Below are positions 1 to 64,000 of a stretch of DNA of 64,000 nucleotides, piece by piece; position 1 is the stretch's first letter; the number at the start of each line of letters is the position of its first letter. The stretch is from NCBI GenBank assembly GCA_964187785.1, contig OZ076409.1, forward strand, positions 62,622,001 to 62,686,000, in the 5' to 3' direction. A model generated the notes under the pieces. It ran no database searches. It saw only the letters and a list, made by a program, of their open reading frames with translations, and was not told the DNA's origin. Both the position numbers and the translations under genes were made by a program. This DNA is from Amphiscolops sp. MND2022. Its lineage: Eukaryota.

Positions 1-1229
1 TTGGGCATTACACTCAAATGTGCAACGACAAAGCACCCGCAAACAATTGGGAAATTAGAGCGGACCCATGCCTCATTAAAGACAAACCTCAAAATGGCAT
101 GTGGGGAATACCGCCGACAATGGCATAAATACTTACCATTAGCAGTACTCAATCATAATACGAGTTATCACGCCAGCATCGGTTGTGAGCCAACGAGAGT
201 ATTCCATGGCAGAATTCCCTACAATATTTTGGATCACAAGCTTGGAAATAATCCAAACGAAAAGATCAGCCCTACAACTGAATTCGCCGAAGAAATCCAA
301 AATCGGACGAAAACCTTGATTGACAAGACGAAACAGAACATTATGCAATCGTATATTAAATACAAAGAATACTACGATCGCAAGGCGAAAGCTGCTCCAT
401 TGAAGGAGAATGAGTACTGTTTCGTCCTACAGCCGAAAGCGGACAATCAAGGATCAAAAATTCCATTCCGTGATTATCGATGGATTGGACCATTCATAGT
501 CCAAAAAGTTTTACCCAATGAAAATTACATAGTTCGACGACTTAATACAAATAAAACTCAAATTTTGCATCGAATTCGCCTTAAAAGGTTTGTTCCCAAT
601 CAACCGCTTGAGGACAATTTCCGAGAACAACGCTTCAACCAGACGAAGAAATTATCATTCCACAAGACGATTTATACGTCATAACGTGGGAAACAGACTT
701 CGGCGAACAGCTAGTTACACGAGGCAACGAACCTATTCCGACTAGCTTGCCGAACGGCGAACGGCCGAGTATGGCAGAAAATACAAATGACGCAAACGAG
801 AATGACGTCGATTACATAATCACGCGAGAAGGATTAAACAACGACAACGCGGTACACAGCCGGAATGACCGCTTAAGTCACGACGTAACGACAAGTAATG
901 ACGTCACCGAAGAAGCATCGAATGACGAACCTGATTGGCCGAACGAGGCCGGTTTACCGAAAGCTCACGAAACGCATTCACCGAATACAGCAAATGACCT
1001 TCAAAAAGACAAAATCATTCTAGAAAGACCAAAAAACAAGGAAATTTTCCCACATGAAAATTTGCGAACCGAAACCGATACACAAAATTCTCCAAGAAGG
1101 GGGGATGATATTATCGTGCCCGAAATATCTGAAAACGATGCCAGAAATGAAAGTCTGAGCCCTAGAGGGGGGAAATATAACCTCAGACCTAACCCTAACC
1201 CAAACTACTCAGAAGACTACAGATATTAG
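1..1229 (+). pseudogene. Gypsy pol: integrase core end, GPY/F domain and C-terminal tail, with one frameshift near 631-633
   Basis: ORF 1..684 encodes the integrase end. Shifting frame near 633 gives LQPDEEIIIPQDDLYVITWETDFGEQ..., which runs in frame into ORF 747..1229. Confidence 0.85.
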
Positions 1230-1472
1230 AGAAAATTAAATTCGGCTCAGGAAATTAGCCCTGAACTGTTTTATTCTCTTCTCTTTTACTTTTCTTTTTA
1301 CTAGTCCCATGCAGCAGTATCTTTTGAATAAATAAAGGGACACTTGGACGATCCCTTACAAAGAAAATAAATACGGGATCAGAAGAATCGAGAGCAACAA
1401 AATGAAATCAATAATACAAACAGAAAATCAACAAAGTTTACAGTCTGCAAGTACATAAATACATATGTACAA

Positions 1473-4400
1473 TTAGCTCTTAGAACCACCAGCAGACGAT
1501 TCACCAAGGACAGACGAAGCTCTACCCCGGGAACAACCCTTTTCCATCCGTCTCCGCTTACTATCACTGGGTGGCCTCACAGCAGGAGCATCAGGCACAG
1601 AAGAAGTATCAGCAAAAGTGGGACTTCTAAAATAGAATTCTGACCCGGAGAGAACAGAGCGATAAGAGGTGACGAGAGTCTTGTAAATTGCTGAACGGCC
1701 GAAGCTGTCTACAAAGGTCCACGGGTCGTAATCGGCAGCGAAGGCAGTCTGTCCAAACATCGAAGACAATTCGAAGAATTTCTCGAGACGAGACTCGGAA
1801 CAGCAGGCAACCAGAGAATCAGGCACTGTTGACAGATAACTTTGACAAGGCAAGATGACGTCCGCTAAACGAGACTGAAGCCCCTTTGTGTCAATCTTAC
1901 CCAAAGAAACAGGAGGATACTCGGGACTCACAGAAGTGATGCAGAGGCAACTCAGCTTGAACAGATAACAAAGATGCTCATGCGTGTGGAGAAACTCCAA
2001 TCCCATGAAGAAGTCAATGAGATCAGGAGGATCGCAGGAAGAGTCGAACTCAGAAGAATGGTTGGCTCGAAGGTAATCCAATAGGGCAACGTACTCGTCC
2101 CGGCAAACTGACTCATTGGACGCTGAAACCCAGGAACGCAGTTGGAAGGTGGAATACAGGCGGTCAAAATGCCGCAAAGCAACTTCCACGGGCCTCCTGA
2201 AGAGGATATGTGGATCAAACGCAGCCAGTCCTTTGATGAGGTCAGATCCAAGCTCGGAGTGTTGGAGTACTCCGGACAACAAGAACTTGATGAACTCCCT
2301 CGCGCTCTTCACAAAGTCTGATTTTGCGTTTTCAGCAGTCTTGTCGATCGCTGCCTTGCTAGATTTCTTGTTGAAATGAAGCCCCGCTGCTTTCAAGTTG
2401 CTTGCACTAGTCACTTTACTGGCAATCTTGAGCCGTACCAGGAAATCTTCGTCACTCATGGGCTTGCCCTGACTGATCCGGAAGTCCATCAACAGGAACC
2501 AAGCGCTTTCCAGAGGCACAGTGTCAGGCTGGTAGATGCGGAAGCAAAGACGATTGATGTACTTGCACATCTCTCCACAAAGGAAGAAGGTAGCATCTGG
2601 CCTCTGACCCAGATTGATGGCGAAACTAGTGACATCTAAAACACAGGACCTGAAGGTCCCTAAAAGGACAGCAGACCAAAGTGACCCTACCAAACTAGAA
2701 ATACTCACAATCGCTGACTAGGCGTTGAAACAGCTCCAGTTTGACAGTGAAGAAATTGTCCATGATCAGGGACCACTCGAAGCTCTGGACCTGTGGAAAG
2801 ATATGATGTAAATTTGAAACGATAACCCTACCTATGCTTATGAAAAGGAACGTTCACTAGAACTCTTTCTAAAAAGACAGATGATTTTGTGAACTACAAC
2901 CTTGTTGTGGACCCCTTGATTCTCTTGTCGGCGTGAATGCACAGTGAAGTAGCGCAGGATCGACTTCCACTTCTTCAACAGATCGCGGCACAAATCAGGT
3001 ATTTTGGCTATTCCCAGCGTGCAAGTCGTGATAGCCTAAACAAAACGATTTAAAATGGGAGCCCTAACTGTCAGTGACTACCTCCGACCTTCACCAATAT
3101 TATGCAGAACAAATTTGCAAAATAGACTTACTCGGGCAAGTTCAGTCGAATCGGTGACCCAGTCCTCAGACAAGCAACCTCCAAGCGAGACCAGAAGACA
3201 TTGAAGGACAGAGAACATGTCTATATGCCCGAAGACGCTGTAGTTTACCTTGTGCATCAAAGCCCTCAAGTCGAGCGACTCAAACCGGAAGCAACTTTGG
3301 ATCCCACGTGGGTAAGAGGGATGCTGGTCCACTGTCCTTATCAGGTCAACGGCACATCCGGATATCGCGACCACATCGGGAGTGGTAGAAATGGCAGACA
3401 ACAATCGTGATAGGGAGCCCATCTCCTCAGTGAGCCCGACACCAGAAAGTCCACTTCAACAGACGAAGATGCGACAAAGTTTTGCACCTTTCCAAAATCG
3501 GAGAGACATCAAGCGATTGGCCCCTCTCTTCTCGAACTCAATCCCATAGTGTTGGGAAGCGATGACTTGCTCTGCCACGTCTTCCATCATGCAGTTGAAG
3601 ACGTGTTGGAAAATGGCCTGAAACGGAACGAAATTCGGATGACCATACGGCTTTACCATTACAAGCTACCTTTACGCTACGAATGATTCTATGATGAAAC
3701 AAACGAGTGAACTTACCATGATGTGGTCTTCGCTCCAGTCAAAATCCTGGAAGACCGACTGGAATCCAGTATAGCTCCCTGCTCTAGCCCACAACCTGCG
3801 GAGGATAGCTATGTTGCCTGAGTCCTGGACGAAATCTCCCAAGAGGCAAATCTGGGCCTGCAATCGCGATTGAGGTGTTACAGGAGCTGAAGAGTGTCCT
3901 TTCAAGTAATCCTCGTAAAAGGGATGTCTTTCGCCAACGTCAATAAGTTCTGTGTGAATGAATTTGGGAAGCTCTTGCGCAAGGTCAGATTTACTGAGGA
4001 TTTTGCCATCCCTTCCTCGAACTCGGTGCTGGACTTTCCCTGTAACGTCATCAACCGTCTTGAGGTGCTCGAACCGCCACCTCTGGTCTCGGCGAAGGTG
4101 TTTCTCAGTCCTGTGGTGACGCAAGATTTCCACAGTGCCTTTAGTCCTTATGCTAAAATTTTTCTTGCACATGTGGCACCACACCATGTAAGGATTATGT
4201 AGCGGGTCTGCCGGGCCAGAAATAAAGGATCTTGTCCATGCGATCTTGGAGAAAAATTCCTCACGCATAGGCACACCCCGCCTTGGCATCCTCTTACTCT
4301 TGCTTTTCCTGGCTGAGACAACTGCCCGACGAGACTTCTGTGCAGAAGATTGACCGCGAAGCTCAGACAAAGTACAGTCCAGACTGCTCTTCTCCTGTAG

Positions 4401-5732
4401 TTCAGCCTCTCCCTCAGTCGTGTCGAGTGACAGCCCTGGTTGTGGGGCTGTAGAGAGATTTTCAGAAGCAGGTTTATTGTAAACTCTGTCAATCAAGAGC
4501 CTTTCCATGGAACTGTCACTATCTTCGAAATAGGAGAGACCACTGACATCCTGAAGTGTGCTCAAGTCAAGTTGCGGACTGGGCTGAGATCCAAGATCGA
4601 CAGAAAGCTCGTCGGAACTGGACCCAGTTTGACGATTGGATCCTGAGGAAGGAGCTCGGGTTCGCGTCCGAAACTTCTCAGTCCGTGAAGGGGCAGTCAC
4701 GGGAGTTCCTTTTACTGCTCCGATTACCATTCTCTCCATGGTGGAACAAGTCATACTGATGGCTTCATCAGTGAGGACCCGAAGCAGGTGATAGACCTGC
4801 GGCTCTGTGAAGGCTACAACCCTCTGTCCAACTGGGAACGTGTAGGGGTCTTCGGCCTCAAAATACTGTTTGAGAGTGGCCCTGCTGCGTCCTGACAAAT
4901 CTCGCAGAACTTCTTCTTGTGGCTGGGGATCAAACCGAGAAGTTCCTGGTGGTCCTGGATCGTGTATTTCCGATTCTGAGTCTTCTTGAGCCTCTGATGT
5001 TGACCCAGTTCCGAAAGGGACGCCCGCGTACAAGAGGGGAATTTCAGACTGACTGGTAGTATCAACAGCCTGAGTGGTGTCACTGTGGTCCCCTGGAATG
5101 GTGAAACGTCCTGTTCCGCCGGGGAGTGGAGGAGGCTCATGAACAGAAGATGAGGCTTCATCATCTGACTGCAGGAAAGAAACTGCAGATGTATCGTGGC
5201 TGCGATTCTGGACAAGTTGCAGCTCAGGGAAACCAGACTGCGACTGTGGCGCTACCGACAGTGAGGACTCAAGTTGTGAAACGCTAGTAACTTCTGTTCC
5301 GGGCTGTTCCGAGGGTGTTGGGGTGCTGGTTCTCACTTGAATAGGGACGTGACCCACGTCTGGGACAACTGGGCCTTGTGCCGGAGACGGCTCTTCTTCC
5401 CTAGGATCGGCAGGATTTGTGTCAGTCAACGCCTGTGAGACTTCCATACGTTGGACCATCTCGTCTGCATACGCTGTGACATCAACGTTACTTTCATTGC
5501 TGAAAGGAGAGTCAGCAGTCAACTGTTGCGCTTGGCCGAGGAATGTTCTTATTGGAGGAAACGGAGGTGGAGAGGGCGTACTGCTGGGCATTGAGATGGG
5601 TAAAGGACGTTGAGGAAGCGCAGTGGAATTACCAGTTGTGGCAATGCTTTGAAGTTGTGGTTCGTCGACGTTCTGTTGTTCTAAACAGAAAGAGATGAAA
5701 TTTGGCGGTAAGCTTCCTTGAAAGAAATCCAT
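1473..5732 (-). CDS. Antisense spliced gene (~1301 codons): long disordered N-terminus, BED-type zinc finger, degenerate hAT-transposase-like domain. This copy has one in-frame TGA at 3458-3456
   Basis: Phase-compatible GT-AG exons 5732-3717, 3617-3132, 3035-2901, 2790-2709, 2659-1473. Donors GTAAGT, GTAAGT, GTTGTA, GTGAGT; acceptors TTTCAG, GTTTAG, CCACAG, TTTTAG. Zinc finger WCHMCKK...LRHHRTEKH at ~4098-4190. hAT-like segments include RDLLKKWKSILRYF, GLAAFDP and DFF...LCYLFKLSCLCITS. Candidate minus-strand AATAAA at 1275-1270. Confidence 0.75.
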
Positions 5733-6230
5733 TCTACCGCATTAGAAAACTTCCGGAAGTACCTTGAAAAATTGAACAAAACGTGTTATCACGTGTTTAC
5801 TGATGGATACAGGAAGCATCTTGTGAACAAATTTAGCCCTGATCAAGTTAAATTAAGTTCAAAACCAAAGCAAACCAACCTTCATCTGAAGACATTCCGT
5901 CCTGTTTTGCCTTTTACTGTCGAACCAATCAAGCTCAGAAGGTGTGGAATCTGGCCGAACTCGGACCAAGGACAAGTCCCAGGAATAATTCAAAGAAGAA
6001 GAAGGGCGCTGTTGAAGAGATTAAGAAGAGTGGAGAAAATTGTCCGGTAAAGGATATCAGACGAAGAAGACAAAGTAAAATAATTGGAATTGAATCGGAA
6101 TTGAAATGGGTTAATGGAATTAGAAGTTGGAGTTCGTGGCTGAAGGAAGTTTATCAGACTAATATTATTTAGTTATTTACATATTTATTATGTACATGGA
6201 GTCTGCCAGCGAAATGTACAAAGAACTTTG

Positions 6231-6415
6231 TTATTTATAGTCTACTTAGTTAGTTGCCGATTCCGGCCGTTTGACCAGTTGCACTCCATCGTTTCATTCA
6301 GTTATTTTAGTTATTCTTAGTTAAAAATCCGCCATTTTGAATTATTTTGGTTCATTATTTTCGCCATTTTATTATTTAATTTTTCATTTTATCAGAGCTT
6401 AACTCTGATTGGCTG
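6231..6415. promoter_or_regulatory. Putative internal divergent promoter region
   Basis: Minus-strand TATA (CTATAAATAA, 6240-6231), two YY1-type CGCCATTTT motifs (6330-6338, 6362-6370) and a CCAAT box (ATTGG at 6408-6412), lying between the divergent ORFs that start at 5732(-) and 6777(+). Confidence 0.45.
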
Positions 6416-6776
6416 AAGCCATGTTGAAAGAATTTAGCGGCGCGTGTTATTAATTGATCCGAAGCAAGCCGTTAATTACCCACTTGAAGAGAAGATATTT
6501 GATATCAACAAATTAAGTGCTGCTTATACCTACTTTGATGATGGCTAGTATGAAGAGCAAACACCTACTTAATCGAGGCCGCCAACCCCGTTTAGGAATT
6601 CCATTCAGGAATGTTTACGATGAATCGGGGCAATCAACCTGAGATTCTCCCGCTAAATTGGGAACTTCGGGAGAGGGCCCGATTCGGAATTTGAGGAGGC
6701 AACAAGGTCATTCTGATTTCAAACTCGCTCACGACAAGTTGACTAGCAAATCTCCAAAATTGCGAAAAAACTGATA

Positions 6777-7547
6777 ATGGAAAGATTCAATAAAGCGAGA
6801 AAACTCTTTGGTTCTTTGGAATTCAGCTCTGACTCATCGAGAGACTCTGTAATCTACATCAGCAGTGATGAAGAAACCTCTGACGGATGGGACTCAGACT
6901 GGTCTACGGACACAGAAGAGATGGTGAGGAGGATTGAAACTCAAGTCCAAGCTGAGCCAATTACCATAGCCGGCAGAAGGATGACGACGGCGAGCGACGA
7001 ACCTGGTCCTAGCTTTGTGCCTTCAGACGTACAAACTACACCGAAGCTGGACAAAACCTACTTCGACGAACAACTATGCTATGCTCCGCCTAGAGGCAAC
7101 ACGAAGAGAAGAATAGAATTATGCAAGACGATTTTGCCTGTGTTGGAGTCGCCGCTCTCGCCCCCCGCTCATGAGAGAGGGCCGTCTATGGATACGCCGG
7201 TGATACAACCCGAAAGTAGTGGATTTCATGCTTCTTACCACATACAAAATGCGTTACCTTACACTGATATCAGCTCCCAAAGGTGCACAAGCTGCATGGT
7301 TTGTGGAAAATCTGTGGACGAAATAAAATCCATGAAGATAAACAGATATATGGAAGTCTCAACTCCAAGGAGCGAGCCCGCTTACATCACGGTTCTCAGG
7401 AAAGAAGCCTACATCAATGGTTTTAATGCAGGCAGTCTTCTTTTCATTGCACCCGCTGTGTCGCAGGCTGCCGCCTGTGACGGCACAAGGATTACAACGA
7501 CGGCTGTTGGTCAGGATGTGGCCCCAGGAACTCTCCCTACCTATTAA
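6777..7547 (+). CDS. Accessory protein of unknown function (256 aa) within the Gypsy element
   Basis: Intact ATG-initiated ORF. Acidic N-terminus with VIYISSDEE (SIM-like) and a CxxCxxC cluster (CTSCMVC). No env-like signal peptide or transmembrane segment is apparent. Confidence 0.65.
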   Translation: MERFNKARKLFGSLEFSSDSSRDSVIYISSDEETSDGWDSDWSTDTEEMVRRIETQVQAEPITIAGRRMTTASDEPGPSFVPSDVQTTPKLDKTYFDEQLCYAPPRGNTKRRIELCKTILPVLESPLSPPAHERGPSMDTPVIQPESSGFHASYHIQNALPYTDISSQRCTSCMVCGKSVDEIKSMKINRYMEVSTPRSEPAYITVLRKEAYINGFNAGSLLFIAPAVSQAAACDGTRITTTAVGQDVAPGTLPTY

Positions 7548-8247
7548 AGTAAACTAAAACTTTCTCTCAAACTTTTACGTTGCTTATGTATTTTGTTGCC
7601 ATATTACTTTAGAAAATAGCCAAAAAGGGCCGTACTGGGACGTATTCCCTTGTTACCAAAATTTAGAATCATTGCACTTGTTGATTATTTATAGTCAACC
7701 TTAGTTTTGAATGTCAACTGTATATTAGTCTGTTAACATAGATTGTGCTGTATTGTTGTATTATCAATGCAATGTAGTAATAATCAAAGATTATAGCAAG
7801 CAACTAAGAGAAAGTACGGAAACGAGTTCAAATGGACTCCTGTACTTTCTTGCCAACGTCGCTTGCGCTCAACCAATTAGCCAATCAGAGGCCTTCATCT
7901 TCGAGTGCTTTATTCTCTTTTGCCAATTACGGCCTTTGTACAATATGGACGAGTGTGCTATTAATGCCGTTCAGGCAAACGGCCTAATCCGGCTATTTAG
8001 TCTCCAATGAGTGAAGTGCTTGTAATTGATGCTAATTTCATGTAGTAGTATTTATTCAGTAGTAAGCTTTGTTGATCACGAAATACCAATTTGAAGCGCT
8101 ATTTAGTACTTTGTTGTGTTACTAACAAATAGTTTCCCGATTCTGCTTTAATATAACCCTGTTGCATGAAATTTGATGTTATTGCCTTAACAGGCCTTTT
8201 GCCATTGTACCTACGATAAGTATTTAGATCAAACAAGTTTGTTGTGC

Positions 8248-9189
8248 TGTCACGTGCTAAAGAACGCGTACCTGTATCAACAAATACCTGTTCGATGGAA
8301 GTATTTTGTCAAATATGTAAACGATGCTAGCGGTTGAATGTTTGTTCCTTTGATGTGTAATATTTGGAACGGATGACGTTCATCCCGTGACCATCAGAAA
8401 TGCAGTCATATGATATTGTCTTAGTCAAAGAATGTGAAAAATGTGAGTGTCACTCTTTCGGGGGTATAAATACCTGTGCCTTTGAGAGAGGAGACACTTC
8501 TTAATTTACTCTCTTCTGAAAAAGACTATCATATTAGTACAAACGGTTTCACTGTTATTTTCGAGATATAATCTAATTCAATTTTATACTCGAAGTTTTC
8601 CTTATGCCTACTACAAGAAAACAAAAGAAGACTAGAAAGTCTAGAGGGCTAGAGATTCTTTCTGATATCGAAAATCTAGACATAATGTTAGGAGGCGATC
8701 GTTACAATGGAACTGAAAGAGAAAGGAGTTTAGAAAGTAACTCCGTTAGAAGGAGAGAAAGTATCATGAGCAATAATTTAGACAACGAAGGCGAAAGCTT
8801 GTTTTCAAATTGTAGAAATGATGAACCTAGGACAAGTGCCGATCTTGGCCAAAACTCAGCTGAAGCAAACTCACTAGCTGAGATAAACAGGTTGTCTAGC
8901 GAACTGAACTCTAGGATATCCCGTGAGATGGATGAAATGATGAGTAATGTCGATACGCTGATCCAAAGGGCCATTAATGAAGCTATTAGTAGTCAAGTAT
9001 TGCCTCAAATACAGAATGTCATTATGGCCGGATCAGGCCGAAAGACCAGAAGGGGATGGGAAGTCCCAGTTGAGAGACCGGAAGTAAATGCCGAAGAACA
9101 GCGAATTCCAAGTGCCAAGGCCGACTGTAGAAATGAACAACATGATGGAAACCGGCCAATTGGTCAATCAAGCCGTCAAGTCCATGACA
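8248..9189 (+). repeat. Putative 3' LTR (~940 bp)
   Basis: Inverted termini TGTCACG (8248) and CATGACA (9183-9189), TATA box GGGTATAAAT at ~8462-8471, and a related degenerate copy near 42400-42800. No canonical PPT is seen upstream and there is no partner LTR in the window. Confidence 0.55.
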
Positions 9190-9227
9190 ACTACTCAAAC
9201 AATACACGAAAAGGGTCATTCTACTGA
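8604..9227 (+). CDS. N-terminal fragment of a gag-like ORF that initiates inside the LTR and reads into flanking DNA
   Basis: Basic N-terminus, then LSDIENLDIMLGG and a coiled-coil-like stretch (LSSELNSRISREMDEMM). A homologous fragment is at 42585..42797. The LTR end at 9189 falls within the ORF. Confidence 0.5.
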   Translation: MPTTRKQKKTRKSRGLEILSDIENLDIMLGGDRYNGTERERSLESNSVRRRESIMSNNLDNEGESLFSNCRNDEPRTSADLGQNSAEANSLAEINRLSSELNSRISREMDEMMSNVDTLIQRAINEAISSQVLPQIQNVIMAGSGRKTRRGWEVPVERPEVNAEEQRIPSAKADCRNEQHDGNRPIGQSSRQVHDNYSNNTRKGSFY

Positions 9228-10603
9228 TGAAACCCACAAAAACTGATTTGACAATTTTATGAAGTCGCTAAAAGGAACCAGCGAGAATTTCGATCAAAAT
9301 TCATTGGCCCTACAATTTCAACATTTTCAAATGGGTATCTTTGGATTGTTCAACAAAACGTCTCGCATTCTGCAGGAAAAATGCCGATGAAAAAAAAAGA
9401 AATGAGACGTGAAAATGTTCCCAAGGGAAAGTAGTTTCGATGAAAACCTTCAGTACCGGTGGAGTAAGATGGAAGGAAGTTTTGAAAGTATAATTTTTTC
9501 TTTAGATTATTCATTCACATGTCTTATGGAAAATTACATGAACTAAGATACGATCAGTAATTTATCTCCCTAGAAAGTTATTTTGGCAGCATTGCACGCC
9601 ACTAAATTTTGTATCAAGTTATCCCAAAAACATTCTGAAATAATTTCAAATCTATTGAAATCTCAAATAAAAATAGATGCAAATTCCTCATCTGAATACT
9701 GAACAAAAAAATCAAGACAAACACTTTGGTTCTCAAATTTTTAATAACTCACGACTTGTTCAAGTCCACGGTGAAAGTTTCTGTCTAGGTGTTAAACTCC
9801 ATTTTGGGCGAAGAAAACAGTTAAGTTGGTAACGAAAACATGAATAACCTTTTTGGAATTGATTGACGGTGGATTCACAAACATTCGAAATAGTTGCAGA
9901 AACCTTCCTTCAACTCATAGTAGAACGAGCCAAAAAAGGTATTTTATCTCGCATGAAGGCAAGTGATTGCGATAAAATACTTCCGAGGACCCAACAAAAC
10001 GAAACCATAATTTAAATTACTAATTTATGCATTTATCCTAGAGCCAGTAGTCGTTGCTCACATAAATTTTCTCGACAACCCATTTTTTTAAAATATTGAA
10101 ACCGACAAAAATATTTTTTAACTTCAATGAAGATCTTTGGTATGGTTCTCAAGATCAATTTTTGTTTTTTTTTCTTCAGCCTTATAAAAATTTACAGTCA
10201 CTTCCATATCTCTAACGTTAAATGTCATCATCTTGAAAGCAAGCTTTTTGACTTTGGTTTTCATGAGGCTGGAAAACACTGAGAGAACTTTGGAAAATGC
10301 AGAATTAATAACAGGAGAGTTGAGCAATGAAATCTGACAAAAACTGGAATAAATAAAAAATGCTATAAAGGTGCAGATTCTAGGAGGTGTTGACTTAGCA
10401 ACCAAGGAGAAAGTGATTTCTCAGATTCAGGCAAACTTGGATAAAGTCGGGAACTGGGTTCGGTTTTAATGCTGACAATAGGCCAGACAATAGGAATATG
10501 AATCCGGGCGGATCAACAACACTTTTATAAAACAAAATTTTCAGAAGCCTAAAAACTTCTCGATCACAATTTTTGTAACTAAAAATAATTTAAAGGAAGC
10601 CAC

Positions 10604-10825
10604 TGTTGTATTCTCTAGATCTAAGTTAAGATGGAAAAGAATCAAAGTTATATCTCTAGTTTCAACTGTTTTATATCAAATCAAATTGTACTTGTGTATC
10701 AAATGTAATTTAATGTAGATTGAGTTTGTTAATAAACAACTCTAGTATCTAGACTAGATAGTTTGTAGACCGAATCTCGGTAGAGGTTAAATGGTAGTCT
10801 GGGCCAGTTTGAACCGAATATAACA
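10604..10825 (-). repeat. 3' LTR of the minus-strand Gypsy element
   Basis: Near-identical to 16270..16491 and adjacent to the PPT. Confidence 0.95.
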
Positions 10826-10997
10826 TTTCTCCCCTATTCTTTTCACATCTTTTTCAATTTTGGTTTGAGGGGCCTGGGGTTGTGGATTCTTCTGGGAGAA
10901 AATCCGCTGGTTTTTGTGCTGTCTCGTGTTTCGGTATTCCCTATTCCCTTGTGTCTGGTCCACACGGTACCTGTAATATAAATTAATCATTTATTTT

Positions 10998-13900
10998 CTA
11001 TTCCCAAAAGTTTCCGGTATATGTTATACTGCCGTATCTATTCGGTATTTTGCTTTCTCGGTTAGTTCGTCTTATTTGTGTTTTTGGTTTCTCACCCGTT
11101 ATTTCGCTGTCGGTATGTAATTGTAACGTGTCTTCTTCTTCCGGATTTGTCCGTATTGTCACGTATCTCCCGTCTTTCTCGGATGTGTCGTACACTAATG
11201 GTGTTCCGGCTTCTTCCGGCATTTCTTCGTCTACGTCTTCATCGTCTTCTTCGGTATCACTTTCTGCCCGCTTTTTGTTCGGGACGATTTTCAGTTTGCC
11301 GTTCAGGATGTCCTTGAGGATTTCATCCCACCGGCTGTACTTCCCGTCCAGTCCGCGTATGGAGTGTCGGTTTTTTGTGTTTATTTCGCCGGTTGTGTGC
11401 AAGGCCGGCTCTTTTCTGATTTTTCTCTTGGTCTGAAATAATGGGTCCGAAACAAATTTTCGGTTTAATATTTTTCCGGTATCGGTTTTTATGGTACTCT
11501 CGGTTCCGCTTATGGAGGTTTGGATTTTATTTTGGAATTTTCCTTCTAATGATTTTTTGTTGTAGTTTTTTCAACAAAATGAAAGGGGTTTCTAACCGAA
11601 TTTTTCTTTTTCGGTGACTTTGGTCCGTCGGCGAGGTGTTTTTCCTCTGTCTCCGTTCTCGCCATCACGATGTCATTTGTGATGTCTCCATCTGCATCAC
11701 GGCCCACATAGATTGAGATTTTTGGTTTGTTTGATGCTGAAACAGATAGTTCTGACCAATCAGACAGGTATGATTTTCGTCTTTAACAATATTTGTTAAT
11801 TCGGTTTTCGGTTTTCTACCGTGGTGTAGTTCGAATGGTGTTAATTTTAGTCCGGTATGTATTGTAAATCGCATTACATGTAATGCTCGATTTACACTTT
11901 CGGTTAGGCTTGTGTTGTCTTCCATATTTGCTATAATTAGATTCTTCAGTGTTTGTATTGCTCTTTCTACTGTTCCGATTCCCGTGTGTATTCGGGGGGT
12001 ACAGTATTCGATTTCAATATTTCGGTTTTTGCAAACTTCTCGGTATTCTTTGGAAACAAATGCTCCTCCTTTATCGGATTTATTTTTTTCGGGTATTCCG
12101 TATAAATTAAAGTTACTAGATAAAAAGTTTATGACTTCTTTTGTTTCCGCTGACTTGCAGATTTGCAGATTTTTACGGTTGGCCATTTACTAAATCTGTC
12201 TATCTCTATTAGTATTTGTACATCTCCGTTTATCTTTTTATTGTGTAATTTTTCCGGTAAAATCGATTTGTATTTCTTGGCCGGGTTCGGTTAATTTTTC
12301 TAATTTTCCGTAGTGTTTTTTCGGTATTTGGTAATTAAGGTTTTTACCTGTTGCGAGGTAAGCAGTGCAGTCTTTCACTTTATTCTCGATGTCCTGCTTC
12401 ATTCCGGGCCACCAGAATATTTTGGCTCCTGCATTCATTTTTGTTATTCCGGAGTGACTGAAGTGGATGATGTCTGGGAGTTTTCGTCTAAGGTGGATTG
12501 GCACGACAATTTGGTCGTCTACGAAGACCAGTCCCCATCTTATTGACAGTTTGTCAAATACTGTCCGGTAGCCATCCGGAATTGTTTCCCGGTCTTCTCT
12601 CCTCATGCTGTTTCTGACGCGGGTTAGTTCCGGATCGATGGCTGTTTTGGCAATGAGTGTCTTCAAGTCCATCATGAACTCGAATTCCGCCTTCTTTATG
12701 TGTTCTTCCGTATTTTTCTTGTTGCTAGTCAGTTTCCCCACAATGTGGTTAATTTGGATGTATTTCGCTTCCTTTCCATCCGTGTTGTATTTACTGAGAT
12801 CTACTATAGGTAGATTGTCGCCCCGCATTATGATATTGTCTTCTTCGGTCTCGGCGTTTTCAATTTCCAGCTCGCCTTCTTCCCGTAATTCTTCCGGTTC
12901 GTCTTGTTCTTCGGTCATGGGTTGGTACCCGCCTTCCAGTCGATTCGTTCTCCTCATTATCTGCGCTTTGATTTCAGCCTCCTCTCTACTCCTTTTGTTT
13001 GGTCTTGATGGGGCGAATACTGTCCGTTGTGTGTCTTGGTCGTACCGGCGTCGTAGTGTTCCTGGCCGGGATAGTTGATTTCTTTGTTCGACTAGTCGGC
13101 GTGTCTCTGGGCTGTTGTTCCGTCTGCGGATAATCTCCATAATTTCACGTGTGGCGCCCCAGTGATAGAAGTTTTCGCGATCCATTTCGGTAATTTCCGT
13201 ATTTAATTTTCTGCTCTTTTGAATTTGATTTAAACTTTTAGCCTCTTTCTCTCTCTAGCGTGCTAATTTCGGACTGCCCGGATGTGATTTTCTTATTTCG
13301 TTGGTGTTTGTTCACGTTGTTTTTGTTCTCGAATGTTCTATTTTTCTGTGATTGGTTCGCGCGATTCTCATTTTGTTCTTCGGATGTATTCTTTTTTGTC
13401 TCGGTTTTTGCATTCTCGTGTTTTGATTGGTCGGCGAATTATGGTCCGTATTTTATGTTCAATTTTGCTTGTTCGGATAGTATGTTGATGACGTATTCCT
13501 CGTCGTAACTTTCCTCCGGTGTGGCTCCCCCTACCGGATTTCTACTAAGGTAATCGGTGAATTTCAAGTTATTTCCTGCGATATGTTGTATCGATATATC
13601 AAAATGAGTTGAGCGGTCTAACCATCTTGTTAATCGCGCACTATATTGTTTTTTGCTCCGGCTTCTTTTAATTAATGGTTCTAGTGCTTGATGATCGGTT
13701 AAAGGTGTACCTTTTTTCCGTATAAATAAAATCGGAATTTCTCGAGTCCCCACACTACTGCTAGTAGTTCTAGTTCACCGATAGAATATTTTTTTTCGGT
13801 ATCGTTCAAGTATCTGCTTCCGAATGCTATCGGTTTTGTGTTTCCGTCATCTTGTTTTTGCCATAGTGTTATTCCCAGTCCAGTTGTGCTGGCGTCCGTT

Positions 13901-16214
13901 GTTACTATGTTCTCTTTATCTTTTGCGTAGTGTGCTAAGCATGGGCCTACGGTTAACATTTGTTTTATTTTTCCGAAGTCTTTCTGTTGTTCTTCTGCCC
14001 ATTTCCATGGTTCATTCATTTTCAGTATTTTCCGCAACCGGTCGGTTTGTTCCGAAAGTTTCGGTAGAAATTTTGCCATATATTGTATTGCTCCGAGAAG
14101 TGACTTTAGTTCTTTTGTGTTTTCCGGTGGTTTCAATTTCAGTATTGCTTCTACTTTTTCTTCGTTCGGTTTGATTCCGTTCTCATCGATTCCGTGTCCC
14201 GACAATTTTATCCGGTTCATAAAGAATTCTGATTTCTTTTTACTTGCCCGGTAACTGGCTTTTTCCAGTTTATTTAGGACGTCGAATAGTTTCTTCTCGT
14301 GGTCTTGTCTGCTTCCCCGTGTTACCACAATTATATCGTCCAACCATGCCGGTGTGCAGTATTCAAGTGTTCGGTCGATTTTTTCTTGGAATTTTGTGGG
14401 TAAGTCGGCAAATCTGTAAAACCCTTTTTTAAACCGGTAATATCCGCTGAATTTTCCTCCGGTTAGTGCAAATACGCAGTGTCGGCTTGTTTCTTCTGAT
14501 AGTCTCATTTCACCGTATGCGTAATCCAAGTCTATTTTGGATATGAAAAGTTTTACTGTTCTGTCGCGTGTTATTTCCACCGATATTTGATTCAGTAATT
14601 CTTCCATATTTGGCATATGGGGTCTCATTTTAATGCAACTGTCGTTCAATTTCCTTGAATCTAGCGCTATTTTCACCGACTTGTCGCTTTTTACTGTTAT
14701 GACCACCGGTGATACAAAACAGTCTTCGTCTACATCGTTTATTTTTTCCAAGTGTCCGGATTATATTAGTTTTTCTAATTCCCGTCCGACATCTTCTTGA
14801 AGGTGTAGTGGTGTCGGTCTTGCTTTTTGTTTAACCGGATAGTGTCCTGGTTTTAATTGAATATTTATCTCGGTGTCTTTTATCGTTTCGTTGTTCTCAA
14901 ATAAGTCCGGAAATTTATTGAATACTTTCTCGCGTTCTGATTGGTTGTTTTCGGTCAATTGAATTTTGCTAATTGTTAGTTTGAATTTCTTCATCCAATC
15001 CATCCCCAATAATGGTGTTATGTCAGTTCTTTCGGTTATCAAGATTTCCATTTTCTGTTTGTTGTTTTCGTGTTCGACGTTTACCGGAATGTTCCCCGGA
15101 ATTTTACTTCGTTTTTGTTTACATTTTGATACCGATTTGTTTTTTTCTGTATTTCGGTTGGTTTTGTTATTCTTTCGTCCGGTGGCCTTAATGATATTGG
15201 TGATCCGGTATCAATTATAAATTCTTTTGGTATTCCGTTGATCTTCAGTGTTGTGGTGAAGTGTTTGTTTGTTTCGTCTATTTTCTTTATTTCTTTCATG
15301 TGATGTATGCTGTCTTCGGATTCACTTGATGGTTCGTCCGATTCGTTTGATTCATTTTCGGTTAGTCTTTTCACCGTTCGGTTGTTGTTCATTTTCTGTC
15401 TGCATACTTTTGCGTAATGTCCTTTCTTACCGCATTTGTTACAGTTGGAGTCTAGTGCGGGACATTTATGTAATGGAGTCCAATTTGGTGCATTACAGAA
15501 TCTGCATGTTCGGTTTCCGAAATTTCTGTTTTTCGGTCTTGCACCGAATTTTTCCATTCTCTGGATCGGTTCTTCCTTTATTATTTGATTCTCTTTTGTT
15601 GATATCAAGGCTTCCGGTTTTGTGTTCTTTTTGTTTTTCTTCTCGTACGTGTTCTGCTTGATCAGTTCAGTTATCTTCTTCAGTTCTAGTGTTTTTTCTT
15701 TCATTATTTTGTCCCGTAATTTTTTGTTTGTGATTGCTGTCATATATTTTGATATCAACAATCCTTCTGCTGAATTGGTGTTAAAGTTACATTCTTTTTC
15801 GATTTCGATTAGTCGTCTCCAGAAGTCTTCCGGTGTTTCCTCTTCTGTTTGTTTCGCCCAGAAGAAATCTCCACGAATATGGTATGTATTTATTTTTGGC
15901 ATGTGGAATTCGGTGAATAACTGGATTAAATCTTTCACTTTTATGCTGTCGGGTTCCGTTTTATATTTGGCCCTGTTTATCTGATATAGTGCTTCCGGTC
16001 CCACTCCCCACAAGAAATCTTCTTGTATTGGTTGTTCTTTTGCGGACCATCCGGAATCTGTCATGTTTTCTCCTTTCACTAGTGGTGTGATATCCATCTT
16101 GTGTTCCCGTTTGCAAAACTGCCGGAATCTTTCTAGCCACTGTCTCGGTGTAAATACCGGATTCCCGTCTGTGGCTTTTGCTTCGAGATTTGGGACTGTA
16201 TTTTTCTCTGCCAT
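10998..16214 (-). pseudogene. gag-pol polyprotein, fragmented by several frameshifts and stops
   Basis: Gag with two Zn knuckles (CRFC..H..C, CNKCGKKGH...C), protease IIDTGS, RT (KIDLDYAY, WLDD), RNase H (TTDAS, ELELLAVVWGL, TDHQAL), and integrase (H-H-C region, SDKGGAF, GTVERAI). Split over ORFs 15081..16214, 14761..15051, 13699..14751, 13439..13753, 12238..13185, 11665..12186 and 10998..11402. Confidence 0.93.
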
Positions 16215-16269
16215 TTCGTTTTCAATATTAAGAAGTTTGTTTCGGTTTAAAAAATGGCTGACTGCGCCA

Positions 16270-16491
16270 TGTTGTATTCTCTAGATCTAAGTTAGGATGG
16301 AAAAGAATAAAAATTATATCTCTAGTTTCAACTGTTCTATATCAAATCAAATTGTACTTGTGTATCAAATGTAATTTAATATAGATTGAGTTTGTTAGTA
16401 AACAACTCTAGTATCTAGACTAGATAGTTTGTAGACCGAATCTCGGTAGAGGTTAAATGGTAGTCTGGGCCGGTTTGAACCGAATATAACA
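16270..16491 (-). repeat. 5' LTR of the minus-strand Gypsy element
   Basis: Near-identical to 10604..10825 and followed by the PBS on the minus strand. Confidence 0.95.
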
Positions 16492-17789
16492 GCCACAGTT
16501 TGGGATGTTATATAGCTGTGAATAATTTTGGGAATTGGTGAGTGAAAATCAAACAAACAAAAACAATAAATGCTACTAGAATACAAAATGTTGACAACAA
16601 GAACAGTAGAATAATTCCTCTCGAAATCGCGACGTGGGACAAAAAAAATGAGTTTTAACATTACACCTAAAGATTCGTAATGGTGAAAAAATGCGCGGGA
16701 GTAGTCATATCAACATTGATCAATTGAATAGAACAAGCATTTCTTATCACAACGGAAATGAGTGTTATCTTCAATTTGCAGCTTGCAAGATGATAAACCC
16801 AGGTTTTTTTTAAAAAAAGATATCAGTAAGTTATGTATGCGCGTGACTAAGTTATAAAGTGTGTTTAAACATAACCCCCTCTTTTTGCTATTTTGTGACC
16901 CCAAATATGCGGAGGTCTAATTCTGCCGCAGGCGACTCAGGTTATATCAGAGTATGTTGCATTTTGAATTTATATGATATCTGCATTTTTCTTTCTCATT
17001 TTCTTTCCTCGATTTAGCCGTTATCTCTCCAAATTTGTCTTATATATCTCTCTCTTTCTTTCTCGCTCTAGCCTACAACTTACGTTGACTGCTTTTGAAC
17101 CGCCGAGGCAAGTTTTGAATTACTTCTGTTCAATTCTTACTCTTTCGAGCTGTTCTGTGCCGTGAATTGTCTATCTCATTGCTTATCACTCTAATCTGCA
17201 TATCTATCTGCAGAATGGTGGCAATAAATAGTAATTACCCAACTTCTAATCTCACATCCTTGCAAACTCTAATCACCAATCTGAAATATCTGCCATTTCC
17301 ACCTCTGAGATAGAATACTCTATCTAGCGTTTTAAAACTATTTCTGTATGCTGCTAGAACATACCATTTATAGCTAAAGCCATAAATATATTTATAACTT
17401 CAAACGCTCAATAATCTGGTATAAATGCTTTGGGGTTTATCAGATAGTAAACTCTTTGAGGTTTATCAGATAGGAAAAGTAGAGAGAGAGAAATAGAGAA
17501 ACAGAAATTCCGAACAGAAATCCCTGAAAGTAGCCCAAATTTTGATAAACATTACATTACACAAATCGCATATGAGCTTTTTGATTTGATGTTTTGGGCG
17601 TCAATAAAGTTTCAATATATTTTGAACTCAAACAAGTATGAAAAACAATTGAGTGAGAGAAAGCTACTGAAAAATAAACAAGTCGATTTTGCCAAACACC
17701 CTCGAAAATTTGAAGTAACTATTATTCATTGATTATCGAGGAAACTTTTCCACGTTGCCTTCTTGAATTACGACGCATTTTTCGGAGAA

Positions 17790-18397
17790 TAACAAGACTG
17801 AAACGTCTCAAGTCGGCGCTACACTTAAGAAATGCTAAGGCTTTTTTCTATGAAAAAATCACATAAAAGTGTCGAAAGACCCAAAGGTGCTAGGAAAACG
17901 CTTTAGAAGTTCGGATAGGTTCATTATAGCGTGCTGAGACGAATACGAGCGCTTTTTTCGATCATACGGCTCGAATTCAAACAGCATCGAAGAAAAGTAT
18001 TGGTGGATACATATTGAGAAAACCTGTTATCAGACGAAAAATGAGAATTTTGAGTAATTTTATAGTGCCGAAAATGTTAAAGGGGGACCCTTTCGTATTT
18101 TTTAACACATTCTGTTACAAAAATTGAAGAGAGACCCTTTGGAGACATTAGAAAGTTTTGAAAAAAAAAGTTTCACAAGGCCCAAATAAATCAAAAGTGG
18201 GAACCTTTAGTCTCGTCCAGTTTTGTTTAAAATGGTATAATTGACAGGGGGACCCTTTGCACTGACTTAGATGCGTTTTCGCTGGCCGGACTTGGCCGGT
18301 CCAGTGGTTGAGTAAATTCTGTAAAAAGTGAACACTACGCAAAAAACTAGCCCCTGTAGCTGTCGCGCTCATTTATACGAAAAGGCGCCGACTAAAA
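17790..18397 (+). mobile_element. Short non-autonomous interspersed element, Helentron/HINE-like
   Basis: Starts AACAAG..AGTCGGCGC and ends GGCGCCGACTAAAA (subterminal inverted repeat). Related copies at 20143..20741(-), 40913..41585(+) and 54131..54967(+). Confidence 0.6.
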
Positions 18398-18482
18398 CTT
18401 GAAGAAACTTAAAAAAGAGAAAAGAATCACGTGCCCTACATGCTAAAAGTTTGCGGTTAATTCTAGTTAAATGAATGCTATA

Positions 18483-18690
18483 GCGGAATAACATCTAAAA
18501 TCACTGAAAAACCACAGGAATAAGATCTAAAACTCCCAAAAAACCACTGAAATGAGATATAAAACCACTGACGAAATACCACCGAACCAAGATCTAAAAT
18601 TACAGAAAAAAGTCATAAAATCTGAAATCACCCAAAAAAATCACTGGAATAAGATCTGAACTCACTGGATAACCAGTGGAAAATGTTTTT
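18483..18690 (+). repeat. Degenerate ~30-bp minisatellite (GAATAAGATCTAAAATCACTGAAAAAACCAC-like)
   Basis: About 6 imperfect tandem units. The same motif recurs as an inverted pair at ~63285-63355. Confidence 0.7.
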
Positions 18691-18855
18691 CGGACACGAT
18701 CTGAAACTGCAAACAGGGTTTACAGAAAATTCAGAACCGGTCCTGATAATTATCCCATTCTGTTTGGCTTTGATGCGTCTAAAGGTATTTCGTGTAGTAA
18801 ATCCTGTTTCTAGAAATTTTGAACGAAATTTTCATTTTCGAAATTTTCGAATTTT

Positions 18856-18970
18856 CCACCGATCGTCCATCGGTGGACCACCGGTGGCCACCGATGGGAA
18901 AGCCTCCATGTAATCTAATTTTCCCCCACCGGTGGCCACCGGTGGTCCACCGATGGCCACTGGTGGGTTA
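18856..18970. repeat. GC-rich cluster of palindromic CCACCGGTGG / CCACCGATGG units
   Basis: Repeated 10-11-bp self-complementary units in an AT-rich context, probably part of a small foldback or MITE element. Confidence 0.6.
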
Positions 18971-19199
18971 CCATGGGTTGTCAGTACGGGTACATTACTG
19001 TAGTAAGGTGACCAACAACCTGCTAGAAAAAAAAGTGCAATAGAATTTCTTTCGATGCTACCATTAGCGTCAATGTAACCATTATAATGCAGTCTGTTAA
19101 AAGCAAATTGTTTTCCCTGCTGTACGCGATTAATTGGGGCAGCAAGCACAAGATGATCTTGTTTAAGGTATGCCAACCTTCCAGTCGAAGGGTGCGGAA

Positions 19200-19580
19200 T
19201 AAAAATCCCAAAACGGGGCAGATGTCTTTCGACAAAACACGCATCCACGCTGTTCAGACGAAAAGTGTTGATAGATGGGCCTGCAGATGGACAATTTGCG
19301 CACTATAAGGCTGTCAGTTTTATGTATATGGTAATCGGGGTGGCAGTTAGAAAAACACTGCTGGAACTAAACCCCAATATAGATGTGAAAAACATGGCGC
19401 TGAAAGATTTGATGAAAGAGTGCAGTGGCGAATTCATGAAGAAAAGTTGCATGATTGACCGGCCTAAATTTTCGAATGGGACGCTCTAGGAAAATGAATT
19501 GTTGTAACAATTTTGGCAAACCCTGAACGAATGGCCATTAAATCTGATTTTGGAGACGAAATACAAAGGTTTGTTTATAA
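19200..19580 (+). pseudogene. Possible old Gypsy gag remnant
   Basis: Translation YMVIGVAVRKTL..NP.IDV....LKDLMKEC...F....DR.KF......E.L.QFW resembles the gag N-terminus of the 10604..16491 element. Multiple stops. Confidence 0.35.
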
Positions 19581-20142
19581 CATCCCTAGCCGAGATTGCT
19601 TAACTTTTAACATGCTGCATGGAAACATGCAGGCTAATTTTTTATAAATCATGGAAAATTCCGGGACCATGCATGGAAACATTTTGTAGAATTACAATGC
19701 AGCCTTCACTATTTGAATTAAAACTGAAAACAATTCCACTTCTTCGCAGCAGCGATCACTTTGTTTTCACGCTTAAGTTTCTCATGTAAGTACCTTATGT
19801 AATCACCGTTAGCCAAATAGCACGCTGAATATGACGCTACTTTGAAACTTATAATGTGACTGAAGTTTATTTGCATTAAAATTTCGGTAAAATTGATGAA
19901 GGTCTCAGTTGCTTTCAAAATTAGAACGGCGTCTTAATGAAACCTGCAAAACGTCGCGGCGCAGAATTGCCGCCAAATTTAGGTAAAAGTCATGGGAAAT
20001 TAGCTTGGTAACCTACAAAAACATGTAAAAAGTACCAGCAGTTCCAACCAGGGATGTTTGTGTCGAATATGCAGAATCCACAGTACAAGAGCAGCTGTCG
20101 TTTACTGTGAAGGTGTATCTGAAACATTAAATCTTTATTTAG

Positions 20143-20741
20143 TTTTAGTCGGCGCTTTTCTAATGAAAAGAGCCCGACTATTACAGTGGCAAGTTTTTTT
20201 CTTTTTTTTTCGTCAGACTTTTCACTCATCGCGTATGTACCACTTTTTGTGAAAGATTCACTTTTACCAAAAGTACTCAGTACTTGATTTTGAACGCATG
20301 CAAAGGCCTCTACCTTGAAATGCAAAACCTAGAAGGGTCCCCCCTTCCAATGTTTTGGTGCTATGAGACTTTCCCCGCCCCTTTTTTCGGCTTTGTGAGA
20401 CTTTTTTTTCGAAAACTTTTAAAGTCTTCAAAGGGTCCCCCCTTCTATTTTTTTTAGTGTTTTGCACCTGAATGGATGTTGAAAAAGCCTAAAGGGCCCT
20501 TCGTTACATTTTTTGACACTATGAGACTGTTAAAAATTCTCATTTTTCGTTTTTTTTGGAAAATTTCAAAAAATTTTGAAATTTTTCAATGTCTCCGAAG
20601 GGTCGCTCCTTCATTTTTTTGATATTTTGCAATAAACTTAATTTTCAAAAAGCCCAACGAGTCCCCCCTTCTACAATTTTAAAAACTTTGCGCTTTTTGA
20701 GCCTTGGATATGGCGCCGACTTTAGACGTTTATGTTAGTTT
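20143..20741 (-). mobile_element. Short HINE-like element (same family as 17790..18397)
   Basis: Reverse-complement termini TTTTAGTCGGCGC (20143) and GGCGCCGACTTTAGACGTT (~20712-20730), with shared internal AAGGGGGACCC blocks. Confidence 0.6.
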
Positions 20742-22826
20742 CGACGAACGTTTATAAACTGAATTATATTACGCCTTTTATAGTGTGCGGGGATTTGGTT
20801 GTGGTAGAGATCGTCTATGATCTTACCGACTAACAATCGGCTAATGAACAATGTGAAAAGACACCTATTCAGATGCCACTATTAACGTCAATATTACCAC
20901 TGCAGTAATAGCGGTACATCAAAAACCTATGTCACTAGTAAAATACGGACTTCTTAACGACTATTTTCACGGACTAGTTTCTCGGTGCAAATGAAAGTGT
21001 TGTTGTTGACCAATGTTGTTTTGACAAAAGTTCCCTATATAGGAGTTTGTTGGACTTCAACTAATCTTGATGGTGTCAATTGGTATAGAGTAATCTTTCT
21101 GCAAATATGTGATAGCAATTCAGACTTATCATTTTCTCGTTTTTGTTCTAGAAGACAGCGATGTATATAGGCCACGTAGTGCGCTGCGAATTTCACAAAA
21201 ACACGGAAAATGGGGGGTTGTTAGATTTCTGAACCCGTAGTTTCCACTTAACGAATCACTTGAAACATATAGTTGGGGGAAACTTGGAATTTGGTACTTG
21301 AAAGAAACCAGCACAGGAGTTTCTGATGAAAAAATAGCACGTGAATATACTGCTTGCAGTTTTTTATTCAGCTCTATTTTTGCCCTACGTTAGCAAACTA
21401 TGTGAGATGATGGAACTTGCGTAGAGTAATAGACATATTATTGGTAACAAACACATATCTTAATATCTTAAACCTAAAGTTTGTCAACGTTTTGAGAAAC
21501 TGAGAATCATGGTTTGTGAAATGAAGTTTTTCATCAGTTCGCAAACCTAAGTATTTATTTTACAGTCAAATTTCTTTCGATCAATTGGTAGTTCAAAAGT
21601 ATAATTGTTGATTCGGAATTTGGGACTTCAAAATATAAAAACGGTGACTTCTGCGACTTCTAAGATTTGTTCTTCATAGAACATAGCACTGTTTTATGGG
21701 AAATCCGGGACCTTTTTGAATTTGAAAAGTTTGGGAGTTATCTGAAAAACATCCTTTAGAAATTTGCTTTGGTATTACTTCTTCTAGACTGGAAGCGCAT
21801 AAAAAAGCTAATGAAAACTGAAAAGTTCGAAAAAATCAATAATATACTACCTCATTTTTCGCTGTGAATTTTTCCTTTGTCGTTGGTTGCGAGAGTACTT
21901 TCTTTCAATGCATAAAACTCATTCGGTAACGCGGTCGCAGTCAACTTCAGCTGAGAAAGTTTCCTTTTGAGGAACGCAATCGTTACCACCAGCTAAAACA
22001 GGAGCAATGAATTTATTGTTTTACAAAAAAAATGTTTTGCACAATAACAGACTCTGCGTGCTACAACTTTGTATTTTTGACTTCCCGTTGATACGTTTTC
22101 ATTCTGATATTCAAAAGATTAATTTTATTTATTCCTAATTTTCGTTCAGATGTCCTAATTTATCAGTGCAAAATTATCTGTAAACAAAAATTCAAGGAAT
22201 ACAACAGAGTTATCTATCGCTATCATAAATGCATTTTCCCGATTTAGAATTCCAGAGACGTTAATTGAACTATCTTATCAACACATTTGATAAAAACTGA
22301 AATCTTAAGTTTTTAGCAGATACGGGTAAATTAGTTTTGAATACTCCTAAGCAACGTTTTTCGAGGACTCGTGAAAAATTGTTCAAAACGCAAACTGAAT
22401 ATGAAGTTTTAAAACATCGAAAAACTGTCCGGAAAGACTTCTGGAAATTAGCATGATGTTAGCATAAATTATTAACAAAACCATTGTTTCAAATGAGTAA
22501 GCCTCTTGATAAAATTATCTACATCTACCCTAGTTTTCGGAAATCACAAATTCTTGCCAATTATGCATTTTTTTTACAAAGTTGTTACAAGAATCGCAAA
22601 TCTTGCAAGTTTGGTACAATGTCGAACATTTCTTTTAAGATACTTATAACATTTTTGCACCAATTGCATCTATTCGTAAAGTCGTATGAACGTCTTACAA
22701 AAAATGCGTTCAATAATTTTTCAATTATAATTTGCGTTCAATTTTAAAAAATTCTAAATTCGACCAGAAATTCGATCAACAACTCTCAGCTCTTTTGTGT
22801 CAGGTTTGAAAAACATTCAATAATAA

Positions 22827-23915
22827 TAACAAGACGCCGGCTGAGCAGCGAGATATTTTCCGCCCAAAAATGTTCTACAACTACATAAGTTTGAGTCTCA
22901 AGAATAGCCAATGCATTATAAAAACGCAAAGATGGTCGAAAAATAGCTTTGATTCATTTCAGCCCATTTTAAAGGAAACAACTAATATAAATTTTCTGCT
23001 ATAGCCGGCCACTTTTCGTTTTCTGTCACTATGCGACTTACTGAGAAAAGTGAAAATTTTCAACAAACTTTTAGAAAATACTTCTCTAAAAGCGTTTTTC
23101 GCAATTTTTAGTTTTTGAGGCTTTCTGTAAAGGAAAAATGTTTCCCGAGTCTTGAGGGTGACTTCTNNNNNNNNNNNNNNNNNNNNNNNNNNNNNNNNNN
23201 NNNNNNNNNNNNNNNNNNNNNNNNNNNNNNNNNNNNNNNNNNNNNNNNNNNNNNNNNNNNNNNNNNNNNNNNNNNNNNNNNNNNNNNNNNNNNNNNNNNN
23301 NNNNNNNNNNNNNNNNNNNNNNNNNNNNNNNNNNNNNNNNNNNNNNNNNNNNNNNNNNNNNNNNNNACTCCATATCTAGTGATTTTGCTTGGAGGTTTTT
23401 GAATATTAAATATTGGATAAATGAGTACGAAGATTACGTTTTCAGGTAACGTTTTTGGAAGTTGGGCAAATAAACATGTCTGATATCTTTTGGAACACTA
23501 CCGGTAACTACACGTTTCAGTCCTAGGCCTATTGTACTTCTGATTGAAGTAAACTATCGGAAAGTGTCCAAAATTGGGACTTTGTTGTCAAAAATAACGA
23601 AAGATTGGAAGTTTTGACACCTTTGTTGTGAACTTCATGAACTTCCTACCACTTTTTTTCTCAATTGCGTTTTGGAAATTTTTTTGTTCCAACGCTCGGG
23701 TCATTCGAAATTCTTTTTTTTTCGTGGTTTGGGAACAAAAATTGGGATTAGTTGGGCAAACAATATGCTTTTTTTGTTGTTTCATGGATTTGTGGGTGCT
23801 TTTGTGGCCATTTGCAACAAAAATGCAATTATCTCTTCAAAACTGCCTATTGGAGAGACCCAGATTAGCCATTGTTGAGTGTTTAAACTATTCTATGCAA
23901 GGATGTAGCTCAAAA
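22827..23915 (+). mobile_element. Partial copy of the long HINE-like family, spanning the assembly gap
   Basis: Starts AACAAGACGCCGGCTGAGCAGCGAGATATTTTCCGCCC, as at 44186 and 55923. Sequence after the gap matches the interior of those copies. Confidence 0.65.
23167..23366. other. Assembly gap (200 N)
   Basis: Run of N. Confidence 1.
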
Positions 23916-24199
23916 AACATATGTATGTACATATATATAAATATACAAATATACACACACATATATTATATATATACCGCCCCTAAATGCTTGCTAAAAG
24001 CACAAACGCTTGTCAGGAGAAAGACTTTGCCTTTAAATTGACATGAAACTAAGGTTTAACTCAGAGGTTAAAAAAAAGGTTTAACGGAAAGGTTTAACAT
24101 AAAGGTGTAACATAAAGATCTGAAACTTGGTGATAAAATTTTCCAAATTGATTTTTGTCCATTTCACATACTATTCTGTCTGAAGGTAGTACTCCCTAT

Positions 24200-26750
24200 T
24201 TGCGCAAAGCATATATTAGAATTATGGCACGAGAGTTCACCTTGTCATTCCCTACTGCAATTTTTTACATATTTAAACTTCTAATCCTTGTCTGTCTGTT
24301 TTGGGTCCCAAAATTAAGAATTTAGTAACCATTTCGAATCTGGCTTGATGAAAACTTCAAAATCTCGTAAATATGGTACGCATAAACTGTTCCAATTATA
24401 GGCTCTTCTAAATTTTTCTATAACACTGGTCGTAACAGGAAGCCGAAAAGCTACACTAATCAGTTTATATCTGAAGTAATAAAATTTTGTGAAGTCTAGT
24501 TTTTGAGCCTAAACTATACAAAACAACGCCATAATGAACAGTTGGTGTTATTTACGTTCGCGTATATTGTACCAAATATCTTCTGTTCAATGTTTCTCGT
24601 GATTTGGAAAGGATTCATCTTTGTCGTGCGAGTTTGGCTATAACATTGTCGTTGTGTAATTTAGTGTTCAATTTTTATCGAGACGTATTCCCAAGTATTT
24701 ACAACTGTCACAAGAGAAAAGACGAAACTTCATGGTCTCCACTTACTATATTTGAATGATTTGCTGATCTCTTCTTGAAAACGAAAAACTTAGTTTTTGT
24801 GTAATTACAATCAACTCCGTTTTTTTTTATCCAAGTTTTTTCAGCAGATTCGAAGTATAATTTTTTTATCATTACTGTATCATCAGTGCATAATTTACAA
24901 CTTTGCTGTGCAAATTTTCATCTGCACCAAGATCGTTTATAGAAACTAGAAATAGAATGGGGATCAGTATTGACCCCTGTGGAACTCCACATTTTTTTTT
25001 GTTTCATTGCTGAACATTCTTGTTCCATTTTGACGTACTGGAACCCACTTGCCAGATATTCTGTTAGGAAATTTTGCGTAATACCCCTGATGCCGATAGG
25101 GTACAATTTATCCAACAAAACATTGTGATCAACTGAGTTGAACCATTATTTGAAATCATCAAAAATGCAGCTTGTTTAGCATGGATTGCCAATTTGGTTC
25201 TATTCTTTTCTAGGGCGAAGTTGCTGCTTGGATAGTAACTTTCTTTTTTCTGAATCCGCATTGATTATCTGTAAATCTTTTTAAAAAATTTTTTCAAGAT
25301 TGTTCAACATGCTTTTATTGAATACTTTTTCACATACTTTGAATAATTTGCCCAATTTGTAATTAGTCTATAATTCGAAGCAATATTGTTTTGTTCTTCT
25401 TTAAAAAATGGAAATAATTTAGCTCTTCTCAAAAGCTGTGGGAAAACGCTTTCAGATATACATTTATTAAAGCCAGTTTCCAAATAGGGACTGACAATTC
25501 GTGCCGCCTTTTCAAGATTCTGACGCAATTCCAACCATTCTTATTGCTTTTTTGTTTTTTAATGATTCAATAGTTTTCAAGATTTTGCCATCTGTAACAG
25601 TGGGAAAAACAAAGATTGCGATAGCTTTTTTTGCTCACTTTTCCATTTTTGAGTCAATGTAGTGTTCTTTGTATCACATGGAGAGATAAAATAATTGTTA
25701 GTGTCGTCAACAGAAAGTCCAGTACATTTTCCCACTTGGTTCCACGATGTTTTTCTTTCCCCTAATATATTCGAAGAATTATTTTGGATTATTTTGATCA
25801 ATTTTGTCTATTCAGCCTAATTTTGTTTTTTTTTTCTGTATGTATTTCCTTGCTTCCGATGGGATCCAAATCTGGTACAGCTTGTCAGTTTGTAATGTGT
25901 TTTTTGATACGGTTTGTAATCCATAAATTGTTTTGAAATATGCATTTTAATATGTTTATGCGGGAAGTTTTTATCTGTTGACTCAATTATTACTTGCGCA
26001 ATACCATCTTGATATCATTCTGCGTTTGTATTTTGCTCACCTAACTTGCCCAAAGAATGACTCAGGTAAAAGAGTAATTTTTCACGAAAAAAAAAGATCA
26101 TATAAATTCTTCAAAGATCTGAACTCAAAAATGTTTTGTACTATCTCATGAGAAAAACGCAATTTCAATTTTAGGGTATAGTGATCAGAATTCGTGGTTT
26201 CTTCGATCTGGGACTGTTGAACCTGAATAATTGCTGTATGTTGAATCAATAGTAGTAGTTACACTATACTACAACTCAATATCTGTAGTTCAGCTTCCAG
26301 ATATAATGTAACATCGATTACAAGTCCGCCACCTGTTTTTGGTCGGGGACGAGCAAATGGTCTGTTATAACATTCAAGCTTTAATAGTTCGTTCTTGAAC
26401 CACGTTTCAGTTACCGTGATAACCGAAGGCTCTAAGTCTGCTATCAAAACTTCTACATCACGTAAGTTGGTTGATACTGATCTTATATTATCATACAAAA
26501 TTGTCGACCCCTCTACCGCACTATTTTCAGAGTGTTCGTTTTGGAATGTCGAATTGACAGCCGAGATAACGCCTCACAAGGCAAAGAGCGACTTCTGCAT
26601 TGTCGTTTATGACAAGCATTATCGTTTATTGTTGGAATGTCACTACTTTTTGGGATAAACTGTTTTTGGATAGGGCTACCAGACAACATTGCTTTCACAA
26701 AATCCAGTACAGCATTTTCTTTCCCAGACAATGACTTTAACTCTTCCAAA
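24200..26750 (-). mobile_element. Heavily decayed non-LTR retrotransposon (APE-RT LINE, CR1/L2/Jockey-like)
   Basis: APE motifs (YDNIRS, ITVTETW, GGGLVI) at 26259-26498. RT motifs (VFPQLLRRAKLFPFFK..NYRLI; KL..IGIRG...FL..YL....QYV; GVPQGSIL near 24960-24990). Many frameshifts; boundaries approximate. Confidence 0.8.
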
Positions 26751-26884
26751 TTAATTGTTACTGAGTTACATCTGCGTCTACGAAATGCAAGCGTTTTTAA
26801 AGAGAGTTACCTAAATGGCCCATGTAGCACAACATCAATTTTCCAGAAGTCTTTTGATAGATACTTTTATTGAGAAAAAAGAAT

Positions 26885-27030
26885 ACAATTACTGTATCTT
26901 GTGGAATAAGAGCTAAAATAGCTATACTGTGTGGAATAAAGGCTGAATTCACTGTATCGTGTGTAATAAGGACTAAAATACAGAATCCTGTGCAAAAAGG
27001 ACCAAAAATACTGTATCTTGTGGAAGGAGA
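26885..27030 (+). repeat. Imperfect ~30-bp tandem repeat (ACTGTATCTTGTGGAATAAGAGCTAAAAT-like)
   Basis: About 5 units, located just 5' (minus-strand sense) of the LINE coding remnants. Confidence 0.6.
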
Positions 27031-27795
27031 CCGAAAATGCTGCGATTTTGGTCAGCATTCCACGAGAGAGTAATTGCAGTGTATCACTGTATTCTGTTCT
27101 TTTTATCCTACTCATTCAGTGATATATTTTCGCTCATATGGTTTTTTGGGAAGTTATGGATTATAGGTGCGAAGGTGCTTAACGCAAGGCTTGCGAAGAA
27201 TACTCGTTTGACACAGAATAAATTCAGTATATAAATTATCTATATTTTAAATAGTCTCGAAGATATAGGCAATAGAAAACTAGACTGACTAAAAAATCAT
27301 TTGTTCTTTGATCCGTTTTGTCAAAAAATGCACAAAGTAGCTACTTTAGCGAGTTGAATAATTCCACGAGAGGGACCCAAGAGTACACCATGAAAATGTA
27401 CAAACCATCATGCCACTACTTCGGATGGTTTTTGGAGAAATTATAGCTATTTGTTATTTGTTGAAATTTAGGCTCAAGCTACCAAATTCCTCACGAAAAA
27501 GAAAGACTATGACGGAGCTTGGTTTTGGTCATTTTCCTCCTTTGGAACAGAGACAGTTAAAAAAGATATTTAAGTGGTTGAAACTTTACTGCATAGAGAA
27601 GTGCCTCGGAGATATTACGGCCATGGGAAACTGAAGAGGATAAAAACTTGCATTTGTTGTAAATTTATTTACAATGTACTAGGACGCTACTTTACTGATA
27701 TGGAAATGGTTCCACGAGAAGGCCCTGGGAGTATACCAAGAAAAATGTTCGTCTATTATGCCCGTAGCTCGAATGTATGTGAAGAAAATAGTAGG

Positions 27796-28083
27796 TGTTC
27801 TGAATGGAATTTTATTTGAATTCGATGAATCATTCCTTCAAATAATTGACTTCAAACAAATTATAGTTCAAAATTGTAAAGCATACATGTATCTTGGATG
27901 AATATTTCCCTCGGCATTTTGTAAATATTTTCACATGTGTTTTTTTGTTTTCCCGCATCCTGTGTGTTTCAATTGCTAGACACAAATCTTCCGGAAATAA
28001 TAATTTTTCCTTTTTTAATCATTTTTTGGCTGATGGAGCGGCCTGGTCCGCCATTAGAAAAGTAGGGCTATCGGTGAGACACA
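27796..28083 (+). repeat. BEL 5' LTR
   Basis: ~99% identical to 34612..34899. Confidence 0.96.
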
Positions 28084-28466
28084 TTTTGGTCCGCCATAGA
28101 CCCCGGACTTACGAACTTTGAACTTTCGAAAAGAAACTACTTTTTTTGGAACTTTGTACCAAAAGTTGTCCTTACAAAAGTAACACTCGGTTGTCAAGTA
28201 ACTAATTACCAAGTAACTAACTTGCAAACCCTTCAACCTGCTAGTCTCAACTTCATCCACGATTGATCGTCATTCCCCGGCTAGCTCTTTCCATTTTACA
28301 ACTTAAAGGCATTTCGTTTCTTTTTTCGACGGTGAAAAAACTGTGGATCCCCCTGATAGTTTGTCCTTTATTATTACTTCCTAAAATTTTGGATACAGAT
28401 AGTCACATTTTTACGAAGTCTCTGATCGACCTTCAGCTTACCCCTAGCAAACCGAAAACTTCACTC

Positions 28467-29081
28467 ATGATAAATATTATCGGTGCAAGTTCACTAAAAC
28501 GAGCTTTACAAAACTTGGATTTTGATAACCGAAATACCCTTGGGAACTTTATCACAGCCATTCCTTCTTTGAGCTTGAACCCCTATGTTCAAAGTAATAC
28601 GCTCAAATTGTCTTTTTTACTGGATCATGGTATTCTTACAAATACGAATCAATTAGTTATTTGGCATGACATTCTGAACAACTCCTTGACTCCCCGTAAA
28701 TCAAATAACAATACAGCTCTTACCCCTAAAGAATTAGCAACTGAATTGTTAAAATATAAATCACGTATAACAGCCTTAGTCTATTGTGAACGTATTGGTG
28801 CACCCCATGCATTTGATGATCTTCGTGATCAAGATTTCATTGTTATTCGAGTCACAGAAAATCTTCTTTCTCGTAGAAAACAGAATGATATTCCTCTTTT
28901 GAATGAATATTCCCGACTTCATCCAGTAGCGGATATTGAATTAAAGTCTTTGTTCATTGTTTTGGAGCACCGAAACAATCTTAAAGCTTTATCCCAAAAT
29001 ACAAGAAGTCCCAGCAAGAAACCTTCTCAAAGGAAAAGAAGATTGAAGAAGCTTTTAGAGCAGAGTTTGAAGTCAACTTAA
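28467..29081 (+). CDS. Extra ORF upstream of gag, SGNH/GDSL hydrolase-like (204 aa from ATG 28467; the open frame extends back to 28263)
   Basis: IIGASSL (block I GDS-like), IPSLSLN (block II-like), LVIWHDILNNS (block III-like), YSRLHP (block V DxxHP-like), and a basic C-terminal tail KKPSQRKRRLKK. Intact frame. Confidence 0.6.
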   Translation: MINIIGASSLKRALQNLDFDNRNTLGNFITAIPSLSLNPYVQSNTLKLSFLLDHGILTNTNQLVIWHDILNNSLTPRKSNNNTALTPKELATELLKYKSRITALVYCERIGAPHAFDDLRDQDFIVIRVTENLLSRRKQNDIPLLNEYSRLHPVADIELKSLFIVLEHRNNLKALSQNTRSPSKKPSQRKRRLKKLLEQSLKST

Positions 29082-29226
29082 CGTTAGAAGTTTTTTTATT
29101 TCATCCTGTGAGTTGAGTTCGGTGTGGTCACTGGACGATTAGCTCATCGGTGGCCTATCCGACTTGACTTTGAGGATTATTTACTTTGTTTATTGTTCGT
29201 GATAGTGTTGTATTGTAATCTGAAAA

Positions 29227-32200
29227 ATGTCTGTAACTGAAAGTAGTTCTTCCGTACAACCAGCCACTGAAGATAGAAAACTTACTCGCATCCGAGGTGG
29301 TCACAAAGGTGCTTTCACTAGATTGGAACAGAAAGTTGATGAATTTACGGTCACTGCTATTGACTCTTCAACTGAATTATTTCAAGGTGAAGCTTTGCTG
29401 AAGACATTACAAGATAGAATTGCATTGATTCATAAGTTTGATGCGGAAATTGAATTATTGATAGAAGATGAAGATGATTTAGCCAATGAAACTAGAACGG
29501 AGTTTCATGTTTCTGCTAGTGTTACCATCGCTAGGTTGTCTGCATTGATTGAGAATTACAAAAAAGAACGCGATAGACCTCCGCGTGAGTTTTCCACAGA
29601 CTCTTCTCCATCAAGCTCTGCCACATCGAGTAGATTGAAGTTGCCTAAACTTCAGTTACCAACATTCACTGGATCATACACTGACTGGATGAGTTTCTTT
29701 GACCTATTCAAGGCCTCCGTCGATTCTAATACCCATCTCTCCAATTCAGAGAAGCTGAACTATTTGAAAGCCTGTGTGAAGGGTGAAGCAGCGAGACTCA
29801 TTAGTTCAATCTCGATAACTGACGCAAACTATAATATTGCCTTTGCATTGTTGAAAGATCGATATGAAAATAAAAGGAGCATCATCCAAGCTCATTTGCA
29901 AGCAATTTGGTCGCAGCCGGTTTTGAAAACTGAATCCGCTTTTGGATTGAGAAAACTTCTGGAACTCACCAATGAGCATTTACGAGCACTCGTTGAACTT
30001 GGTCAACCAGTAGAGCACTGGAATGCAATCTTAGTTTTTGTTCTGACGGACAAGATGGATCCAGAGTCACGTAAGCAGTGGCAGCTGGATAATCCTGGCA
30101 CTGAAGTTTTGTCTTGGGAATTATTGTCAAAATTCCTTGACACAAGAAGCCGTGCACTCGAATCGGGTGGCACAAAGGTCACACCGCAACCAAGTGTGAC
30201 TCCTCCCTGTAACCAAGGGAATCAAACTCCGACCAAAAGGGTTCAGAATTATGCTGTTCAAGGCTCATCGTGCGAATCTTGCCAGGAGGATCATCGCCTT
30301 TACGCTTGTTCACAATTCAAAGGAATGTGTCTTGCTGATAGACATAAGTTCATAAAAGACAAAAAGCTCTGTTTCAACTGCTTCCAATCAGGACACTCGT
30401 CTAATAGGTGCCCATCAAAGTTCACTTGTCGTGAGTGCAAAATGAAACATCACACCTTGCTTCATCGACCTCAGAAACAGCTTCCTGATCAACGCACCTC
30501 TACAAAGACTTATTCAAGTATGAATTCGACTTCCAACAAAATGGAGTCTACAAAGCAATTCACCACAGAGCACTTTAGTGCTGACAATGAAATAAATACT
30601 GTTCTTCTTTCTACATCTCTTGTAACAATTCGGAATTCATCGGGAGACGCGATCAAGCTGCGGGCTCTCTTAGATTCTGGTTCACAAACCAGTTTCGTAA
30701 CAGAAGATGTTGCAAAGGCGCTCATGCTGCCAACTCAGCGCAGCCAAATAAATGTTTCTACAATGAGTTCTTCCCATTTCCAAAAAACTCGAGGCTTATT
30801 GCCTGTGAAGTTGAATGATACTATCGAAGTTAATCTTCATCTCATACCAAAAATCTCCAATACCATTCCTGATAAAGAAATTGACGTTTCGACCATGCGC
30901 CATGTGAACAATCTTAACTTAGCTGATCCCACTTTCAACGTTCCTAATAAGGTTGATCTCTTGCTAGGTGCAGATGTTATAGAAGACATTATGCTTGATA
31001 ATAAAATAAAGGACAACGGCTTGTGCATTCGGGATTCCGTATTCGGTTGGGTTGTGTCTGGTCCTGTGTATTCGTCTGGCAGCAACAACGTTGTGTCCCA
31101 CATGACTACCACTCCGAATTGTTACTCTGACCAACTCCTTTTGAAATTTTGGGAAATAGAAAGTGTCCCCGAAACTAGACACTTAAATTTGGATGAGCGT
31201 CGTTGTGAAGAGCACTTCGATAGCACCACAAAACGCAATGAAGACGGCCGTTTTGTAGTACAGATGCCATTTAAAGATGGACCCCACAATTTAGGACTTT
31301 CGAAAGCGAACGCAATGAAGCGTTTCATTCGTCTCGAATACACTTTGCGCCATAATGTCGATCTTTTTCGAAAGTGTTCAGCTTTTATTCAAGAATTCAT
31401 TGACCTTGGACACTTGGAGAAGGTCCAACCCGGGGAGATTAATAATTCTCCGAACTTCTACTTGCCTCATCATTGCGTGCTGAAAGAAGATAGTACAACC
31501 ACCAAATTGCGTGTTGTATTTGACGCTAGTGCTAAAACGACAACGAGTTTTTCTTTTAATGATTGTTTGCTAGTTGGTCCCAAACTTCAAGATGATTTGT
31601 TCAATATTCTCGTGCGATTCCGTTTCTTCAAGATTGCTTTATCAGCTGATGTAGCGAAGACGTATCGGCAAGTTGAGCTGGATAAAGCCGATCGAGACTT
31701 TCATCGGATCCTCTGGAGATTTACAGCTGATGGTCCGGTTGAAACCTTACGCATGACCCGAGTTACATATGGCGTAGCTTCCTCATCGTATCATTCAATC
31801 CGATCTTTGCGAGAATGTGCCAATTTGTCGGAAGTATCCACTGAGGTTCAAAGAGCTATATTGAGAGATTTTTATGTTGATGACATTCTCACTGGAGCCA
31901 ATTCGATCGATGAAGCTCGAATACTCCAAAAGCAATTAGTAGAAACTCTTAAACCAGGAAGATTCGATCTCCGCAAGTGGACTTCGAATGAATCCAGCAT
32001 TATCTTAGACCTTCCGCCCGAGTATCGCGAAGCAAATGATAACTTGGAGTTTTTAGACAAAGACCATACAATGAAAACGCTCGGTATTGTTTGGCAACAC
32101 AGCGAAGATCGCTTCGTTTTTAAGGTTTCCCACATCGAAAAGGAAAACTTTAAAGCAAAGGTCTTGACCAAAAGACAAATGCTCAGTGACATTTCAAAGA

Positions 32201-34503
32201 CTTTCGACCCATTGGGTTGGTTGTCACCAGTTACCATTTTCTTGAAACAGTTAAAGCAAAGGGCTTGGGAAGCAAAAATTTCATGGGATGATCACCTCCC
32301 TTCCGAACTTGCCGACTAATATTTGAAGTGGAGGACGAAATTGATCTCTTTAAAGGATGTGGAATTGCAACGATTTGTATTACTTGATGGATTCTCGGAC
32401 AAGATTGAGTTGCATCTCTTCTGTGATGCATCAGAAAGGGCTTATGCTGCTTGTATTTATATTGTTGCCACAGATTCTCATGGCAGGCGGAAGTCAACCC
32501 TGCTTGTTGCCAAAACCAAGGTAGCCCCCGTGAAAACACAATCTGTTCCGAGATTAGAATTATGTGCTGCTTTGCTAGGCACTAGGTTATATCAATCTGT
32601 CATCAAGTCTATTGGTCAAACGCCAGTTGTTATTGAGAAAACCTTCGCGTGGACTGATTCAACAATAGTTCTGTGTTGGTTGTCAAAAGAACCATCTCGC
32701 TGGTCAACTTTTGTTTCAAACAGAATTAGTGAAATTCAAGGTGAAAACAAATTGAATTGGAATCATGTGTGTTCCGAGGAGAATCCTGCGGATCCTGCAT
32801 CTCGAGGAATTAACCCTGACGAAATAAACCAACATGACCTATGGTGGAATGGTCCGAAGTGGTTACTAACAGGGGCATTTCCGAAAACATTGTCAATTGT
32901 TGAAACATCTGAAGAGATGAAAAAGTCGACTCTAACAACAGGAATTACCAGTCTTCAAACCTCTGTGGCTCACAGGGATACCAAAAAGGATGTTATTGAT
33001 TTGTCGAGGTTTAACTCCTTATACAAAGTCCTCCGAATTCTTGCTTACGCTAGACGTTTTATTGACAAACTGAAGAAGAACGTGGTTGTTTTACCAAATT
33101 ACATTACTGCCCCAGAGTTAACAGAGTCAATCATAATTTAGATTCGCCAAGAACAAATGAAACGATATTCGGAAGAAATCCGAACTCTAGAAATTGCACA
33201 ACAAGTTAAGCCCAAGAGTCAAATCTGCAAATTATACCCGTTTCTCGATAATGGCATTCTTTGTGTCGGAGGAAGATTAGTACATGCAAAGTTGCCCGAA
33301 GAAAGCAAGTTTCAAAGACTAATTCCTCAAGACAGTCACCTCGCACGTCTAATTGTATTGAATTCTCACCAGCTGACACTCCATGGTGGGACTAGTCAAA
33401 CAATTGCTCATATTAGAACTCGTTTCTGGATTCCCAGTTGTAGAAATTTTGTTCGAAAAATGATAATGAATTGTGTCAATTGTAATCGCTTCAACTCGAA
33501 GCCAGTTTTCCCCTTGATGGGAGATTTTCCAACGACAAGAGTTGACCCTCCTATAAAAGCCTTTGAGGACGTGGGCCTAGACTTTGCTGGTCCTTTCTTT
33601 TGTAGGAAATCTCCGAATTCTCTTGAGAAATCCTACCTAGCACTTTTTGTGTGCTTTGCCAGTAAAGCAGTTCACCTGGAACTAGTCTCCGATCTTAGTA
33701 CAGCAGCATGTATTGCAGTCATAAGAAGATTCGTTTCTCGCAGATGTTGTCCCAAAAATCTTTATAGTGATAATGGGTAAAATTTTGTTGGTTCGGATAA
33801 AGAAATAGCAGACCTTCAAAAGATATTAAGGAATGAACACTGTGACTCCTTGCAGGCTGAAGCAGCAGGCTTGCACATCAAGTGGTTCTTCATCCCTCCA
33901 AGAGCTCCTCACTTTGGTGGCCTATGGGAATCAGCAATCAAGTGTGCAAAGATACATCTTCGAAAAGTTATGGGAAACAAAGTTCTGTCCTTTGAAGAAC
34001 TATGTACTCTACTTTGTCAAATTGAAATGATTTTGAATTCAAGACCAATCTGCCCATTATCAGGAGATCCAAATGACGAGTTTTTCTTAACTCCTGCTCA
34101 CTTCTGCTTGGGTGGAAAGTTGGAGAATCTACCTTTGAGCCAAACTACCGATGATTTGAAAAACCCTGACAGTACACATTCACCCACAAAAAGATGGATA
34201 CAAATACAGAAAATGGTCTCTCATTTTTGGAAAAGATGGGTCAAAGAATATGTACTCTCCCTGCAAGAAAGAAATAAATGGAAACTAGAAACTTCTAATT
34301 TGAAAGTTGGTGATATTGTTTTTGTAATTGATGACAATGTTCCCCCACTACAGTGGCCTTTGGCTAAAATCCAACATGTCTAAACCGGCCCAGACAAGTT
34401 TGTGAGAGTCGTAAAAATAAAAACCGCTACAGGAATCTACAATCGACCGGTGCATAAATTGAAGAAAATGTTTGATGCTAATTTCAATGATGAATTCAAA
34501 TGA
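29227..34503 (+). pseudogene. BEL/Pao gag-pol polyprotein in a single frame with 4 premature stops
   Basis: DUF1759-like gag (KLPKLQLPTFTG), three Cys/His knuckles, protease LLDSGS, RT (YLPHH, KLRVVFDAS, FYVDD), Pao RNase H (FCDAS, PRLELCAA, NPADPASRG) and integrase (GLDFAGP, SDNG, PHFGGLWE). Stops at 32317, 33139, 33778 and 34381, all in one frame; natural stop 34501-34503. Confidence 0.95.
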
Positions 34504-34611
34504 CTTTGTTCCCTAACCTTATATATCTTTTACTGTGCCTTATTTTATTGCGCTTGCGTGTTCAACGCTCTTGTTAATTTCTTCCCTGCGAAATCAAGGC
34601 AGGCGGTGTTA

Positions 34612-34899
34612 TGTTCTGAGTGGAATTTTATTTGAAATCGATGAATCATTCCTTCAAATAAATGACTTCAAACAAATTATAGTTCAAAATTGTAAAGCAT
34701 ACATGTATCTTGGATGAATATTTCCCTCGGCATTTTGTAAATATTTTCACATGTGTTTTTTTGTTTTCCCGCATCCTGTGTGTTTCAATTGCTAGACACA
34801 AATCTTCCGGAAATAATAATTTTTCCTTTTTTAATCATTTTTTGGCTGATGGAGCGGCCTGGTCCGCCATTAGAAAAGTAGGGCTATCGGTGAGACACA
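34612..34899 (+). repeat. BEL 3' LTR
   Basis: ~99% identical to 27796..28083 and followed by TSD GTAGG. Confidence 0.96.
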
Positions 34900-37800
34900 G
34901 TAGGTAAATGATTAGGAACTGAACAGTTTCCACAACATTACAATCCTATTCACTGGAATGTGATTCTATTTCATCCAATTGACACTCGTCTCGATACTTC
35001 TGGAGTTGTTGACGCTTATATTCAGGTGGTCAGGCTCGACCTGTCAAGTTTTTTAACAGGAAAAAATTATGTTGGAATATTTAGTCGAAAATACTTTTTC
35101 TACTGGAAAACTTATCGCTTGGCATTAAAGTCATAACTTAAACTCACGCATTTGATAAACTCATCAACCAACGATCCCGCGAAATCCGTGAAAGTCTCAA
35201 TTTGGGGTCAAACAGAATCAGTATCTTCTCTTCTTCAGAAGTGCAAAGCTATCAGAAGTTCAAATCATGAAAGAAACGCCTGGTTTCACGTAATGTGTGT
35301 TATTAATTTTTTCCCAAACTTCATATGGGAAAACAAAAACAACTTTCCAGCGTTGTTTTTACAATTTTGTCTTAAAGTAAATAAATTTGTCTGGAATTTG
35401 CAGATAATGTGTGGGCCTTCGACTAGGGATTGGTCTAGTTTTGCTCTCACCGTCACGTTGTTTCGAAAGGCAACTTTACACAATTTAGTTATTTAGTAAG
35501 TAAAGAATCCAGACTGTTATTTTTTGACGCCTGAAAAAATTCAACACATTACCACGCCACTTGGGGAAAACAGTGACGGCAACAAATCTGTTGTACTCTT
35601 ATGTGGATTCTTCAACTGTATTATAGTACATGTGTTTTCAAGATAAAAGTGGGGTGAAATACTTTTCTGGCTTCTTGCACTAATAGCTGCGTAACTTGTG
35701 AAGAATCGCCAAAAGTAAAATTTCACGAGTTTCTCTTGATTCTTAAAGCTGTGGATTCTTCGTTTGCAAAATTGCAAGATCAATTCCAAATATTTCTAAT
35801 TCCGCAGTTCCAGTTTTTTGCCATTTCTTATACCATTATGATATCATTATACCATATCGTTTTTTTAAAGGTATAATTATGGTGTCTTTTCAATCACAAT
35901 GACTGTATGGTGAATACTTGACACATTTTTGAGTTTTGAAACCTGAAATCATTACAATGAACTGTTATCCACAAATATGAAACACAAAAGGGCCTTTTAA
36001 AAAATTGAGAGTACACACTGGTGAAAAATTCGAAAGAACACTTCATTGTGATGATTCCAGGTTTTCAAAACGGTCAAGAGTGTGACAAATGAATCATAAA
36101 ATTGTAACAAGTATTCACCATAGAGTCATTGTGACGGCACTCGAACAGAGAGATGCAGCAATCGAGAAAAATTTTCAAAGATTTTTTTAGCGGGCAGATT
36201 TATTCACCGGGTCTCTAAAGATGTTGTTTAAGCATATCAAAAGCCATGTATGGGATCGTTCATTGCTTTGAACTGTAGTTCGTTTAGAAGCGGATTTCCG
36301 CCTTTTTTTTAAAAAAAAAAAACAAAAAATCCTCTGAAAAACGAAAAACTGTCACCTCGTGAAATGTCACATACGTAAAAACCACATTGATATTTTTATC
36401 AAACTCAAAATATTGCCGGCGGTACAAAGACGATAAAACCCCACTCATGTTATCGCTCAAGAAGCGAAGCAAGAAATCATTTCTATGTACATTTTTCTTT
36501 ATTTTCCCATACATTCGTTGTATAATTTTTCAGTATAATTTTCTTTTGCATTTTTGTATACTTTCTAAATTTTGTTACTCCCGGCTGCTTTGAACTTGGT
36601 GAACAACCCTCGGCAGGGGTACATTCGCTGATAGTGTCTTGTGTGAGATAGGATAACAAAGCAATCGGCCCAGCACCGCTTGTAACTTCCCTTCATCTTA
36701 TCTGGAAAAAACGGAGAGAATTTTTGAATAGAAGTAACACGTCTTTGAGTCGGTGCCTTGGAAGGTCGTATACTCGTCTAATCTCGGGCCTCTTGACTCG
36801 GCTGATAAGAAGCAACAACGGCCGATAAATTTTTCCAAAGCAAGTTGAAGCTGGAGTTAACATTTTTGAAGATTTTTCCCGCGTTGATAGAATTTTTCAA
36901 GCTTTTTTCCGCAAAGATACCATTTTTCAAGCTTTTCCCGCTCAGATAACGGATGAAAAAAATAGGAGACTCTTGGAATGTCGGTAGATAAGATAGCGAC
37001 AACACCACTGTTATTATTAATGATGGAAAAAAATTCAAAGGAGGAAAGTAAATAAAAACAAAAAGGCCGAGACCAAAATCATGAAGTTACTGAAACTAAA
37101 GCTCAGCTACGAGCAAATGCTAAAATGAAATAGTGACTATCTAGAAGATGACATCTAGATAAATCGACTCCTGGGATTTTTTAAACCTAAAATGGCTTCT
37201 GGCAATGTTCAAAAATGACAATTTTTCAAGGACATCTGCATATGTTGCAAACGTGCGTACAAACGTTGAATAAATAAAATGATGAGACAATTTTTCTTCA
37301 AAAAATGAATTCATTGGATGGATATTAAACATGAAAATATTGCAAAGAACGAAAAAAAATTGGAGAACAATCAGCTGTTTAGTTAACGAATATATTGCAA
37401 ACAAATTGTCAAAAAATTATAAAGCCCCGGGGAAAACAACGCTCAACTAAAACCAAGAGTTCGAAGACTTGGGGCGCTTGGAAAATCATAATAATATGGA
37501 TCATGTCAAGAACAATCTAGATAATGACAAAAATTCCATGACATGCTATGGTTCTTATTAGGAATCTCAGGTTAGTTTATAGTGCTCCGCTAAACACATC
37601 AATAGTACTCGGGAACACAATCTGACTCAGAAATTTGAAAAATAGATGCGAGAGAAGTGTTAGTAACACAAGAAATTTCAGAACGTGAGTTAACCCAGTA
37701 TCAAGTCTGTGGCCGACCTGAAATCCTGATTTAAAAATTTTCACGTGTCCATACAAATGGTGAGATTATCCTAAATGAGCGCAAAAAGGCAGCCAAACTT

Positions 37801-40800
37801 TTCATACGCATCATGCCACAAAGTTCCAGGACGTCTCGTTGGAACAGTAGTAGATTTACGAAGAAATGCAAATTGGAATCTGTAGCTAGAATTGGACTTC
37901 GGAAGTCATCAGCAAACTTTGAAGACTCAACCGTTTCAGAACAGCTACTGTTGAAATCTAATTCAGCAGAAGAATAGGAATTTTCTTTGAAAAGTTCTGA
38001 TCATTTTGTTTGGACAAATTGCAATCAACAGCCTAAACGGAGGCGTTCGCGTACGCATTATTCATAGGTAGAATTTCGGGCGAAAACTCATGAAATGAGC
38101 TACTAAACTTTCTATTCATGATTATATGTTTTTTCTGTGGAACATTTGCTTTTTGTCGGAATTTGTTTTCGAGATACGGGGCGAAGTGCCACTGCGATAC
38201 CTTTCGTATAATCCGCTGTAAATACCTTGAAAAATCAGACAATTTCCAGTCTTAATTACTGAAATAAAAGTTTTTAAATGTTTTAAACTGAAAAGTCTCT
38301 ACAGATTTACGAAATTCCAGAACGTCAATTCCAAAAACAAAAGTTGAAAAGTTGAAAAGTTGAAAATTGTAACTGTCTTTCTTCAACTGGAAACAACATA
38401 AAACACAAATATGGGATCTTTCGTTGGAGATACTTTCTAAACAAGATGCCCGTTGACCAGCAGGAAAATTTCCACCCCAAACTATTCTCCTACGACATTA
38501 TTTTGAGGCTTAAAAGTAACCAATACACTTTACACTTTAAAAACGCATAGAAGTTCAGAGGAACGAAAGTTTCGACACCTCATTTAAGAATACACTAAGT
38601 AACGAATTGTTTCGTTGTTGAACTAAGTGCATACCAGTACCAAAACCCACCAAACTTTAATGTTTCAGTCACAAAAAGTCACCAAAAATTTTTTAAATGA
38701 AAATATTTGATAATTTCGACTCACTCGTTCATTTTGACGCGCTCTTCAATGAAGAAACTGCTCATGTCTTTTTCAAAAATTCTACTGGATACAAAATTCA
38801 GTCGATGGCGAACATTTGTATCATTCTAAGACAACGAAATAGCTCGAAAATTTTACAAAAAATAGTCTCTCGATAAACTGCTCGAAAACATCGAACACTT
38901 CTTTTTCAAGGGAGTTTTTTGGGGGTATTTCTGCGTATTTTTTAACCAGAGAACAGTGAAATTGTCATTTCAAGGAGATACTGCTTAATAGGTTATGCCG
39001 TTTGGAGCTTAATGGAAAATAGATAATAAACTGAAAATGTCAAAAAAATTATGCAAAAAAGAAAGGATTTTTTTAAAGGAAGAAGAAAGTCGTGTAATTT
39101 TTCTGCAAGCCCGAACTGGTACCTTCATGTATCCACCCTTCTCCTATGTAATTCCTGATTTCGAAATATTTTCGGAAAATGCTCAAAATTGGGAGTATGC
39201 CATCGACAAAAAGAAACATCTGACTGCTTTGTTCTCTAATTCGAGAAATTTTATTCCATTTTCTTTGCCAAGTAGAGTTTTGAATAGCCTGTTGTTCCAA
39301 CGTTCAGGTCAAGGGAAATCTATTTTACAAAAAATTTCGTGAAAAGAAGAAAATTGGTAAGAAATTGTCAAAATTGCTACATAAAAGCGTCAAATACTTG
39401 GAATTTTTTGAATATTTCGGGTCATTCTGGGGTATTTTTTTAACTTACCTTTTTTGACTAATTTGGCCTCATTTTGAGGCACTTTTGTTATAAGAAACTG
39501 CATTCTTGTGCAAAGAGCGCACTTGATACCGCGTTTGTTCATTGTTGAAAGTTTTTACTATTCTAACACACGAAACGTTCTGACAACTTTACAAATTTGC
39601 AAAATCATAACTTTAGTCGACTTTTTTTTAGGTAACCTCTTGAACTGTTTTCCGTCGAAGACTGCCAAGTTTCCTGTGAAAGGCGTACTGCTTGGCTTAT
39701 TTCCTTTTGAGCCTAAATAGCCAACTAATTTACAAAATTCATCCAAAACTGCATAAAAAACCAATAAAAGTGTCAAATGTGGTATTTTCAGATTTTTTAT
39801 GGCCAATTTGAAAAGTTTGCTGACATAAGCATGCGATTATCTCTTCAAAAAGCCTACTTGAGAACAATTTTGTTCTTTTTGAACGTTTTCAACATTCTTT
39901 CTACAAAACATTTACTGAATTTACGTTTAGAAAAAGAACAAAACACGAGATTCCTCTACTTTTCGTCTCATTTGGAGTCATTCTGAAGATCTTTGTTCAT
40001 CGTAGAATTGTTCATCCAACCTCTGGCAGCCGTTTTCCAAACAACCCACATAGTTCTAACAAGCGAAAAAGCAGACAAAATTTTGAAGTTGATGAAACGA
40101 AAAAAAATGCAATGTTTCATGCCATTTCTTTTGTTTCGTATAGATGACTGAGATGGAGTAGGGACCCTTACGCATTTTTAGACACGCCTTTTTTAAGCAA
40201 AAAATGCCCAACACCTACCCAGGCATGCTTTGTCTAAACAAAAAACTACACACTGAATAGTACTTTTTACAGACTTTACGTCTAAGTACTGATGTTACCC
40301 AAGGAGCCCGAATATGTCAAAGTGTACTCACTTTCAGTTTTTCATAGCAATTACCGTATCCTCGTACCTATTTGTGACTAAAGGTTTTCACTTAGTTATT
40401 ACTTTCGATTTTTTAAAAGTCCCCATCAGTTTCTTGCCATGTTTTGAGTTGGGGCAGTACGTTTCAAGAGCGTGAAAGTTTGCCTTCAACTTTTCGGCAT
40501 TTGGTGATTTCTTCTGAATTGTTTTTCAAAACAAATTGTCCCCGATTTTGCTTCTTCTGGTTTTTCAGTTGGGGAAAAACGTTTTCCGAGCAACAAAAGC
40601 TTTTTGTTTTTTTCTGCACCACTCCTGTGTCTGTGAGAATTAGCTTAAAAACCATCAGCAACTGTCTAAAACTTTTCGCTTTTTGAGCCTCAAGCGGGTG
40701 CCGACTTGAGACTTTCACGTTTTGTTTCGGACTATGGACGTCTGTTTAACTCACCATCTTCTAGTTACTTAGCTACTTCGTGCCAGTGCTCCAAACAATT

Positions 40801-40912
40801 ATCGCATTGCGTTAATGTTGTGGGACAATTCAGACTGCAAAAGTTTGAATACGGCTGCGACAGTACCATGAGACCATGGAATCATCACTTGCTTCAAAGT
40901 CTTAGATTAGTC

Positions 40913-41585
40913 AAACAAGCCGGGACCGGCCCAAGTCGGCGCCATATCCAAGGCTTAAAAATAGCAAAAAGACTTCCAAGTGTCAAGTATTCTCTTTTAC
41001 AGTACTCGAAAATCGAATATTTTACAAAAAAAAATTTCGAAAAAATTACATACTCAAAAAATGGACCGAGTGGCGCGCTGGGGCCCGCTAGCGCGAGCCC
41101 CTGGCGCGCAAAAAGGGGGACACTTCCGAAATTGTCAACATTTTTGTCGCAGTTGAAGGGGTTATGTCGGAAAACATCAAAAAATTGCATTGGGGAAAAA
41201 TTTATATTTTCGGAAAAAAATCTCACAGTGCCGAAAAAAAATTGAAAGGGGGGACCCTCTGGGATTTTGAAACATCCATTTTGTCGCAAAACAGCAAAAA
41301 AATTGAAGGGGGACTCTTTGAGGAAAAAAATTTTCCGAAAAAAAAGTCTCGCAGTGCCGAAAAAAATTGCAAGAGGGGAGCCTTTGGTCTCCCCGGGTAT
41401 GGTATGGTACGCGGGAAAACAGGAAAAACCGTTTTGGTTCAGTTTGCTAGACCAAATAGTGCAATTTGGTGCAATAATATTTTGTAGAACTTTTAAGAAC
41501 TATTTTGGTCAGTTCGTGTGGATTAAAAAAAAAAGAAAAGCCACTATAATAGTCGCGTTTCACTTCATGAAGCGCCGACTAAAAA
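40913..41585 (+). mobile_element. Short HINE-like element
   Basis: AAACAAG..AGTCGGCGCC start and a 3' stem-loop AGTCGCGTTTCA..TGAAGCGCCGACTAAAAA. A degenerate minus-strand relative ends at ~40727. Confidence 0.65.
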
Positions 41586-42399
41586 TCAGAAATGCGAGCA
41601 ACCATAGGTTGTTCAGCTTGTCAAATTGATACCTTAAAAGTGCATGCTGTTCGCTCAAAAATTGCCAGAGAACAAGGTTAAAATGCCAAGGCCACTCCAC
41701 AATCAAACTACAGATGTTCCATCAAAATTTGTTTACTATTGTCCCAGGCGGCCGCCCAACACAATCACCAGAAAGCGCTTCTAGGTAAAACTTCTAGAAT
41801 GCTCAAAAAACTATTTTTCTACTCTTGTTTTTCCAATTGTTTTACGATTATGTAAACGATCAGATAAATAAATTCACGTAATATTCAGTATTAGCATTGG
41901 ACAACCAAGCGAGAAGGAAACTAGATCAAGTTTCCGCTCGTTTGGCTCGTTGGACTACCGGGTCTTAAAAAACTGTTAAAATACTACGCCCAAGTAGAAC
42001 TATGCTCGGTAACCGACCTAACTTTCAAAAAAGACCAACTAATTATAGGACGCTTTGTTACAATAAAACCGTGGTGCTTTTTTTCGAAAGTGCTCTCTAT
42101 TTGAGTGGTGAAAAGAAGATAATCAAGCCAGGTACTCAATGATAAAATTCCCTCCCCTTTCTGAAATAACAGGTGCAGTTATGTCGAATTTAGATGTGTT
42201 TGATGGATAGGACGCTCATCAATGCAGAAACTTAGGCCTCATAAGGTCAAATACTATTTATTACCCATGTGCATGGTGCATGTAGTGCTGTTTTACAATA
42301 CATGCAAAAACGTTGCATAATACCTGTGATGTTGCTCTATATTGTGTTCGTCTCACTCAAAGAAGGAATGGCTTCTAATGTTTTTTGGAACACATCGGG

Positions 42400-42800
42400 G
42401 CTATATTCAGGTCTATGACCCTCATTTTGTTGAATGTCATCCGCTTCAGGGTATATAATCCCAACAAGAGGAGGCTCTGACACAATTATAATTCCTGACT
42501 CATTGGAAACGTTCAAGTGAAAATGACAAATTGATCGAAATATAAATCAGGAAATACATTTTTTCCTTCCTCAACTACTTTTCCATGCCTTCAACTAGAA
42601 CAGAGAAAGCGAAAGAGATGAGATCAAGCGAAATGGACATATTGTCCGGCTACGGAAATATGGACATAATGTTAGGTGGGGAAAACTCAAACGAAATTGA
42701 AAGAGAATTAGAAACTGTCATAATTAGGCCCAAAGGTCATAGTAATACTGAGGCGCTTTTCCATCTCCGGGAACATTCATCTCAAGAATGGAATTAGGGA
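42400..42800 (+). mobile_element. Degenerate LTR/gag-start remnant related to 8248..9189
   Basis: GAATGTCA..GGGTATATAA resembles the TATA region at 8445-8470. ORF 42585..42797 (MPSTRTEKAKEMRSSEMDILSGYGNMDIMLGG) is clearly similar to MPTTRKQKKTRKSRGLEILSDIENLDIMLGG. Confidence 0.65.
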
Positions 42801-43213
42801 TATTGATGCTGCAATTGAATTAAGTACTTGTCATCACTGTGTCTTCGCAAATTTTTGATGATTTCAGAAAAAAGTGCCAGCATGATACATTGAACCTGTT
42901 TTTGTACAGATCTCACACTTAATTGTTGACTTTTTGTATTTTCACTAAAAGCGGCCTTTTATCTAGAAAGTAATTAACAGCCCCCTTGAATGATTAAAAA
43001 TTTTACATTATTGAAACGAGATGATAAGAAAGCGTTCATTAAGCAGATTCCACAACGGTGCAGCTTTTTAAACACAAATTCTGAGCATATTTCAAGACTT
43101 TCATTTTTCAAATGAGTTTACTATCATCAATTATTTCAAAATGGCAAGATAAACCGGACGATGACACAAAAAGATTGCTAAAAGATGGACGAATCATCCC
43201 TTGAAAACTCTAA

Positions 43214-46200
43214 TCATAAAGAAGTTATTTGATAGGGGGTACTACGTTGAGACCCCGTTCTTTTAATTGCTGTTTCGAAATCCATTTGATCATCGCTGGC
43301 CTTGTATGTAGTTTTTTCCACTTTTTCCTGTTCGTTTTCTTCTGGGTCTCCCAAATGGAATGCAAAAGTTGGAGAAATTGGTATGAACCGAAATATTTTG
43401 TGGTTCCTCAGGAAAGGAGTGATGAATGGTAAGTCGTACACACTCTTCCCCTCTGCCTGAAAAAAAACCAACAAATCATCATAGTGAGTATCGGCACATT
43501 TTCAGCCACGTCCTAGACTTCAACAATTTTGCTGTTTCTCATGTGTTTTGAAATTTTTAATGTAAAAAGAACGTTGACCACTGAGGGAGTTGGACGAATT
43601 AATATCAAGTTACAATACGTTTCAACTAATTTGAGCATTCCAACGTAGTCAAAAATTTAATTGGTTAGCAAAGTTCGAAATATGGAGATATGGAGAAAGT
43701 ACGTCAGCAACGAAATAATGACAGCAACTCTTGGTTTGCAAAATAAAGCAAATATTCCAAACTATTTTTGCTTTAACTTTTCAATTGACTTTAGAGGCTA
43801 ACAAAATCTTGCTTGTTTGGTTGGTATACCCAGCGCCTATGATGAAACTAATCACACGCTAATTCAGGCTGAAAGGTTTGCTTGTAAATACATCTTTGAG
43901 AGGCATATTCGCGTACGGCAGGAAGACGATTTGTTTTAAAAAGACTATTATGATGGTTGTTTCTAAATTAAACCTTTTAGTGACTTTTTAAAATGTAATA
44001 TTCTGATTTTTATTTGAACTTTAAGTGACTTTCTTTTTTATCAGGTAGTTAGTAAACAACTCTGAGACAATTCTTAGCAAATTCTTTTCTATCACGTTCC
44101 CTGACAATATAAAAGGGGTTACAAGTGAAATGATCAAACTTACAACTAAAATGGTAATAATACAGCCTGTAGTATTTTTGTATGTAAACAAGACGCCCGC
44201 TGAGCAGCGAGATATTTTCCGCCTCAAATGTTCTACAACTAAATAAACTTGAGGCTCAAGAATAGCCAATGCACTATGAAAAAAGTTTGAAAAAAAGAAA
44301 GCTTCGCCCATTTTTAAAGACGACACCTAATTTAATATTTCTGCAATAGCTGCCGTCTTTTTCGTATTTTCGATCATTTCATTTGGTCAAAGAGTACCCC
44401 CTTGGTTTCATAGCTGATTTCGGCTTGAAAAAAGTAGTTTTGCGAGTTGGAACTCGTTTCGCCATCATAGAATTTAAGCGGAAAAATTAAAAATTTGGAT
44501 TTTTTTGTGATTCATGTTGGGGAAAAAGTGGTTTCCTAGTCTCAGGAGTATTTCTTGAGGTGATTTCTGGCACTGAGAAAACGGTAAACGCGTGAAACTA
44601 GGTCCTCTGCAAATTTAGGAAAGTTGAGCGATCCCAGTTTGTTATATTATTGCACATAGTTTCACCAGAAGTGTCAAAAATTGGAAATAGTTTTGACAAC
44701 TTTGGGGTCAATTTGAGGAACTTTTCTAACATGAATCTACAGATGTCTCTTCAAAAATAGGCCTTCTGGACACAGGGTTTAGTGCCTGTTTAGTGCCTGT
44801 TTAGTGCCTTACACCATTCTAACTCACGAAGTAGCTGGAAATATTTTCCTTTGGAAGGTGTACTCCACATGTATTGATTTCGCGTGGATGTTTTGAATAA
44901 TAAATATTGGACAATAAGGTCAGATTTTACGCCTTCAAGTAATGTTTTTGAAAGTTGTGCCAATAAACTTGTCTGATATCTTTCCGAAACACTACACGTA
45001 GCTACACGTTTCAATCATGAGTCTATGGTATTTCTGATAGAAGCGAACATTCGGAACGGTTCGAAATTGGGACAATGTTGTTGAAAATAAAGAACATTCG
45101 GAAACGTTGACTGTTGTAAACTAAATGAACTTCATCCGACGTTTTTCCCCAATGGCGTTTTGAATACCCTATTGTTTTAATGCTCAGGATATTGAAAGTT
45201 CTATTCTTAAAAACGTTTGTGGTTTGAACAACAATTGAATTTAGTTTGTCAAAAAACGTGATTTTTGAGTATTTTTAACCTGATTCCCACAAAACCAAGC
45301 AATTATCTCTTCAAACTTGCCTTCTGGAGATACTTGGATCAGTCATTGTTGAGTTTTTCAAAACATTTTATGCAAGGAAGTAGCTGAAAACTTGTACCAA
45401 AAACAGTTTTTCCAATATTTGGGACATTCTGAGGAATAATTCGACTATAAATTCGCCTATTGTTTGAAAAAAGTGCTTCGGGCCTAGTTTTAACATCTGG
45501 ATTTTTTCGAAGCTTTGTTTTACCGAAACTTTCCAATCTCAAACAATACTTCCCTGGAAATGTCGGAAAGCGACAAACATTTCGACATTTTCGACTATTT
45601 GAGGTCAATTTTGATCCATTCTCCAACTGAAGTCTGCAAATATTCCAATGACAGCCAACTAGATTATGAGTTCAGTCTTTATTGAACGTTTGCCAACATT
45701 CTGACTACAAAACGATTCAAAAAATTCAAAAGTTGCACGGAAACGAAGATGTTGAAGTTTTTCGATTGCTTTGGAGTCATTCTGAGGTGTTTTTGAAGCA
45801 AAGCGTTGCAACCTTGTCTTCAAAAAATGTAATGCAAAGCTCGTTCTTTTGTTGTGGAGTTGATTCCGTTGGAACGTAGAGCAAAATCGCTCGGAAAAAG
45901 TACAGAAATTGCATCAAAAACTTCAAAGTTTTTGACAGTTCAGTGTCAATTTGAGGCAATTTTCTTTTAGGTTGAATTTATCTCGTGACAAAAGCTCACC
46001 GGTACAACAAACTTACCCATGCTTTAGGTGTCTATCGATATTTTGACAAAAATTGAACAAACATAGTGGCAATCGGAAAATTTTCGAAATTTTGACTTTT
46101 TCGATGTCAATTCTGGACAATTTTCGTTTGAAACACTGCTTTGATCTTTTTTCCAAGCATACTGGACAACACATATTTTCTTTCTTGACCCTTTCTAGTA

Positions 46201-49200
46201 TTCCAATCCTCAAAGACTATCAAAAGTTTGGAAAGAAGTGCATTGGATATTTGGAAGTTGAAAGTTTTGAGATTTTTGTCAATTTCGGTGTCAATATGAG
46301 ACATTTTCTTTCAGATCATTGCAATTATCTCTCCATAAAACACTACTGGACAACTGAAAATTTCATTGTTGACCCGTTGAAACAATTCAATTCACAAATC
46401 TGTCGAAACTTCAAGAAAAATTGCATAAAAACTTTTAAAGTTGAAAAATTTTGGGTTTTTTGCATTTTCGGTGTTAATTTGAGTAATTTTCACTTAAAAA
46501 CTGCAATTAACTCTTCGGAAAAGCCTACTGGACAACACACTCTGTCTTTGTTGACCCTTTTCAACGTTGCAATCTACAAAGAGCGTCGGAAATTTGAAAA
46601 AAAATGCATAATTTCTTTGAAAATTGGAAAATTATAGGACTTTTGTCAATTTCAGTGTCAATTTGAGATTTGTTTCATACAGAAAACTGCAATTATCTTT
46701 TCGAAAAACCTACTGGACAACAAACCCATTCCTTTTTTCCCCTTATAACATTCCAATCCACGAAGCCTGTCAAAACTTTAAACAAAAAATTGCATAAAAA
46801 CTTTTAAAGTTGAAAAATTATGTTTTTTTTGCATTTTCGGTGTTAATTTGAGACATTTTCACCTAAAAACTGCAATTAACTCTTCGGAAAGGCCTACTGG
46901 ACAACACACTCTTTTTTGACCCTTTTCAACGTTGCAATTCACAAATGCCGTCGGATATTTGGAATAAAATGCATAATTTCTTTGAAAATTGGAAAATTAT
47001 GGGATTTTTGTCAATTTCGGTGTCAGTTTGAGATTTTTTCAAACAGAAAACAGCAATTATTTTTTCGGAAAAGCCTACTGTACAACAAATTGATTCCATG
47101 TTGAGCATTTCCAACATTCTAATCTACGAAGTCTATCGAAAATTTGACAAAATGTTATAAATCGGGAAATTTTTGGTTTTTTGTCAGTTTTGGGTCTTTT
47201 CATTTTTTAAAAAAACCGCATTTATTTTTTCATAAACAACTACTGGACAACAAATTCTTGCCTTGTGGGACCTTTTCAACATTCTTATCCACAACATCTA
47301 TCGAAAAACTGACAAAGTTGTAATAAAACGTTGAAAAAATTGGAAATTTTTGCAGTTTTTACTAGTTTTGGTGTCATTTTTGGGTCATTCTGGGGTCCTT
47401 GGGGTCAACTAAAAAATTCCAGAAATCTCCACAAATACAAATCGCACGAAGATAAATTTATGTTTGAATTCTATGGGTAAGACTCTTAAAGTTGAATATA
47501 TTTGGTGCTTGGCAATTTTGTAAAAAAAAACCGTTTGATTTAAATATTTTCCTTTCCCGTATGAAATATGGGCGGAAAATAATAAGAAAGGTTGTGTGTC
47601 GAATCGAATTTTTTAATTTGCCTGGTTCAGATACGCTTCATAGTTCAAACCGTTTGCTGGGTAGCTCCAATAACATCTAGATTTTTTGATTTAGGTTGTT
47701 TGTCAGTCACTATTTTTTGATGTTCTGGAGATCTTATCACATTTTGGACGCTGATGCTTGCCAGTTTTCGAAAGTGATCGCTGCTTCTTGCTGCTTCTTC
47801 ACTTCCGAAAGTGAAGGTTTTCGACAGGTTCCAATTGATCGGTGATTAAAAAAAATTGTTTCCACGCTGCTTCAAAGTTTTCCCATTGTTGTGCTGAAGA
47901 TTAAGAGCAGTTTTTAGCGAACATTTTAAAGAAGCTACGTTTGTTGGTTGGATCTGCATTGCTTGAGCTTTCCTGTCGCATCTCGTGATTTCGTAGTTCT
48001 TGCATTCTCAATTGTGGCAAAAATTTATAACATATTTTCAACTGCGTCTTTGCCAGCTAAAACGACTCTTCATTTTTAATACGACTCCTCCAAGGGCGGT
48101 TTTCAAGGGGAGGGTGGCCGCCTGCCCCTTTGGAGAGATGTATGGAATGAATTGATGTCACAGTCGGTAAAATGAGCCGAGTTTTCCTACTTTCAAATAT
48201 TCTCTCGTTACGGTGCGCCCCACATTTTGAAAATCCGCCCAACCGTTGAGGAAATCCTAAAACTACTCCTCGGACAATTTTCTTGATTGAACCGCGGTGT
48301 CGCGGTGAGTTCCTTTGCTTAAGATTTCTCGTTGTCACTAGGGTGGTTATAACTTTCATGTTTTCTACTATAGTTTCAGAAACGAGGATACTTGTTTGGT
48401 GTTACTGACTCGTTTTTATCAGTGGTTCAGTTGATGTCAGTATTTCGGGCACGTATTTTCCAGAAACGTTGACATTGGCTAGTTTTTTCAACTCACCCTG
48501 ACGCTTCCATATTTGTCATTTTGTTTTCGCAACGAAAGTACTACTTTGAAAATTAGCAGCTTCTAATTTGGCTGACCATATAACCCCATTTGGTTAGAGC
48601 ACCTAGTTTCTGGATAGAACGTCGTGGGCTCGAATCCAACCTGCATCAATTATTTTTTGAAATAAAGACTGTTGGTGCGTGTCCTACCTTGTAGGTGTTG
48701 TTATCAGTGTGGACAGACTGCATGTTTCTCCATTTTTTGAGACCCCTGTCTTCCGAATTTCCAGGAATGACGTTGTCCAACAGACATCCGAGGAATCCTC
48801 CAATGAACATGCTGGTTCCCAGCAACACTTCTGTTGCAACACACATCTACCATTAGCTACTTGAAGTGAATTCGGCCAATGTTTTGAAAATCGTGCCAAT
48901 TAAACTTCGAAACAAAAAATTATCTTGCTCCAAAAAAATTCCATGAAACGAGGCATGACATTTTCAAAATCTAACTCTAACCTACTAGGTTAGAGTTAGA
49001 TTTTGAAAATGTCATGCCTCGTTTCATGGAATTTTTTTGGAGCAAGATAATTTTTTGCGAAAGTGTAGTACTAGAAGTGATCATAGTTAAAATAGTTTAC
49101 TACCAAAAATCAATGAAATTCCTTGTGAGATTTTTTCGCAATGTTTTATTCATTCTTAACTGGGTTTGAAGCAATAGTTCGTCGTTGTTGTACTTAAGAA

Positions 49201-51312
49201 ATCAACGAAAAATTACATTCTATCAACAACTATCAACAAAAAGTTAAATAACCAATGACTTGATCCAGCTCGTCGACGCCAGTATCAATAGCTCCTGGAT
49301 TCTGTTTGATCCAGTTGGGGATGGCGAATCCACAGAACAAGGAAAAACCAAGTATGTACAGATTGCGAGTGGAGTTCAAGTTCACAAACTGCAGATTGCT
49401 CAATCCAACGGCGGTTATGATGCCAAACATGCAGAAGAAATTTGCACCTATGACAGGCGCGGGAATGGTAGCAAAGAGAGCCCCCACTTTGGCAAAACAG
49501 CCCAGAAGTATCATCACCAGGGCTCCGAATTGAACAACCCGTCGACTACCAACCTAAGAAAACAATCTCGACTAAATACATATTATTTCAACAACAAAAC
49601 TATGTTTCGACCATTATTTCAAAGTAATGCAAGTAAGAAGTTACATTTCCTTTAATGCAAGTTTGCTCGACTAGCAGGAAATGTTTCTCAACTGCGCATG
49701 TATCTCAAGAAAGAGACAAAAAGAACGAAAACTGTTTTTATTATACTTCTTTCAAAGATCTTTCAAAAAAGTAATATCATAGAAGTACTGTTCCATTGAA
49801 ACTTGAGGGAATGCAATTTTTTGAGACTATAGACTATGAACTTGAGAAACTTCAAGTTGACCCCCGATGCTTTTTTACTCTCAGTAAACAAAGACTCAAT
49901 ACATACTAACCCTTGTTATCCCCAACGCTCCAATATTCTCACTGTAGGAAGTAGTCCCGTTGCCGGTCCCAATAAGTCCTGCGAATAGACACCCTAGTCC
50001 CTCTATGAGGATACCCCTGTTTATGGCGGGCACAGTGGGGGTGGGCGCTCCTGAAAAACGAGCACAGGGAAAATAGTCTCCCACCGACTCCACTATTCCA
50101 GCTAGCACTCCAGCCAACATGCCGAATACACCTGCTACTGTTACCTGAAGCATACTCACTTGGAAGTCAGTTTTCAAGAAACTTCAAGTCAACATTTTCT
50201 GGAATACCGAAACGGTGTCTGGACATTTGCAAATGACAGGGAATTCTTACTGAATCAATAGTCGAATGGCTAACTAGTGAAATTTGAAGTGATCATTCTT
50301 TTTACTCAGTAGATCAGTATTATAAAAATAGTGAATACGGTTCAGTAAGAAATGCTGGATCTTGTCAAAACGTTGGGGTAATCGAAAATTCTTTTGTAGA
50401 AAACGTTATGTAACAGACGAAACGAATAACAATCGACATGACTCATTCAAGGAGAAAAAGAATTGCTAAAGTAAACTACAACAAGAATTGCTAATAACTG
50501 CAATTAATGAATTTTAGTCAATATTTGTGTCCGAATAGTTTTCAAAGGAAAGCCGGAAATGCTGAGAGCACGTCTATAATGAAAATCCACTTCATTTCTG
50601 CAATCTTTGATAAAATGGAGTCTAAAGTTAGTTCAACTGCGATCGTAAATAAGAACAATAGACTTTGTACCATATTTTTGCTTTCCTTAAAAACTAAAAG
50701 CACGCTAGTTTGTCTCATTCTAAGGATCTAAAATATTGTTTTCCATTCAAACACTATGGAATATTTAACTGTTCGTGGTATAGTGCCAAAAAAGTTTGAA
50801 AAGCGAAGCTGAAAATGAAAGGAGTACTGACCTTAGGTTCACCCCATTGACACGGATAGGGGAAATAAAACCAGTCGGAATCTTGGAGTACATCTGACCT
50901 CAAGTCAGTTCTGGCTCTGTACCCGTTCTTGCTACTGTTGTCAGTAATGACCCCAGATTCAGTCAGAATAAGACATAGCACCCATGAGCAAATCATTCCC
51001 AAAACAACCGGAAATAGTTTGAACACTCTGACATTGAAAATGCCAAATTCAGATATAACTTGAGAAAACACCGTAATGCAGATGATTCCAAAAAAGGTAA
51101 TGCCCCAGTTAGAACTGCCATAAAAGGCGGCTGCCTCAAAGAGAGATAAGCCAATCAGAGTGATTGAAGGAACGACCGTCAGAGGGCCAATGAACCGAAG
51201 TAGGAATCCGACTCCACCACAAGCGCCGAGGAAGATTTGGAAGAGAGATGAGACAATAATTGCACCTTGAACTTCCACTATTCGGTCTTGCCACACATTT
51301 TTGTATCCTGAG
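43214..51312 (-). CDS. SLC23A: SLC23-family (NAT/NCS2) nucleobase-ascorbate transporter, last five coding exons; 5' exons not found in window
   Basis: Phase-compatible GT-AG exons 51312-50832, 50144-49911, 49553-49253, 48830-48688, 43456-43214. Motifs: [111 protein letters not shown]. Confidence 0.93.
44186..47582 (+). mobile_element. Long (~3.4 kb) non-autonomous Helentron/HINE-like element in an SLC23 intron
   Basis: 5' AAACAAG start with subTIR ATTTTCCGCC (~44214). 3' hairpin CCCGTAT..ATATGGG overlapping the complementary GGCGGAAAAT (47571-47580). Internal ~180-bp tandem array at ~46050-47390. Homologous to 55923..59773 and 22827. Confidence 0.7.
48913..49057. repeat. Perfect palindrome: 72-bp arms, 1-nt spacer
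   Basis: 48913..48984 is the exact reverse complement of 48986..49057. It lies inside SLC23 intron 48831..49252. Confidence 0.97.
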
Positions 51313-53529
51313 CTGCAAAGAAAAAAGTAGAAATGAACAATTTTAGTAATGAGAACATGTTGGGAACAATTTCTAAACGCTGTAGTTGGAATAAACGCTG
51401 AAAACTATTGGTAAAAAATTTTACATTGGAGAAGCATTTTAAAGGAAAATTTTTCTGCAACATTTTTTAGAGTTCGTGGTGAAAGTTTCGGTTCGGCCAC
51501 CGAAATTTTAAGATTTTTTTTTATTCTGGATTAGTACCTGCTATGTTTTGGATTAGTACCTGCTATGTTTTTGTTTTACGCCTTATTCCGAAAATTTTTA
51601 AAGGTAGCGTGCTGGAAACGTTTGGGATGCAAATTGGCGATTTACTGCACGCTACAAAAACTTTACTCACAGTTTTTCTGCATCAAAGTAGTAAACGCCA
51701 AGCACCTTGTTTGAATCTCTTTCGGATTAAGCTGTGCAGAGACCAGTCAGATCGAAACAACTATTTTATGGCCGAAATTTACTTTGTTTTGAACTCTTTG
51801 CCCTGCGATTACCGAATAGGTCATCTGGAACGCTTCCGAGTGTGAATACTTCACCTGGTTTGTCTTTCATATCAGGAAAAATGTTCCAGTTTCTAGTAAT
51901 AAATTTGATCGACTGTTCTGAAACTCGCTGTGTTCTCGATTCGCGACAAAAGCGAGTCGACAAAATCTCAAACATGTAACTATGATGTCAATTTGCAACA
52001 GAAAACAATCGGTGAACTGCCAAATCATACGAATGCGTCTCTAAGAGTTTAGGATATGAAATTTGGAACATTTCGGGAATACTTCTTGTAATTTCTAGGC
52101 GTTAAGGAAAAATGCGCTAGACTTATTTGTACTGCTTGGATGAATTGCAAAACAATTTCATGAGTTAAATCTGGGGAAAATCTTCGACAATATTCAAAAT
52201 AAGCCTTTCAAAACTGCGAAAACGACGTTTTGGGTTTATTATCATAGCAAAAATGTCCACGTTGGTTTAGCTTTTGAATCAGGAAATTTGTTGTTCAACA
52301 GCTAAAAATTCGAGAAACTCAAAATGGACCAATGCAGACTCACTAGAGTGATTTTGACCCCAGAGTATATTTTCAATCTTTAATTTTACTTTTTTTGGAA
52401 AAAAGGTCGCTTTCATAGGTTTTTTTCTATAACGTTTCTAGTTGCAGTCCACCAAGGATCTGCGGTCCCACGCATTAAGAGTGGAAACCTGGAAGTGTCA
52501 ATAAAACTATAAAACTTGACAGGTACATTGAACAAATTACAAGATGTCCACAACACTCCGCTTTTCTGATGTCCAAGGGTAATAACATCAGTTAACTGAA
52601 AATTAAGCAATTTATACCTCAGTTTTTAAAAAAGCCTGCTACGACTTTTTCTGAAAATCACCTACAGCTTTCAAACATTGTGTTTTCAAAGAAGCGATCT
52701 TTGTGCTTGTAAGACCCTTTAGACAGATATTTTTAGCCATTTTCAAATCGTTCCACCTTTGCATCGCAACAATCAAATGCAGCCCAAACGCGATCTACTT
52801 GAATATCTTTTTGCCAGCCATTCGAAAGACCCAAATTCGAGCTCAGCAAGTCAAAACGCCCCAGCAAACGTTTTCTAGCAAAATTAAAATAGGGGACGGA
52901 GGCGACAAGCTCAAAGGAAAAAGGAAACGAAAGGCCATTGAAACTATTGGGTAACCAGAAACACGTCTATGTCAAATTGAAGCAACAGGGGAGCAAAAAA
53001 GGGGAGCAGGCATGAATTGAAACTCTGCACAAGTTGGAAAAACTTCGTTAGCTGGATTGAAAAAAACAAGCTGGATTTCATTTTTCAACTTCCACGATAA
53101 GAATCTTACCATTCGGGTTTAATCTTGGTTTGCGGTGCAGTAAATGGCAAAGGTTTTCACTTCAAATCCATCGAAATAAAAATGATCGACAACAGAAGAC
53201 TGTAAAACTGTGCGCTCGTTCATCCCAAACGTGACAAAAAGTTAACTGGTGTAAACAGATTGATGGAAACTCGTGCACGATGGAGCAACGCCGCATATTT
53301 CCAGAGAATTCAGAAGATTTTTTGCAAAAACTCGAACCAGGCTTTATAGTAACCTGCAAACTTTCCGGATATCAGCTTCCCAGAAACGTGTGTGCGTGTG
53401 TGACCAAAACCCATAAGTATAATCAATAAATATTATCTTTTTCATTCATAACCTTTCTTTCCATCTGGTTAATTACTCATAACGCTCTGTTGCATTACTG
53501 ATCTTTCTCTGTAAGAAACCTGGAATCAA

Positions 53530-55790
53530 GAACCAAGTTTTAAACGGTAAAACTAAGCAATCTGTTTAACATTTGGTCAATCACCGACTCAGATGAACCA
53601 GAAGAGACATATTTACAGCTGTGTGTGCAGAGTGGAACGACAGGCGGTCCCCGACGCCGTCATACCAGCTAGAAGTTTTTGAATGAAGACTAAGGTAATG
53701 AAACGCCTATTAGTTTATTCGTTTTTAATCTGGCAAAAACGAATTTGATGAAACCAAAAAATTCAGGAACAAATGGGGAATGAGAACTGGTGAAACGTTC
53801 CGACACATAAGAATCTGTGGATTACAGGTCAAAGCCACGAGCAGCGGAGGAGCTTATGAAGATGGATTTATGGTGTTGGGGCCCATCTTGGATTCAAACG
53901 TCGAAGGTAAAAATAGCAACGCAACCTGAAATGTTACAGCAAACTACAGAACTAAAAACACCAATTTCAGCACAAGAAAAAGATTCTTACGTTATTGAGA
54001 ACAATTCAGGACAATTCTGCACCCGGTGTGGAGAGATCCAAGAATTCAGTTGGTATTATTAGTAATGAAACTTTGAGGAAATATTTCCAATTGTACCTTT
54101 CGGGACACTTGGAAGACTTTTAGAAACAGCAATAAGAGGGAAACGTCTGAAGTCAGCGCTATATCTTTGGCTCAAAAAGCGCAGGGTTTCAAATCATGCC
54201 CAGTACGATTCTATGAGGAGCTCGGTAATTAGTTCTGAAACACCCAAAGGGTGCCTTTCATGTCGATAAGAACCGGGAACCACTTTTTTCGAATTGAAAA
54301 CAAATATGTGGCATAGTGCCGAAAACTCTGAAGAGTCCTTTTTCTCAGCAAAAGTCGAGGGGCTTCGATAAAACACAAATAGGAATAAATTCAAATAGTG
54401 CCGGAAAAACAAAGGTCGTAAGAATTCGAACATAGCGTGCTGGTTCACTGAAAAAAAAACTTTGAGACAAAAAAATCATTTTGAAACATCTCACAATGCC
54501 AAAAATTGTTTTAAAAAAAGGATACTTCGGGCTTTTTGAAATTCAGTTTATAAAATATCAAAAAATATGAAGGGGACACCTTTGGAGACATCGAAAAACT
54601 TTCGACAAAGAAACAAAAAATGAGAATTTTTAACAGTCACCTGGTGCCGAAAAATGTAAATGGAAAACCCTTCCAGGGAAATTGAAGGGAGACCACGTGG
54701 TGCATTCAAAAAACAAAAAATTGTCGAAAAAAGTCTCAGGGTGCCAAAAAAAATCTAATTTCAAAACACCAAGATAGCCAAAGGGTGATCCTCAGTATGT
54801 GTTCGAGGTTCTGCACGTCGGTTTGATTTTGGAAGCGGTTCTGACCGCTTTGGACATACGTAGTTCAGGTTGAACGAATGAACAAAAAAGAGGAACTTAC
54901 GCGAAAAAACTACCCACTGCAAGAGTCGGAAACTTTTCTTTTTTCCAGAAAAGCGCAAGACTAAAAAGAAGCGTGGATACTTCCACTGAAACAAGTTAAA
55001 CGGAGACTTTTCAGAGAAGAAACAAATTCTCTACAGAAAAACGAACCAAAACCAACGAATTCAAAACTTCTTCAACCCTACCTTTTATGGACGAGAACGA
55101 TGAATTGCTGAAAGTTGGAGGAAGAATACAGCGACTGAATGTCTGAACGAAGAAGCGAAGTTTCAGAATATTCTCATTGTGAGGCTCAATTTGTCTTCAA
55201 TAATCGTCAAAGACAGCTAAGACGAACAACTTCATTGTGAAGTCAACTCTCCAATTGTACACACAACGCAAACAGTCTGGATCTTCGGAGATCGAGAAAT
55301 AGCAGCCCAAATGCCAATTGTATCAAACGCTACAGATACAATTTGTTGTGCACAAACCCAAATGATGGGAAATTATCCGAAAAAAGCATGAGAATTCGCT
55401 GGACCACTTCAAAAAAAGGAACAGACGACTATCAAGATGATTTACCTCATCTGGTTCGTCTCTATCTGCCCAAAAACAATTCAGCTGGATCCAGTGAACA
55501 GTTTGAACACACAAGAAGATGCGAATGCCCTACACAGGTTGATCGCACGAAGGTGATGCCCAACGAAGATCTATTCAGACAACAGGACCACTTCATTGGA
55601 TCGATTGGTTATCTCAACAAGTTCTGACAACTAACAAAAAAACTTTGGAGAAGAGGGTCTGCCAGATGTTGTACTAAAACATGGAATCAACTCGATCACA
55701 ATGCCTAGAGGCTAGAGGGCGAACTTCGGAGGTTTGTCAGAGTGTGCTGAAACGTCAATGAATTACCTATTGCGAAAAACCAATGGAAAA
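53530..55790 (+). pseudogene. Old BEL/Pao pol remnant (RNase H to integrase), interrupted by a HINE-like insertion at 54131..54967
   Basis: Degenerate BEL-like stretches: DLWCWGPSWI (cf. LWWNGPKWL), LNP....LLKVGGR, LH..........WI, and ANFGGLSEC (cf. PHFGGLWES). Confidence 0.6.
54131..54967 (+). mobile_element. Short HINE-like element
   Basis: AAACGTCTGAAGTCAGCGC start and AAGCGCAAGACTAAAAA end; same family as 17790..18397. Confidence 0.55.
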
Positions 55791-57710
55791 ATTTCAAACC
55801 ATCCAATGGATGCATCTTTCTCTGAAATCTACCTAGAATAATGTTTTCATTTGTAAAACTAAGATTTCAATTTACCAATGTTTGGAAAATTTCGAAATCC
55901 TCCCTTCGAACGAAAAACCCAGCAAGACGCCCGCTGAGCAGTGAGATAATTTCCGCTTCAAATTGTTCTACAACTACATAAATTTGAGGCTTAAGAATAG
56001 CCAAGGCACTAAAAAACGCAAAGAAGTTCGAAGAAAAAGTTTGATTCATCTTAGCCCATTTTAAAGGAAACACCTTTTATTTATTATTTCTGCGATAGCT
56101 GGACACTTTTCGTTTTTTCGGCACTATCCGACTTACCGAAAAAAAAGTTCGACAAATTTTTTGAAAACGATTTCCGAAAAAAAATTTCGCAATTTTTGTT
56201 TCCGAGTTTTTCTGTAAAGAAATTGAGTTTCCCGAGTCTTAGGGGTGACTTCTTTGTTACTTTTGATCATATGGAACTGACGAGGTTTCTTATTGATTGT
56301 GGAAATTACCTCACTTCCTTTTTTCGGCTCTGTGCGTCTTTCCGAAACTTTCATTTGGTCAAAGAGTTGCCCTTGCTTCCATAGCTGATTTCGGCTTGAG
56401 AAAAGTAATTTTGCGAGCTAAAATTGGTGTCGCCGGAAAAAAATGAAAAAAATTGAATTTTTGTGATTCCTGATGGGTAAAAAGGCGTTTCCTAGTCTCA
56501 GACGTATTTCTTGAGGTAAATTTTGGCACTGATAAAAAGGTAAAAGTTTGAAACTAGGTCCTGTGCAAGTTTAGGGAGGTTGAGCGATGCCGATTTGTTA
56601 TATTATTGCACATAGTTTCACCTGAAGTGTCAAAAATTCTAAAGGGTCCAAAAATGGGACACTGTTGTCGAAAAAAAAAGAAAGTTTGAAAATTTTGGCA
56701 CCTTTGTTGTACACTCGATAAACTTCATCCCACTTTTCCCCAATTTGTTTTGAATATCTTATAGTTTCAACGCTCAGGCCTTTGGAAGTTCTATTCTTCA
56801 ATAGCGTTCGTGGTTTGAACAAAAATTGGGCTTAGTTTGTCAAGTGTTGTTGTTGTTTCAAGGATTGTTTGGGTGTTTTGAGGCCAATTCCAACAAAAAA
56901 TGCAGTTATCTCTTCAGCATTGCCCACTAGAGATACCCGGATTAGTCAAATTTGAGGTTTTTAAACTATGTTATGCAAGGAAGTAGCTCAAAAATTGTAC
57001 AAAAAACGGCAAATATTCTTTTAAAAGCCTGTGTTTGTCAACATTCTGACTTCAAAACTTTTAAAAAACACAAAAGATGCACAAAAACGAAGATATTGAA
57101 AATTATCCACTGCTTTAGAGTCATGTTGAAGTATTTTTGAAGCAAAAGGCTGCAACGTTCTCTTCAAAAAATGTAATACCTCGCTCGTTTTTTTTCGTTG
57201 TTGAGTTGATTGTATAGGAACTTATATAGGAACTATAAGAACGAAATCTCTCAGCCTTTTTATTTTGCAAATTGAACTCATCTCGTAACGAAAACTCACC
57301 GACACAACCATTTTGCCCATGCTTTGTGCGTTTTAACATTTTATTCCACGAAGTCTATCCATTTTTGCACAAAAATTGAACAAAAACAGTGAATATCGTT
57401 AAACTTTCGAAATTTTGACTTTTTGCGATGTCAATTCCCGACACGTTTTTTGAAAAACTGCGTTTATCACTTTTCTAAGCATACTGGACAACACAAAAGC
57501 TTTTCTTGTTGACCCATTTCAACGTTCCAATAGACAAAGTCTGTCGAAAATTTGGGAACAAATGGATAAAACCTTTGGAAAATGGAACTTACTGGGTCCT
57601 TACCTATTTTTTGTCATTTTCGGTGTCAAATTCAGAAATTTTCATTCGAAACAGTGCAATTATCTCTTCATGAAAGACCACTCGACTACCCACCTTTTTG
57701 TTGACCCTTT

Positions 57711-58794
57711 AAACACAGATGCGAAGCCGTGCTTCGCAAACACTTGCGCAGAAGGTTGCGAACTTTTGAAGAAAACCAAATGAGCAAAATCATACGGAGA
57801 ACCATGTGCAAAATGACATTGTTAAAATTTTATCAATTTTACAGCGCCAAAAAAAACCCGAAGGGATACGCATAAATCTCGAAAATCTTTCTTCCCCAAC
57901 TGGAAACAGCAAAAAACCCCATCTCTCTCAACCGGAAACATTTTTTTTAAAAAAAAACAGAAAAATAGGGGAAAAAATACGAAATTTTTCGAAACTTTTT
58001 TTGAAGAATGTCTCCGGTAAGTCGCATGGTGCCAAAAACCTTGAACAGTCCTTTATGCTCGCAAGCGTTTCATTTTAAGTAAAAACTGAGGGGGGCTTCG
58101 ATGAAAACAAATTAGAAAAAAGTAGCATAGAAAAAACGCCGAAAAAAACTAAAATACGGATATAGCGTGCTGGGCCTCAGAAAACCTAATTTTAAGACAA
58201 AAATTATTTCTTTTGAAAATTCTCAAAATGCCGAAAACTGTAAAAAGGGGCCCGTTGAGATTTTTTAACAACCATTCTGTTGCAAATTTTCAAAAAAAAT
58301 GAAGGGGAACCCATTGGAGTCCTTGAAAAATTTTCGAAAGAAAAAATGAAGGGGAACCCATTGGAGTCCTTGAAAACTTTTCGAAAAGAAAACAAAAAAA
58401 TGAGAATTTTTAACTGTCTCATAAATGCCAAAAAATCTGAAAGAAGGGACCCTTTGGGATTTTTTAACATTCGTTCTGTTGCAAAACATCAAAACAAATT
58501 GAAGGGAGGACCCTTTGAGGACATTAAAAATTTTTTCGAAAAAAAGTCTCACAAAGCCGAAAAAGGGAGGAGATTCATAGTATCGAAAAAGTGACAACCG
58601 TCTGCTTCGGAATACTTGTTAAAAATTATCGCATACTCACGGGTTCGAACACGAACTCTCCGGGTTGAAAAGCAAGCATCTTACCACTAGACCGCAAACG
58701 CCTGAACTATGCGACTTGCGGGCTGAAACGAGAGAGTTGTCACGCGGAAAAAAAGCACCCGCACTTTCTCATAACACTTGCTTATCGCAAGTGT
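57711..58794 (+). mobile_element. Nested HINE-like element inserted into a tandem unit of the long element
   Basis: 5' ACACTTGCG (~57740) is complementary to 3' CGCAAGTGT (58786-58794), which is part of the hairpin ACACTTGCTTATCGCAAGTGT. Removing the element restores the unit TTGACCCTTT|AAACATTCCAATCCAC. Confidence 0.65.
58631..58695 (-). pseudogene. tRNA-derived fragment within the nested element
   Basis: A-box-like GGTCTAGTGGTAAG and B-box GTTCGAACCC. Acceptor and anticodon stems do not pair well, so this is not a functional tRNA. Confidence 0.5.
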
Positions 58795-60131
58795 AAACAT
58801 TCCAATCCACTAAAACCGTCAAAACTTTTACACGAAATGCTTCAAAACTGGAAAATTGGAAAAATTTAGGTTTTTGTCGTTTTCAGTGTCAATTTGAGAC
58901 ATTTTCACTTCGAAAACTTCAATAAACTCTTCAAGGAAAGCATACTGGACATCACATTTTCTCCTTGTTGACCCTTTTCAACATTCCAAACCACAAAGTC
59001 CGTGTTTTGATTTTCCGGTGTCAGTTTCAGACATTTTCATTGAGAACATTGGAATTATCTCTTCTTTAAAGACTTCTCGACAAACCACTGTCTCCTTGTT
59101 GACCCTTGGAAACAATTCAATCCACGAAAACCTTCGAAACTTTAACACCAAATGCATAAAAACTTTAAAAACTGGAAAAATTTGTGTTTTTGTCATTTTC
59201 GGTGACAAGTTGAGACATTATCATTTTTGAAAAAGGCAATAAACTCTTCGGAAAAGACTACTGGACAATCAACCCTTTACTTGTTGACCCCTTAAAAACA
59301 TTGCAATCCACAAAGTCAAAATTTTGACGAAAAATGCGTAAAAACTTTTGAAAAATGGAAAATTTTGGGATTTTTGTCATTTTCGGTGTCAATTTGAGAT
59401 TTTTTCTTCTCGAAAACAGCAATTATCTCTGCATAGAAGACTATTGGAAAACGAGTTTGTGCCTTTTTGCACTTTTTCAACATTCTAATTTACGATATGT
59501 ATCGAAAAATTGACAAAAATTGTCTTCAAACCTAAAAAATTGAAAATTTTCTCATTTTGGGGTCATTTTGCGTCATTTTGGGGTCCTTGGGAAAAACTAA
59601 AAAAGTCCAGAAATCTCCACAAACACAAATCGCACGAAGCTAAAATTATGTGAGTTGAAGTCTATGGGTAACACCCTTAAAGTTAAGTATATATTTGGTG
59701 TTTGGCAAATTTTGTAAAAAAACCGTTTGAATTATATATTTTCCTTTCCCATGTGAAATATGGGCGGAAAATAACAAATGTGCAAAAACTCAACCACTGC
59801 GTTCAAAATTGCCACCGTCATACTTCACTTTTCCGATACGCCCACCTGAAGGCTGCTAAGGTCAAGACCGAATTTGACTAAAAGGACTAAATGCGAATAT
59901 TCAAAGCACACATGTGTGGGTATGTTTTTTCAGATAAGAACTGGTTCGACCACGTTTCAGAGTAATATTTTCACTACAGTTTTTGCCTTTCTGCCTTTCC
60001 CGATTGTAGATTTCAAACTGACTTTTAGGTTTTTTCTTTTCAATTTTGTCCTCTAGTTCATTCTCTTCTCTCTATTGTTGTTTCTCCAGCATTTTTGTTC
60101 AGTTCAGCTTCTATATCAGCAGTCATTATTA

Positions 60132-60995
60132 CCCAGGTTTTCGATCTTTGTGAATCTGTGCAGATCTGCAGGATTTTTGCAGATCTTTGCAGATATGTGC
60201 AGATCTGCACAATTTTTGCAGATCTTTGCAGATATGTGCAGATTCGAAATAAAACTGACATACTCAGAAACACAATAAAAACCCCACAGCTATGTCAAAC
60301 GAATAATAAAAATGTTTAAAACTGGAGAGAAGTCTCAATTATGTCAAAATGATGAAACATTTTTCTGTAGCAATTTGTACAGATCTGTAGAGATTACAGA
60401 TCTTTACAGAGCCAAACAATGACCAATAAATTATTATAACGTATTCCAAGTTAACAGCAATTACTAAAAATACTCCAACAAACTATGTTGCGGAATTTTC
60501 ATAACAACAACACCTTATCAACACATTGACCAACTCAGAAGGTTGCCACATGTCAAATTTCATCAGTCAAAACGGAGTCAATATGGCAAACGAGCCTCTT
60601 AAAGTTCCTCAACCACTTCTGAAAAGTTCAGGTAAAATGGATAATTTACTGCGTATAACCGAAACCTCACTTTCTCCAGTCACCGAAATTACCGTGATGG
60701 GGATAAATTTTCCTTCTCAAGAATTTTGATTGATGAAGAGTTTCAACTGACTGACCCTAGGTCAGCTAAAACACTCGATGAAGTAGTTGAAGAAGTCCAA
60801 AAATGCAGTATATTGGTTCCTCAGAAGCTGCAGAAAAACATATTTCTTTGAAAATCTTTAAAGAAAATTTGCGCACTCCTGTAAAGATCTTGCAGATTTG
60901 TATGGATCTTCAAGATTCAGTGCAACGATCTTTGCAGAACCCTGCAAAACAAATCCTGCAGATCTGCACAGATTCGCAAAGATCGAAAACCTGGG
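60132..60995. mobile_element. Non-autonomous DNA transposon (MITE) with ~45-bp TIRs and TA flanks
   Basis: CCCAGGTTTTCGATCTTTG.GAATCTGTGCAGATCTGCAGGATTT at 60132 and its reverse complement ending 60995. TA on both sides; subterminal GCAGATCT repeats. Confidence 0.85.
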
Positions 60996-61499
60996 TAGCC
61001 ACTGTTTTTTTTGCCCATGTCTTTTCTTCATTTTTATCATCTGTGCTGTTTTGTCCCATGTTGTTAATTTAATTTTCGCTATGGTTCACAACAAATTTCT
61101 CCTTAATTGACGTCTCCTTTACTATTTCGTTATTTTTTTAGAATTTCTAACTTTTTGGCAACCTTGTTTGCCTGACCGCAATGTTGTTTGTCTCTTGACA
61201 CAAGCTTTTTCTCCCGCTTCTGACAAGATAGCGACTATATTGCAATTTTCACATGTTACCTTGCATCTCACTTTGTGAAAACCCGTTACAATTTTGAACT
61301 ACGAACCAGCTCTCTCGCTGAGAGTCAACATCTTGATCGAAAACCTATGAACTAAACTCGATTTTCGATTAGTTATCCAAAAACAAATCATTGCTGCTTG
61401 AATTTGGTTTTCAAAAACTGCGGAGTTTTTCTTCGTTCATTTTTTTCTGTTTTCTCGAATCTCTATTCTCACCTGTTTCGCTGCAAAATCCCAAATTCA

Positions 61500-62340
61500 T
61501 TGATTTCTTTATTACTTCCTGTTGTATCTTCGGCCACCACGCATCTGATGCTTCTCGCATCACAGTTCGGGTGTCCATAATTTAATGCTTTAACACCTTT
61601 CCTCGAATTTTTTTGGGACCTAGCCTTTCGAACAAGCAAGTCAAGTAATTTTTGTTGAGGTTCAAGAAGCAGTTTTGTTAAGGTCTAACGAGAATAATTT
61701 TCTTTTCTCTAAAACCGTCTACTTTTTCGACGTTCACGGCTTGTATTCGGTTTACTGTTTAAATTTACCTGCTTTCTGAATGATTTAGAGTTTTTTCCGC
61801 TAATTTTCCGCTAACAACTAAGAGTTCAAGGTCAAACTCAAATATTTACAAACGAATTACATAAACTCTAGAAGAGTACGATATTGGTTTGCATGCTTGG
61901 GTCTCTAACAGTTGGAAAACCACCTCTGAATTTCTTTTAGTTGGTTGCATCATAATTTATGAAAACTGTTTTGAAATGTGTCAATTCAGCTAGTTTTTTC
62001 AACTCTTCGTTACCTTGCATAAATGCAGTTTTATACTCAGTTGACCACTTTCAGCTTGTGTCTTTTTTAAAAATATTTCTAAAAGGGAAACAGAATGATC
62101 CCAATTGTGGTATAAATTTGCTCAGTCGATTAACTCCTCCTAGAAGTGATCTGAGTTCTGGTCTCAGTGAGGGGTGCAATATTTCACAAATTCCTGACAT
62201 TCTGTCATTTAATGACAAAATTTGTGTATTTGTAAATGCAAAATCAAGCCGCCCATAGCTCTCACTTGCAGATAGAAATTTATACAATATAATATATAAT
62301 ATACACATGTTAATCGCAATTTTGCATCGTTCCATGATGT
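61500..62340 (-). pseudogene. Old Gypsy RT/RNase H remnant
   Basis: ELRSLLGGVNRLSKFIPQL....FPFRNIFKK..W matches the RT connection region (cf. ELKSLLGAIQYMAKFLPKL in the 10604 element). Confidence 0.55.
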
Positions 62341-62721
62341 CAAAATTTCCTGCATTTTTCCTTTATGCTCATCTTTAACAACTTTTTCTGACTAATATAG
62401 CCGATCAAAAACGAAAAATTGCTGGTAACAGTTCCAATATTTCCTGAACTATTCAAGTCCGACAAACGATTTTCAGCACGTTCGAAAGAAGAAAATTAGG
62501 GCATTCTATTTAGGGCCCCTAAACCGCACTGGCTCCGAACTTTGCGCCAAAACTGTCCACGTGTTGTGTCTTTGACTGCATTTCAACATGTTTCAAATCA
62601 TGCTAGGGCTACTTTGATCCAATCTTGTCCCCAGTGGGATAAAGTGGCCACACACAAAAAAGGTAAAACGGAAAATTTGCGCTCATTTTTTTGATTTTTT
62701 GTTCCCGATTTCGCAATTTTG

Positions 62722-63990
62722 AGACATCTAGTCAACAATCCGTGAGAATGCGTGCAATGCTATGTAATTTTGTCTGAAAATCCTATTCAAGAGTTTTCTT
62801 TACCGTACGGTCAACTGGTGCCTTTAGAAGTCTGCAGATCTTAAGTGGAGCAAAAACGTACCACAATGCTATTTAGGGTTATGGTTCCAAAACTAGCATT
62901 TGGTTCTCATCTGTATCAACCGCTCAGTTTATTGATCTTGCATCGAGTGCTCTCACAACTGATCGATTCTTTTTCACTATGGTAACTGTCGGTTGAATGA
63001 AGGCATCATGTTTAAATTCTTTTACTTGCTCCATGTGTCTTTCGTATCAACAATTTCTTTCCAATTCACCATCTTCTGCATATTGGAGTTGTTATTTTCC
63101 GACCCCACATTTTATAAATGGGGGAGGAAAATCATGATCTGTGACGCGGTTTTTTTCCAAATTTTGCCAAATCTCCACAATTTCCACCTTTTGATTACTT
63201 GACTTTTTTATATAGCTATCAGTAACTAAAATAGTCAAGTAACTAAAATAGCATACAGCGGGAATAATATCTAAAGTCAAAAAGGGGATAAGATCTAAAG
63301 GGAATAAGATCTAAAATCACTAAATTTTAGATCTTATTCTTTAGATCCTATTCCCACCCCCCAAAATAGCTATGGGATAGTTGGTGAAGGCGAACAGGGC
63401 GGAAAATATCCCGGTGCTTAGCGGGCGTCTTGTTTTCGTATAGGACGTATTCGCTTTTTTCACTTACCGGTTCGATTTGCTCAACTGTGTATCCTGGGAT
63501 TTTTAGCCACTCACGGGCAATGACAAACTTCACAACGTTTAGTTTCGACGCAATTGGAAGCACTATGTACACCTATGAATCAGTGTCGTTAATTCCGTAT
63601 CGATGGTTGACACTACTAGAAAAACGTGTGTCCTACCCTTCCCTCGTTTTTTTTCGGTTACCAAATACTACATTCTGACCACTATTTGTTTTCAAATAGT
63701 TCCACTTCTGAATTGAGTATCAACGGAAAAGAATGACATACACCGTGAGAAAGGAAAGCCACTGGGAAGTGTCATCAACCCGGAATGAAGGAAGAATTTC
63801 GGAATCAACCCAAAAATCTTGTGCTTAACTTTTAAATGTAGACATCAAGTCAATAATCCTTGAAAATGCGTGCAATGCTACGTAATATTGTCTGAAAATC
63901 TTATTCAAGAGCTTTCTTTACCATACGGTCAGCTGGTGCCTTTAGAAGTTTGCAGATCTTAAGTGGTCCAAACAATGCTCTTTAGGGTTA
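62722..63990 (+). repeat. Pair of ~150-bp direct repeats (62722..62881 and 63840..63990)
   Basis: Colinear, roughly 85-90% similar by eye (AATGCGTGCAATGCTA..CTGGTGCCTTTAGAAG..GCAGATCTTAAGTGG). Confidence 0.8.
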
Positions 63991-64000
63991 GGACCTGACA

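Follow-up and report, generated by a model that had tools for sequence, protein, structure and literature searches.

Our analysis shows that the open reading frame (ORF) preceding gag in a BEL/Pao retrotransposon is real and conserved, and that its range is wider than the earlier note on this DNA had proposed. It encodes a small basic accessory protein with a predicted SGNH hydrolase fold. Its relatives occur upstream of ORF1 in LINE elements and very probably with other BEL families, and they are very poor in internal methionines. The joint explanation that we favor, and consider probable, is that the gene is a conserved accessory in one clade of BEL/Pao retrotransposons, with family members in LINEs; it would be expressed by leaky scanning, and its product would be a slow esterase or lipid binder taking the ribonucleoprotein to membranes. 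The element lies in a window of 64 kb (the whole stretch of DNA that was analysed) and has the following features:

27796-34899, + strand: BEL/Pao element, LTR to LTR, in the 64-kb window
27791-27795, no strand: 5' target-site duplication GTAGG, identical to the 5 bases at 34900-34904
27796-28083, + strand: 5' LTR, 288 nt, TG...CA, 3 differences from the 3' LTR
28087-28104, + strand: candidate PBS-like site, called from its position, with TGG 3 nt past the 5' LTR
28084-28466, + strand: leader without ATG (from sequence), its frame open for 74 codons 5' of the ATG at 28467
About 28178-28217, + strand: three donor-like AAGTAAC sites within the leader (from sequence)
28467-29081, + strand: accessory ORF of 204 aa with predicted SGNH fold (from the ORF, the family start and the predicted fold)
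29082-29226, + strand: spacer of 145 nt without ATG between the accessory ORF and gag (from sequence)
29227-34503, + strand: BEL/Pao gag-pol polyprotein, 1,758 codons, ATG at 29227 with A at -3, no env (from Pfam domains)
34596-34606, + strand: PPT-like purine-rich tract 5' of the 3' LTR (from sequence)
34612-34899, + strand: 3' LTR, 288 nt, repeat pair with the 5' LTR
34900-34904, no strand: 3' target-site duplication GTAGG, identical to 27791-27795

The host element is a BEL/Pao LTR retrotransposon, with TG...CA LTRs, a target-site duplication, and a single gag-pol. We assign it to BEL/Pao because its polyprotein has DUF1759, Peptidase_A17, integrase, and DUF5641 above the Pfam cut-off, together with weak protease and RT matches, in the order DUF1759, protease, RT, Peptidase_A17, integrase, DUF5641. 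The LTRs (27796-28083 and 34612-34899, 3 mismatches in 288 nt) and the GTAGG duplication enclose the ORF, and the spacer before the gag ATG separates it from gag-pol. Hence, the earlier note was right to describe an intact, separate ORF within an LTR-bounded element. No tRNA gene was found in the 64-kb window to match against the PBS-like site, whose sequence TGGTCCGCCAT (28087-28098) recurs near the 3' end of each LTR, e.g., at 28040-28054. For the window polyprotein, the protein collection returned no exact or near-identical cluster, and its relatives with names are at most 36% identical. Three 151-nt contigs from one read run match the element, and none of them bears on splicing. Four premature in-frame stops interrupt the polyprotein (32317, 33139, 33778, and 34381). 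An alternative genetic code is an improbable explanation for them: the stops are TAA and TAG, and related families have intact polyproteins.

Between stops, the accessory ORF spans 28245-29081 (+), i.e., 278 codons. The earlier note placed its start at 28263, but this codon is TTG, and the first ATG is at 28467. The protein most likely has 204 residues, since diverged relatives begin at the Met of this ATG. N-terminal extensions from TTG 28263 or GTG 28332 were set aside, as they are not common to the diverged families. The in-frame GTG at 28332, with A at -3, would add 45 residues (28332-28466) including a hydrophobic stretch; several sister copies keep this frame open, but diverged families show no such extension. 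That the ORF stays open had been read as a sign of selection, given the four stops in the polyprotein. The stops were counted correctly, but the reading does not hold: at 4 stops per 1,758 codons, a 204-codon ORF would stay open by chance with P = 0.63, so its openness is uninformative. The window copy of the ORF has changed at position 77, which is conserved in 95/110 family members, so it is probably in decay together with the remainder of the element copy.

Sequence and profile searches returned no credible Pfam, NCBIfam, or PDB match for the accessory protein; weak matches to actin, TPR_ZFYVE26, and KaiA_N conflict with the predicted model and were discarded. The Atlas gave no match for the window protein, and SGNH/GDSL-named clusters at 0.85-0.87 for its relative P0125, a result that we take as a lead only. 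Neither the ORF nor the polyprotein had a relative among the viral contigs, and a single 22-residue match in prokaryote genomes (E = 1e-3) was put down to chance. Relatives are abundant elsewhere: a single-query search found 35 clusters, a profile search 255 (120 of them listed), and 497 representatives were obtained at E <= 0.001 (150 of them listed). The ORF's own 90% cluster has 79 members, and the 15 listed include 9 full-length proteins, 2 without the first 16 residues, and 4 truncated ones. These clusters comprise called ORFs only, so broken copies are under-counted. Some family proteins extend into the window element's leader (18/352) or spacer (2/352), and one, P0037, runs through the spacer up to the gag start. 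Sister copies therefore have the same arrangement. Together with contigs shared with BEL polyprotein clusters (see below), this read-through supports the ORF's presence in sister copies and related BEL families, where the earlier note had proposed to look for it. The members of clusters P0036, P0012, P0125, P0138, and P0160 lie on many short contigs of other assemblies, and related hosts therefore carry intact copies.

The predicted model of the accessory protein has a flavodoxin-like alpha/beta/alpha SGNH fold, and it is almost certain, judging from this model, that the protein folds as an SGNH hydrolase. The fold check suggested in the earlier note thus came out positive, and the IIGASS, WHDILNNS, and RLHP blocks and the basic tail (residues 178-204, net +9) that it had pointed out are all present. 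The best-matching folds include an O-acetyltransferase and acetylesterases. The ZfL2-1 esterase, 4C1B, is not among the 50 listed matches in either VIA run, an absence that excludes nothing; its crystal form is domain-swapped. In the window protein, we place S8 in block I, S34 in block II, H67 to N71 in block III, and H152 in block V. Three of these residues are highly conserved among family members: Ser8 (104/110), Asn71 (92/110), and His152 (107/110). Ser8 was assigned as the block I serine by strand register, with S9 (85/110) as the alternative candidate. The block II position is Gly in 94/110 members and Ser in the window ORF and its clade; this position also varies among solved SGNH members (PMC10792757 Table 2). 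The triad Asp of the DxxH motif is missing from the family (110 members). Some solved SGNH members likewise have none, including the active enzymes of the 1ESC group (PMC10792757 Table 2), so this residue does not define the superfamily. E158 (100/110) may take its place. The block III His, H67, is kept in 104/110 members with the same spacing to Asn as H191 of ZfL2-1, and C107 (74/110) may be the counterpart of ZfL2-1 Ser228, the partner of this His.

Is the ORF linked to other BEL families? We compared ORF clusters with BEL polyprotein clusters by contigs of equal length, using 163 entries in six groups on the ORF side and 107 entries (eight clusters and 14 single representatives) on the BEL side, where the P0357 cluster and other matches on contigs shorter than about 10 kb or in named genomes were left out. 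Equal size here means the same contig, not adjacency of ORF and polyprotein. Polyprotein cluster P0366 matches ORF group B in 8/12 contigs. Cluster P0360 matches 3/3 known contigs of group C (3/10 of its own), with one further match to the window's own ORF family. Cluster P0359 matches P0079 in 1/11, on a contig bearing an intact 1737-aa polyprotein, with one further match to group B. The off-target rate gives an expectation of 0.02 matches per 12x12 cell, and these equal-sized contigs very probably link the ORF to three other BEL families. Divergence also runs in parallel: identity between B and B' is 85% for the ORF and 88% for the polyprotein, and the remaining five group pairs show 49-55% and 52-58%, respectively. 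Five polyprotein clusters (P0361-P0364 and P0386; 60 contigs) and the 14 representatives had no ORF match, and ORF group D (19 contigs) had no BEL polyprotein partner among the compared clusters.

A metagenome scan for the accessory family revealed 12 loci, none of which contained BEL sequence by tblastn. In 7 of the 12 (L002, L003, L007, L008, L009, L010, and L011), the ORF is followed by a same-strand LINE-type ORF1; L009 and L011 are one family, and the other five loci give no context. Where the contig reaches downstream of ORF1, an endonuclease (L002, L003, L007, and L010) and then an RT (L002 and L007) are found, and ORF1 of L008 and L010 has weak matches to PHD-like fingers. The architecture suggests that these LINEs, from L002 to L011, are CR1/L2-like (Jockey superfamily; clade name after PMC4120745). 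L002, L003, L007, L008, L009/L011, and L010 are three-ORF LINEs (SGNH ORF, ORF1, and endonuclease-RT). Over 195 residues, the window protein shares 30% identity with that of L007. In a quick, unrooted IQ-TREE tree of 80 rows (62 dereplicated members in id order, the loci, and named groups), of which 70 have no known element context, the 4 BEL-linked rows fall inside an 8-row group (SH-aLRT 98), and the 6 LINE-linked rows are scattered in a deeper 38-row group (support 92). The deeper LINE diversity leads us to lean slightly toward a transfer of the ORF from LINE to BEL. Hence, the earlier idea of a "captured" gene stands insofar as the family is common to both element types; the direction is only suggested by the unrooted tree.

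The family has a striking scarcity of start codons. Its 110 members have 38 internal Met in 20,860 residues (0.18%), and 81 have none, compared with 1.07% Met in BEL gag, 1.58% in BEL polyproteins, 1.45% in LINE ORF1, and 1.64% in ORF2. Across six lineages of the BEL-containing clade, which are about 50% identical, there is no Met in 1,211 residues, where 7.5 to 11 are expected after discounting shared ancestry. Between the first start and the ORF1 start of six LINE loci (L011 was omitted as a duplicate, and L010 lacks its 5' end), 3 ATG were seen against 47.9 expected, with 59 CAT seen; the scarcity is arguably more striking in these three-ORF LINEs than in BEL. The contexts of the starts differ as well: position -3 of the first start is a pyrimidine in 5/5 LINE loci and in the window (C), and in 8/10 loci overall, whereas that of the ORF1 or gag start is a purine in 6/6 LINE loci and in the window gag (A). 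A Met-poor and ATG-poor ORF with a weak start followed by a strong one resembles the leaky-scanning pattern of RTBV and badnaviruses, where ORFs I and II also precede a capsid-RT polyprotein, with weak starts and internal AUGs cleared, and where an internal short ORF left the downstream gene unblocked (PMC5902531). These are plant pararetroviruses with unrelated proteins, and the window copy, being only partly cleared of AUGs, fits the pattern only partially. It has the weak start, the strong gag start, and no internal in-frame Met, but it contains 7 out-of-frame ATGs, opening ORFs of 3 to 31 codons, the last of which ends at 28929; 13.2 ATGs are expected by dinucleotides (P = 0.05) and 6.1 by codon shuffling. 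The leader (28084-28466) has no ATG, which is not significant alone, because only 2.2 are expected by dinucleotides (4.9 by base composition). L001, L004, and L005 contain ATGs as well.

These statistics suggest that Met scarcity likely exists so that ribosomes can pass the ORF to reach downstream genes. We regard leaky scanning as highly probable for the LINEs. For BEL, where it would be combined with re-initiation after the short out-of-frame ORFs, we favor it by a small degree. Both the ORF and gag-pol would be read from the full-length RNA: some ribosomes would initiate at the weak ATG at 28467 and produce the basic 204-aa SGNH protein, while the remainder would scan on, re-initiate after the short ORFs, and reach gag. 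The in-frame constraint may persist in BEL because an in-frame AUG would cost twice, by capturing ribosomes into a long ORF and by yielding a product without Ser8. The protein could have the same role if BEL gag-pol were instead translated from an RNA that lacks the ORF and arises by splicing or by internal initiation. The 7 out-of-frame ATGs, the three donor-like sites of the leader, and a T-rich stretch 5' of gag would suit such an RNA. The splice sites match only weakly, and this mechanism leaves unexplained the absence of in-frame Met from six diverged lineages and the maintenance of weak and strong start contexts. We therefore consider it a live alternative, though a less likely one.

What does the protein do? 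We propose its biochemical role by analogy only, and the translation step on the strength of sequence statistics. Catalysis would probably depend on a dyad of Ser8 and His152, with Asn71 as the oxyanion-hole residue, which could slowly hydrolyse an acyl ester; the same has been proposed for ZfL2-1 ORF1p. Through its basic surface and tail, the protein could attach to acidic membranes and to the RNA of its element, and would thereby bring the element's ribonucleoprotein to membranes; by analogy with ZfL2-1 ORF1p, we advance this dual binding as a tentative suggestion. The earlier note had also considered a non-catalytic RNA binder of the Oskar type. A catalytically dead SGNH fold binding RNA like Oskar OSK (PDB 5A4A), as an RNA chaperone or packaging factor, would be in line with the missing triad Asp. 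Yet Ser, Asn, and His are gone from OSK (PMC10792757 Table 2), whereas the accessory family keeps all three, active enzymes exist without the Asp, and both element types already own nucleic-acid-binding proteins (gag CCHC and LINE ORF1). We thus regard this role as less likely, because the three residues are conserved, and on the whole as improbable.

The protein could also be an active deacylase that modulates the host or counters its defences in trans, acting on an acylated protein, a lipid messenger, or a glycan without being part of the particle. This would fit a stand-alone ORF without coiled coil that is of use to two unrelated retroelement classes. Besides the dyad, many polar residues are conserved (H67, D68, N72, R109, S135, and E158), which would suggest a specific substrate, and acetylesterases and an O-acetyltransferase are among the best folds. 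Still, such an activity has no known target, a common fold reveals no function, and the ZfL2-1 esterase had no peptide deacetylase activity, so we give it little weight. Finally, the decay of the window copy and the related BEL clusters without linked ORF could mean that the ORF is carried along neutrally, or that it only attenuates translation and its protein is irrelevant. This is very improbable: catalytic-type residues are conserved at 30% overall identity, multi-copy intact clusters occur in many families, and the ORF and gag-pol diverge in parallel. Beyond the accessory role that we favor, one may speculate that the gene is a portable cassette: with its weak start and its cleared AUGs, this esterase gene could sit before the structural gene of any retroelement and leave translation of that gene unblocked, and it would have moved between LINE and LTR elements in one animal lineage. 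It would make LINEs tricistronic and provide membrane targeting in trans, as retroviral matrix or envelope do, possibly with cell-to-cell spread. We regard this as an unlikely extension.

The closest known systems are the SGNH esterases that occur as ORF1 in CR1, L2, RTEX, and Penelope-like elements, as described in PMC3905857 and PMC4120745. With the type IV ORF1p of CR1, L2, and RTEX, typified by ZfL2-1 (PDB 4C1B), the accessory protein shares the fold, the basic character, the 5' position, and the block spacing (GDSIV/GASSL, FPGARV/IPGLSL in most relatives, and HVGTND/HDILNN). It also shares the block III His, termed transposon-specific in the ZfL2-1 paper (H191, here H67), which is not diagnostic of this type because 1ZMB has one too. 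The ZfL2-1 esterase is ORF1 itself, with a DxxH triad after a coiled coil, whereas the accessory protein, in which block I starts at residue 6, has neither the Asp nor a coiled coil, gives no sequence match to 4C1B, and is encoded separately, in addition to gag or a PHD-type ORF1. Hence, it is outside the ZfL2-1-type ORF1 family by architecture and, by analogy, would work like known retroelement esterases. The bdelloid Vesta LTR elements also have an extra GDSL gene, ORF3, without coiled coil or TM and common to unrelated retroelement classes within one host lineage (Athena/Terminon; PMC5408684, PMC6431247). It accompanies gag (ORF1) and pol (ORF2) in rotifers and is shared with Penelope-like elements, whereas the accessory ORF is 5' of gag, in BEL/Pao, and shared with APE-type LINEs; the accessible text on Vesta reports no start-codon signature. 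Other mobile-element SGNH genes differ in lying after the tyrosine recombinase, in Ngaro (PMC9210276), or on a DNA transposon, in a Helitron (PMC4021074). The sORF1 and sORF2 of the MDG1 group also precede gag on an unspliced LTR transcript; they are Ty3/Gypsy genes for FAST-like membrane proteins of 70-110 aa that are not enzymes (bioRxiv 10.1101/2025.03.14.642691). Among the top matches listed in a full-text literature search, whose scope excluded Repbase and supplements, we found neither an esterase in BEL/Pao elements nor a separate AUG-poor esterase ORF 5' of LINE ORF1, and PMC13524379 contains no occurrence of esterase, SGNH, or GDSL.

Esterases thus turn up again and again in mobile elements that are not related to one another. 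The accessory family adds BEL/Pao to the esterase-bearing elements, together with a new layout, a separate first ORF, and provides a clear example of a gene that LTR and non-LTR retroelements have in common. As a small stand-alone protein, it can be assayed apart from the functions of ORF1p. The depletion of Met and ATG points to LINEs in which three cistrons are translated by leaky scanning, as has been described for plant pararetroviruses. It is also a simple signature by which upstream ORFs that lack annotation could be recognised in retroelement sequences.

The window contains other elements and repeats. In a decayed Ty3/Gypsy-type element (10604-16491, -), repeats of 222 nt (97%) accompany fragments of gag, RT, RNase H, and integrase; a 338-aa segment of it (12241-13254) has a long acidic insertion ahead of the zinc finger of the integrase. 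Long ORFs of 689, 414, and 266 aa (1476-5741, -, and 6747-7544, +), for which Pfam gave no match, lie in a GC-richer stretch downstream of an integrase C terminus at 1-1226; they may belong to another LTR element as accessory ORFs in antisense. Degenerate repeat arrays with a period of about 183 nt occupy 46030-47317 and 57353-59518, and an inverted repeat with perfectly matching arms of 72 nt, 1 nt apart, lies at 48913-49057. At 50757-51404 (-), a fragment resembles an exon of a host gene for a xanthine/uracil/ascorbate permease (Pfam PF00860, E = 1.8e-20).
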